A DNA stretch of 63,986 nt, the filler included, from Dimargaris cristalligena (lineage: Eukaryota), in assembly GCA_003614675.1 (NCBI GenBank). It is 3 parts of 3 records of this genome, joined end to end, with 100 filler letters (N's around TTAATTAATTAA, not from the genome) between each part and the next. Parts side by side here need not be neighbours in the genome. Positions count along the whole stretch, not along the records: positions 1 to 22,739 come from ML002626.1; 2 more parts are not named here. One strand, 5' to 3'. The translations under genes were made by a program, and so were the position numbers. Under the pieces are notes generated by a model. That model worked only from the letters and a program-made list of their open reading frames with translations, did not search any database and was not told the DNA's origin. Of the stretch, positions 1 through 63,986 are shown one piece after another. The first letter of the stretch is position 1; each line of letters starts with the position of its first letter.

Positions 1-57
1 GTGCAAAAAATAGATAAAAATAAAAGTAGGTAAAAAATGTGGTAAGTTCACCACACC

Positions 58-216
58 CATAATTGCAATTGTCATCTGCACATTCACATAGGTAAAAAAC
101 CCTATGGCTATAATCAGTGCAGTAAAGAATTCACATGTAAAGATGCACTAAATTCACATCAATTGAGAGCCAAAGGCTGTGGGTCAGGTGCAAATTGCCC
201 CCCTTCAGACAATTAA
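58..216 (+). pseudogene. Relic of a C2H2/C2HC zinc-finger gene (3' end)
   Basis: The frame from 58 reads HNCNCHLHIHIGKKPYGYNQCSKEFTCKDALNSHQLRAKGCG...*. This is a mutated version of the consensus RH.RIHTGEKPY.C..CGK.FTRKDAL..H....GC. The first Cys of finger 2 is now Tyr. Confidence 0.75.
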
Positions 217-335
217 CCACGCCTGCCAATATCCCTAGGCTAAACTGGCTGAAATGAGCCCAACTACTTCCCAATATATGTATTTTATGAAATATAACCA
301 CCCCTCCTTTATGGTGGGTCTACTATCTATTTTTT

Positions 336-483
336 ATATATGGGAGAGGTTCAACCGAGCTGTATAATAAAAAATCCATTGGATGAAGCAAATATTACTG
401 GTTAAAAATAAATCTCCCATACATTATCCCATACAGTTATCATTTAAAACCTTATACAGCTGGGCCAAATTTCACCCATATAT
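336..483. mobile_element. MITE, copy 1 (148 bp, imperfect 32-bp TIRs, TA-rich ends)
   Basis: The left end atatatgggagaggttcaaccgagctgtataa (336-367) matches the reverse complement of the right end, atatatgggtgaaatttggcccagctgtataa (452-483). Homologous copies occur at 10371 and 47111. Confidence 0.8.
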
Positions 484-484
484 T

Positions 485-1078
485 TATCACCTGGGTTAAC
501 AACTCTTAGTCTATCAAGAGTCCCGAGGATAGGCTTCTAACAGTAGGTGGGGCTTAGGCTTGGCTAAGTAGGCTGCTAGCATTAGGTATAGGTACAGGAG
601 TAACTAATAAAGTCTATAGTGGGTATATAGATGGGATGTGTAGTAAGTATACTTACTAGTCATTATGGGAGGGGTAAGTGTATATAGGGTTTATTAGGGG
701 TAAAGCAGGGGGTAAGAATAGGCTAAGGAATCTAACTGGTCCTAATGGGGCCCAGTTATATATACACGGGGATAACTCCAGAGGGAGGTCCCAGGGGAAG
801 GATACTACTAAGACTAATGTATAGGTAGATAGGCCAATTGGATAGCTATTAGTATCTGGAAAATGCCAATGGTAACCAGAAGAGTCTTTGGATCAGTACT
901 TAAGTGATTAGTATAAAGAGGCAGAGTCTTGAAGGGGACAGGTTATATAATATAGGATGTTCCTATAGTACTAGGGGTGACTATGGGAAGGTTAATATGA
1001 TGCTATAAGGCCTAGTTGGGATAGATGATTGCTATATTTTTTTTAAGCCAGATTAAAAGGGCCGATAGAGATATTCAT
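485..1078 (-). mobile_element. Degenerate LTR (solo-LTR-like), copy A
   Basis: The reverse complement aligns by eye with 21899-22491 and 45700-46091. It is CpG-depleted. The far boundary is uncertain. Confidence 0.7.
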
Positions 1079-1600
1079 AGTATCTAAATAGGATAAAGTT
1101 GAATAGTGAAGGTGGAAACCTTCAATACTACCTATCTTCCTTCATCAGATGGAAACACCCTTTCTTACTCAACGTGATGTGGGAACACTATTATTGTGAG
1201 AATATTTAGGATATAAATTAATGAGTTAGATAGAGGTGTTCGGAATGGGAAGTGTCATCAGTAGCGTCTGTCATACTAGCAAGAGGGCTGTTCAAGGTGG
1301 CAAGCCTTTGTTTGCTGAGTGCCGGGGTGTGTGCCGCCATTAACTAACCAGGCTTTTCCCATGTAAAGAAAAAGACGTGCCTGCCCACGGCAGTACACCT
1401 ATCAGCACTCTATAGAATTGTCGATTTAATACTTCAAAAGTACACTTTAGCTGTCATTTATATATTAGATCCATTAATAGAAGGGTAAAATACTATACCA
1501 GATAAAAGTACAGTTGAATGGTAGATCAGGTTCACTAGGAGGCGGGGATAAGAAAGTCTGAATAAGTAAGACAAATCAAACCTACCCGAGTGTTCCGTGG

Positions 1601-2980
1601 TTAATGGCCCAAATCCCGAATTTGGATAAAGGGATAAGTGTCCTTAAATAAGGGCAACAAATCAATTGAAGTTAGCTCAACCTGCAGTTCCTGGAGATTT
1701 GGAAACCGACCCACCAGAAGTTGCAGGTGCTCCCAGTCGAGACCAATGTTCACCATGAATACAAAGGCAACCGTATCACTATAGAGATTCCGAAAAATAT
1801 ACTGGTCCGTCGCTACGGGATTACTGTTAATATAGAGACAGTGCAACTGAGGGAAGGCGGATAGGGATATCTTGGGCACCGATTGAACGGTATAACACCT
1901 ACTGAATGTGACTTCTTGGATATTACGGAAATTGTTGGCTATTAACTGGTAGACTTTGTTGCCCAGGGAGCACTGTCTCAGTCTTAGATCGGTGATCTGT
2001 GGCCACGGTTGGTCTAAGAGAGACAGAAGACTATGCCATTCAGCTGGACTCTCCGGATACAGACCAACGATGGCGGTGAAACAAAGGGACAGGTGTCGCA
2101 AGTAAGGGTAGTCCGTCGCCAATATATCACCTAAATCATCTATAATGAGTTGGCTTCTACCACACCCCAAAGTGAGCGACACTAAATGGTGGAAGGTGGG
2201 GGACAATGAAGTGCCCAAAAGGGAAGTGAAATTCCAGGGTGTCCCCAATAGCGCCAAGTGCGATACATAAGCGAAATCACGGACCAAGAACTGAGGTAGC
2301 TCATTGTTCGCATGGGCAATATTGAGCTCCAAGCGTTTTAGACCCGTCAAGGGGGCTATAATGAGTTGGATAAGATCCGTTTCGATAGGCATTGAGGTCA
2401 AAGCCCGCAACCGGAACCCCCGAATCAATCTCAGTCGATGGCCTATCTTGCCTGGCCAGTCCCCACGGGCAAGGTGTTCTCGGAATGTTTGATTGGACCA
2501 GGACTGGGATTTTTTAAAGTGCAGTGATAGTGCTCGGGGTGGACAGGGTAATCGCGCAATATAGTCGACCACCGCCGGCCAGTGTTGAGGGGACCGTATA
2601 GACACATTCAGTTGGCCTATCGTGGATTGTTTAGTGACATATTGTTCAGCCTGGAAAACTGTATAGGTGGTGAAGGGGGGTGCCATGTAATACGAATCCA
2701 GGAAAAGTCGCCGGACAAATGGATAGTAGTGGCTGATAAAGCGGCGGGGCTGCTTTCTCGTAGGTCGCATAAGGCGGATCCCGATATCCAGTGAATAGAA
2801 CACTACCACTTGGTCACGAAGCCGGTGGCAAACAGCCGCTAAGTTGAGTTGGTCTCGGTTGTAAAGATGTCGGACAACTCTTTGTCCCAAATGGGGGTTG
2901 CTGGAGTGGAATAAGCCAAGCAGAAGGGCAAGACCGGGCAGGGTAGGGTGAGGTGAAGTAGAGACTAGGGTGGGTTCCAT
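1601..2980 (-). CDS. F-box-like / leucine-rich repeat (RNI-like) hypothetical protein, about 459 aa
   Basis: Intronless ORF from ATG 2980. It has an N-terminal F-box-like motif (VVRHLYNRDQLNLAAVCHRLR) and repeated LxxLxL units (LKRLEL, LVSLTL, LRHLSL, ITDLRL, FPNLQELQV). Confidence 0.65.
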   Translation of the reverse strand: MEPTLVSTSPHPTLPGLALLLGLFHSSNPHLGQRVVRHLYNRDQLNLAAVCHRLRDQVVVFYSLDIGIRLMRPTRKQPRRFISHYYPFVRRLFLDSYYMAPPFTTYTVFQAEQYVTKQSTIGQLNVSIRSPQHWPAVVDYIARLPCPPRALSLHFKKSQSWSNQTFREHLARGDWPGKIGHRLRLIRGFRLRALTSMPIETDLIQLIIAPLTGLKRLELNIAHANNELPQFLVRDFAYVSHLALLGTPWNFTSLLGTSLSPTFHHLVSLTLGCGRSQLIIDDLGDILATDYPYLRHLSLCFTAIVGLYPESPAEWHSLLSLLDQPWPQITDLRLRQCSLGNKVYQLIANNFRNIQEVTFSRCYTVQSVPKISLSAFPQLHCLYINSNPVATDQYIFRNLYSDTVAFVFMVNIGLDWEHLQLLVGRFPNLQELQVELTSIDLLPLFKDTYPFIQIRDLGH

Positions 2981-4136
2981 AATGGTGTTAATAGCGAGTA
3001 TAAGCAAGCATCGGTTGTAATGGGTTTATTGATAACTGTAGCAGGAAGGAAATTAGGTAGGAATAATGAGGGTATGGAATTACACCGCCGGATAGGAGTA
3101 ACAGTCACCTTAGGGCCTGCGTTAGGGCAAGTCAGTTGTTTCTTTTATATCGGAGCATTTGAGGGCCTCACTTAGGCACAACTCAGAGTAGTAAACGTAT
3201 GACCGGCAACCTTTGGTACCCCTGTAGAGGCGTCTCCGGGTGTATTGTCTAAGGGACGAGTCTCCCCCATTTAGTGCTGTGGCCGGAACCCCAGTTGTAT
3301 GGGCATCCTGGCCATGACTGGGTCTGTCCGGTACTGCGGCATTAACAAAGACAAGCTTAATGGTGAGCCAAGGAGGTGTGGTCCTAGGGCAGGTGTAATG
3401 ATTGGGAGAAGGGTAATAGTTAGGAAACACTGAGGAATCGGGGGCAGGCTTAAATAAATCCCTCTATTCCATTTTATCAGCCTTGGAAATGGGTGGAGCA
3501 GATAGTAGCTCTGGTGACGACAGCCTTTGCCAAACCAAAAAGCCACCAACAAGGTGCAGGTGGTTACTACATCGTATTGGCATTCCAGAGAGCCACCTGA
3601 AACGTTCCTCATGGTGGATTAATAATTCAACAGGTCCTGTTGACTCATGCTCTTGGTATTGTGAAGGGGAGGGCTTTTCTGTGAATTGGCTTGAGTTGAA
3701 TAATAATGACCTATATGGCTGTTGACCAAGCTGTAGAATCCGATTACATACCCCGCCTGTCCCGCAAAGCGTACACATTTATTACCGCACTCCTGAATGT
3801 GATTGGCTACCCCAAATGAAATAAATTAGGGGGGAGTGGGGTGTGGTCTCCTATATGGTGGCACTGTTGCGAGGCCGCACTTTTAATCAAGCGATTATTG
3901 TAGTGCTTTGAAGTGCTTGTAGGATTCCTCCCGTAACATTCACCTACACTCATTCTGTAAATCGGTGTACGTGACTTGTTGGGCATTTCGCCGTTTAATG
4001 AATATACAACATGATTACGAATGGCTGAGTCAAAGTGTGATATTACTAGTGCGCTTTGGATTAACAGGCCGCCAAAGTTGTGTGGGCAAAACCCCGCAAT
4101 ACGGTTACTATAGGCCTCACTATGGTATGCTTAGAA

Positions 4137-4144
4137 GTCACGTG
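4137..4144. promoter_or_regulatory. GTCACGTG (Cbf1/USF-type E-box) upstream of RRP36
   Basis: Exact motif about 350 nt upstream of ATG 4491. The same motif lies upstream of three other genes in the window. Confidence 0.45.
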
Positions 4145-4490
4145 GTAATGACTATCACGCCCTATTAATATTTGCCTAGGTGTAATTAGGAGGTAATTTG
4201 ATAATTGAACTGCTTTTCATCGTGTGTAAAAGATATACTATTTTCAAAATGCTTACTCTAGCCCACTTTCCTTTTTATTTTACCCAGCGCTTTTCTTTCT
4301 AAATTCACTTTGGTATATCCTTGACTTTTATTGCTGCTACATACCACCAAGTACAGCCGACTGTTCGAGAAATCTACAGGATTAGCTGTCAACCCACCGT
4401 CCCCATTGCTCAGTCTCACCGACTTTTTCATTCCGACATTGTCCGAACATTCACCAGTCACCCCCACAAGCTCCGTGACCATTTGCAACC

Positions 4491-6226
4491 ATGGGCAAAG
4501 TCAAAAGTACGTTCCCCACATTTTACTTGTCGGTAATTGGATGGGCCACCTGCCCATCCAACGCGTTTCAATTTATTCGTTTTCCATGGGTAACTCCCCT
4601 CGCATTCCAATGGGCATCCTTCGAGCCACATGATCCAAGTCGGTCCTAATTAACTTACCCGGCGCTGTCATGTTTTTTTATATCTTTTTTTTTATGTAGG
4701 TAGTACCAGGCGTTTAGCCCCCGCTAAACAAAATGACCCCCTAGTTCCCTTGGAAGAGCTAATCGCCGATTTTCCTGAGTCGGTCAAAGATAAGACACCC
4801 GTCCCCGAACGTCGGTCACGTCCCGATCGCATCGTTTCGAAGGATACCGATAAATGGTGGGCCAAGGGCCTGGCCCCGCCTAGTCTGCCCAAGACCTCGG
4901 AGGGTCGTAAGCATAATAAGTAAGTTCAACCCCCCACCACTCCTCCCTCTCCCCTTCAACTTCATTTCCTCCGTAACACTGGGCGTCTAAATGAATTAAA
5001 GGGAGGCCCCGCAACGTTCAAAATCTCCGAATGCCGCCGGACCCACTCACAACTAAACCTTTTATTTTATTATTATTATTATTATGTTGGGGTGTGTCTA
5101 CTATGTAGACCGGCTGTCATGTCATCTAAAGTACCCGTCAGTCGTTTCCGTAACGTGGTTGGACCAGAACAAAAGGTAATTGGGACCCATATATTGCATA
5201 CCGCCCCGAATACCCACTTACTCAATTATTGATATTCCGCAATCCCCGCCAGTTATAGGACCTAATGTGATATACAAAATTATATTATTATTATATCCTT
5301 GTATTCGCGGTGATCATGTCCTTGGTGCAGAAAACCCGTGACCCGCGGTTCGACACCTTATCCGGAAAGCTCAACGAAGAATTATTTAGGAAGTCCTACA
5401 AATTCGTTAAAAAGATCGAGAGTCGGGAAGTGACGCAATTACAAGCGAGGGTGACCAAAACCCGCAATCCCGAGCTCAAGGAAGAGCTGGAGGAACAACT
5501 CAAGAAGAGAGTAAGTTGGGATACATCTTACTGTCCTTTGCCCATACTAATGTACACGTTGTGTAGGGGAAACCCATTTGATGGAGGAAGGGGGGTGAAA
5601 GATCCAATCACTACCTGTAAATATTAATGCCACCTGGGGGGATCCATCGTTGTTCATCGATATGTTCCTTGTATAAAATATACGCCAACAGTTATCGAAG
5701 GTAAGGCAAGACCAGCATCTCGATAAGGTCAGGGAACTCCAGAAAACAGTCAAGCGCCGCGAACGGGAAATGGTCAAACAGGGCAAACAGCCCTATTTCC
5801 TCAAAGACAGTAAGAGCCATTTATGTAACAGCAGCATCGCCTTAGTGTATCTCACCGGCTACCAGAATCGGGTTTAGATAATAATACCAGTATTGCCAGT
5901 AGTAGTGAATGATCTTCAGAAATGAGTCTTGCGAGAAACACCTTCACTTTTACGACTAGTTCCTCCACTTGAGGACTAGGGGCTTAGTACCACATTCCAC
6001 CAGTGGGCCTGTTTCTAAGCCTTATCACACACACATATATATATATATATCTCTGCTTCTTCCCTGTCCGAATTCAACAGAGACTTTCAAGAAAATCCAG
6101 TTGGCCGACCGGTTCCGCAATATCAAAAACCCCGAAGTGTTGGAGAAGCTTATCGAAAAGCGCCGCAAGAGCAATGCCCGGACGGATGAGCGTTCCATGC
6201 CCTTCCGACGCGACGTTGGCGAATAG
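4491..6226 (+). CDS. RRP36: rRNA biogenesis protein RRP36 (DUF947), 6 exons
   Basis: Approximate exons 4491-4506, 4700-4919, 5110-5176, 5331-5510, 5692-5809 and 6081-6226, with GT-AG joins that keep frame. Motifs: KPAVMSSKVPVSRFR, RDPRFD.LSG.LN...F.KSY.F, EREMVKQGKQPYFLK, KLIEKRRK. Confidence 0.9.
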
Positions 6227-6715
6227 CCCTATGGTATATGCTCATATTATTAACGGAATGACTATGATGGTAATTGGTCGTCCCTTGGTTTATTCACCAT
6301 TAATATTTACAACCCCGGTTCGGATCATTCATCCGGAACTGCTTCCAAGGTATACTGAGTATAGTGCTATTAAAGCCTAGGGGTCACCTCGATTTGAAAC
6401 CAATGATGGCTAGATAAACCATGATTTATACGTGGGTATGTATGTATAAATATCTATAGAGATATATTTAAGATTGAATTATCAGGACAGCAAACTGAAC
6501 AATTCGAGGTACGAGGCCCACCTACTAACATGTGGTATAGTAGTGCGTTGGACTCAAGGATCCCAAATCAATGGTGTAGAAAAAAAACGGGAACCTTATA
6601 AAAAGCGAGCCCTCCCACTTCCAAATATATATATATATATAAAGGCGAATGAATGAAAAGCATAGTAGCGGTTTGGGATGGGGAGTGATAGGGCAGGCTA
6701 TACGGCTATGCACAT

Positions 6716-9694
6716 TTACGCGGCCAGTTTAGTGATCAGTCGAGCACAAATGTAGAAAAAGGGGAAAATCGAATGAATGACCGGGCCGGTTTGGATAGAT
6801 TCCTGGAGTATCTGGGTAGGTACCGACGAGCCAAACAGATTACCGGATCGGGAGAGGTGTTCGTCGGAGGGATCCGAGCTGCCACCAATGCCAGGGGAGG
6901 GGGATAGCAAACCCGAAGGGTCCAGCTGGTGGGGCATACTAAATGGATTGGCGGGGGGCTGCTGCTGTACAGAGGATTGCAACAACAGGGGATTGGAAGG
7001 GGGGCCCTCCACCCGGGCCTGGGAGGAATGCGTGGGGGGAACGTACTTGAAGTCCACCAGAAAATTTTGGGAGTCGATTTTGTATAATTGCATATCGAAC
7101 TTGATCACGAGACCGGCCTGGTAGCCCGCCCCGCCCGTTTTGCTGTAGTCGAAGATATCACCCGCCGACCCATTTAGGGGTTGAATAGGGTCCACATCCA
7201 TAGCCGTATGGCTGGGGGAGGCCGCTGAGTTAGCCGTCGAAGTCGCTGGTCGCTTGGGGTAGACGTAGCGACACCGCACATGCCAGGCGTCGAACGGTTT
7301 CCACTGGATGCCCAAACTTTTGAGGGTTTTGAATATTTCGTCCATAATTTCCCGGGGGGGATTGCGTGACCGAATCCCAAAGTGCCACCGGGGTGGCCGC
7401 CGGGCGCCCTTAGAACCGGAGGCAGAGGCTTCGGATTTGGGATACGCCCGATTCGAAGGAACAAGCGGGACAGGGATACTCACAGGGGTCTTTCCAATCT
7501 GTGTAGGAGAGGTCGTCGAGCCCCGTCCCGATTGAACGTTACCGGTGGCTTGTACGTACGCCTGGTACGATGCCGGCAGTAGGGGCTTGGTATTGCCAAT
7601 GAGGGGTGTGGCTGCAAAATCCGCCATATTGAACGGATGGATAGGCGTAGTCAAATGGGTGGCCGGGTCAACCGTTGGCGGGGCCTCTTCGGTCGGTGAG
7701 AAGGAAAAGGGCTCGTTAGAGGCTGCTACCGTGGGTTCCGCTGGTGCGGGTCCGGCCCCGCGCAGTGGAATGGCAATCGGGGGTGGTTTAATTGGGCTAG
7801 ACATATTAGAAGTTGGACCGCCGTCGTTATTAGCCGAGGAAGTAGGCGAGGCCAGGCCAGCCGCGGCGGTATTTACCCCTAGGGATCGTGGAAGAGCCCC
7901 GGCCTGCTTTACCTTGTCCATAGGGCTGGCTGACTGGCCTGTGCCCTCGACTGACCGCATAGTTCTCATCCGTTGACTTAGAATATGCTGCTGAGGCAAA
8001 CTGCTGCTTAAAACCGAAATGGACGATTGTGGGGCCACCCCGTCATCACTATCCCCGGTACCATGCGGATCTACCTCGCCGTTTTCGTCAATATCCATGA
8101 TAGTCGCAATAGATGGAGCATGGAAAGCGTCAAGGGACCCGTCGGCTCCCCGACTCACCGATGTAGTCTGGCTCCGGCCCCGACTGCCCGGCCGGGACCC
8201 GGGGCCTATAGGGGAATGGTGCAGCGAGTTGTCCGGGAGTCCTGAGGGATCGTGGGCTAGCGAGTCGGCCCGCGATCTCCGCCGGGTCGCTCCCACGACG
8301 TTGGCATTCCAGGCGGGCGGTGAGGAGCCGAATGTATAATCCTGGAGCTGCTGACTGTTGGTGGAGTGCCGCAGGTCTTGGATTATGCGGTTCTGGTCAG
8401 CCACAAGTTGGTAGGCGACTTTGATATGATTGGTGGCGGGATTGGACATGGGGTCGCGTAGGGCGGCGATAATAGTCGAGTGGGATTCGGGGAGTTTCTT
8501 GGTCAGCTGGGACACGATCTCGGGGTTAATTTGGGAAGTGGTATCGATGTTTTCTTGGGCCACAGGCTGTAGGTAATCGGGCAAATTGCGTAGGAACCAG
8601 GGATGCTGACGAATCTCAGTGATGGTGGCCCGCTCCAGGGGCTTGACCACCAGCATTCGGGTGAGCAGTTCCTTCACCTCGGCCGATAGGTAACTGGGCA
8701 TGGAAAAGACGCCGCTGGAAATCTTCTTAAACAACTGGGGAATGGATTCGTCATCAAAGGGGAGCTTGCCGCAGAGCATCACATAGAGAATAACACCACA
8801 ACTCCACACGTCTACCTCCGGGCCCGAATAGAAGTGCCCGTTAATGACTTCGGGGGCGGCGTAGTTGGGGGACCCGCAGCTGGTCTTGAGGAACTCGCCG
8901 TCGCTCATGAAATTCGACAGTCCGAAATCGGCGATTTTAACGTTATCGTACTTGTCCAAGAGTAGATTCTCGGGCTTAAGGTCACGGTGCACGATTTTGT
9001 GCCGGTGGCAATAGTCGACGGCGCTAATGATTTGCTGGAAAAACCGCCTCGCCTCGGACTCGCTCATGCGGCCGCGTTCGACGATGTAGTTGAAGAGCTC
9101 ACCACCGGCGTACTCGATGACCATGATGCAGTCGGTGGGGGTCATGATGACTTCGTACAGCTTGATGATGTGGGGATGGCGGAGTAGCTGGAGGTACTGA
9201 ATTTCGCGCTTTACTCGGCCTACCATATCGGCCTTGTCGATTTGCGACCGGCTAATCATTTTGAGAGCAACATTATGGCCAGTTTGGGAATGAACCCCCA
9301 CTAAACGAAGGGATTGGCAGTGGAGTAATAAGGGAATGTGGGCAGTTTCGGAGACGTTATTAGATATCAAAGTTTTGAATAATGAACCGGTTGCCCCCCT
9401 CGGAAGTGTGTCAACAATTACAAGGTATTATAGTGCATTGAGCAGCAGCCTTTCGGCTAGGCACGAGCTTGAACTGAACCGCCGCCGTATACTTAAGCAC
9501 CTGTAGCGGACACTCGTGTGAATACGCACTACAAATAAACCAACCAATAATTGGCGTGATTGAATATTCCCCAAGTGACGAGGGGGTGGGGTATGGTAGG
9601 TGTAGGTTAGGCTGTCCTTACATTTCACTTTGCCGAATGAGCCGGTGCCGAGGGTTTTAATAATAGTATAGTTGCCGATGCGTGGTTTAGACAT
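6716..9694 (-). CDS. SNF1: AMP-activated Ser/Thr kinase catalytic subunit Snf1, 2 exons
   Basis: Exon 1 is 9694-9622 (MSKPRIGNYTIIKTLGTGSFGKVK) and exon 2 is 9300-6716. Motifs: HRDLKPEN, DFGLSN, FLKTSCGSPNYAAPE, the UBA-like region VAYQLVAD, and the C-terminal RWHFGIRSR domain. Confidence 0.96.
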
Positions 9695-10370
9695 GGTGGG
9701 TTTGCATTCTAGGGTGGCAAGGAAGTGGGCCTGGAGCGAGGCTACGCTAAGGATATATGCGACAGAATAATCTACCAACAGAGCAATTCTGCTGGTCACG
9801 ACCAAATCAAAACAGCACGAGGAACCGTGGGCTAGTCGGGCTAGGCCGCTTTAAGACGGGGTTAGGGTAGAGAGGGATAGCTGGGAGGCAATGGGCTGGA
9901 TGGCGATGAGCTGGATATTTCGGGAATGCAACAGAAAGATGGTCAGTGAAAGGGAATGGTATGGTATGGTATGGAGCAAGTTAGAGTGAAGGGCCTGAAA
10001 GGTGGAGAATGAAGAAAGGAAGAGCCAATGGCGGAGTTGAGGCTGAACCGATAAAGATGGCCGAAGAAAGAGAGACAGAGTGGGTAGAGAGTGCCCCACC
10101 AAAAAGGTCACCCGTTGGTTTGAAACGGCCACTGTGGTGGTTGTTTTTCCTCGCCTTGGTAATTGGTGAAAAATATTAAGGCAAGGTTCCCCTCTCCTTT
10201 CTATGAGCAGCTGACCTTCCGGGTGCCAACCCCCCGCGACCAGCACTGTGACCTTCGGCCATTGAAGCGACCGGTATACCTTCCGCCTCGCTGCCCACCC
10301 CGGGTGGGCTATTTCCCTCTGCACCTTGCCTTACACTATGATTTTAATTGCTCATTCGCCTCATACATTC

Positions 10371-10516
10371 TATATGGGAGAGGTTCAACCAGGCTGTATA
10401 ACGAAAAATCCGTTGGATAAGGCGAATGCAACTGGTTAAATATGAATATCCCGCCTATCTTTCCGTACATGTATTCTTCAAAACCCTAAACTGCTGCACT
10501 GAATTTCACCCATATG
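10371..10516. mobile_element. MITE, copy 2 (least mutated), upstream of SNF1
   Basis: tatatgggagaggttcaacc...gaatttcacccatatg is colinear with 336-483. It retains CpG sites that the other copies have lost. Confidence 0.8.
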
Positions 10517-10916
10517 TATACCTCGCCCCTCGTCTCTCGAACCCACCCTGGATAAAGTCGCTGGCTCGTCATATTGTATATGAATTGGCTCTTACGAGAA
10601 CCGTTCCCCTAGCGCAAAGATTAGGAAATACCAACGATACCATAGTTCAGTCTACCAGGCAGGGAGTGTGGGCCCCCTCGCCGTGCTATTACCCACGCCC
10701 ACCTGGGTGATCTCACTGTATATGGACACTCGCCAAAAACAGTTGCTCATGCTCATTTATTTCACTTTTATCTGCCTATTATAGAGTCTAATCGTATGAC
10801 CAAAGATATGGTGGACCATGTAATGAACAAAACACGCCCACCCACGATGAAGCATCCGTCGACCATTATTAAAGGCCCAGATAGCGATGCCAAAAGCTCC
10901 CTTCAAACACAACGAC

Positions 10917-11693
10917 CTAGGCCACTTTAGCATCCCGTAACAGAATTGATATCCGGCGACCCCGCGGGACTCGGTGACCTTGAAACATGTTATGCTCACC
11001 GTCGGCATAGGGCACTTCGTGGGTAAACCGGTAGCGCAGATCACCGCGCTGGATATACAGACATTTGGGGGGGAGGTAAGCATTGACGTAACACTCGGGC
11101 TGCTCCTGATGGCAGAAGCGCATGACGGTAGGGGATAGGAGGCATATCCCCATGACAAAGCCCCCCGAAAAATCCACATTATCCACGTGGGCCAGGATGG
11201 CTCCCGAGGCGTGCAGGTCCAGAATATGGGCCGGTAACCACGGGGTTTCCGCCGGCAACAGGTCCCAGGCGCGCTGCAGGATGGGGGCCACCACTTGGTT
11301 GTCCGGTCCGTTGGGGGACGCGGGGTCGACTTGGGCGAGACCCGCGGGTGTCCAATCACTAATGGAACACTCGCGGTACTTGTTGATAACGGCGTCAAAA
11401 TGGCCCTCGTAGTAGGCCCCGGGGGCATACCGGCTCAGCTTCCGGTGGGCGAGGCGGGCCAGCTGATTATGTTCGTCATTGCTAAGGAAATCGGGCAACA
11501 CCACCAGATCGTCAGGCGAGTAGTGGGCGCTCTGGAACGACGGGGAGGGCTCGAAGTACCGCTTGAGAATCTCGGGCGTGTTGGTTAGCTGTAAAGGAGC
11601 TCGGGTCGATTGGGCACAGCTCATCCAGCGTCCCGGGGTTAGGCGTGGGGAATGGAGAACCCGCTGGCTCAGTCGGAAAGGCCGGACCAGCAT
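10917..11693 (-). CDS. ALKBH7: AlkB-family 2OG-Fe(II) dioxygenase, ALKBH7-like, probably mitochondrial
   Basis: Motifs YYEGHFDAVINKYRE, HILDL...G.I.AHVD (HxD), RYRFTHEV and RGRRISILLR. The Arg-rich N-terminus resembles a presequence. Confidence 0.88.
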   Translation of the reverse strand: MLVRPFRLSQRVLHSPRLTPGRWMSCAQSTRAPLQLTNTPEILKRYFEPSPSFQSAHYSPDDLVVLPDFLSNDEHNQLARLAHRKLSRYAPGAYYEGHFDAVINKYRECSISDWTPAGLAQVDPASPNGPDNQVVAPILQRAWDLLPAETPWLPAHILDLHASGAILAHVDNVDFSGGFVMGICLLSPTVMRFCHQEQPECYVNAYLPPKCLYIQRGDLRYRFTHEVPYADGEHNMFQGHRVPRGRRISILLRDAKVA

Positions 11694-14600
11694 GTCAAGG
11701 GAATGGGGTGGTTCGCTACAGGAAAATAAGGTTTATAGAAAAAGGAATCGCATTCTGTGTCCCTACATCCGACAGCGCAGGCCCGTCTCATAGCATCAAG
11801 GGAGGAGAGGAGGGTTTGGTCAAAATTCAGAATATATCCCCAAGCCCACTCTTGTGTAGTGTAGGTAGACAGCGGCTCTGTCCACCGTCGCCTTACTCCT
11901 ACGGAGCCGCAGCTTCCGGATTATTCCGGACCCTTCCCTGCCCAACAGCCGGGCCGCACCATTCCGCTAGCTACAACCGTCAGCCAACTCCAATATTTTT
12001 CCTATATTATCGAAAGAGCTAAATTACAGCATGACTAGTCGACGAACAATGATGAGAATCTCGGGCAAATCTCAGTTAAACGCCGCTTTGAGCGAATCGG
12101 ATATATTCTTGGGTAGGGGAATTGCCCCCCCTGTGAATCCCGTGCCGTTCCAACAAGCAGACTAATAACGGCAGCGGCAGCTAAGTTGATCCCTTGCATT
12201 GGTTAGCCAACGTAGACTGAGGGTGTATCTTCAATACAAACGCTGTATATAATACTGGTCGTCATTGAATGCCCTTACTGTCTATAGATTAGGAATAGCG
12301 GTATTCTAAAATAAGACCGGCCGACTATCTGGCATGATTCACCGTGTCGACGTAGAGTCGACTATACTGATTTACCGATGGAGGAACAAATTACATGTTC
12401 CTCTAATTTTAACGCTTATTATCCGCTACTACGCGGCCAATACCACTTAGTCGCATTGCTTTCCGCATTCGGCAGCAATGGGTACAGGTGAGGTATTACC
12501 GCCTTTTAGATTTTATCACCATCCCACTGTTACAAACTGGGCAATACAAACAGTAGACGTGGCTTGAAAAGGCCCAGCCAGATGTTTCCTTCTACAATAG
12601 CTTTCACACAGTTCATTAACCAGTATATTGGATCATCGCTATTCAAGATGACTCCAATTATAATAAGCATAGTACGAATACGTCATTTAAAATGTATATT
12701 TTCAAGGGAACGGTTGGGTCACTTGGGTGTACCCAACGGCATCTCTGCCACTTAAGCTAGCATTTCATAAGTACCTTGCGGTTTCATATTGGTCTACCAT
12801 CGCGCGGCACCACCAAGATCCTCTTCCGATTCACGGCACTATTTAAATATAGAGGTAAAGTCATCAGGGTGGATTGTCAAAAAGGTCGGTCGCAGAGCTT
12901 CCTGCTGTTGTCATACCGAAATTTAGCTCTGAGCAATCGACCTGCTTTACTGTCCGACGCTTAACCTTAGTCCGGTCTACACTAGCCTTGGCACCCATTC
13001 CCGTATCAACCAACCCTTGTGGATCGCGAGTACACTGTGGAGCACCGAAGTTTTTAATGAAATCGGCGTCCATCAAATGGATTGAATAACTGCCTTACAT
13101 TCTGGAATAAGTTAATAGACATACTTAGAAAAAAGGGAGGGGTGTGATTTATCTAACCTCCGAATTATGTGAAGCTGATGTTACTGCTTGTGGTCGTTTT
13201 CGAAAATTACTGCTGGGTATTTCCGTGTCAAAGAAGCTAATTTGAACACCATGGCAGTTATGTCTTGTGTATTTAGTGATGGTACATGTATCAGTGTGCT
13301 GGTATAATCCGGGATATTTTCTTATAAGTACGCACGAATGCTGTTGTATCCTGTTTTAAACGGACTGGTGTTTTGGATAGACTATATGGAAGAACAGTTG
13401 GGGGCTGCAAAAGTAGCTGTGTTGCTTTGTAGGAGGACACCCTGATTAAATTGGTTAAGATGGGAATCCATGGCTGTGCAGTACAAAATGCGTTGTTGTA
13501 GTAAATAGATGCGGTATCTCGGCGGATCAAATTAAAAATATCGCTTTGCCCTTTTTCATGGCCCACCTATGCAACTGCAACAGATGTTCTCGTTGTAAGA
13601 CCAGTTAGATTTAGGTAATATTGGTTGATACATATCTGTCACTAGCATATCCATATTTTTAATAATAGAAAGGGGAAGATTAGCTTCATAACGGCTTTAT
13701 AGATTGCCCTGGGTACCGGTTGAACTACACAGTCGTACCCCCCGGTCGCTGCAGATGCTCCACTTGGGCGTTAATCACTCAGTATTGAGTGATCCTGAAC
13801 TTAAATCCGCTTGACAACTGACTTACTTTATTCCCCAAGGGCAATTCCTACCTGATTTGCTAAACACGAATCAATACATTTGCGAAGTAGGGGGAATGCG
13901 AGCAGGCTCTCAGTGAATACGTATTTTCTCGAAAACATTTTTCCGTTCGAAATGATACCCCCCTGCCTATTGCTATTATCTTAGCCGCACCAAGGGGAAT
14001 AGGGCGAAGTAAGGCCATAATCCACCCATATTTATCGGAGGGCGGTCACTGGGGTGTGTACTCTATGCAAGGTAATGAATAGTAGCCTGGTCCAATGCAA
14101 GATATAAAGCTACCTTACGTCAGTGATTCTATAGCGGGGCGTTAGGTAAGCCAGTAATATGCAGTAACCGGCGGTACCACCGGGATTGTTTGATTCATTG
14201 GTGATTGACGATACCTAACAATTAGAGGGAAACCGCGATGGCCCCTTGGCCGCTATCCCGCGATTATTTTTAGCGAAAGTCTCTGTTGTTATTTCCAATC
14301 ATTGTGGTTAGGTCTACATATGTAACTATCTTTAATCGTTCCTGAATGGGCGAGGGGGACCGACAATTACGAAATAGGCCAATGGTAGGGCCCTGGTACC
14401 TAGAGGGGGGGGGCACCCCACGGAGTGCTGAGTGGATGGTGGGAGGAGAGAATCCCACAGGCAGGTGTCTGGAGGAAGGGAGGGAGGGCTAAAGCTAGCT
14501 ATGAGAAACGGGTGAACATTTAGTCGGCCAGTCCAGGCGGTTCTAATTATAGCTCCGACGGGAATGGAGGGGATGGCTACTGGCGAGTGGGTGGTGATGA

Positions 14601-16269
14601 AAGTATTAGTGAATGCCCAAGGGGCAAGAGGCCGGGCGGGTTCGATGTAGTAAAAATAGCCTCAACCAAACGAGAACTATTGCGAATACAACCAGTGCAC
14701 CCCAAACCAGCCTAGGATGAGAGGATGGACGCGGCGACAGTCAATAATAGCGAGAGTGTGTGTGTATACATGTAAAGGCGCGAGTGAGTGATTAATAGGT
14801 TGAGTGAAACATAATAAACGAATGTGGAAGGCAACATGACGATCGACCGGGGCTGGTAAGTCATCATGGATCACATTGCTGACTTGTACAAGAGCCAAGG
14901 CCTATTAGGTGAGGGAGGGATCTGCCCTGGTACCACCAGCAGGACTTTCTTTAGGCGGTCACCGTTCACGGCCGGTTTGTTATTGACTCAATGGGGGAAG
15001 GTGGTGGTGGTTGAGACGAGGCCCGTTGAACTCAACCTCGAATCAGGAATAGTTCAGAGATTGTCCGGCCTGGATTGGCCGAGTCGAGGTGGTTGGGACA
15101 TTGGGTGGTGGTGGTAGGGGCCGGCGAATGGGAGAAAAAACTAAGCGTCGACTTTCCCCCTCCGCAGACTCCGCCCACTCACCTTGTCGTACACCTAAAG
15201 ATGTATTAGTAGGGATGTGCCCCAATATTGGTGGGACCAGAAAACGAGAGATTAATGTTCTCCAATGACCAGCCGGGGATGGACCTGGTTGGAGGAAATT
15301 TATGGATGGTCTATTGTTGCCATTGACAAATGGCGGGAATGGTAATTTGGTACGCCTATGGATTGCGCTGACGGATCCTGTTTTTTGATAGTCGTGCGTC
15401 CAGGAACCTCCCACCAACCATATTGCCAGCAGTCAGGATTATGATGGGGGGATACCCATGGAGAAGGGGTGGTGCAGAGAGATTGGCCTCGGGTTCCCAT
15501 TAATAGTACAATAATCAAGTGGAATGATCTACCCGGCTCCCCCTCCTCCTTTGGGCTTCACTACTTCCCCCTTGTGCAATAGCCCACCTTCCCCTTCCCT
15601 TCCCCACTGTCTCCTCCGCTTGTGGCGTGAATTAAACACGCTGCCATTGGGCTCGGAGGCTCCTATATCTGCCCGGCAGTGCTCCTGGTATACCGCGCGG
15701 CCTCAGTCTTGTGATGAATGGGGGCCGACTATTTAACAATCCCGATTCCCGTCGCCTTCCAGAGGTTGTTTTCCTGTTTATTATATAATAAAGGCCTAGC
15801 GCTTTATTTGATTGCCCCCCTCATTATATGACCTCTTTACCTATATTGTTATTCTATATATACAATCCAACCCCTCCCGGCATTATTCCCCATCACAGCT
15901 GAAAGACCACCTCTTGGCTTTCACTTAACGCCTCTTCCCCATACGCCTCCCCCATTGTCACGGTAGCGCCCGCCCGCCATATTTGGGTTAACTCCTAAAT
16001 CCTGCTACCTTTACCGACCTTCTTACCCTCCCTCCCTAATGCTCCCTTGATTTGCTTCCTAGCTTCTCATTTACTATTAATAACCAGTGTCGCGCTTGTG
16101 TGACATTAATTTCGGACTCCTACTTTGATAGTACGGTTACTCGAGTTAAAACCTCTAATTTGTCCCCTATCGGTCACTTTTATTTTACATGATTGATAAT
16201 TATCATTAATTAATTTACCCTGTTTCTCCCCCCTAGTCCAATCTTGTTTGTACCGTTTCTATTTTCACC

Positions 16270-18159
16270 ATGAAGATTATCACTCTACTTGGCCTGGCCT
16301 TTGCCTCCGTGGCTCTGGCCGCCCCCAACAAGAACACCTGTTCCGGTATCCGTTACCGTAAGGAAATTCATGACTGTTCCGCCGACGAAATCAATCGCCT
16401 GGTCAACGCCATGTTGAAGCTCAAGACCAAGCAGTCTAAGCGTTTCCCTAATCTGAACCAGTGGGATGAATTTGCCTACCGCCACTCCAGCTTCCACGGC
16501 GTCACCCACGGCGTGGACGTGTTCCCCGTCTACCACCGTCTGTTCATGAACGAGTTGGAACTCCTATTGATTGAAATCGATTCCACCCTCGTGTTCCCCT
16601 ACTGGAACGCCCCCTTTGATGCCTACGCCCCCGAGAAGAGTGCCATCTGGTCCATCGTGGGGTCCTCCCAGTTGGAAGGTGCCGGCGCCGGTTGTGTGCC
16701 TAACGGTCCCTTCAAGGACTGGAAGTGTACCTACCCCTCTAACACCGACTGCATTCGTCGTGGTTTCGACCCTAATGTCGCCGCCAAGTGGCGTCTGTGG
16801 AACCAGGAGGAAGTGGCCAACATTGTCAACAACTACAGTGGCTACAATGATTTCCGTCAGTACATTGAATTGGGTATCCACGGTCAGATCCACAACATTG
16901 GTGACTACCAGGGTACCATGTCCCACGACTACTCGCCCTACGATCCCCTGTTCTTCTTTGTCCACTCGTACGTTGAATTCCTGTACGTCAACTGGCAGAA
17001 GAAGCACGATACTGGATTCAACAACTACCCCAATTTGAGCCAATCCATTCCCTGGTACAATACCACCGTGAGCTCCGTGCTTGATCACACCCAGTTCTGT
17101 TACGACTACTTGCTCCCCGGAGCCACCGGTCCCGTGGTCAACCCCACGCCCAACCCCGATACTACCTCTACCTCGTCCGCGGATGCCACCAGTGCCACTA
17201 GCTCGGCCATTTCCACCAGTGCTTCCTTGTCCGATTCGGTTTCTGTTAGTGCTAGCTCCTTGGAATCCTCTTCCGCTGAGTCTTCCGACTCCGTTAGCAG
17301 CACCTCAGTGGATACTACTTTGCCCACTGGCTCCGTTAGCAGCACCTCCTCGGATGCTGCTTCATCTTCGTCCTCCGGTTCCGTCGATGGCAACTCCTCT
17401 GAATCCTCTTCCGCCGACTTTACCGTTAGCGGTACTGGTATTTCTTCCGACTCTGCCTCGGCCACCGGCTCCCCCGCCCCTACCGATGACTCCAGCGTCT
17501 CAGGTAGTGCCACTGCTTCGGATGAGGCCTCCAGCTCGGTTACCTCTACTCCTGATACTGATGTTCCTTCTTGCCAATACCCCGTCCCCATTCCCGAAAT
17601 TGACCTGCCCATCCTGAAGCCCTCAGGCTCCTGGGCTGAGATGAACGGTTTGACCGCTGAGGTGCAGAAGAAGCTGGACGATACCATCAAGGAGGTCCAG
17701 GTCATTATCCAGGAAAGTCTGGCCCAGAACAAGCCCGTTCTTCCGCTTGGTTGGAATGAAGATGGTACTCCCTCCGGACAGGTCGCTGTGGTGCCTTCGA
17801 ACCCCGCTGTGTCCCTCCCCAGCCAGATCTTCACCCCCTCTGTTCCTTCCACTCCCATCATCCCCCCTACCATCACCCACGCTGTTCCCGGCAATAACTA
17901 CTCCGGCCTTGATGCCCTCAAGGTGCTGCTAGGTAACATCATCACCGCCTACCAGCGCGGCTACAGTCACGTCCAGGTCCACGTGATCATTCAAACCTCT
18001 GACGTGAACTCCATCCCCAAGGACCCTCTCTACCGCATCATCTCGACTTGCGGCATGAATGCCCAGGCCGTGGAAGCCCTCACCAACCTCTACAACCGCA
18101 TCTTCGATGCCATTGCCGCTGGCTACTCCAACATCACCGTTGACCTCTACTTCAACTAA
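16270..18159 (+). CDS. Secreted tyrosinase-like di-copper protein with Ser/Thr-rich linker
   Basis: Signal peptide MKIITLLGLAFASVALA. CuA site H...THGVDVFPVYHR (H-x8-H) and CuB site HGQIH...SPYDPLFFFVH. About 140 aa Ser/Thr tract. Strong C-ending codon bias. Confidence 0.9.
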   Translation: MKIITLLGLAFASVALAAPNKNTCSGIRYRKEIHDCSADEINRLVNAMLKLKTKQSKRFPNLNQWDEFAYRHSSFHGVTHGVDVFPVYHRLFMNELELLLIEIDSTLVFPYWNAPFDAYAPEKSAIWSIVGSSQLEGAGAGCVPNGPFKDWKCTYPSNTDCIRRGFDPNVAAKWRLWNQEEVANIVNNYSGYNDFRQYIELGIHGQIHNIGDYQGTMSHDYSPYDPLFFFVHSYVEFLYVNWQKKHDTGFNNYPNLSQSIPWYNTTVSSVLDHTQFCYDYLLPGATGPVVNPTPNPDTTSTSSADATSATSSAISTSASLSDSVSVSASSLESSSAESSDSVSSTSVDTTLPTGSVSSTSSDAASSSSSGSVDGNSSESSSADFTVSGTGISSDSASATGSPAPTDDSSVSGSATASDEASSSVTSTPDTDVPSCQYPVPIPEIDLPILKPSGSWAEMNGLTAEVQKKLDDTIKEVQVIIQESLAQNKPVLPLGWNEDGTPSGQVAVVPSNPAVSLPSQIFTPSVPSTPIIPPTITHAVPGNNYSGLDALKVLLGNIITAYQRGYSHVQVHVIIQTSDVNSIPKDPLYRIISTCGMNAQAVEALTNLYNRIFDAIAAGYSNITVDLYFN

Positions 18160-18560
18160 ACCCATTCGGTAGCTTTTTTTCTGTTGATTTAGTATCGCCA
18201 TTCCCATTCAGCTATGGTTCTCTTAGCATTCGTACCATTGCATACCCATCTCTTTTCCAATGGCCCTCTGTTTGTTCGTTCATTTGATTTCAATGAGCCT
18301 TGATGGATCTCGGCTAATTACGCGTTACCTTGATGTTAAGTATTAATGAATAACCGGGGGTTTTAAACCCTAATAATATTTTTAGAATAGTGAATCTAAT
18401 GTGGTCCGTATAGATAGAAGATACTATTTTTCAAAAAATTTCAGACTTGGGGTGGATTTTAGTTGAGCGGACCGCCACCGACCCAGCAGTGAAAGTTGGG
18501 GGAGTCGAGGCTGAAATATCTAATATTAGCTCGGTCATACTCAAGGCTACTGCCTACCAG

Positions 18561-18568
18561 GTCACGTG
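18561..18568. promoter_or_regulatory. GTCACGTG E-box upstream of the candidate RPA14
   Basis: Exact motif about 280 nt upstream of ATG 18849. Confidence 0.45.
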
Positions 18569-18848
18569 CCAGCTTTGGAAGAGCGAGGAGAGAGTGCTCT
18601 TGCTGGATTTTTAACCATCGCGTAACTGGATCCCTTTTTTTCTTTTGGGCGTAAAGTGAGGGCAAGTTCTGGCTGTTTGGCTTAGTAGAGTCTCTATCGA
18701 GTAGCGTTTAACCACCACTTTAGGATTACTCCAACTCGGCATATATTTTTTTTTGCATTCCGATTCAATCCATTTCATTTTTTTCAGCCAACCGCCCCCA
18801 CTCCGGTTGCACTTGCATTCAGCCACTCCCCGTATTCAATATTCGACA

Positions 18849-19073
18849 ATGAACAACACGGCCGTTGTCCGACCCCGCCGTCCTTTGCAAATCCATGTCA
18901 TATCGGAGGAGCCCCTGAAAACCGAGGAGGCCTGCCTAGGCCTTAGCCGTTTTCTCAAGCAAGAAACCGCCGTGTACCTCGCCCCACCGGCCATCGTTCA
19001 CCAGCTCAAAGAAGTCGAGAAGGCGCTGAACCCAAGCGACTCGGTCGAAGACGATTCCATGAAGGAAGAGTAA
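18849..19073 (+). CDS. Small 74-aa protein, candidate RNA polymerase I subunit A14 (Rpa14/Ker1-like)
   Basis: ATG at 18849. The pattern PLQIHV...EEAC..LSRFL...IVHQLKEVEKAL resembles the two-helix core of A14 as recalled from memory. Codon usage is gene-like. Confidence 0.55.
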   Translation: MNNTAVVRPRRPLQIHVISEEPLKTEEACLGLSRFLKQETAVYLAPPAIVHQLKEVEKALNPSDSVEDDSMKEE

Positions 19074-19627
19074 ATTAACCCTCTTCCCCTAGTGGGAGGG
19101 ATGGCACTGGTAGATACCGCCGCCCCGTCTTCACATTTTGAATGGCAGATTTCATATTATGGGCTAATTTCGCTTAATTGCTTCCACTTTCCGTCATGCC
19201 GTTTTTTTTCTTATTCATAGTGAAAAAGTATTATTATAGGCCGTCTAGGGCCGGCATGTAACTGTGCATTTACCAATAACCGACCGCACCATTTGTTTTT
19301 CGAAGTTGACCATTTACTGTAAAATCATGATAAAGATTTATTTAAATTATATGTACGAGGGCTGAAGTATCCGCATATCTGACCTAATTCTTCCTCGAAG
19401 CCCAATATACCATTTTGTCCGTTTTACGAAGGTGTTGTCATCATTCGCTACTAACTTTACACTTCTTCGCGGCCGACTCAGTTTGATTGGAATCAGATCT
19501 AGTGAATTGCGAGGTTGGTAGAATCCAAAAGAAGCATGCTCCATTAGTGGATTGTCAAGCACTGTGACTAGTAGGGGGTATCCAACCCAAGTCTCGACCC
19601 TATGCCGGTAAAACTTATGGACGCTAC

Positions 19628-21322
19628 TTACTTTTCGACCTGATGGGCCTTCCTATGGCGGGCCTTGGGGCCCCAGTTCTTCTCGGGGTTCTCCTGGTAC
19701 CGAACCAGGTTAATGCGACGCGATTCGGCTTTGGCCTCGGGGTGCCGCGTGAAATTGGCTTCCAGGGTGGGCTTTTTGCTCAGGATACGAACGGCGGGGG
19801 ATTCCTCGCCGTACTTGGACAGGGCCACGGGGTGCTTCTTGGCCCAACAGCGCATAATGTCCCACATGACCTCGGCGGGCGCGTTCGTCTTGATGGACCC
19901 GGGCTGGGTGTGGGAGCCGGACACCTTGAAGCCAGCGTGGAGGAGGGCCGAGCAAAGGTCGGCTAGCGGAGGGGTAGTGCAGTGGATAGCCCCACTGAGA
20001 TTCGCCAACGAGTAAAAAAACGGGGAGGTGTGGAGTTCCTCCGAGATGACCTTGACCATGCCCATCATGCGGGCGTGGGTACCAAATGCGGTCTTGTTCT
20101 TCTCGATTAATTGGTACATCCGCTGGGCGAACTCGGGGTCGTGGATGGGGCTGAGCCAGGCGGGACCCCCTAGTTGGTATCGATGGCCGCAGAACTCACA
20201 GTTGCGGTCCACTGCCGGTCCCGAGCTAACGTGGAAGGTGGTGTTGGTGCCCTTGGTCCGGGCCTGGCCGAACGTATCGGTGTGGAAGGTAAAGCAGGCC
20301 GGGCAGTTGTACACCACGCCGGTGTGGCACAGAGTTTTCTTAACCTGGGCGGGACCCGTGTACACCCGGACAAACACGCGGATATAGAAATCAATGCTGC
20401 ACGAGATCATGGGGACGATGTACCGCCGGTAACGGGCGGCCGAAGTTTGCAGGGCGTGGAGAAGCAGCCGCAGGGCCATCTCGTGGCAGTACCCCGATTT
20501 CACCGGCGTGCCTCCGTATTTGGCGAAACAAACTTCCGGGTAGTTACTGCCAGCGAGGACCGCCAGATCGGTACAGGTGACGCAAAGGAGGCCCCCGTCA
20601 ATAACCGCCTGCACGGCCCCGTCAATGAATTGGGCCGCCGAGCCGTACGGGTCCAGATCCACCACGTGGAACTGCTTCAAGGGGTTGCTCCGGCTCTGGT
20701 ACATGACGGCACACGCGTCGCCTAGATTGGGCCGTACAATCCCCGAAGCCGTGTCAACGTCGGCGTCGGCGTCGGCGCGGGTCAAAAGGCCATTGTAGAC
20801 TAGGTTACGGCGGATCGACTTGACCGCATCGGGTTCCAAGTCGTTGGCCACAATACGCTTAACGTGCGGGATTTCGAGGGCGTAGCGGACCGACCGGAGT
20901 CCCGTGGCGGACAGGGCCTCGAGAATGGTGAACTGTTTGGGGGCTACAAACGGAGGGGGCAGGGAAGCCACTACCTGATTTTCCCCGTCCTTCTCGGCCT
21001 TGAGTTGGGCCGAAGCAGCCGGATTATCAGGTTTCGTAGCGGCCGCTTGTCGCTCGGCTCTAAGGCGGGTCTTCCGTTCGGCCCGGGCTTTCTGTTCCTC
21101 AAAGTAAATTTCGCTCCAGGTGCGAATAGCCGCAATGGACATGTCGCGGTTAAACTGCTGGACCGGATTGTAGAACACTTCGTTAGTATCGGGAAACAAA
21201 ATGGTCGCCTGGCCTTCGGTAATGAGGCGGTAGGTCTGCCCGTCGTACTCGGTCGTGGTGGGCTGGGGGGTGGTGGCCTCAGTGGCAACAGCCACCGGTG
21301 CAGATGTCTGGGGGTCAGTCAT
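19628..21322 (-). CDS. TRM1: tRNA (guanine-26 N2,N2)-dimethyltransferase
   Basis: Motifs VFYNPVQQFNRDMSI, ILEALSATGLRSVRY, VDLDPYGS, GGLLCVTCTD, IDFYIRVFV and RYQENPEKNWGPK. Confidence 0.97.
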   Translation of the reverse strand: MTDPQTSAPVAVATEATTPQPTTTEYDGQTYRLITEGQATILFPDTNEVFYNPVQQFNRDMSIAAIRTWSEIYFEEQKARAERKTRLRAERQAAATKPDNPAASAQLKAEKDGENQVVASLPPPFVAPKQFTILEALSATGLRSVRYALEIPHVKRIVANDLEPDAVKSIRRNLVYNGLLTRADADADVDTASGIVRPNLGDACAVMYQSRSNPLKQFHVVDLDPYGSAAQFIDGAVQAVIDGGLLCVTCTDLAVLAGSNYPEVCFAKYGGTPVKSGYCHEMALRLLLHALQTSAARYRRYIVPMISCSIDFYIRVFVRVYTGPAQVKKTLCHTGVVYNCPACFTFHTDTFGQARTKGTNTTFHVSSGPAVDRNCEFCGHRYQLGGPAWLSPIHDPEFAQRMYQLIEKNKTAFGTHARMMGMVKVISEELHTSPFFYSLANLSGAIHCTTPPLADLCSALLHAGFKVSGSHTQPGSIKTNAPAEVMWDIMRCWAKKHPVALSKYGEESPAVRILSKKPTLEANFTRHPEAKAESRRINLVRYQENPEKNWGPKARHRKAHQVEK

Positions 21323-21627
21323 TGGGACCCACTTAAGAAGCTATAAAACAATAATATAAGCTAATCCGGAAACGCGTTGGAAACAAAAATAATAATACGC
21401 GGTATAGTCTAAATAAATAAACGCTAGTGAATGGGGGTTTCAAAGTTTAGAGATGCTGGTTGGGCCCGCTTTTACCCCCTCTACTCCATTGACTAGTACC
21501 AATGGGCTACTTGTGAATTTTCCGCTCACCTTGGCATTTAAATATCCTTGTCGTCGTACATCTACGGTTGTAGTCGACCTTATTGGGTATCAGCATTCGG
21601 GAGGGTTACACTATTATGGGTTACATA

Positions 21628-21636
21628 GTCACGTGA
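21628..21636. promoter_or_regulatory. GTCACGTGA E-box upstream of TRM1
   Basis: Exact motif about 305 nt upstream of the TRM1 ATG (21322, minus strand). Confidence 0.45.
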
Positions 21637-21898
21637 TTTTAATGAAAGGTCTTCAATATTGGTCCTCCTCAATTGTATGTCCATCCATAAGCAGATATAT
21701 GTTTTGGCCAATGACAACACTCAGTTACCTGCACATGTTGCAAATAATAATTGACTTTCTCAAATAATTGATCACTGTATGATGGGAGGGTTGGTAACAG
21801 AGGCTCTAAGAAAATAAGAGGATAAAAGTCTGTGTTATACATTTAGCCCAAATCAAGTTTAAACAAGTAGCCACAGTCTTTCAATTCCATTTTTGAAA

Positions 21899-22491
21899 AT
21901 GAATGTATTCCTATTGGCCCTTCTAATCCAGCTTAATCTGGATATGATAATGGACTAACCATATTAGGCCTTAGAGTGCCATATTTAACCTGCACATAGT
22001 CACCCCTCAGTACTATGGGATCATCCCATATCATATAACCCTTTCTGGCCTCTGGAGTCCCATTTAATCACTCCTGGGTTGATCTAACTACTCTTCTAGT
22101 TCCCAGTAGAGTCTTCCATACCCTTATACCATCCGGTTAGCATCTTATCAATCAGTAGTCATAGTAGTATTTCCCTTTAGGACCTCCCCTTTGGAGTAGT
22201 CCCCTGTGTATATATAACCAGCCCCCATTTGGACCAGTTAGATTCTTTGGCTTATTATTTCCCCCTTAGTTTACCTCAATAAACTCTATATATACATACT
22301 CCCCTATACCGACCCATAAGTGTGCCTGCTGCACATCCCTTGCATAAACCAACCAAATCCACCTTTATTTGGTTAGTACCACCCCCATACCTGATACTAG
22401 TAGCCCACTTAGCTGAGTCTAAGCCCCACCTACCATTAGAAACCTATCCTTGGGACTCTTGATGGACTAAGAGTAGTAAGCCCAGGCAACA
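21899..22491 (+). mobile_element. Degenerate LTR, copy B (may begin near 21776)
   Basis: Aligns with the reverse complement of 485-1078. It ends in ...cccaggcaACA and is CpG-depleted. Confidence 0.7.
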
Positions 22492-22574
22492 ATTCCTAAA
22501 GTACTGTTGAGATTATGGGCCAGGGTAGATACACTTAGTAACTTAATTATCATGACAATAATAAAAATATATGT

Positions 22575-22630
22575 TGTGGTGAACTTACCACATTTTTTAC
22601 TTACTTTTATTTTTAATCCATTTTTTGCGC
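22575..22630 (-). repeat. Copy of the repeat at 1-56
   Basis: The reverse complement gcgcaaaaaatggattaaaaataaaagtaagtaaaaaatgtggtaagttcaccaca matches positions 1-55. Confidence 0.8.
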
Positions 22631-22739
22631 TTATTGGAAGTACACCCCTGATGAGTGAATGAGCCCCTGTCCCTGACTAGATGGTACCCCTGCATTCACA
22701 CTGCCCCTGGCCCGACTGCACCCCTGTTCAAAGAATAGC

Positions 22740-22839
22740 NNNNNNNNNNNNNNNNNNNNNNNNNNNNNNNNNNNNNNNNNNNNTTAATTAATTAANNNNN
22801 NNNNNNNNNNNNNNNNNNNNNNNNNNNNNNNNNNNNNNN
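22740..22839. other. Assembly gap / artificial contig spacer
   Basis: 100-nt N run containing TTAATTAATTAA, which gives stops in all six frames. Confidence 0.98.
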
Positions 22840-23303
22840 AGCCGGGCTAGTAAGGCGTATTTCTCAGCCGCTTGGTCGTCCGGCATAACGATATGGCAAC
22901 GATAGCCCTTGGCGCGCGCGATCATGGCCAGGGAAATGCCGGTAGAGCCTACCGTACCCTCGAACAGGCACGAGTCGGTGTGGGGCCGTAGGTCACCGCG
23001 GGCCTCGGCCATTTCGACCATGGTCAAGGCCACCCGGTCCTTGGGGCTGCCACCTGGATTCAGAAACTCGGCCTTGGCATAGATCTGACAACCCGTGGCC
23101 GCGGAGAGACTGGGTAACCGTACCAGTGGGGTATTTCCAATTAAACCAGCGACGCCCTCCACCACCCGCAAGTGGGTTGGAGACGGAGAGGCCGGCGAAT
23201 CTCCTGAGGGGTCACGACGGGAAGACGGTCGCCTGCTAAGGGCCCAATAGCCCACGAGAAGGCCGGCCAGAAATGAGAGGGTGAGGGGCAAAGGCGAACC
23301 CAT
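22840..23303 (-). CDS. Cysteine synthase-like PLP enzyme (Cys12/Mcy1 type), 5' part, truncated by the gap
   Basis: N-terminal TM anchor, then GLIGNTPLVRL, AKAEFLNPGGSPKDRVA (PLP lysine), EGTVGSTGISLA and HIVMPDD. Confidence 0.9.
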
Positions 23304-23730
23304 GGGGCTATGAACGCATCAAAAGTTGCCGGAAACAAAATTAGGGAAAGCAAGGGAATCAGGGGCCTGCTTAACTTGATTGAATTGGAAAAGCAATGGG
23401 GGTGGGGCAGTGTTTTATTCTGGGCTATAAAGTATATGAGGGGCCCTCTCCATTGGATAGGGTGGTAATTGCGCGGGTTTTCTATATTGGTCCAACCCGG
23501 AAGTATATTCCACTAATTTGGTCAATGAAAATACCCTGGATTCACCCTTGTTATTTGCGCAAGGTTCTTTTACTCGCAACCTCTCTAGCTAGCCGAACAA
23601 TCAAGCATTCAATTTTATTCAATTTGCCGAATTCTAAATATTAAATAAAAGTAAGGGGGTTATCGTGAGGCCTCCTGATAGACGTGGTGGTTAATAATAT
23701 ACTCGTTGACTAATTATTCAACCTGTCCGC

Positions 23731-25469
23731 TCATTTAGAAGCCGGGGGCCAGCGCTCCCGCCAACGCTTGCCATAGATAAACACGAATAGCATGAGAAGT
23801 CCCCCAAAGAATTCCAAGAGGGCAAACAGGGTAAAGGTCCAGCCTGGGCCTATGCCAGTTTCGATGGGGTCTTCAATCACGCTACAGACCGCCGCCCAAA
23901 TTGATCGAGTGCTGTTGTTAAGGGCCGTGATCGTAGCGCTCCGACCGGTAAAGATATCGACGAGGTAGGTGGAATACGCGGAAAAGATGAAGGTCATTCC
24001 CAAGCCGACTAATGCCAAGGAGTCAACGTGAGCCAAGGGTATACAGCCAGCCATGGAATGGCCCAATTGCAAAAAAACATACAGTCGCCAATACCACAGG
24101 ATATTAAGGCAGATCAAGTTAGTCCCTCATTAAGAATGGTTAATTACAGATTAAATCCACCCAGGGCGAGCCCTCCGCCCGCCTTTACAGCCCACGTGGG
24201 TAACTTACAGAAGAATTGAACAACGAGGACGGCGGCGAGCGGCTCGTGCTTGTTAATGAGCCAGCCAAAAATTAAGAGGCAGGTCGGCATAAGCCAGCAA
24301 AAGTAGACCCCGCCAGTTAGGCGCTGTTCCTTCGGTACATCAGCAATGGTAATGGTCGGCGCGTCCCCATCCTCGTGCGGCTCGGCCGCTACCTGAGCAC
24401 GCTCCATACGATCCCGAAAACGGTGCATCATAAAGTCGGCGAAGTTGCCCCCGGCAACCGACCCGATGATATTACCGACCCCCGAGGCAATGTAGGTCAG
24501 TCCTACGTTGGAAGTGGATAGGTTGTAGACCCGGGCAAAGGAGGCGGGCATGGAGGTACTCATGGCGTAGAGGCCACCGTAGGCCAGGGAAATGTTGATG
24601 ATGGTGAGGGTGACATAGGGGTATTTTAGATAGTAGAGGGGGAGGAGCGGGTTAAAGGCCCAGGACTTCGATGGGGGTGTTACGTTTTCCATCCGGACAT
24701 CGTATTTAGCAGCCACCACTCCTCGGTGGGTCTCGGGTAAGAATATGACAATAAGCACCAGCACCACCCCACCCAGGATAGCCAGGATCCAGAACGTCCA
24801 CCGCCAGTCGAGGTACTGAGACACATAACCGCCAATGGTTGGACCAATGATGGGTCCAATCAAGGCCCCAACAAAGAAGAACCCCAGGGCCCGCCCTCGT
24901 CTCTTAGCCTCGAACAGGTCGCACAAGGAGCCCGCCCCCACGGCAATTACGGAGGAGGAACCCAGCGACTGGATCAGCCGCATTGCGAGTAGCATACCGA
25001 TTCCGTTGGATAAGGCACAGCCCACGCAAGCCAGGATGTAAATCACAAACGAAATGATATAAATGGGCCGCCGCCCGACGGTATCCGACAAGGTGCCCCA
25101 CACCATAGGGGCGATGCCCATCCCCACCATGTACAGTGAAATGGTCAGTTTAAGCATTACGGAGGTGGTGTTCATCTCTGTTTGAATGGTGTTGAGGGCC
25201 GGCAAATACATAGTCGAGCTGAGAGGGGCGACCAAGCCGGCGGTGCTGAGCAATAGAACAATGAATTTTTTTTGGCGGGTGCTGAATACGGTATACACAA
25301 TGGACCGGTCGTCGTCGGCCTCCTTATCGGAGGGATCAGTGTGGGCTGAGCTGCACTCAGTCGGGGTAAGCGACTCGTCATGGCGGGGAACGGCTAGGCC
25401 GGGTACTATTTCCAGGGACTTCTTATCGGACCACGCTTGGCTAATTCGACGGGGGGCAGCTGCAGCCAT
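23731..25469 (-). CDS. MFS drug:H+ antiporter (DHA1, Qdr/Dtr1-like), 2 exons
   Basis: Exon 1 is 25469-24209 and exon 2 is 24008-23731 (join VQFF/FGLGM). Motifs LSDTVGRRP, GPIIGPTIGG, WRWTFW and LPET; about 12 TM segments. Confidence 0.92.
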
Positions 25470-27877
25470 AGAGGATTGGGGAGAATGATGGCCTCGGGAG
25501 CCGAGCTACGCATGCGGGTTATAAAAGGAAATATTAATGTAGTGGCTGCAGAACCAAAATCTTTACCGGGTAATTTTCTCAAAATAGGATATTTAGTGAC
25601 GTACCCGAAATTAAAATGAATGGGCGGATCAGTCTAAAAACGAATATAGGGTACGAGCATGCAGGAAGGGGGCTTTGGAGTAGAGATTGGGCAGGGTTTA
25701 TGAGGCGTGCACCGGTAAACAATAAAATTCAAAAAAATTAAACGAAGCAGAAGTGGCCCACCCAAGCGGGAAACCGAGGTTATAGTGCGAGGAGCAAAAA
25801 TTAAATAGAAAAGACTAAATACGGGAGGAGATGCACCAAAAGAAGAATGCGAAGGGGGTACCAGGGCGAGGGCAATGTGACTGGAGTCTAGTCGCCTTGG
25901 CCAAGACGGGATTATTGCATATGCCAAAGAAAACTTCCAAAAATACGGGCCAACCGGGGGCCGCGACGACTAGTTTTATAGCAATGGGGAAGCACTGAAG
26001 AGTCGGAGGGCTGCCCCGCCTGAATATTTAACCGCGAGCCTAACAACGGTAGTTTAGCTGACTCGAAGACGGCAGGCCACTTCCCGCAAATGACTAAAAT
26101 AGCCATGTAGGGTGCAGTAATATAGTCCAGGGGGTAATAAATCACCCGGGGAAAAAAGCCTCGCAATAGGAGACGCCATTGGTCGTTAATCTCCTTGCAT
26201 ACTGCCCCATTTGTGGAGGGTAGTAGTAACCTATTACGAACTGCATGGCCTAGCACCGCACGCCTTCAACTGGTGCCTTTTAAACATTGTTAAGCTGATT
26301 GGCCACTCTCTCCTCAGCGAGCCACTGCCAGACATAGTATAGCCTATAATGCGACTGGCTGAAACAGCCCGCTTAGTCCAGTAGTGGAAGGGCTGCAGTT
26401 CCCAACCGAGGAAGGGCCAAAACGTTTAGCCGGATCAGGCGCCAATCATTATTAGATGCGGGCCTTCCTCACCTAATAAAACCCCCCAGCAACCTCCCAA
26501 GCAGTGCCATTAGTAGGCCCTCCGCATACCTGAAGTAATCGCCCGTGGACCTCGAACCCCAGCGGGGCTAACTTTGCTTGCTGTGTTTCCGATATTGAGC
26601 CCTGTCCGGGACCCAATTGAGGGGTTTTCCATTATCAATAATAAAAAACCAAGATGGGGGGTTGGTTGAAGGGAAAGGGCGTCTAATACCAACCGGTGGT
26701 CGATCCTCTAGCAATGGGGAGCGGCCTTTTTGGAGGCCACAGGCTCTAAATACAGTCCAGCTTTTCCAACGAACCCCCACCGTCGCCAATATGTAGGACT
26801 CCCAGGGTCGTCGAAGGAGACAGTACGAGCTGCTGGGTAAAAAAAGCTGAACGCCGCAGTGCTTCCCCCATCTGCACCACTGCGAGGACTCCCAATCAAT
26901 ATTTCAAATAAAAGACGGGCCAGTGGCATACGGCTAACCGGTTCGGGAAAAAACCTCCCCGCTCGATTCGCCGAACCCTGATCGGCCCGTTCCTGGCTCC
27001 TTACTTTCGGCCCGGAGTGGAAGGGCTCTCCCACCGATAGCCACTCTTCGACATCCCTTATCGACTCGGGCCTCTTCAACCCATCCCACCTAATTCGGCA
27101 AAGAACAAATAGTTGCCGCCAGCTGCGCGCGTTTTTTTGGCCCGAAAAGGGAATTGCCTCCCCACCCCAACGACAATCACCTGGACAATGAGCGGCCATA
27201 TAAAATCGGAGACGCAGTCGAGAAGAATCACACTGCAACTGCGGCTGCCCTATTGCTACGCCAAGGATCCCTTCTCCCTGGCCTTGGGCAGTTGCCTTAA
27301 CTGCCCACTGAGTTACTGCGAGCTCAATGGCCGTGGTCCACGTCGCCCCTTAACCAACCCGCAGAAGGGGCTGGAATGAGAAGAACCGCATCGATCTTGG
27401 TCAGCTAAATTAACCACTGTGAGTCAGAACCACCCAACTAAAGAAGAGGGAGGTGACGACGGATTGGCCCCCCGAACACGCTACTTGGCGCCAATTCCAC
27501 AGAGAAGATTCGTAAGACCGGGGCAGCTGCTGGGGAGGTTTAAAAGGGACCCGGGACCCGCCGCCGTTGCGCACCATTGCTGTTCTTCTAAGCTCATATC
27601 TTTCTTGATTGCGCCCAATTTAATTACTGTTTGCGAGGTCTTGGCGTCGACGTTTCCCCGGCACTTTGGATCAGTTTTACACCCATGTGAGAGACACTCG
27701 CCCGCTACTTCGTGGCACACATTTTTCCATCAAGACTTACCCAGCCCCTCCTTCTCCACTCCACTCCACCCCGCCTTACCCTCAGCCCTCTAGCCCCTAG
27801 GTCACACCTTCGGCCCCAGCCTCCTCCCCGCCTATCCCCAACCCTCCCGTCGGGGGGAGACCCGACCAACCTCCGCC

Positions 27878-28144
27878 ATGAGCTACTCGTACTACTACCA
27901 CTCCGATTTCACCCAGCCGGCCTCGTCCCCCGGCGGCTTCCCTTCGGACTCTCGTAACCCGCCCGGTTCACTCTTCTACGCCACCGGCTCTCCCTTCTCC
28001 GGGGCCCCGGACGAGGCCTTGGCCAACTTTGAGCCTGACGAAAGCGTGTGCGTCGTCTGTGCCCGCACTCCGTGTGTATGTCCGCCCTCCTCCGAAGATC
28101 CAACCGGCTACTATTTCGGCGACTGCCCCACCTACCAGTCCTAG
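27878..28144 (+). CDS. Small 88-aa hypothetical protein with a CxxC-x4-CxC motif
   Basis: Start context ccgccATG and C-ending codon bias, in a long region with no other gene. No family recognised. Confidence 0.45.
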   Translation: MSYSYYYHSDFTQPASSPGGFPSDSRNPPGSLFYATGSPFSGAPDEALANFEPDESVCVVCARTPCVCPPSSEDPTGYYFGDCPTYQS

Positions 28145-31100
28145 CCCCTACTCCACAAGCCCGGACCCATCCAAGCCCCGCCGCAGCTACGTCAACCCCA
28201 CACTGTCCCCCGCTTCCCTGCGAAGCCCTACATATTCAGCCCACTCGGTTGATTCGCCTGGGATTGTATATAATCCCAATTTTTATACACCTACTTCTTC
28301 TACCCGCCCCTTTTTGGGGGCTTTCCAATCATTGTGTATTTCTATTTATTATTCAATGGGTAGGTGGGTGCCGTTAGTGAAGCGCCCGTTTATGTTACCC
28401 AGTCGATTCGCCCTTTTTTTATGGGACTTTAGGCCACAATTACCCCTTTCGACCGTCTGCAGTTAGCATCCCCCCCCCTGAGACATTAATAACTCGCATT
28501 ATGAGGAGATCAACCCCTTCCTTTTTACTCCATCGCTCCTCTCGTTGACCCATCTTTACCATACGTGGCTAGATGTGGACCGCCCTCATATTTAGGCAAG
28601 AGAGTTGTGGGTACTCCTATTTATTTATTGTATTCCGATTGCGGCTGTTTCCCACCGCACCTTCATCGGCGTTGGTTCGGATACATCGCCTGTACATTAT
28701 CGATATTCCTCGACTCTTATTTATCCCCAATAAAGTGCACGTTCTATACCTTTCCCATTTTCGCAATGACTCAAGCATCATAGTAAGAAGGCCACCTTTG
28801 AGTCTTGGTACGGGTTAACGAATAATGAGGTTCCCCAACCATAAAACCCGACTTGAACAACCAGTCGGTCAGCTGGATTGGGGGGCTATGCGAAGGACGT
28901 CGTCCATTCCTGCAAAACAGACCCTGGAAAGCAAGGTTGGTTCCCACCCGGAACCGCAACGCCTTTCCGCAATATGCCACTCTAAACTACAGTGACGAAG
29001 CCGACGGTGACTAAACCATAAAGTGCTGGGAAAGGGACCAGCGCTCCCAGAGTGGGAAACTCATCCACTGGGAACCGGCGCGCAGGTCATCCGACCCCAC
29101 AGTAGAATTTCCAGCCCTGGTTGGAGAAATACACACCATGTTGTTGAGAGCGGGATAACAGCTATTGGGCGCCAATAGGAGACCCTTTGGGTTATGCCAC
29201 TCGGTGAAGGTATATAAGACCCGGCGGCGGACCCCCGCCTTTTTCAAATTTGCTCCCCAGTGAATGTTTGCCTCTTCTGCTTTGGCCCTAAGGGCGGGGT
29301 CCTTTCCGAGTCGTTTTTCTCGTGACATATCCTTATGTTTACAACCCATGATGCCTATTGTCCGTCCCGTTTCACTCTAACCCACCTAAGCCGCATCATG
29401 ATCGTCCATCTCTGGGCCAGCTTTACAACTCTTTAATGTGACCATACAATACCAACCACCTGAACGTACGTCCATACGCCAGCGTCTCTTTCGTTTCAAA
29501 AATATCTGTTCCATGAACTATTTCCGGAACTCCGCCCTTCACTAAGCACGGGATTAAATACATGGCCCTCCGCCGCCTACATTAGTCCACCGGAGAATTA
29601 TCCACCGTATCGTTTGGTCTTCGGCTTAGCTCTATCGGCTGCCGGTCCTCCTCGACCAACTCAGCGGATGCCTTTCTCCGCCTCTCAGCCCTCGCTTGGA
29701 CATAATGGACATTCAGTGCCTCTCAGAAACCCTTTATCACTATCCCGAATAAGTATTATCACATTTCTCAGGCATGCCATACCTAATAGTTGGCAAGTGC
29801 CCATGGATAAGAGCTGGTGTCGCAGTCAGATTAGAGCTGATATGCTCTAACCGAGTACATTTTAACCCCACCATTTCCTTGTATGGCCAGTAGGTCGAGG
29901 TCCACCGGTCCCGTCGATATACATTAAGGCATTCCACCCCCCCCTCTCTGACACCGTCCGTCGTTGCTTTGGCCTGTTTCCCGCTGAAAAATACAATTAG
30001 CAGCTCGCTATTTGCACCAATGACCACCACCACTCTTATGTTTGCCACAGCCGCCCATGAGAAGACGCATCCCTCCGCTAGTTTACGATCAAGCGTATAA
30101 TAGTCTCAAAAAAATGTCGCGTATTATTCCTTTCCCCAAGAATGGCGACTATTCTAACCTTTTACTCCTTCGGCTAACCGAAGCCCCAGCCTTCCACTAG
30201 ATAGACCTTTACTTCTACCCGGATCTACACTGCACGAATACCGCACTTGTCATGTATTATACATCAATGAACATGTCTATTATACACCCATTCCCATATA
30301 TTCTTTATGTTAGTTTACGAAACATCGGGTATGTTTGAACAGTGTTTTGTCCGTAAATTCTCTGTGAGGAATGGCAGTGTAGCTCAGACAACACCCACCG
30401 GTATTATCAAGTAATGCGGGCTCAGTCGGCTGCGAAGAGGAGCCTTAACCGACTGTATGGTTTTACGTACCCAACCTATATTGGTCCAATGGCCCCACCT
30501 AAAAGGGAATCTAAATTAAAATTCTATATCCGACGAACGGCCTCTAATTATGGGGCTGGCTGATTCCCCAACCAGCTCCCCCTCTCCGCCTTAATCTATT
30601 CACACGCCCTTCCCAAGTACAATACACCGGCCTTTCCAACAAGGCATCTGTCCATTAGTATATAGTGTGATCTTTAATGGACGAACACATGACATAGTTT
30701 TCGTGACAATAAAAATAATAAAGAGGGGACATAGACATACGTATAATATATGAGGAATAGTCCAAGAGGACAGCAAAAATACAACTCATGGTAGCTTGCA
30801 CAAACTGGATAGTGATTAAGGAAGAAAATGTCCAGACGGGGGTGTTAATTGGCAGCAGCCAAAATGAAAGGGAAAGGAAAATGATAGGCAGAGGTAAGGA
30901 TGAGAGAGCGAGAGGCATTTGGAAACAACAATAGAGTATAGAGACGAGAGCATTACAGAGACATAAGTAAGGGGGGAGGGGAGGCTAAACCAACCACGAC
31001 AATAGTGGAGAAGAGCCCCAGTGTTGGAGTGAAGAGAGCAGCAATAAATTAGATAGATAGGAAGAAATTATGTATATGCAGGGAAACCCAGTAGTCAGCA

Positions 31101-31175
31101 CAATTGATGAGCCTTGGATAAAAGAGAATTTTGACAGAATCGGGAAGGAATATTGAGCGAATGGACCAACATCAT

Positions 31176-32426
31176 TTACAGCTCGTTATTAAGCCACGAG
31201 GCATTGTCCTTGTCAGCGTGGAGATCCTTCCATCTCGTATCAATCATGGCGGCCTTGTTGGGCTTAAACATGCGAGTGTACCAGTTCCCCAGGACCAGGC
31301 CGAAGCGAGATTGGGTCACACCACGGTGGCGGCCAATCGACACCGTCATAAGATTGGACTTGTCGCGGTACTCCTCAAGTCGCAGAGGGGCCATCCGAGT
31401 GAGATCACGGCGCTGGTGACAGACGTCATGTTCAATCAAGTGTTTGAGATTGCGGGCGGTGAGGCGAGCCTGGGCCGCCGCATGAACCGCCAACTTAAAG
31501 CAGGGGTGGTCATTGCAGTCGCCAATGGCGAAAATATGAGGGAAGCGGGGGTCGCGCAGCTGAAGAGTAAGACGAACCCGGACGTGGTTGGTGTTGGGGT
31601 CCACCAGCTGAGTGGGGCTGTCGGACAAGGAGTGCATGTAACGGGTATCTACACTAATACCGGTACAGCAAAACTGCAGATCCGATTCGATGGCCCGGCC
31701 ACTGGCGGTCCGCAAAATACGGGTGCCGCTGCCGGGGTCGAGACCCTTCTCGTCGGGAATAATCACCTTTTCGTTCAGAATCACCTGAACACCCAGGGAT
31801 TCGAGTTCTTCCCGCGCGCGGTCACGGAACGATTCCTTGTAGTCGTCGAGGAACAGCTTGCTCTGGTTGTGAACCAGAATGACCCGCTTTTCGGGGTACT
31901 CAGTGGCAATTTCACCAGCCAGTTCCACCCCAACTGGGCCACCGCCAATGATCAGCACTCGGGCGGACTCGCGGATACTCTGGTAGTACAGCAGCGAAGT
32001 TTCAATGCCCTGGAGGGCGGTGAATGAGTTCATCTTGGCGGGGTCGGGGTAGGTGGACCCGGTAGCGAGGACCAAGTAGTCGAAGGGCAGGAAGTTCACG
32101 GGCGACTCGGCGTTGGCGTATTCAATGTGGAAGGGGAACACGCGGGTGAGAACACCCTGGACGACCGTATGGCCGTAGCGACTGTTGTTCTTGAACAGAT
32201 TGTCATACGGGATCCAGAGCTTCTTGGCCACGTCCTTCTGCACGACGGCTCGGAGGGCTCCGACGGTGTGGAAATAGGCCTCCCGCTTCTCCAGAATGGT
32301 AATACGGACGGGGAGGTGCGAAATCATACTCTCTAGTTCGCAGGCGAGAGTTACGCCGGCCTTGGAGCCGCCAACCACGAGAACGTTGTAGACCTTGGTG
32401 GTGGATTGGGGGATGTTCGTCGACAT
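31176..32426 (-). CDS. AMID/AIFM2(FSP1)-like FAD/NAD(P)H oxidoreductase, paralog 1
   Basis: Motifs VLVVGGSKAG, FDYLVLATGS, IIGGGPVGVELAGEI, HIFAIGDC and VSIGRHRGV. Confidence 0.9.
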   Translation of the reverse strand: MSTNIPQSTTKVYNVLVVGGSKAGVTLACELESMISHLPVRITILEKREAYFHTVGALRAVVQKDVAKKLWIPYDNLFKNNSRYGHTVVQGVLTRVFPFHIEYANAESPVNFLPFDYLVLATGSTYPDPAKMNSFTALQGIETSLLYYQSIRESARVLIIGGGPVGVELAGEIATEYPEKRVILVHNQSKLFLDDYKESFRDRAREELESLGVQVILNEKVIIPDEKGLDPGSGTRILRTASGRAIESDLQFCCTGISVDTRYMHSLSDSPTQLVDPNTNHVRVRLTLQLRDPRFPHIFAIGDCNDHPCFKLAVHAAAQARLTARNLKHLIEHDVCHQRRDLTRMAPLRLEEYRDKSNLMTVSIGRHRGVTQSRFGLVLGNWYTRMFKPNKAAMIDTRWKDLHADKDNASWLNNEL

Positions 32427-35400
32427 GATGGCAATCGATTAATGATAAAGGGAGAGGGAAGAAAAGATTTGACGAACCGACGGGGGGGAATGTTCAGTGT
32501 ATATACGATTTAGTTGGAATCCCAATAATAGATTGGACTGCACCGCGAATAAGATGATCGCCGGTGGACGTGGACAGATGCGGTATAAGGGCAGGGGGCA
32601 CAATTGGACAGCCGGGGGAGAAATACTCAAGAAAAAAACAACAGCGGAGAGGGCCACCGAATAAACAGGAAAATAGAATAACATGCGTAGGGGGCGCTGG
32701 CGGTGGCCGGGAGCCCAGTCTTTATACGGGCCTTAGGCCATACGCAGACGGCCCAATAGCCCCCTCACTAGATTTGCCGCCAGGCACGCAGGCGAAAACC
32801 TGGCCAATGTGTGCCGGCAGCCCAATCGGGTCTCACACGCACTCATTTACACTGGTAAATATGCGAATCTCTAATTCAGTTGATGTTCACTTCTGAGTTT
32901 TCCTGACTGGGGAGGGGGAGGGGATACCAAAACAGAGACTGGCCCAAGCCGGAACAGCCAGCTTCCTCGGCCCGGTGGATTTACATGTGGGATGCTGGCG
33001 GCCATACTCGTCGGACGATTGGCGCCAGTCGGCGGGAATTCGGGTGTATTCCCACCCTTCACTCCACCGCACCACTTCTCGCCAATCGTTGGAGCTCCAT
33101 CCGACCATTGCGCTCGTTTCAGTCTACCCCCATGTTCAGTCAAAACAATTCTATGAGTAATATTAATGATTGGCCTTCGATCGCACACCCGGCCCAGGCA
33201 GTCCAGTCTCCGACGGTAACCGGCTAAAGAACCCCCCTCCCCCACTCGTTTAACTCTCTATAACCAACGGAGAGGCCCCAGTGTTCATCGGGCTTCAAGC
33301 GGGCAAAATAAAAATCTTGAGGCCCCCTTCGCAGGATTGCCCTCAGCTGGCCACGGAAGTAACCCCCACCCGCTTTCGTTTACGCGGAAGCCAAGCGAGC
33401 CATTTTCCGTGCCGTATTGTGATGCAGGTTCGGGCTTTCGCCGCTGTGGTAAAAATTAAAATATGAAGTTGGTCCAGGTGCAGCTCGAGTCCCAGTGGTG
33501 TTGTATACCCCATCCGCCCGTTGGTATTTCTCGAAATAGCCCCCGCATTGCCGCGGCTGTTTCATACATGTGCATGAACTGTTGGACAGAGTGAAAAAAA
33601 TAGATATTATAATAATATAATAGAAGTGGCAAAGCTACGATGCTACTTAGGGGCTGTTCGTCCCAATCAGGACCCTCAACCTCACCATCTCGAGCCAACC
33701 CAGTTTCGACTAGCTCCTGGACGGTTTCGCATGCGCTTCCTAAGCGATTAATGGATAAGTCTGGGTTTGCCCCGCTTCTAATTTTAGGGAGGATTCCCCA
33801 GATCAATTCGACCTATCTGATCAACTGATTAGAGAAACTATATGAGAGAGAAAGAATGTGAGCACCCCCATTTTATCACCACACGAGGGCGGAAACACCC
33901 CCAATTCCGAACGATACGAAGCAACTGATTCGTCGTTGCTCGTCGATAAGTACCCCCCTCTTTCCCACCATCACAACATCAGTAGCCAGTTAACGCTAGG
34001 GTCGCTTCTCGGCCACTCGCCTGTCCGTAGAAGATTCGACCAGGGTGTAGTCAGGGACCACCGAGTTAGTAGGACCACTGGCCCTTCACACCAATCTGAT
34101 TTCTCTTCGCCATACGGCACTAGTCCAGAGAGCCCTCAATAAACCGCACAATGTGCCAGTCGCCGAGGCCCACCCGATACCCCGACCAAAGGTGATCCCC
34201 GCCTACCCAATATCCGCTCCACCCCAATTGGATTTATCTGATTTATTCATCAAAACCCTCCCCGTTTAAATGGGCAAATGACCAGTGGGTTGGGCAAAGT
34301 CTCCGCACCAATGATCACCGGGCCGATGACCTTTCGCGGTCGATTGGCCGACTTTCCTGTCCCCATCACCAGTGATTGCAGCGGCTTGGAGCTTTCCCGC
34401 CTGATAAGAACAATGGTCCTGGAATTGGATAGCGCATATGTTTATTGATCTTTTATTACCGTGTCGGTTGAAGCGGCCGGCTAATACCAACCGCTAATAG
34501 GCCCCAGCCAAGCCATTTCGGCAATCCAATCGCTGCAAATTTATCTATAATAATACTTCCACAGTGGCCAACTAACCACTCGACTGCTTCTCGGTGGGCC
34601 TTGGGTGTACAATTGGTTCATTGCCAACCTCCCTCGTTTCAGTCACTGCAAATCGCCTGAATAGCCCTCACACCAGGTGGGTCTGAAACAGGTTAGTACG
34701 GCTGACATGGGGGCTGCTCCCCCATTAAAAGACATTCGAGTGAACTCGCAAAGGTAAACTCGGCTACTGCACCGGCATGATACCGCATTTCGCTGAAGTC
34801 TGTCGGATCGGTGTCTCAAACAGGGCGGAACGAACACGTTGGTTTGGGTGGCTGCCGAATACCGATCCTTCCGCAGATTCCACTGACCGCGGATGCACCT
34901 TTAACGGACTTTTCTTTTCGTCATCCGATTATACTACGGACTCCATTGCTGCCCTGCCCACTAATATCGACTTTTAGCCAGGTTGACTTTCTTTGTGCAG
35001 CAAATGGAGGGGGGTGTACATGGGTATGTATGGGTGTGTGTTTCCTGCACCTATTTGGACCTTTACTCCCCTCCCTCCTTCCCTAGTTTATTTTGGTATA
35101 TAAATCTAAATAGTTGTTGTGCAGTTGGCCTTCTTTATTAGACAGCCATTGAATGGCCAATTCCCAGCCACTGTACCACTCAACGAAACCAATCATCTCA
35201 AAAGCCGCACTGGCAGTGAATGGTGAGCATGGGCATCCATGAATCCAATAGTGCTAATCTCGCCGCCATATCTTCACCTACATCAGTCCCATTTTAGTAC
35301 CCTACTATGCGCTAAACTGTGTCAAATCACATTCAGTGGGAGAAACAGGCTAAATCTATCCAAAAATAGCAACAGGGTGGGATAAACTGGTTTTTATGTC

Positions 35401-35916
35401 CCCATAGACCAATTATCTTTCATTGTTCGCAAATAACCGCGTGAGAGAGTGGGCAATATTCGGCCCGCTCGAAACGAGTGTATGAAAGGAATTGAGATGC
35501 ATTTATTAGGAAATTGAATCATTTCTGGTCATTAAAGCGTTGTACATTGAACGGGACGAAATTCAAAAAGAAAAGAATGGAGGGGTAGAAACTGCAGAGA
35601 CGAAGAAGGCAAAAGGCAGATATGGCGGGAAAGTAAGGGGGGGTTGCCCCCTAATGGGCATGATGGTTAATTAACATCCGGGCGGGGTGGTGCAATTAGG
35701 CGACAGCCAAAACAAGGGAGAAGCAGTTGTCAGAGAAGCCGGCGGGTGTGGATAAATATATATAGATAAACATGTGGTAAATAAATAACAGATATGTATA
35801 AATAACCCGAAGGGGGTGGGTGGCATTTTTAGCGTACAAATCATCAGCGTAAAATTAGAGCAGACCAAGGTGATAGTTTTTATCGTCAGGACCTATTCCA
35901 GTAGAAAACAGTAAAG

Positions 35917-37218
35917 CTAGGAAGCGGGTATGGTTGTTGGTGCGGGAAAGGGGATGCCCATTTGTCGCCATTTCTTGGCGACTTGGAGGTCTCTGCCCTT
36001 CAGTACCCGAGCGGCCCAGTCCCCGAAAATAAGGCCACGCGGGAACAGGCAAATCCCTTTTTGGGGGCCCAAGGCCAGCACCAAATAGCTCTCGGAGTCC
36101 TCAAACGTGCGGAGTTTAGGCAGTACGGGGCGCTGGCCCGGGTTGGGGTTGCGCAACTCCGCCCCAATGCACAGTTTGAGATTGCGGAGCAGTATGCGCA
36201 CCTGGTGGCTCGCCTTGCAGGCATTTTTGACACACTTGATATCGTTGACATCGCCTACGGCGAAGATGTGAGGGTAGTTGTCGTCCTTGATCTGGAGGGT
36301 GGGTAGCACCCGAATCCGCTCGTCCGGCCCAATGATACCGAGGCGGGTGTCCGTTTCGAGGGACTGCAGGAACTCGGTGTAGACCCGGGTGCCGGTGGCC
36401 TGGATGATCTTATCCGCCTCGATGGGGATGCCCTGGCGGGTGGTGATCAGATACGGCGAATTGGCCGAGACGGACATCTCCAGGGAAAGGGAGTTGGCCT
36501 CGTCTTGCAGATCAATGGAGTCCCCCAGAATCACATTTACCCCCAGCTCTTCCACGCGCTGGGTCACGCGGCGACGGAATTTAAGCGACAGGGGCGAGCT
36601 GAGCAGCTGCTCACCACGGTGGACAATGGTGATGTTCTTGTCGGGGCTCGCGTGCTTGATTTCACCGGCGATCTCGACACCGAGGGGGCCCCCACCGATG
36701 ATAAGAATATTCTCGGCGTAAGCCATGTCGTCCGCGAACTGGCCATTGACCTTGGTGGCCAAGGCCCGACTAGGCAGTAGGGGGGAGAAGGGGTGGGCAC
36801 TGGATGAGCCCGTGGCCAGAACCAGATAGTCATATTCGACAATGAACGGGCTGTCCTGCAGCAGGAGGTGCCCATCTAACACTTGGGTAACCTCGCCCTG
36901 CAGGAATTGGTGATTGGGATAGCTGTCATCCCGGGTGGGTTTAGCGCCATGAAAGACATTAGTGAAGGGGATCCAAAGGAGGTCGGCAAATGACCTGTCC
37001 ATGATGCCACGCACGGCCCCCACCTTGTGGTAGTGGTGGTCGTAGCGATCGATGAGGGTAACGTGTACCTGGTCCGGAGAGAAGCTGCGCACAATGCCCT
37101 GGGCGGTCTCCACCCCTGCCGTCGAGCCCCCGACCACTGCTAGTCGGATAGGGAGCCGGGTCGGGGCAGTGATGCTCTTATGCCAGTCACCGGGGAAAAA
37201 TTCTTGTACACCAGGCAT
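35917..37218 (-). CDS. AMID/AIFM2(FSP1)-like FAD/NAD(P)H oxidoreductase, paralog 2
   Basis: ATG at 37218. Motifs LAVVGGSTAG, YDYLVLATGS, IIGGGPLGVEIAGEI, HIFAVGDV and LALGPQKG. Confidence 0.9.
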   Translation of the reverse strand: MPGVQEFFPGDWHKSITAPTRLPIRLAVVGGSTAGVETAQGIVRSFSPDQVHVTLIDRYDHHYHKVGAVRGIMDRSFADLLWIPFTNVFHGAKPTRDDSYPNHQFLQGEVTQVLDGHLLLQDSPFIVEYDYLVLATGSSSAHPFSPLLPSRALATKVNGQFADDMAYAENILIIGGGPLGVEIAGEIKHASPDKNITIVHRGEQLLSSPLSLKFRRRVTQRVEELGVNVILGDSIDLQDEANSLSLEMSVSANSPYLITTRQGIPIEADKIIQATGTRVYTEFLQSLETDTRLGIIGPDERIRVLPTLQIKDDNYPHIFAVGDVNDIKCVKNACKASHQVRILLRNLKLCIGAELRNPNPGQRPVLPKLRTFEDSESYLVLALGPQKGICLFPRGLIFGDWAARVLKGRDLQVAKKWRQMGIPFPAPTTIPAS

Positions 37219-39974
37219 GCTGAAGGGGGAGAGATTATGGAAGGGAGGGGGGGGCAAGTTAGGTGGACGGGAAAACAATGATCTGAAAGTGGAGTACGCG
37301 GACAGGTATACGTGTATAGGACAGATGTCGGAAGTGATGAGAGGGGGGGGGCACGAGAACAGGAGAGTTCGGCTATTAACGGGCCAACAGGCGGGGGCAA
37401 TCGGGGAGGTTTAAATACTGAGCCGCCATGGAGATAGCGAGTCTAGCGGCCATCCCCTCTGCACCAAGGAAGAGGGACCCCACAACGCGGCTGTCCCTAC
37501 AGTACATAGTGGCCAGAAAAACAGTGAGCCACAAGGGAAAACCCGAGAGGCACTGGACACTGATTGCCGCTGAGTCAGGCTCCAGTGTTTCCAGGAAGCA
37601 ATGGGTCGGCGGAGTGTGACTCGAAGAAAGAGGGTGTGGCATGGTCACACATTCCTCAGTCCGAATAGTTCTGGAGGTGGTGGGGAACTCGGCCATGAGT
37701 GGCCCGACAAGGCGGTCCATTTAGAACTGAGACACCCCCAAAACACCACTCCCCATTCCACACACTTGGCTATTAATTGGCCATGGTGATCAGGTTTGCA
37801 AAGTCCAATATTTGGCCACAACGGGCCTGGGAACAGTATAGAAAACAGGTATTCCTTCACTGCGCTGGTCCGCTGGTATCATTTAAGTTGTTATTATCCT
37901 ACACTGGTTGGCGCCGTATTTAACCAGCGGTGTCTATTATGATCTCCCAGAATCAACCGCCAATCACGCATAAATTTCCCCCAGATTGGCCCCTCTTTCC
38001 ACTGGTTAATTTAGTCCGACTTTCCCAGACAAGAGCCCCCCTCCCACATTCCCAAATAGGCTGGGTTTCCATAGCTGGTATGTTTTATTACCCCCTTTTC
38101 CCTTTTGAAACGGAACCGATCTCCCCGCCTCTGCCAGGCTATTCCTGATCCACTTTGGCCTATACCAATACGGAGCCGGCCGTCGTGATCGGTGGGTGCG
38201 AACGATGGTTAACAATCATTTTGAGATGCAAGCACCCCCCGAATACTACAATTGGAATACCGGCCAATCGGCACTCTATATAGAAAGAAAAGTACACTCT
38301 GCCCGTCAGATGTGATGGACTTGAAGATTCCTGGGCGGGGGGGGGTAGTCGAGTGACCTTCATATAGCCCGCTACACATACCTTGACCTGCCTAGAAACA
38401 CTCCAAAGACCGTGGGCTTCCATTTGGGGTGGGCAACGCTCTAACCCCACCAACAATCAGCCAATAACTGGGCTTTTCATATCGCACCATGCATTCCCTC
38501 TAACCCTAATTGGTTGTTGAGTGGTTGTTACTAAAGGGACCCCCTCCATCCACGTGAGTTGGCCAGGGCTGACGACGGCTCCTGTGAAACTAACTAATAG
38601 GGCGATCCTTGAGAATGGAGTGTGTGTAATAGCCTCCGGCTAATTGGTGGCTCTCCCCAAGGACTCGAGGTTTCATTAGCGGCCCCCATGGCTGCTTGGA
38701 GCGTTGACCAAGTAAAAACCCTGGGCACCGGTGGTTGAGCGGTTTCGTTGGGCCTACTTGACCGACCAATGCGCCTTTAAAGTCAATTTATTAAGTCTAC
38801 AGTGCCGCCTACGGATTCTTCACTCTCCCCTTATCCATACAGGGTTGGCCAACGGCGGTCCACCAGAGAAGGGGTCGCCAAGGATGTGTGGTGGTGGGGG
38901 ACCCCTGGGCCATTCCCTGCAATTAAGAGACCAAAGGCACCGATATTCTGGAAGTATTCTCCTAATATGGCAAGCAGCTCCATAGTCCCCACTTCGGTGA
39001 TGCACGTCATTGTTGGTCGTGCAGATTAATTTAGGCTCATCCCAATACTGCCAGGTATACAGACAGCGACAATCGAAATAGAGTCGCCGTGATTCAATCT
39101 TTCCTTCGATTCTGTTGACACCTCCACTCCACCCTTCTTGCTTTCAATGACTTTAGAATAGTGTAATCATGGGTGGATCGCAGGTCGATTAACGCACACT
39201 AGTTTCACTCGAATTACATTTTTAATCACCCATACATCCTCTCTATCCATCATCCCCCAAGTCCTACCCGTATCTAAGGCTGGCGTAAACCCGCACCTAT
39301 GCTGCTAAAGGGGCGGGCCCTACTCCGGTGAATTAGTGGACGGGAATAGGAAAGTACCGACAACAAGGAGGGGGGGCTGGTTCCTTCAGCTAGGGTTATT
39401 GGCCAATTAAGAATACGTAGCCGGAGTGAATTAGTCAAATGTAAATTCAATCTAAAAAAGGAAAGGGCATGTTAGTACTTGGGTCCAGAAATGGGCGACC
39501 GGGAATCCTGAAAAGCAATCCGGCCCGTTTAGGGAGACCCGCTGTCAATGAAAGGAAAATAAGGTCGTGAGTAAGCACTGGCCAACCTGTGAAATAATCA
39601 GCCATAAATGCTGTGTCACTCGGTTAGTCCATCTCTTCTTAGCCTGCTTATTAGTCCCCCCGAGGGAGATCCACTATGGTCGTGAATATGATTAAGCTGA
39701 AAGGCATTTCTGGGGATGACCAGCACACTCAGCGGCTTCCCCCATTAGGGTTACCGCAACGGAAAGTCCTCCATGACCCGGCTTTATTAGGAAAGTACAT
39801 AGAAATAAAGCCACGCATTGACCAGGGAATAATACCGAGCTAAGAAACGCAATTGGCAAAGATCCAATGGGTAGTAGTAGTGGAGGTGTATACATCACTT
39901 TGCAACAATACGAATAGAAGGGTGTGAAACGATTACCGCCAAATTTAAGGTCAGGAGTGGGGGGATTAGCCCCG

Positions 39975-41465
39975 TTACTCATCCATACTATAGTTAGCTT
40001 GGTACCGGATATCCCGCTGCTTGGTCTTACGAAGGGTCCGCTCTTTGGCTACCTGCGACCGGGGCGAGTGAACCACACGCTCCGTCGGCCCAGTATGCAG
40101 GGCTAGATCACTGAATGCAGTCCCAAAAATATCCTGGAGCAGATCATTTTCTTGGAAATGGTTTAACAACCCTTCGTTGAGCACCAGTCGAAACACCTGA
40201 AGGCGGTGTATTTGGATCCAATCATCAAATACCAGGGTCCCATATTTAGTTTTAAACGTAAGCGAAGGGTCGTCGCCATCTTCCACGGTTCGCAATACTT
40301 GGCGAAGAGCGGCCTTTTGCGCAGCCCGTTCCTTTTTACTTCGCCGCCGCGAGGAATCCGCCACAAGGGCGTGAAGCTGGTCCACGAGCGGGGCATCATC
40401 CCATGCGGCCGGGTGGTCCGATTCCCCCGATCGATAGCGCAGCATGGCGTACAGGAGGGCAATGGTTTGGCCACTAGCGATACGCACTTGTACCTGGTCG
40501 GAACCGAGGCACTTGGCCAGGGGGCCAATGACCTCGTTGAAGATCTTCCCAGCCAGACTCGGGGCCCCATTGAGGGCGGAGACGAGCAGGCCCAGACTCA
40601 CCAGCGCTGACTCAAGAACCTCTGGGGTCTCCTTAGGGGAGGCGATGATGGGAAGTAAATACCGACATAGGTCGGCGGTGGCAAATACGTCTTGGCAGGC
40701 AATGAAGCAGGCCACGGCTAGGCTTAGAATGCACTGAGCCTTGGTGGCCGGATTCCGGACGGACTTGATGAGGGGGCGCAAAAGGGTACTGAGGTCCTCA
40801 TAGGCCTGCTCTTGGTCGGCGCCAAGGGTCACAAACCAGAGGGCAATGCCCCGCGCCGCCAGCAGGGTCTCTCGGGAGGACTTGCCCGCCCGAACCGCCC
40901 GGCGGAGTGCGTCCAGAAAGGTCTCCTGGGACGATTCGAGGGCGTCGGCAGCATAGCGAAGGGCCATGGCACGAATGAGCCACTGGAGGGCCTCCTCACG
41001 AGTGCTGAGCGGAGGCGGTAGAGGGAGGGGGCGAATGACAGGAGGGGAGGCGGGGATTAATCAGCAAGGAAATATGGGTTGCCGGTGGATGAGCCGCTTT
41101 TATTAATAGGTTGGTTCGGCAAGAGTCAGGGGTGATTAGTTGATTTAACCAGGGTATAGGCCTTACCTCGCACGCTTCTCGGTCAGTTTGTCAATGTTAT
41201 CCCGGACCAGCTCTTCGAAGGTGTCGTCGCCCGAGCCGAGGAGGGGAGGGCCACCCAACGAGCCGTCGGCATGGCCGTTGAGGATAAAGTCGTCGGTGGC
41301 CAAGGAGGTATCGGAGTCAGAGTCGAGGTGGTCGTCGTCACTGCCCTCGGCGTCGGAGCCCTGTCGGCTGGCCGCGGGGGTGGACTTACGGGAGCCAGGC
41401 AGCCCCTTAATGGGACCCCCTTTTTGGGACAGGGCGGCCCGAAGGGATTGGCGCATTAGACTCAT
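39975..41465 (-). CDS. Interferon-related developmental regulator (IFRD) domain protein, 2 exons
   Basis: Exon 1 is 41465-41167 and exon 2 is 41004-39975 (join TEKRAS/TREEAL). Motifs VRIASGQTIALLY, SKKERAAQK..LRQVLRTVE, GLLNHFQENDLLQDIF and KERT...KQRD. Confidence 0.88.
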
Positions 41466-41794
41466 GCTAAAACGTTTAGGATAGTGGGGCTCAATGGGGT
41501 GGTGGTAAAGTAGAGGGGAAGGGGGGATAGGGCGATTGCCGAGTGCACATGGGGTGGTGAATGAAGAAACAAAGATAATAGACACAGTGCCCCATGGGGT
41601 CAGAAGAAGAGGAGAGTTAGGATTCGACGTTCCGAGTGGGCTAATGGGCAATGGGAGGTGGGGGGAGTATCGCTCATGTTGGAATTGGCAACTGAAACAG
41701 GTGGGCGGGGTCTGGATTGTTGCTATCCACATTGAATTGAACAATGAATGAGTAATGAGGGATTTGGGCACTACCAACCGGGTGGTTCTATAAG

Positions 41795-41803
41795 GTCACG
41801 TGA
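41795..41803. promoter_or_regulatory. GTCACGTGA E-box in the divergent IFRD/ERT1 promoter
   Basis: Exact motif about 330 nt from the IFRD ATG and about 355 nt from the ERT1 ATG. Confidence 0.45.
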
Positions 41804-42158
41804 TACTTTGACAGCTGTCAGCCTAAGCCTACTCCATGCTATTGTTCCTTCTTCCTCCGGGTTATTCCTTGCCGCACGAATCGAAGTGCGCCCAGCGTGT
41901 GACAGGCACTGCGAAGTTTTCGAGATGGGCAGCAAGCAGGCCACTCAAAGAGAGAGAGAGAGGTGGGCAATATGGGGTTGACTGTCTGCATGCAAACGGG
42001 AATCGGCGACTGATCCCGTCTTTTCTCTTTTCCCCTTTCGGAGTCCTTCGGAATGGCCCTACCCTTCCTGCCTTTGAGCTAACCAATTCTACTCTTTCCC
42101 GTGATTTATCAGCGAGAACCCTCCCATTCGCGTTTCCTTTCGCTTGTTGCTACTCCAC

Positions 42159-43730
42159 ATGTCTCCCGACGACTTGAATCAACGACTACCGGGCGCCGGG
42201 CATATTCCCCCGGTCTCGATGGGCCTGTCCGGCGTCCCGCCTCCTTTATCCTCCCCGGGCTACCCGCCGTTATCCATGGCCGGGCTGGTTTCGCCTCCTA
42301 CCACCTACTATACCAACCCCCCCGAGGCCGGTGAACCGCGCTCCCCATCCGCCCCCAGCTCACCCGACCACTCCCCCGCTTCGGCAGGTCCCCGCCGCAG
42401 CCGCCGGCGTAAGGCGACCCGGGCCTGTTTAGACTGCCAGCGCGCCCACCTGACGTGCGACGACGGCCGGCCGTGCCAGCGCTGTGTCAAACGCGGTTTA
42501 GCCGTCACCTGCCGTGACGGATTCCGCAAAACCGCCAAATACTTGCTCGAGGATGACCAGGAAACCCTGGTTCCCCCGGCCGACAGCCACCAGCGCCTTT
42601 CGTCGTCCCCGGCCGGCCTACATCCCCCGGCAGGTGTAGTGGGCCAGCTCAACTTCTCGCCTCCCACTCTAGCCCATCATACCACCCCCCTAGTATCGCC
42701 CTTGGTCGAGACCTCCGGTATCCTCAATGTGCCCCTGCCGGGCAACTACGGATTTGGGTCCGAGTCCACCAACCTAGAGTACAATATGCTCAGTTCTATC
42801 CTCAACAACTCGGTTCTCAACTCGGTGAGCCATAGCAATCCACCCGCCGGCCTGCCCGGTATGGAGATGGCTGATATCCCCTGGCCCAATATTAATGGAG
42901 ACCCGAGCGTACCGCTAGGCCTGCCCTTTGCTGCCGCCCCCTCCCTGGCCAACCCCAATCTGCTCCTCATGACTCCGTTGCCCCCGTCCAACGGTGGCCC
43001 CTCCCAAAACTCCCCACATACTGCGCTGGGAGCCCCCACCTCCGCCGAGGCAGGTCTAATCACCCGCTCCCTGTCGGGCCGTGAAAACCCCGCCTGCCCC
43101 ATCAGCAGCAACGGAACATACCGTACCAGTGCCGATGTTTACAGCCGAGTTACCGAGCCCTTCCGCTATGTGGATGGCTTCCATTTTTTAATGCGTTTAA
43201 TTCGGGACCGCATGAGCAAAGAAGATGCCGTGCGGATTTCCCGGGCCATGTCCCAGTTCCGCCCCACTTTTATTGCCATGAATATGAACCTGACGACCGA
43301 GGACCTCGTCTTTGTGGAAAAATCCTTCCAGCGCACCCTGATGGAGTTTGAAAAACTTATTTCCTATTCGGGCACTCCCACCGTCGTTTGGCGGCGCACC
43401 GGCGAAATTGCCCTGGTCGGTAAAGAATTTGCCATGCTGACCGGCTGGACCAAGGAACAGCTCCTGGGGGCATGCCACTCCTCCCAGCCCGACCCGGCCA
43501 CCTCCCATCGCTATATTTTTGAACTCATGGACAACCCCTCGGTAGTGGACTACTGGGAAAAATTCGCCCAGCACGCCTACGGCGACTCGGAGCACTCGGT
43601 CATGTCCACTTGTCAGCTGCGTCGGCCCGACCAGCGAACCGTTCCGTGCACCCTGTGCTTCACCATCCGTCGAGACATTTTTGACATTCCGCTGGCCATC
43701 ATTGGCAATTTCCTTCCCATCCTCTCGTGA
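42159..43730 (+). CDS. ERT1: Zn(II)2Cys6 + PAS transcription activator of gluconeogenesis, Ert1/AcuK
   Basis: Zinc cluster RACLDCQRAHLTCDDGRPCQRCVKRG...C.DG.RK.AKYL. PAS region FVEKSFQRTL, GTPTVVWRRTGEI, TIRRDIFDIPLAIIGNFLP. Confidence 0.93.
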   Translation: MSPDDLNQRLPGAGHIPPVSMGLSGVPPPLSSPGYPPLSMAGLVSPPTTYYTNPPEAGEPRSPSAPSSPDHSPASAGPRRSRRRKATRACLDCQRAHLTCDDGRPCQRCVKRGLAVTCRDGFRKTAKYLLEDDQETLVPPADSHQRLSSSPAGLHPPAGVVGQLNFSPPTLAHHTTPLVSPLVETSGILNVPLPGNYGFGSESTNLEYNMLSSILNNSVLNSVSHSNPPAGLPGMEMADIPWPNINGDPSVPLGLPFAAAPSLANPNLLLMTPLPPSNGGPSQNSPHTALGAPTSAEAGLITRSLSGRENPACPISSNGTYRTSADVYSRVTEPFRYVDGFHFLMRLIRDRMSKEDAVRISRAMSQFRPTFIAMNMNLTTEDLVFVEKSFQRTLMEFEKLISYSGTPTVVWRRTGEIALVGKEFAMLTGWTKEQLLGACHSSQPDPATSHRYIFELMDNPSVVDYWEKFAQHAYGDSEHSVMSTCQLRRPDQRTVPCTLCFTIRRDIFDIPLAIIGNFLPILS

Positions 43731-44979
43731 CCGACTATCCCGTAACTTCCGGAATTCATTGGCCGGGGGTGGCAATTATGAGGCCCTTTTCGACCCCCGG
43801 CGGAATGATCGACTGACCAAGCCACACTATTCTCCGATTTCCTTGTACATACTTACTTGGCACCAGGACCTTCTCTGCCATATATTCATTGACGACTCTT
43901 GCCCGTTTTGTTTTTTCACCATCCTATCTATAAACTAATGACTAGGCGTCTTGGCCTTTAATATGAACTACATCACTGACAGGGAATCATTTAATGTAAA
44001 GCGGCAAGTAACTTGGTACTGTGGTAGACCATTCTCCTTCCAACGGATGATTGCCGGCCTATAATGATTTAAGCCGACTTACGTTAATCCAGGGATTCCA
44101 CGGGAAAACCGGGGTAGTGTGTACATGGAAGATACCGAATCCAGAGGCCTTTGGACCTTGTTTCGCATGAGGCTTTCGAAATGTATATTGATGTGGTCCC
44201 AAACTATCCCTCTTCTCCAAATATATACTCTCCCAGGCGTATATATTAACAAATGGCCGGATACACCACAGAGCAGGTTTAATTTCACATATAGGTAGAT
44301 GGCCATAATTTATCCATTTCCATTTCCATTTCCATGGCCCATCCCCACACCCGGTTAATGTGACCAAAACCCCCCCATAGCCATGTTCCGGGCACAAAGA
44401 ACATAGACCATTGGTTTTCAAGTGACCGGCTTTATTTAGACAGGCCGGGGAGTGGGCGCCTATTTTTATTTACTGATTTGTTTAGAGAATCGTCGAATTG
44501 AATGGCTTTAATTACAAATTGCGAGTTGAACGTAGGGTGAAATCATGCAAATGACCCTTGTTATAGGAATGGTATACTACGCCACCTTGGGTGGTACGGG
44601 ATTGCTCAGTGGATATTCCACATTGCATACGCGAAAGGGTTACTTATAAATAGCCATCGGTCAGTGGGTATTGTGGGTTATTTAGGTTTAGGTGGGTGGC
44701 TATTGAATTATAATAAAGCAAGCCCCCAAATTTCAAAGTCGGAGAATTGGATTCATTCGAACCTTTAGTGGGATAATGGGAGATTAGTACATTGGGTAAA
44801 TGGTGATCATTAATAAAATAATAAAATGCGAATCAAAAAAGCCAAAAGAATCATGATCATTATGATTATCGCAGCGCAGTGTCCGAGACATAGTATGGAG
44901 TGAAGGTGGAGAAAGGGGAAGACGGGCAGGCTACTTGCAACGCACAGGTATACAGCAAGGGGCCCTCGGAGTCATTCGG

Positions 44980-45510
44980 CTATGTTGATGAATCACAATG
45001 AAGGGGGATCTCAAAGACCGAGTCGGCACTACGTTTACTTGGAGTGGTAAGGGGGGGCTGACTGGAGGTATCGGTCTCCGACGGGCCGTCGTCGAAATTA
45101 ACCGGCTTGGTGGAGCTCGTGTCGGACGAGGGGCTACTCCCTTCGGAGGTAGGATGGGTTTTGAGTGGGGTCAGATCGGTTAGTTCCGCCAGCTGGGTGG
45201 GCATAGAGGACGAAGGTTCCTCCAACCGGAGGGTCAGGCCGTTGGGCAGAAGGGGGGCACCCGAACTGTAACTGTAGCGCTGGGCCTTGACCGCGGTGTA
45301 GGGCTTGAGGGCAGCCAGTCCCGTGGGCCGGTTGGGGGATTCAGCCGAATGATGTCCGCCGGTACTGTGTCGGAAGGAAACCGGCAGGGCGGGTGTAGGC
45401 ATCGAGTCAAGAGTAAGCGAGAGATGGTGGGGGCTTAGCACCGGATCCGATTCGGAGTGTCGGGTAGAGGGGGGGGGGATACCCCCCCTGGAGGCCCGGG
45501 GATAGACACC
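44980..45510 (-). CDS. Probable 3' exon of a Ser/Pro-rich protein whose start lies in the gap
   Basis: About 175 open, GC-rich, coding-like codons running up to near the gap, with a possible acceptor ccag near 45511. No family recognised. Confidence 0.45.
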   Translation of the reverse strand, partial: GVYPRASRGGIPPPSTRHSESDPVLSPHHLSLTLDSMPTPALPVSFRHSTGGHHSAESPNRPTGLAALKPYTAVKAQRYSYSSGAPLLPNGLTLRLEEPSSSMPTQLAELTDLTPLKTHPTSEGSSPSSDTSSTKPVNFDDGPSETDTSSQPPLTTPSKRSADSVFEIPLHCDSST

Positions 45511-45530
45511 TGGTTTTCAGGGTCCAGACA

Positions 45531-45630
45531 NNNNNNNNNNNNNNNNNNNNNNNNNNNNNNNNNNNNNNNNNNNNTTAATTAATTAANNNNNNNNNNNNNN
45601 NNNNNNNNNNNNNNNNNNNNNNNNNNNNNN
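45531..45630. other. Assembly gap / artificial contig spacer
   Basis: 100-nt N run containing TTAATTAATTAA. Confidence 0.98.
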
Positions 45631-45699
45631 ACCTTTCCCTTTTATTATCTATCTTTTCAAATAAAGTTCAGTTTTCAAGGATTTGATTTCAGTTCATTA

Positions 45700-46900
45700 C
45701 ACCATCAGAGTCTTCTAGATACCAACAGTTGTCTGGCTGGCCTATTTACCTATATCTTAGTCTTAGTAGTATCCTTCCCCTGGGACCTCCCTCTGGAGTT
45801 ATCCCTGCATATATATAACCAGGCCCCATTGGGACTAGTTAGATTCCTTAGCATATTCTTACCCCCTGGTTTACCCCCTAATAAACCCTATATACACTCA
45901 CTCCCCCCATACTGACTAGTAAGTATACCCACTGCACATCCCTTGCCTATACCTGTACTCAAGCCTTTATTAGTTAGTACCATACCTGTACCTAATACTA
46001 GCAGCCACTTAGCCAAGCCTAAGCCCTTCCTACCATTAGAAGCCTCTCCTTAGGACTCTTAACAGATTAAGAGTGGTAAACCCAGGCAATATTAGTGGAG
46101 GACTAAATCAAATGGTCTCTCAAAGGAAAGCCTCTGTACCCCCCATCCATAAACCCACCCACACCTTACAAAGGACTGTAAGGTACTGTGGAAGGAATAT
46201 ACCTATAACTGTAAAGGACTGTGGATGACCAAGCTCTCAACCCATAAAGGACCATGGATGTGTAAGAATAAGATAATGAATTACAACAGATCACAAGAGT
46301 ATACTGATACCTCAACCAACCCCACCACAATCCAGCAGTACAAGAACTACAACAGAAACTATGTGACCTCCCAAGAAGCACTAACCCTAAGACTTACTAC
46401 TTCTACAAAGATTTTCTAGTGGAAAAATTCTGTACCTTTGCATACCCACAGAACATCTCCCCTAACCTCCCACAAGTCAGGGGCTCCCATTAGGACACCC
46501 TCAATCAAATTAACAAGGACTACTAGTAAGCCCACATTAACTGATAACTCCATAGTCTATACTGACTCATCAATCCCACTCTAGGGCCCAACTACTGACT
46601 ACCCCAGGCTGTAGCCAACAGCAATGCACCCATCTCCAGCCACATCCACTAAGGTACCTACATAGCAGCACTCAGCCACCCCCCCTACCCCATTGGACTC
46701 ATAGGACTGAGCCCACCTTAGTTAAAGGAGGGAGGAGATAGCCCCACCATCCTAATTATCCTGATACACTAAGGAATCCCCAGTGGTCATTAAACCTACC
46801 CCTGTATAAGTCAATTTGACCAATACTTATAGTCTCCCCATATATAAAGAGTGGGACTGAGCTACACCTCCCCATATTGAAATCAGCAATATTGAAGAAT
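45700..46900 (+). mobile_element. Degenerate LTR retrotransposon 5' end: LTR copy C (to 46091), PBS-like site, eroded internal region
   Basis: 45700-46091 matches the reverse complement of about 485-875. It is followed at once by ttagtggag, close to TGGTGGAG. The downstream C/A-rich sequence has no CpG by eye. The right boundary is approximate. Confidence 0.6.
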
Positions 46901-47110
46901 ATGTTCCTATGTGTTCTTTATCCTATCCTGTTTCACCCAATTATATTAGTTTATTCTACTATTAAGAGATTATTTATGTTAGATACTTATGTTTCATCCC
47001 ATCAAAATTACAGTTTAATAAAACTAACCACCTAGAGGTACCTACTGTCCTCTAGCTGCTTTCTTCCCTTACTTCCAGTTTTATTTTCTTTATGTCCTTA
47101 GTATTCCAAT

Positions 47111-47235
47111 ATGTATAATGAAAAATCCATTAGATGGGGCCAATATTGCTTGTTAAAAGGTTGTCTCCCACATATTCCCTCATATATGTATTATGTAAAA
47201 CCTTTTACAGTTGGTTTGAATTGCACCCATATGAT
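47111..47235. mobile_element. MITE, copy 3 (left TIR truncated)
   Basis: tgtataatgaaaaatccattagatg...gaattgcacccatatg is colinear with 361-483 and 10395-10516. Confidence 0.75.
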
Positions 47236-49141
47236 ATCCAGTAATATCATCAAAATGGTGGATTTGATTGACCCGGCAAATATCCGGCTAGTGGTGAACC
47301 CTGGGTCAACCCTTATCACAATGCATTGTAATGCATTGTAATGCAAATCTATCAGGGTAGACAGCCTCATGGTATACTCGACACACTGCACTGGCCCTGC
47401 GTTTGGGGAATAGTCATGGGATTTTAAAGGCGTATGCACTATTATCAAGATTGGACCAGCCCCTGTTATTATAGAATAGGGGGGCCTTCCTGCAAATATT
47501 CGAGTACAGACAGGTCGATACCCAGACAATTCAACAAAATCCCCTGATACCCTTCAGATGGTGCGTCCTTCTTTTGAAATACATCTGCAGCTAATAAAAA
47601 CCCCTTTTTGGTATATGGTGAATGTCCAATCATTTTCTTAACCCGACCTATTCTCGGCCCCTGTTATTAAGTACTTCAGTTCTGCTCGGCAACAATGGTC
47701 GAGGGTTGCCACCCACCCACCCTGTTCGTAGTCTACTGAAATCCTGGGCCGGCCTCTTCTCATTTCTGTCAACTCGACTCCTCCAGCCTGCCTAACGATC
47801 AGTATCGAGTATCACTTACGCCTGCCCACGTGAACACCGCCTGGATACCCTGATCTAATGAATGGCGATTACCCTGTATTTCTGTTTTGCACTCATAGTT
47901 TACATTGTTACTCTTTCCTGGTCACTCATTTTAACCCAACTTCCTTCTATTTTGTTTATACTTCGACTTCTTTTACTCCGCGGTAAATGAACCAGGTATC
48001 CTCCGGTCAGTTCCATTGATTGAGGATTTCTGACACCTCTGCCCTTTAAAATCATAATTTTTCCTTTCTCCCTCCCTATACCCATCCCAACCAACGGCTT
48101 TGGGCCGAGTTGTGAGCCGTGGTAGGAACATTCAACCAGAGCAAGACTTGGATAGATTCGATCATTCAGCAAGGTTCATAGCTCTAAGATTAATGCCTCT
48201 TCTGCCAATGCTTTATGGCATAAACCTCTTGGCTTATCGATAGTATTTCGCAGAGTTTACATCGGCCTATTGTTGGAGAAATTTATTGCCGGGTTTGTCC
48301 GTGCTGTATTAATTTGTTTAACATGTAAACGATACATACCCGCTCACTAATATATAGGACATCGGATGATACCACTGCTCTGTGACTCTTCATTTAACCT
48401 ACCTACATACCTAGTGAACTAATATTTAAATGGAGATATACAGTGCACCGATGGGTTCAATCTCAGCACATACGCGAATCTGCTGTATCCTGAATGTGTG
48501 AGTGAGCCTAATGCCAAGTGGGGTTAGAATGATATCATAAATGAATAATCTAGAAATAATTATCGACTACTTGGGAATCACAGAGGCACTGAACTCATCT
48601 TTATATTAGCTGGCTGGATAGTGAGCCCGGACGAAATAATAATGTGACTAATATGATAATATAACGTCGATGGGCACTAAATAACGAATGAAACCCCAGA
48701 AGGATGGATAAGAAATGTGCATTAGTAAAGAATAAATGCGTGGATTTATTGGGCGGAAACCCCAAAGTCTTAGCAGTAGCAACCGTTGCCTTTGTGTGTT
48801 TCAGTAACATCCTTAGCGTTGTTTGACAACTCCAATCTAATGAGGTGTCGGCTTTACTTGGCCATTACTGTCCTTGATACTTTCGTTATCCATGCGATTA
48901 TCTCCGGAAATCAGCCAACATTGCAGGGGTACTAGATAACATCTATTCCTCCGGGCTAAGTAACCGCTAGAGCCCGGGTGATTTATTTTACAAGATGGTA
49001 TAGATGAAATATAAACCAATTATACCCTGTGCATTGGGGCAAAGCGGACACACATAATGATAAACGAGGCTATTCAAATGATCGTGATGGCGAGAAATTT
49101 GGTCGCCAATAGTCTTTGCACCTTTTCCCAGATGTATATAG

Positions 49142-49988
49142 CTACGAGCGTTGGATGGCGTCAGCAAGCTGTCCAATCTCTTGTTTTAAGTTGGCTAATC
49201 GAATGGCGAATTGTAAACTCTGGTTAAAGTGGGTCTGGCCACGCTTGAGGGCCGGAGGGTGCAAAACCCCGAACCAATGGATGGGGTCATGGCTACTAAA
49301 AGGGGCCCGTTGCGCCCCCGTAGACGGTGCCGACGACGAAGTAGAGCTGGGTAGCGTTGGACCATCACTTGCGCTAGGAGACTGGTCGCTGGGAACCGAC
49401 GGATCAGCCGAAGCACTAGACCGGGCCACCGGCCGTTGGCGAAGTCCATCCGAGCTTGCCGGTCCGGTGGAAGGGTCGGACCTACCCGTGGTCGGGTCGA
49501 CGGACTGGTGGTCATCGTCGCCTAGGCCGCGGTCGGGTTCGTGCCGCCGAAGCTCGAAAAGTGACGACGCATCCTGGCTATGGATATTACTATTATGATC
49601 GTCAAAGGTTGGCATGTACGGCATCCATATGGTCGTATATATGCATTTAATCAAATACCTTCGTGGCCAGCGGGGAGTATACTCTATTGGAATGGGAGGG
49701 GGACTAGGCCAAATCCTCATATTACAAAACTAAGTGATTTTGTATAGTATGCACCAACTGGAGTCGTGGTATTCGGTATAGGGCTTACATTTCTTTGGTA
49801 TGTTTCATGCGCTGGTCGTAGTAAACGGACGAGAGCCGACCGGGCCCGAGGACCTTTTTAGTTTCGGTAAGCGCCCAGTGGCCCTGGGCTATTGCCTGAC
49901 CTAGTCGGAGTGTCTCAGCTTCGTATGCCTCGAGCAGACTAAAATACCGGGTCACCAACTCATCGGAGTCGGTGGGCATGGGCACCAT
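49142..49988 (-). CDS. VMA22: V-ATPase assembly factor Vma22/CCDC115, 2 exons
   Basis: Exon 1 is 49988-49789 (YFSLLEAY...G.W.L..TK..LG...YDQRM). Exon 2 is 49589-49142 (DPIHWFGVLHPPALKRGQ..F...L). Confidence 0.88.
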
Positions 49989-50460
49989 GATGGGACTTTA
50001 GACTGAAAGGGTGGATGGGGTTAAGCAGAGGGATAGTATGAGTAAGAGTGCTGTATCACGAAATGGACCAACCCGAGGCAGGGAGATAAGAATTGGGGAG
50101 GGAATGGTTATATATTAAAAGAGTAAAGAGCTTTAAAGAGTAGGGTCTGCCTGGGGAGGATTTCAGCTCAAGACAATCCATTGGGGTTAGAGTCAAACTG
50201 GTGGAAGGACTGAGCCAACTCTTGGGTAACCCGAATCGTCACCACCCAAGGCATGCCACTTCATCCTGTCCCATCGTTTGTTGCAGCCAAGCTTATTTAG
50301 ACTCGGTCTTTTTATTGCCGACTTTACCTTGCCTGCCTTATTATCGAGCGAGCTCAGCTTGAGTCGCTCTACACTGAGTATCGGTGTTCCATACCCCGCT
50401 TGAATTGACCCCGTTACATTATTTTTTAAGTTTCTTCGTTTTGTTTTGTTTAACTTGCCA

Positions 50461-52188
50461 ATGAATACTGGCGGACTTTCCATCGCCCCAGGGGCCATCG
50501 TATGTGTCGACACGGTTATTAGTGGTCCAGTCACTATAGGTACAGTACAATACCTACCTCGATATCTTTTCTGCCTGGGTTTACAATCGCAATCCAGACA
50601 GGCCAACTACTTCCTCGGGACATTGTCTAGCCTTGATAGTATCCGATATCGTATGGATACTACTTTATGCATAACGGCTTTGCGGCGTTGATTTATTAAT
50701 ACGTTACTATAAATATTTATTATACCAATCATTACGGACCGACATAATATGACTGAATACCAACTCGCTATAATTCAGGTGCCGGTAAGTTATTTTCTAT
50801 TCACTTTGGTATATTACCTATTGGGCGTTGGGGATTGAATACTCGGGCCAGTTCACTTCACTCTCCAGTCGAAGGGTTGAAATTGGCCTTTCGCCCACGC
50901 TCTCGTTTTCATCTCTAGAATCTACCCCCAATGTCGGCATCGACCCCTTCATTATAATTATAGGCACGGTTGTGCACCCCCAGTGCCAAATTATCGCTGA
51001 AAGGGGGCCTATCATCATCGGCCAAAACAATATCATATCCGAAAGCGCCCGCATCATCAACCGGTAGGTTATTCACTCTCTCTTGAATATTATCCCCTCT
51101 TATTCCTATATCCTAATATAACATAAACAGCCCACCGAAATAGTCCGTAAATGCTGCTGTTATAGGATTTTAATATAAAAAATACACTAATTAACATTAT
51201 AAACATCACTTCGTTGCATCATAGGCGGCCTGAGACGATGTTGATTGGCGACTTCAATGTGCTCGAGGCTCGAAGCCGTAAGTGAACGTCCACCAGTTAG
51301 TACCATACCTCTATGAATATGCTGAACTTGAGCTTTTTCCTATGCCCGTGCCTCCAACTGTAGAACCATGGCACTATACAAATCTTTCAATCTGGCCGCT
51401 AATATCACTGAGTATTCCCCCAATGCCATAGAATTCTTTGGGGCCCGGATGGGAAGCTACAACACCATCGAAATACGGGGTAAGTTGTATAAGTCTGCTT
51501 ATCTGATGTGTGGAATTATGATTGTGGGCTGAGGGGGGCGTTATACAAGATCGACAATTACCGTCAAATAAGCCGAATATATCTATCGGAATACCAATCC
51601 ATCGGGTATAACACAATGACTAATATCCCGGATTTTAACGTAATTCATCTCTAGCCCAAGTCCTTGAAGGAACTAGTGTTGGTAATCAGTGCGTGGTGGC
51701 TCCCACCTGTAGTACAATTGAAAACGATAAATTAGCGGACTTCTCCGTAATTTATGGTGATACGAACTGCCGCCAGACCCAAAAGTCCGACCAAAAGGTA
51801 TAGTGTGAACACACTTGCGAGAAAGCTATGTGCTAGGCTGGGGGCCGGACTGTTCAGCAATAGCGGCTGGTCAGACTATTTCACCTCATTAAAATGCACC
51901 CCGCATTCAAATACTCACTTGACTATAATTTTTTGAAACTTCACTACCCTAGGCTCAGATGACCCTACATATCAAGCACCTCAAATATCTACACGATGTA
52001 AGTACGATTTAATTGGTTTGGTACTCAATAACCCTTTTTTTGGAGGGATTGTTGTTTCACAATATCCACCCGCCGCCTTTCCAATATACTTGAGTACCTA
52101 AACTTACAATGGCCAACTTTCAAAAATAATGCCAACATCGCCGTAGACTCTGCCGCGGTATAATCATGTTCGGAAGCCGGAGAGTTAG
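50461..52188 (+). CDS. DCTN6: Dynactin subunit 6 (p27), left-handed beta-helix, 8 exons
   Basis: Exons 50461-50539, 50779-50784, 50964-51063, 51225-51277, 51432-51479, 51655-51797, 51953-51997 and 52147-52188. Protein IAPGAIVC...GPVTIGAGTVVHP...IIAERGPIIIG..N...MLIGDFNVLE...SVIYG...TLPRYNH. Confidence 0.9.
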
Positions 52189-52769
52189 AGGAACGTTGAA
52201 CGAACCCAGGACTGAAATAGCAACGTCAGAATGGGAGGTATAATCGCCCCCCCCCCCAATTGCTGCAATGCTTGAAGCAGCTGACGGGCGTATGGGTTCG
52301 TTGGTTTACACCGCCATACCCACCGTATCCATGTTAAACTAGATTTCCGCAAATAGTGATTCTGAGCCCAGCCTGGAAACTAGGTCGTATTTTAGTATTA
52401 ACTCTGATGGCCCAATGCAGTCTATTTCAGCCCAGTTCTAAACCAGCGATATTTTTTCCTGGACTACCCACTCCTCTGCGTTCCCAACTAAATTTACTGA
52501 GCATTGACGCACTATTGGTGAATGCCTTTACATGAACTTGAACATGAACAATAAATTCATTATAATCTATTCACCATCCAGTTGAAAGGGGGATACTAGA
52601 AATCTAAGCTACCTAAACTAATAAAAAATATAAGAAAATCAACCATCGATTAAAAGCAGCACTGCGTTCAATATACGGATGCTCCAATGGGCCCAATCTA
52701 TTATCGTCACCCCAAAACTAAATGTACAAAACCCCCATTCTCTTTTAAACTCTTTCCCATTTTACGAAT

Positions 52770-55700
52770 ATGACACTGTCTGAAATTCCATCCGCCACTC
52801 GCATCGAGGTGATCCCACTCCCCTACGAACCCAACGGCCCTGACCAGGTGGGTTCCCCCGCCCCTTGGATTCCCTTGTCCAGGGGACTACTGGCCAGCCA
52901 AACCCGCCCGGCTTCGGCAACTCCATTGGGCTCGGTGCAATGGACCCGGGCCCTTCGGCGCCAATGGCTGGCCTACGGCGATCGCCTAACCCTCCAAACT
53001 GCCCTTACGGGTCAAGTGGCCGGACGAAACTTGGCATTCCGCCTAGTCCGCGGCTGGATCGGACCTCCTCCCCCTGTCGCGACCTCCCAGGAAGGAACCA
53101 CTACTAGTAGTAGTATTGGGTCGACGGAAACGGTGGAGACAGCGACAGGGGCGCTGGAACGACTGGCCCTGGATATGACTGTGACTATGGGCAGGGAAGT
53201 TGATGTTGATGTTGATGTTGAATTGACGGACCCTAACCAACGTTTCCGAATCCAACCCCGTACGGAAATAGTCATTCTGAGTTCCGATAAACCTTCGCAG
53301 CCGGACCAGAGTTCCACCGGACTTGCGACACTGCGACGCCAAGTGGTCAACCTCATAGGTATGATATACCATTATTGGGACCCCCCGCTGGGACTCGAGC
53401 ATACTGCTTGAGCGACCCCCGATTATGACGTAAATGGTAGTATGGTATGATCATTAACTCCTAGCGAGTGATTTCCGGAGACTAACGTACGTATATATGT
53501 ATCTATATTTCGGTATTCTCGGCTAATCGACGGAATGTGGATTTTAGATAGCGTGCTACGCACTCAGGGCACGGTTAATTTTAAGGGGATATTCAAAATC
53601 CAGGGGTGTCTAATTTCGGGGGTCGAAGGAGTCGGGAAATCCACCTTTATCCGGTAAGTCTGGTTTAAGCATTACTCATTACCTGAAGAACTGTGTGGTG
53701 CATGAACATTCCGTTTGTCGGAGGGAGTTAGTTAACCGGCCACTATCAATTGAAATCCTGGCTATCGGTCTGTTATATCTAACTATTGGCCATAATACAC
53801 ATAGCCATATTTCTAGTATCGGTTTACATGTACTAACTATTACTCTACAAACATATCTCTCTCCCTCGCCACCAATGCGGATTAGACAAGCTATTCGGGC
53901 CACCAATCTTCCGGTCCTCCACTTATCTCTACTCGACCTTTTCGCCCTCCTTCGAGATGACGTGACCGATCAACCCCTGGGCACGGACACTGGGCCCCCC
54001 TTAAATGTGGTTCAGCGGCAGGTTCGCACCATTCTGGCGCGTGCCCTATTATCCCAACCGGCTGTAATTCACCTTGAACACTTGGAAACGCTCGGACGGT
54101 CTAGTCGCCTTCCGCCCGACCACCAGCTGAAAATCGGGCTGACCCTGGCTGCGCAATTGGGCCGGCTTGCCAAGGGTGTTTTTATCATGGGGGAATGTAT
54201 CGATCCCTGGGACCTGGCCCCCAATGTGATTAAGATACCCGCTTTCCAAACCCGGTTTCATCTTCCGGTTCCCGATCAGTAAGTAGCAGGGGGTTGTTGT
54301 TCCCTGAGCTCGCTTAAGTGAACGACTTATTTGGTTAAACGGCGAGGGGCTGCGATACTCATTATTTCCAGGAAGCCCTGGGGGATTTACCAATAACATC
54401 ATCACCACCCCGGACCTATACACTAGTTGTTCCTAACCAAACGAATCTGGGATCTTCGTTACATCACTTACCTAACAATTACCAGGCGAGACCGGCTGGC
54501 CATACTGCGGAGTCTAATTGCGAACTTGGAGGGGATACCCCACGATTGGGAGACCTTCTTTGGTTCCGCGGTGGAACAAACCAGCCGTCTTACAATGGGC
54601 TATACCGCCCGGGACTTGGCCCGATTAGTTCGGGAGACTGCCTTAACCGCGCTTCGAACCCCCACACCGGCTGATCCCTTGGACCCCGTCGCGCAACTAA
54701 CCCACCAGCTATCGACAACTCTGCGGATCCAGGAAACCTCTCGGTTGATGCTAGACCACGACGCCCCTCCTCCATCTCCCCACACTCCCCGCCAGCCCTC
54801 CCTCCCGCCCCTAACGCTCACCCACTGGAACGCGGCGTTGGGCGTGGTCCGGCCCAGCCAAAATGTGGAATTTGACACTCGGGTGCCCTCCCGAACCTGG
54901 GCCGATTTGGGGGGATTCGGGACAATCAAAAAACGCCTGCAGCTGTTGCTGGCTTTGATTCGGGAGGCCCACCCTGGCCAAATGGGAGCGGAGGGCGATC
55001 CAACGATGGCCCCCCGAACCGGGCTGGGATTGAAGCCGCCCTCAGGGCTTTTACTCTACGGGCCACCGGGTAAGTCTATGATGCCTTGGTTTTCTCACGT
55101 ACGACTTCTGTGGTGCACTGTGGGATCCGGTTTAGTTGAAACGGTGCTGTGCTTTACGTTACTTTACTTTAAGGTGATGCTGCCGGGGTATTATCTTTTA
55201 TATGGTGTAACCAGGACGGTGCGTACGCTACTGGCGTCGGGCCATAAACGGAGACTAATCATTGAATATCTAAAGGAACACCTGACATTTTTCATGCATT
55301 TCTTATTTCGGATCAGGGTGCGGCAAGACTGCATTTGCTCAGGCAATTGCTAACGAATCCAAGATGAATACTATTGTTGTTCGGGGGTAAGTCAAGCAGC
55401 CTACTATCTTTTATCGTTTCTATTCCATAGGTTAATCTTTGCATTGTTTGCGCCGCTTTAAAAGTGGGGAGTGGGAAGGGGGTTATCGGCTTAATATGAT
55501 GTTTGATCTATTCACACGCCTACTAATTTCAGCATGACATTGCCCAATTCTACTTTGTCCGCTTCTCAATATATATATCTACATGTATCGTGCGGTATAT
55601 AGCCCCGAGGTCTTCTCCAAGTACTTTGGCGACACTGAAGCCATATTGCGCCGAATATTCGCGACGGCGCGCACTATTGCCCCCTGCATTGTGTGGATAG

Positions 55701-57627
55701 ATGAAATTGACACCATTACCCGAAAACGAGGTAAGTGCATAAATTATTCCCAACGGGTCAAACCTAAGGAAGGGGGGGTGGCATTTCCGAGAGCGACTAA
55801 AGGATAGGGGGAAAGGTATGGTAGACGTAGGGGGCTACTATAGCCATCGACTGGTTATGGACATGCGGACAGGGGCGCAAACAATGCAAAGATTAACCTA
55901 TGGAATAGAAACGATAAAAGATAGTAGGCTGCTTGACTTACCCCCGAACAACAATAGTATTCATCTTGGATTCGTTAGCAATTGCCTGAGCAAATCGGTG
56001 CGAGAGTAGAGTTATTTATGGAGAGTTGACTTGCCCGATGTACTTCCCTCGAAGACTCCGCGGAGGCCTACTGTATCAGCTGAGCTGGCTAGGAATAAAT
56101 GGAAGCCCCGCAATTCGGGATTCCTGGATCGGGGAATAATAGGGATAGTTCTGATTGGCCAATCTATAATAAGCACTCTCCCATGGACCAAATGACTTGT
56201 CTATAAGAGGGGGGAGATGGATTGATAGAGCTGATGGATGAGGTAGTTCAGTTTTGGTGAATTTGGGCCAATTGAATAATACGTTTATAATTCAGCCAAC
56301 GAAGCCTAACATAAAATGTGGCCCATACACTAACCTACATCTTGCAACAGGTTGGAATAGCGCCGATGGTTCAGGAGGTATCGACGAGCGAGTGCTAAGT
56401 ACTTTACTGAACGAAATGGACGGCGTCCAAGAACGACCGGGCATCCTGGTCGTAGGGTGTACGACGTATCCCGACCGAATCGACGACGCGATACTTCGAC
56501 CCGGTAAGATGACGATCTATACAGTCTCATTCATGGAACAGTAGTGGGAAAGAAGGGGGAGGGAAGAGAAGAGAAGGTGTCCGACGGGGTGAATGGCGGA
56601 AAAAGCAATCGCGAATATTGAATATTAATGTGGGCGGATTTCCCAGCTGTAGGTTTTAGGTCTGGAGAAAGGAAGAGGGGGGCATATCTGGGCTATTAAT
56701 CACGCCCGTGGGTCGGCAAGGAGACAGGCCATGCGATGTCACCACCCCTCGCCTAAATGAGTTTCCCGTATCTAGCAGTATCTACTATATTACCTATTGG
56801 GGTGATATGAGGAGGAGGAGGAGGAGGAGGGGGCGATGAGAGCAGCCACCCGAGGGAGGAGCCTTCCATTCGGTCGAGTGTAATTTAGCGAGGCTGCAAG
56901 GACAGGTTTGATGCTTGGGACTCGCCCTCTTTGACAAAAACCAACAAATAGTGTAGGTTACTTATTTAATGGCTTTTTGTGTCTTTCCCTTTGCCCGGTA
57001 TAATAGGACGATTTGACCAACTGGTATATCTACCCATCCCATCGCGGGACGACCGAGACTCGATTATTCGGGCCCTGGCCCGGCAACACCCCTTAGCCCC
57101 CGAGGTCGACATTCCCCAACTCGTTGATGCAACCGACCAACTGACGCCCGCGTATTTGGAGAATCTATTTCGGTATGTAATTAGAAATATTCCATGGGGA
57201 TTGATTTATCTCACCAGGTCATTTTAAATATGTACTTGTGCTATGCTGTGCGGGGGGCTAGTACCCTTAGTCAGCCATCTTTATATCGACAAGCCAGCTG
57301 ATATATATATATATATATATATATATTTAAAAAAAGAGACAAGTGTAAAACGGTACCCTATGACACCTATTCACCCCTGGTATCTCTATCTCCTTCTCTC
57401 CTGATGGTACCTTGGTTACCCTTTTATTCTTATCGTGCTGACCCTATCCACCCATGGGGAATAGAGAGGCGGCCATCATGGCACTCCGCGATAATATCGA
57501 TGCCCAGGTTATTGAACAACACCACCTCAATTCGGTGCTGGAAACCATCTGGGCTGCATTTAAGGCGGACGACCGGTTCCAAACTCTTCTGGCCAACCTG
57601 GTGACCTTTCGAACCTCCCGTAAATAG
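52770..57627 (+). CDS. Type II AAA+ ATPase, AFG2/SPATA5(L1)-like, 9 exons
   Basis: Exons 52770-53358, 53548-53653, 53886-54278, 54486-55069, 55317-55386, 55603-55730, 56351-56503, 57007-57172 and 57465-57627. D2 motifs: GLLLYGPPGCGKT, IVWIDEID, ERVLSTLLNEMDGV, DAILRPGRFD, REAAIMALR. Confidence 0.85.
57301..57326. repeat. (AT)n microsatellite in an intron
   Basis: Perfect AT run inside the last intron of the AAA ATPase gene. Confidence 0.9.
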
Positions 57628-59724
57628 GAGGTGCCAGGCGGGGGGTAGTCTCTGCTCCAAATTGGGAGGAATGGAAGGTGGGGTGGCATATGACAGGCTG
57701 GGAACCAAATTAGATAATGGAGGAGGGATTCACTAATTAGTAGCAGCGGCAACCGTATCCCCCCTCCCCTTATTGACCCTTTTTTGGCCATGAAAAATTT
57801 CAGCCTTTTAATACAAAATATAAATATAACAAGGCAACGTATCCCGCAAATTGGAGGAAATTGGTAGCAATAGGCGGGGGGGCGTATCGTATAAGCCATG
57901 TAATAATGTAATTATCATACAATTTGGGGATTTTAAATTGGTAAACGGAAAGATTGTTTAGAGTGGGCCCCATGATCCCCGGGAAACGAATGAAAGAGGA
58001 GGAGGGAGGGTCGGAGCTGCAGGGCGACATAGTCTTAGAGTGTGGAATTTTGGGTTGGGTACAGATAGAACGACGTGGGTGCCACCCATTGGGACAGTCG
58101 AATCGATAGAGCTTGATAAGAACATAATCCGAAGTATCTAAGAGGGGCAATCCCCAGCCAAATGGGAAGGGTCATCCAACATAATGAGCGGAAGGCGCCC
58201 GCTAATTGGCCCATGGTGACATCGGTTTGCATGTGTTTATAGTTAACCGTATTGGGGGAATACTATAGTCGGGGCCTATTATTGAATGAACCCAGCAAAT
58301 GGTTTTACCATACACAACACATTCACATACTCCAATTATACACAGATAATAAAATAGCGATAGGCTTCCGAGCCGATTCCCCATCGGACATGACGGGGAG
58401 CAGCTATATTTTTCGGCTAGACTCCTGATTGGTCCTACTGAAGCCCGGGCATTAGAGCAGCGGCGACTGAAGGGAAAAGGGACACTGCTACTCAACAAGT
58501 CTTGGGAGATTATCTATAACCCAGCTAACTATGGTATGCTACGGGGTCGGTATTTAGTATGCTTGGCTGACACGGGATATAGCCAACAAGGGCAACGTCA
58601 TGGGGCCGGGTGTGCATCAGCCCTCTCACCCACGGCCAATCCCTGTCGGTATGGGCTTGCAGGTCCTCTCTCCCTCGCACTGTTCTTACCCCGCCTTCAG
58701 AACAGGACCCTCCTACTAATAAGAACACCTACAATCCAAGGGACTTACCTAGCGGAGGCATTGTCATTGTATTTTATGTATCACGCCGCCCTTTTTGTCT
58801 GCTATCAGCACTATCGCTATCAGCGCCTTCTTTATCGGCATTTGCCATCGGCCCAAGCGCCGACTCCCCCTTTCTCCGAAACGGTCCACCACCTGAGTGG
58901 CGGGGCGACCTTTCCCCCTGGTTGCTGGGCGATTATTATTATTACTATTATTATTATTACTTGGTTTTTCTATAAAAATATATATACGATATATGCGTGC
59001 GCATATAGACACTATAATCGATAGGTTTCCCCGCCCCCTAGGGCTTATATAATCAGTGCCTGCGTCGTCCCCTCCCTCCCACTTTTGATTCCCCTATTGG
59101 CCCAATAGATGCATGTATTGTTGATTGCATTTGGACTGCTGTTGCGTCACTACTACCTTCCTCTCTCTAGTTTTTTTCTGCGACGTCGCCTCTCTCTGAG
59201 TTTGGACCACTAACTAACATTATACAAGTGAGTGAGCGTTGTCTTACCTATTATTTATAATAACCACCTTCCCCTCTCCCTTGTCTGTCTGAGCTTGATT
59301 TTCCTAATCCTATCCTATCCTATCCTATCCCAAGTTTTATTAAAAAAAACCCCTTTTACACTACCAGTTGTTAACCTGGCCGCCTGTCTAGACCGAAGCG
59401 GAATTCAACCTACTATTACTACTCCTACTGACCCGTCCGCCCTTTTTATTGTTTCCATAGGTTAATAATATTTATCCTTCTTTCCTTCCGTCACGATTCC
59501 TTTTCCTTCATTTCTTTTTAACTTTGACTCTACTTTGGCTGCCTACTTGGTTTAGCTGCGACCCCCTTCTTCATTCCCAACTCTTCCAGTCCTTCGTTGT
59601 CGTGGCAGTGGCTACACCTGTCCCTACATGTGTCATAACTCGTCGACGTGCAACAACCCCTCTTCCTTTTGCTGTTGCCTCACCACCACCCGTCTCGTCC
59701 AAGACCCGCTCCGCTCCTATTACT

Positions 59725-61527
59725 ATGGTCTTCGAGGCTGCCCCCCGTCGGGCCCCTTTGTTTCTCCAGGACGGGCTCCAAATCAGTCTGACAAGCAGTG
59801 CTTATTTTAGCGACGAAGAATATCCGCCGACCAAGTCTTGCCCTAGCCGACCCAGCAGCATTCGCTCAGCCGACTCTTGGTCCGCCACCACCTGCTTGCC
59901 CCCCTCCTCCGCCCCCGAATCGTTTGGTTGTAGTCCGAAACTCCGGTCCACGCACCCAAGTGGCGGGCCCCTAGCCCACCCACTGGCGGACTTCGGTCCA
60001 CCTCTCCCCCGGTCCAATACCAAGGGCTGCCGAACCCGTCGGAAACGGCTGCCCGCCAACCTTCCCCCGCAGATCCCACGCTTTGGTCGGCCCACCGCCA
60101 AACCCTTATTGTTACCAACGTCAACCCCGGCCACCCACCCCAACCTAGGGCTGAAACCGGCCCCAGTTGTCGTCCCCCTGGACCCTGAAGCTCCACTGCC
60201 CTTCCGCCGTTCCCCACCGTCCCCCCGACTGGCCTTCAATGAGCTTCCTCTGCACCGCAGCCGCCTGGCTGACTGTAACATCACCAACCCGTTCGACCTG
60301 GCCGTGGAGGTCCGCCAACCCGAGCAGCAGCGGTCCGCCGAGCTATTCGTGTTTCGCCATTCTTTTTTCGAACCGGACCTGCCGGAAGACCCCCAGGTCC
60401 CCCTGGAGACCTTCGCATACAAGGAATCCCCCCTCGTCTCCCCCTACCGCCGGCCCCCTCCCTCCACCCCCCGGTCCCACTCCTTGGACTACCTGGACGA
60501 AAAATGCCGCCATTGGCTCTTCCAGAGCGGTACCGACGCCAATGCCGCTCATCCCAGTCACCCATCCTCGTCACCCGCCGCCCCAGTCACCTCCATAATG
60601 TACACTACCCCCGACGCTGCGGAAGATATGCAAGCCTATTACCAGCTGATACGCCGGCGCATGCTGCCCCACCATGTGCTGACCAACGCCCGGTTGGTCC
60701 TCGCCCGTGAGCGCCTAAACCCCACCCGGGCCTCGGTGCTCCTGTACAACCACGATATTCTAAACAATCGTTGTCTATTCTCCCTGCTGGACCCCAAAGC
60801 GGCCGTCGAGTTCCACGACAAGTACTTTCCTGAGGAGAACCAGCTATTTTTAGGGACGTCAGCTGGATCGGACCGTTCCCTCAGTCCACTCACCATGGTT
60901 GAGCCAGCGGACTCGGACTACCTGACCACCTCCCCCCGCCGCCTCGAGGGCCCTCCGGGCCACCCCCTGTCCCCCAACGAGGAACCCCTGCCCGGGCTCT
61001 TACCCAACGATGACGACAGTCTTTTTGAACGGCAAGCACCTGAAACCCTTGACACGGCTTCAGCCACCCTCAAGTCCGGCCTCTCTACCCTTAATCTAGA
61101 GACCGAGAGCTCACTGCCTGGTGGCGCCCCCTCGGGTGATTCCGGACCCCCGCTGCTTAGTTCGGACCCAGCCATTACCCCGGCTGGTGGGGATGAACCC
61201 CTTGTGTATAGCCTGTCCCCCTCCATCACTATATCTGACACGACGTCCATGACGGTCACGGCGGCCACTTCCCCCCTCATGGTGGACTGGTATGGTACCT
61301 GCTGGCCCGTCGAAACCGCCAACTCCCCTGACGACGTGGACTACATGGCCCTACTGGGCTGGGACCCCCTGCAGCCCCACACTAAACCCCGGTCGACCCG
61401 ATTCAATCCGGCCTGTTGGCGGATGATGGCTATTGAAAACCGCATGATGATCAACGGTAAAATTGTGGCGCCCCTAAAGAAGCGGTTGAACTTGCCTCGG
61501 CGCCGGGATATGCCTAATCGGCTTTAA
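59725..61527 (+). CDS. Pro/Ser-rich hypothetical protein (600 aa) with a compact C-terminal motif
   Basis: Long intronless ORF from ATG 59725 with a mostly low-complexity body. C-terminus FNPACWRMMAIENRMMINGKIVAPLKKRLNLPRRRD. Confidence 0.75.
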   Translation: MVFEAAPRRAPLFLQDGLQISLTSSAYFSDEEYPPTKSCPSRPSSIRSADSWSATTCLPPSSAPESFGCSPKLRSTHPSGGPLAHPLADFGPPLPRSNTKGCRTRRKRLPANLPPQIPRFGRPTAKPLLLPTSTPATHPNLGLKPAPVVVPLDPEAPLPFRRSPPSPRLAFNELPLHRSRLADCNITNPFDLAVEVRQPEQQRSAELFVFRHSFFEPDLPEDPQVPLETFAYKESPLVSPYRRPPPSTPRSHSLDYLDEKCRHWLFQSGTDANAAHPSHPSSSPAAPVTSIMYTTPDAAEDMQAYYQLIRRRMLPHHVLTNARLVLARERLNPTRASVLLYNHDILNNRCLFSLLDPKAAVEFHDKYFPEENQLFLGTSAGSDRSLSPLTMVEPADSDYLTTSPRRLEGPPGHPLSPNEEPLPGLLPNDDDSLFERQAPETLDTASATLKSGLSTLNLETESSLPGGAPSGDSGPPLLSSDPAITPAGGDEPLVYSLSPSITISDTTSMTVTAATSPLMVDWYGTCWPVETANSPDDVDYMALLGWDPLQPHTKPRSTRFNPACWRMMAIENRMMINGKIVAPLKKRLNLPRRRDMPNRL

Positions 61528-63662
61528 TCGGTCCCCGTGGATGATAACCAAGACAAAATTCCCTCCTTCCCTATAGACGTTCCATTTTTCCTAGGAAGTG
61601 GTCCTTTTTTTATTTGTTCGGCGGAAGGGTTATGCCCAGGAACATGGGTGCAGTATCCATTCTATTCCACTAAATCAGACGGAACCCCGATTAGAGCCGG
61701 ACGGAATGATGCCCCCCATATACTCCTTCAAAGACCCTTCGCACTTGGCTGAAGTCCGCTGGACCTTCCCGAGTTCCTTCCCCGCTACTCGAATCTACCC
61801 GACCAAGCCCATTTTTGTTGTTGTATTTTCCTCTGTATCACGCCCCCCTACGCTTCGTCATTTATTTTTATACGTACCCCATTTGTATCATCGACTATCT
61901 CTATCTGTTAATGACTTTATCTCCGTGTATTACCTATATCCTTACTTCCACCTATGTACTATCTCACCGTGCGTGTGGCTGAACAATCCCGTATGTTTGG
62001 CTTAGCCTCCGAATCCGATCCCACCTAGTATCGTTTTGGTAACATATGACCACGGCCCATTCTTACCACTCCTGTTTTTCTATTATTACCCCGGACACTC
62101 ACTGACATTATTCCATCCCCTGAAACCCACTCCACATCGCCACCCTACTCCCCCCTCCATTCCTTTTTATTCAACGCATATTCCTGGCATTTCCAATAAA
62201 TTTACGTTAACTTAACCCAATCTATTAAATGTCTGGTTATACTTTCATTTCCTGGCACTGTGATTTCGTAGGCAGGGCCACTGACCACGAAGCACCCGGT
62301 CTTATTCTCTTACCTAATTTGACGGCCGAGTCTTCCGAATCGCCTGTTATCCGTTTTAAGAATGGGAGGACTAGAAAGAAATATAGACGAGTTGCTGTTA
62401 GTGCGAATACTTTAATTGGAAGGTTTGTAATAATGGAAAATAGAGGCCCAGCCTCCACTGGGAGGCTCGCTGATCGGCATTAGTGCTTCATTAATCAATT
62501 TTCCAACTAGATGGAGCCTCCTGAAATGGGACAGTGGCAAGGCGAGGAATATGGTCGCCCTACTTCACTTTAGGTAGGGACTAGAGATATCCGGAAGATT
62601 CGCTTTTCAGGCTAGGAACAAATTAGGGGGAGGGGTCTCCCTATTGAGGTTTACCCTCTGTGAAGTGATATTTGGTCAATGGGGAGAAAATAAGCCTCTC
62701 CCTTCCTTTCCCTTTATTGCCCATCACCTGGTGAGCGCCGCATATATACATTTATATATATATGGCTGAGTGGTTGATTAGCTGCCTGTATGCGCATTTA
62801 TCTCCAGTAAGCCCAAGTCCATTAATCGTATAGGTAGCTCTTATATAAATACAACTAGGTTGCGGGCCTTCCATATCTCACCCTTACATACCGACTTATT
62901 TATATTGCCCCATTCTATATCGCTCGTAGAATCTTGCATTTACTTATTTCCGACCTATAGGCCAATTTTCATGTTCATAAGTATCGTAATCATCCGCATC
63001 TGAACCGCACTGCTACTCTTCTTCGCTTGACCAAACTAGGATTCAACCGTTTCGATATCACCTCAACCCCCCCCCCCCCCCTACATCCCAAGAACACATT
63101 CACCTTCTCTATCAGATACGATTGATACTTTATACATCCTCCTTATTAACTTGTTTAGCCAACAAGCGCTGGTCTAGTGACATACAGTTATAACACTCCC
63201 CCCCCCCAATTCATGCACTTCAATCACCTGTTTAATTCCTCATCTTATATTTTCCCAGCTCTATTGATAGTTTATACTTAGTACCCTAGTGAATTGCTTT
63301 CGTAACCAACCAATACCACCTGACAACCCCAACCGCCCTACTCAGCCACTCTCAAGTCGAATACCATATCTCGTTGCGGGGTCGTTCCATCGCTTTCATC
63401 GGCCATATCCCTACGATATTATACTTCGGCGCTGCGGATTTTCTCGAGCCTACTGCTGGCCACTACAGTTGCTAGTTGGTTTACACGATAAGGCCTACCC
63501 CCCCCCTTCTTAAACACCTTTACTTATTCAGAATATAACAAGCCAAGACTGCCCGGTTCATAGTCTCCCCCTCCCTCATTCGTCCTGCACTTCGCTGTCT
63601 CCTCCCTCACTCTGGTACTGTTCTCCAGGCTGCAGCTTGGCCGCCCCGCCCCTATTCTAACC

Positions 63663-63986
63663 ATGTCGAAATCGAATGTTGCCTTCCGTGACAGGCCAGG
63701 CCCAACCCCGACCCAGTCCGCCCCCGCCCCCCCTTCCAAGCGCCCCGGCTTCTTTCCTAACCAAGCTGGGCAGAAACCCTTCAAGCGGCCCAAAACTCGG
63801 GGTAGGCATTCCCCATTCAACCCGTATGCCCCACCTAACCCTAAACCTTACTTCCAGTCCAAGAAAGTCAAGGGCTCCTCCATTCCATACCCGCCCATTC
63901 CCTGGAACCAGCCGGGGTCGCAATTAACTCCGCCCAGGTTCCCTCACCCCAAGACCAGACACCAATCACCGTACTACCAGGCGCAT
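63663..63986 (+). CDS. 5' end of a Pro/Lys-rich protein running off the window
   Basis: accATG at 63663 opens a frame of 108 codons that stays open to the window end (MSKSNVAFRDRPGP...). Confidence 0.55.
   Translation, partial: MSKSNVAFRDRPGPTPTQSAPAPPSKRPGFFPNQAGQKPFKRPKTRGRHSPFNPYAPPNPKPYFQSKKVKGSSIPYPPIPWNQPGSQLTPPRFPHPKTRHQSPYYQAH

Follow-up and report, generated by a model that had tools for sequence, protein, structure and literature searches.

Regional CpG loss in repeat clusters of Dimargaris cristalligena, with a TpA shift in one repeat family

Our analysis of a 63,986-nucleotide stretch of DNA (hereafter the window), which consists of three Dimargaris cristalligena scaffolds joined by N-linkers, identified repeat clusters at the scaffold ends that are strongly and sharply depleted of CpG. 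These clusters are probably made up of old, high-copy, non-coding repeats and spacers in which methylated CpG has decayed, and the additional shift of one repeat family (Z) towards TpA would be intrinsic to that family and require no RIP machinery. The composition of the clusters, their borders, and the differences between repeat copies are read directly from the DNA, and CpG methylation and an enzyme responsible for it are what we propose to lie behind them.

Results

The initial annotation had assigned this DNA to a probable early-diverging fungus. This assignment holds, as the TRM1 ORF is 98% identical to a D. cristalligena protein and the closest relatives of a gene in the third piece all belong to Dimargaritales; the organism belongs to Kickxellomycotina (Zoopagomycota) and not to Pezizomycotina. 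The aligned copies in the three CpG-poor stretches had also been read as copies of an LTR. The stretches are not one element: each is a patchwork, and together they hold three or more repeat families (X, Y, and Z) as well as low-copy spacers (Table 1). When the window was compared with itself by BLAST at a sensitive setting (word size 7), additional repeat copies did not emerge.

Table 1. Features of the CpG-poor clusters and related elements in the window. CpG is given as a count, with observed/expected (o/e) in brackets.
Feature	Position	Strand	CpG (o/e)	TG/CA o/e	TA o/e	Remarks
X end piece	1..56	+	0	1.41	1.05	Most abundant repeat in view; scaffold begins inside X; 94% identical to 22628-22575; summed contig depth 210734-439997 at 1-67
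Low-copy spacer, CpG-decayed	57..337	.	1 (0.10)	1.38	0.98	Contig depth 16-2876, same order as unique flank (27-1554 in the three runs covering it); composite RIP index -0.92
Y_A, MITE-like 144-nt element, high copy	338..481	+	1			Contig loose ends at both borders (338 and 481; 34-66 contigs per run); contig depth 52310-117131; ends ATATGGG...CCCATAT
Z_A	487..1078	+	3 (0.14)	0.74	1.66	84.5% identical to 46086-45713, 73% to 22486-21899; about 50-100 distinct contigs per position with an alternative letter
Solo Y in gene-rich DNA	10368..10515	+	5 (0.86)			76% identical to Y_A
CpG-free flank past Z_B end	21640..21898	.	0	1.43	0.73	
Z_B, most diverged Z copy	21899..22489	-	2 (0.08)	0.97	1.43	22486-21899 is 73% identical to Z_A
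Second X copy and continuation to scaffold end	22575..22739	-	1 (0.12) in 22629-22739	1.56 in 22629-22739	0.89 in 22629-22739	X copy is 22575-22628; a contig loose end (run X4, place 15) continues like 22629 onwards
Scaffold joint	22740..22839	.				N44-TTAATTAATTAA-N44
Scaffold joint	45531..45630	.				N44-TTAATTAATTAA-N44
Z_C, truncated by scaffold end	45631..46089	-	0	0.81	1.47	Homology spans 45713-46089
CpG-free DNA of unassigned family	46090..47111	.	0	1.06	1.19	No paralogue in window; composite index +0.24
Y_C, MITE-like copy, inner cluster edge	47112..47232	+	0	1.42		76% identical to Y_A

Family Z is a non-coding repeat of about 590 nucleotides, represented by about 90 distinct contigs per position. 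Its description as an LTR found no support: it is present as single copies at scaffold ends only, the two copies in direct orientation lie on different scaffolds, and no paired structure is seen, although this counts for little because the assembly breaks inside the repeats. Six-frame scans with stops read as X gave no Pfam domain in 487-1080, 21640-22489, or 46090-47100, the best match in Z and 46090-47100 being a single sub-threshold one (13.8 bits; cut-off 27). An RNase H-like "YTDSS" string spotted by eye gained no support from the Pfam scans, and a degenerate 23-nt Z motif had 0 matches in the metagenome contigs.

A recount returned exactly the numbers of CpG that had been estimated for the three stretches, i.e., five in 1-1080 (at 220, 356, 524, 767, and 1063), three in 21640-22630 (at 22134, 22310, and 22628), and zero in 45631-47270, where the first one follows at 47274. 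At the background o/e of 0.83, these stretches are expected to hold 32.5, 29.7, and 51.4 CpG, respectively, and the Poisson probabilities of the deficits are 3e-9, 6e-10, and 5e-23. Among 64 one-kb windows, CpG o/e falls below 0.5 only in 1-1000 (0.11) and 46001-47000 (0.0), and a 300-nt scan found just five runs below 0.3, namely the three clusters plus 3301-3700 and 35001-35300. The loss is real and local to the repeat clusters, as had been proposed, and genes are CpG-dense; the borders are sharp, with normal CpG density ending at 21632, resuming at 47274, and recovering from about 1241. It is regional rather than specific to repeats, since every cluster segment has a CpG o/e of 0-0.26, including the low-depth spacer at 57-337.

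Outside Z, cluster DNA has o/e values of 0.11 for CG, 1.31 for CA/TG, and 0.93 for TA (background: CG 0.83, CA/TG 0.97). This composition fits a null model in which a typical ancestor underwent CpG decay and context-free change (300 simulations; TG/CA 1.26 ± 0.09, TA 0.90 ± 0.09). Non-Z cluster DNA shows the CpG-specific depletion with TpG/CpA excess expected from decay of methylated CpG, together with a regional extent that takes in unique DNA and ends sharply at genes; Z is depleted as well (CG o/e 0.07), but lacks the CA/TG excess (0.80).

A further property of such decay, a copy outside the domain that retains CpG, was found for one element only, the MITE-like Y. All five CpG sites of the solo Y are gone in both Y_A and Y_C, and one Y site reads CG, TG, and TA across the three copies. 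Retention of five CpG by the solo element and their complete loss from the cluster copies fit regional CpG methylation followed by deamination. Within Z, 13 aligned sites show CA alongside TG, or a surviving CG, which is direct evidence of former CpG. Both observations speak against an explanation without any special process, according to which the repeats were natively CpG-poor and TpA-rich and their copies differ by neutral drift, as does the equal lack of CpG, again sharply bounded, in a low-copy spacer and in flanks unrelated to the repeats. The invariant core of Z is TpA-rich and the family is odd in other dinucleotides as well (AG/CT 1.33, CC/GG 1.76, GC 0.72), as a native composition would have it; as an account of the clusters, we regard this explanation as highly improbable.

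Of the three visible high-copy families, Z alone is shifted towards TpA, whereas X and the spacers carry the TpG/CpA excess. Classical thresholds for RIP are a TpA/ApT index above 0.89 and a substrate index, (CpA+TpG)/(ApC+GpT), below 1.03. Z_A (1.51 and 0.79) and Z_C (1.65 and 0.86) pass both, Z_B (1.21 and 1.06) does not, and Y_A, Y_C, the spacer, and the flanks fail them (0.74-0.83 and 1.46-1.73). Across 231 background windows, the two indices are 0.88 ± 0.18 and 1.13 ± 0.16, and the composite index exceeds 0.3 in nine, the highest being 0.72. A TpA/ApT of at least 1.5 with a substrate index of at most 0.86, as in Z_A and Z_C, was reached by none of the 300 null simulations, and the values of Z_B by only two.

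Analysis of C>T changes by context in Z gave 8/45 for CpA, 7/123 for CpT, and 3/111 for CpC (Fisher P 0.028 for CpA vs CpT and 0.002 for CpA vs CpC), the odds ratio of CpA vs CpT+CpC being 4.8 over all lineages (P 0.003) and 7.8 when only the Z_A and Z_C lineages are counted (P 0.014). An excess of CpA>TpA over other non-CpG C>T contexts, whose absence would have spoken against the mutator suggested in the initial annotation, is thus present in Z. As a general signal it fails, because Y shows no CpA bias (CpA 11/37, CpT 11/28, CpC 4/36); taken as a whole, the proposed signature stands for the CpA excess in Z, but not for Y, X, or the spacers, and is accompanied by a low transition to transversion ratio (Ts:Tv). 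Changes of TG<->TA and CA<->TA were found at nine Z sites each, so that both strands are affected; this lack of strand asymmetry led us to discard APOBEC-like editing of cDNA.

One reading of the shift is that, on top of CpG-methylation decay, long repeats (Z) were hit by a RIP-like C>T mutator that depends on homology or length and prefers CpA, while short Y elements and low-copy spacers escaped. The RIP-type indices of Z against the background, the 0/300 simulations that match Z_A or Z_C, the CpA odds ratios, the even split between TG<->TA and CA<->TA expected for a process on double-stranded DNA, and the sparing of the adjoining short Y and spacers are all consistent with it. Nevertheless, these data come from one family with three copies and 4-8 polarised events, in which the long Z_B branch has no fixed polarity, and the inferred events in the Z_A and Z_C lineages comprise four CpA>TpA against three TpA>CpA, i.e., no surplus of the former. 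The visible part of X is enriched in TG/CA (1.41-1.56) but not in TpA, and background windows with a composite index above 0.3 also weigh against a special signal in Z. Moreover, the positions that do not vary among the three Z copies are themselves rich in TpA (TA 25 vs AT 14; CA+TG 5 vs AC+GT 21), suggesting that the bias may predate the Z copies. Counting against an intrinsic origin, CA/TG dinucleotides are invariant at 5/56 sites, compared with 164/525 for other classes (P 3e-4).

The extent and the kind of change also depart from RIP. Loss is not confined to duplicated DNA, as the spacer at 57-337 and the unrelated flanks lose CpG, and CpG was struck far more than CpA (5/5 Y sites lost in both cluster copies; Z CpG o/e 0.07). 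Neither are the copies distinguished almost exclusively by C>T and G>A transitions. The CG-derived differences cited earlier (ctaacag/ctaatgg and gcccagt/gcctggt) and those of TA type (gtccatc/gtctatc, agtggg/agtagg, gtgcag/gtgtag, actggt/actagt, and tcccga/tcctaa) do occur in the three-copy alignment, but the statement that copies differ mostly by CA<->TG is too strong, with such doubles making up 15/43, 13/93, and 12/68 of the transitions in the three pairs. Transversions account for 17/60, 69/162, and 36/104 of the differences (28-43%), corresponding to Ts:Tv of 43:17, 93:69, and 68:36 between window copies (1.3-2.5); among contigs, the four runs gave 200:63, 202:67, 178:57, and 200:73 variable places (about 3). 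Of the transitions in Y and Z among the 40 listed out of 376 variable contig places, 10/18 fall in a Y-R context, which by our estimate covers about 46% of Z_A positions and thus indicates no enrichment. In light of this evidence, we consider a RIP-like mutator acting on Z unlikely.

A second possibility for Z is non-CpG (mainly CpA) methylation of particular repeats, laid down by an enzyme resembling DIM-2 or by a DNMT1-like one of relaxed specificity and targeted for example through small RNA or H3K9 methylation, with CpA>TpA arising by deamination. The order of contexts in Z (CpG >> CpA > CpT > CpC) and the changes on both strands agree with this, and the supplementary table of a published study fills the Dim2 column for Coemansia reversa, although the accession given there looks like that of another species (PMC10538959). 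On the other hand, Y_A lies 6 nt from Z_A without a TpA shift, which would require targeting precise to the element, and we judge this possibility improbable.

Discussion

The explanation that we favor as probable is regional CpG methylation followed by decay. According to this model, the clusters are heterochromatin that carries CpG methylation, or did so for a long time, and spontaneous deamination of 5-methylcytosine would have converted almost all of their CpG to TpG or CpA, while genes and the solo MITE-like Y among them would have stayed unmethylated and retained CpG. By analogy to relatives, the methylating enzyme may be of the DNMT1 and UHRF1 type. Since strictly CpG-specific methylation cannot produce TpA, it leaves the shift in Z unexplained, and a regional non-CpG process does not explain it either, given the unshifted Y_A next to Z_A. 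The position of Z far outside the null simulations, its excess of C>T at CpA, and its few invariant CA/TG sites likewise weigh against the favored account. The TpA richness and CpA/TpG poverty of Z would instead be a property of the family that is largely older than the three visible copies, to which ordinary C>T change, at a slightly higher rate where the next base is A or T rather than C, may have added later. That this composition is intrinsic to Z is an assumption that goes beyond the power of three copies, and a dedicated repeat-directed CpA mutator is neither refuted nor shown by our data.

Among known systems, CpG decay of methylated repeats, linked to DNMT1/UHRF1 or DNMT5 in Basidiomycota and other eukaryotes, resembles the clusters in CpG-specific loss with gain of TpG/CpA, in a regional extent that includes unique spacers, in the sparing of genes, and in the retention of CpG outside the cluster. 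It differs in that Z also lost CpA/TpG and gained TpA, and in that methylation is here a proposal from composition. The RIP known from Pezizomycotina (Neurospora crassa; dependent on RID and DIM-2) is similar insofar as two of three Z copies pass the index thresholds and Z shows a preference for CpA among non-CpG contexts on both strands. However, Dimargaris lies outside Dikarya, the changes strike mainly CpG rather than CpA, Ts:Tv does not exceed 1.3-3.2, and the signature is missing from the other two high-copy families and from the spacers. A Pfam scan that took in 12 of 33 window ORFs (150 aa or longer) and 44 of 96 stop-to-stop ORFs (110 aa or longer) gave no RID/Masc1-type gene.

The "RIP-like" CpG/TpCpG hypermutation described in Basidiomycota is likewise CpG-centred C>T change in repeats, according to the reports on Pucciniomycotina (Horns et al. 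2012, PMC3318451) and Rhizoctonia solani AG8 (PMC4014442), the latter of which itself asks whether RIP, or methylation and deamination, is responsible. Unlike these systems, the clusters of Dimargaris, a member of another phylum (Zoopagomycota), show no detectable TpCpG preference: T is the 5' neighbor at 5/20 strand-sites of residual CpG, compared with 26% in the background (P 1.0), in a small and indirect sample of ten survivors. A preference in the flanks of surviving CpG, with "CCGA" at 5/10, was dropped as not significant when both strands are counted.

To our knowledge, RIP is regarded as limited to Ascomycota. Literature searches (Dimargaris with methylation; RIP with Zoopagomycota) returned no work on Dimargaris repeats among the matches listed, as judged by title and start of abstract, and no paper was found on Kickxellomycotina together with 5mC. 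A kingdom-wide k-mer screen saw repeat-enriched mutation signatures in Ascomycota and none outside (PMC12543289), which argues against a RIP-like mutator here; its analysis covered scaffolds above 50 kb, a limit suggesting that fragmented assemblies added little. Early-diverging fungi are described as near-devoid of 5mC (PMC13297926). The supplementary table of another study credits two Kickxellales, Coemansia reversa and Linderina pennispora, with DNMT1 and UHRF1, and marks 5mC as "Y" for Linderina (PMC10538959).

Set against this reported near-absence of 5mC, the sharply bounded, almost CpG-free clusters of D. cristalligena suggest that transposon-rich DNA of this lineage has long carried CpG methylation, for which CpG o/e together with TpG/CpA excess provides a simple sequence marker. 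Family Z offers a concrete test case for a second, CpA-directed process outside Dikarya. Although we hold it to be unlikely that a length- or copy-dependent, CpA-preferring C>T mutator acts on long repeats of Dimargaris on top of CpG-methylation decay, such a mutator would, if true, constitute a RIP-like genome defence outside Dikarya, whether its enzyme resembles DNMT1/DIM-2 or is of unrelated origin.

Regional CpG depletion at the scaffold ends

To characterize the CpG-poor clusters, we recounted every CpG and compared the totals with those expected from the background (observed/expected ratio, o/e, 0.83). The counts of the initial annotation were reproduced exactly, with 5, 3 and 0 CpG in 1-1080, 21640-22630 and 45631-47270, against expectations of 32.5, 29.7 and 51.4 (Poisson P 3e-9, 6e-10 and 5e-23), and the depletion in the three clusters is real and well above chance. 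Specifically, CpG occurs within 1-1200 only at 220, 356, 524, 767, 1063 and 1173, within 21633-22739 only at 22134, 22310, 22628 and 22713, and nowhere within 45631-47273. The cluster edges are sharp: dense CpG extends to 21632 and resumes at 47274, and in the first cluster recovery begins at about 1241. Each cluster lies at a scaffold end (pieces 1-22739, 22840-45530 and 45631-63986, joined by linkers N44-TTAATTAATTAA-N44 at 22740-22839 and 45531-45630), and neighborhood across these linkers is not real.

A 300-nt scan found CpG o/e below 0.3 only in the three clusters and in 3301-3700 and 35001-35300. The latter two (o/e 0.27 and 0.26; TpG/CpA excess 1.28 and 1.36, without TpA excess) lie in CpG-normal surroundings, and may be small old insertions that underwent the same decay.

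Gene content and host assignment

Twelve ORFs, chosen from 33 of at least 150 aa, were scanned for Pfam families, which were present in 10. The fungal genes in the window include a SNF1-type kinase, a tyrosinase, TRM1, an MFS protein, Zn2Cys6/ERT1 and IFRD. The TRM1 ORF has 98% identity to a Dimargaris cristalligena protein, the next best hits being from Tieghemiomyces (62%) and Dispira (64%), and an ORF of piece 3 has relatives only in Dispira and two further species of Dimargaris (37-39% identity). Because of these protein matches, the host is placed in Dimargaritales (Kickxellomycotina, Zoopagomycota), which bears out the early-diverging fungus initially proposed and separates it from Pezizomycotina, where RIP is already known.

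The window also carries a CpG-intact inverted duplication of 125 nt (99% identical, 413 nt apart), in which the Walker-A exon of an AAA-type ATPase gene is duplicated together with the start of the intron. It may have arisen recently as an inverted duplication, or reflect a chimera formed during assembly or amplification. An ORF with an AlkB-like 2OG-Fe(II) oxygenase domain (PF13532, E 1e-6, slightly below the curated cut-off) lies ~400 nt from a solitary copy of repeat Y. Two paralogous pyridine nucleotide-disulphide oxidoreductase genes ~4.7 kb apart had no DNA-level similarity by self-BLAST, and are thus uninformative on a repeat-directed mutator.

Positions of repeat components and selected gene features
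Feature	Position	Further copies	Observations
Repeat X	1-56	22628-22575	94% identical; highest summed depth (210734-439997)
Spacer	57-337		Depth 16-2876; low-copy
Repeat Y	338-481	10368-10515; 47112-47232	144 nt; both borders marked by loose contig ends (34-66 contigs per run)
Repeat Z	487-1078	21899-22489 (-); 45713-46089 (-)	73-85% identity
AlkB-like ORF	10917-11732 (-)
TRM1 ORF	19628-21322 (-)
Oxidoreductase paralogs	31176-32426 (-)	35917-37278 (-)
Inverted duplication	55333-55457	55871-55995

Repeat anatomy of the clusters

Self-BLAST, together with contigs of four public runs aligned to 1-2000, showed that the clusters are mosaics rather than a single element. Unique flank depth, for comparison, was 27-1554 in the three runs covering it. 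The scaffolds break off within these repeats, as expected at assembly breaks. Y, termed MITE-like because its ends read ATATGGG...CCCATAT, reaches a summed contig depth roughly 70x that of unique flank (run X1), and some of its contigs are joined in tandem or nested fashion ("goes back 119/145" joints). A second spacer variant (10 differences in 306 nt, one contig per run) may represent either an allelic form or another copy.

For Z, an alternative letter was found in about 50-100 distinct contigs per position, and long pieces differ from Z_A, the copy in the first cluster, by about 15-18%. Z had been called an LTR, a label that the data do not support: no pair surrounds an internal region, and six-frame scans of Z and 46090-47100 (stops read as X) returned no Pfam domain.

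CpG loss follows location

CpG o/e is 0-0.26 in every cluster segment, including the low-copy spacer and unrelated flanks. Outside Z, cluster segments have TG/CA o/e of 1.09-1.56 and TA o/e of 0.73-1.05; pooled and symmetrised, CG, CA/TG and TA stand at 0.11, 1.31 and 0.93, compared with 0.83, 0.97 and 0.98 in the background. As a null, 592-nt sequences were generated from a first-order background model and evolved in 300 simulations under rapid CpG decay plus AT-biased change independent of context, at rates chosen to yield GC 0.40, CpG o/e 0.15 and 23% divergence. These gave TG/CA 1.26±0.09, TA 0.90±0.09, TpA/ApT 0.90±0.11 and a substrate index, (CpA+TpG)/(ApC+GpT), of 1.38±0.14. The non-Z segments fit, their products being those that plain decay predicts.

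The solitary Y copy, in gene-rich DNA, keeps 5 CpG (o/e 0.86), and all five sites are lost in both cluster copies: four became CA in one or both, and one reads CG, TG and TA across the three. Since Y retained its CpG among genes and lost it in clusters, decay follows place, not mere repetition. The proposal that CpG loss was repeat-targeted is not supported, the spacer and unrelated flanks being equally hit. The pattern is that of CpG-methylated heterochromatin undergoing 5mC deamination, from which we infer methylation itself. CpG methylation would cover old repeat clusters as regions, and 5mC deamination there would cause CpG loss and TpG/CpA gain.

An additional TpA bias in family Z

The three Z copies are unlike all surrounding DNA in dinucleotide makeup. 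Background values (231 windows) are 0.88±0.18 for TpA/ApT and 1.13±0.16 for the substrate index, and the CpG-decay simulations reached Z_A or Z_C values in 0/300 cases and Z_B values in 2/300.

Dinucleotide composition of the Z copies in the first (Z_A), second (Z_B) and third (Z_C) clusters
Copy	TG/CA o/e	TA o/e	TpA/ApT	(CpA+TpG)/(ApC+GpT)
Z_A	0.74	1.66	1.51	0.79
Z_B	0.97	1.43	1.21	1.06
Z_C	0.81	1.47	1.65	0.86

All copy differences first quoted are present in the Z alignment, but "mostly CA<->TG" was too strong: such double differences make up only 15/43, 13/93 and 12/68 transitions in the three pairs, and transversions account for 17/60, 69/162 and 36/104 of all differences. In a three-way alignment polarized by majority, using only sites with an invariant neighbor (so that CA<->TG sites drop out), C>T changes across all lineages number 8/45 at CpA, 7/123 at CpT and 3/111 at CpC (CpA vs CpT+CpC, odds ratio 4.8, P 0.003; vs CpT alone, P 0.028). 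The A and C lineages alone give 4/30, 3/82 and 0/74 (P 0.014). CA/TG is invariant across copies at 5/56 sites, compared with 23-34% for other classes (pooled 164/525, P 3e-4; CG 0/3), and TG<->TA and CA<->TA sites are equally frequent (9 vs 9), without strand bias.

The claim that TpA requires a hit outside CpG, and that hits of this kind are over-represented, consequently stands for Z, with its C>T excess at CpA, but not for Y, where, with the solitary copy as reference, changes number 11/37 at CpA, 11/28 at CpT and 4/36 at CpC. Y, a high-copy family, comes within 6 nt of Z_A; TpA/ApT stands at 0.76 for each of its cluster copies and at 0.81 for the solitary one. X, the most abundant family (visible over 56+165 nt), has TG/CA o/e of 1.41-1.56 and TA o/e of 0.89-1.05. 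Both families speak against a repeat-directed mutator acting at CpA, which we consider unlikely. The Z signal does not establish one, as it comes from one family, three copies and 4-8 polarized events, with the same sites counted in three lineages and a long B branch that is not polarisable. In the A and C lineages, inferred CpA>TpA events (4) show no surplus over TpA>CpA events (3), some of which parallel hits could yield. Furthermore, sites invariant in all three copies are already TpA-rich (TA 25 vs AT 14, P 0.036 relative to the background proportion; CA+TG 5 vs AC+GT 21), so the bias predates these copies at least in part, or has reached saturation. Z is also odd in AG/CT (1.33), CC/GG (1.76) and GC (0.72), which cuts both ways, as TGG>TAG would raise AG, and the composite index exceeds 0.3 in 9/231 background windows (maximum 0.72). 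Non-CpG methylation of particular repeats is an equally doubtful source of the Z signal.

Comparison with known systems

The Z layer resembles RIP in indices and context order. It differs in acting on one family rather than on repeats as such, in a taxon outside the known range, and in its Ts:Tv of 1.3-2.5 between window copies and about 3 among contigs, RIP being near-pure transitions. Two Basidiomycota studies report CpG- or TpCpG-centred "RIP-like" hypermutation (PMC3318451; PMC4014442), a setting in which the same RIP-or-methylation ambiguity has been noted; no TpCpG preference is detectable among the 10 residual CpG of the Dimargaris clusters. A kingdom-wide screen restricted to scaffolds >50 kb found repeat-enriched signatures in Ascomycota only (PMC12543289).

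Neither for Dimargaris nor for Kickxellomycotina did our literature search find a study of repeats or 5mC. In one survey, DNMT1 and UHRF1 are listed for the Kickxellales Coemansia reversa and Linderina pennispora, with DNMT5 not detected; 5mC is given as "Y" for Linderina, and Dimargaris is absent from the same table (PMC10538959). The CpG layer shares all three sequence-level features examined with methylation-driven decay of transposon-rich DNA. The most probable mechanism, held with moderate confidence, would be that old repeat clusters underwent CpG methylation and deamination as whole regions, family Z bearing an extra, partly older TpA bias.
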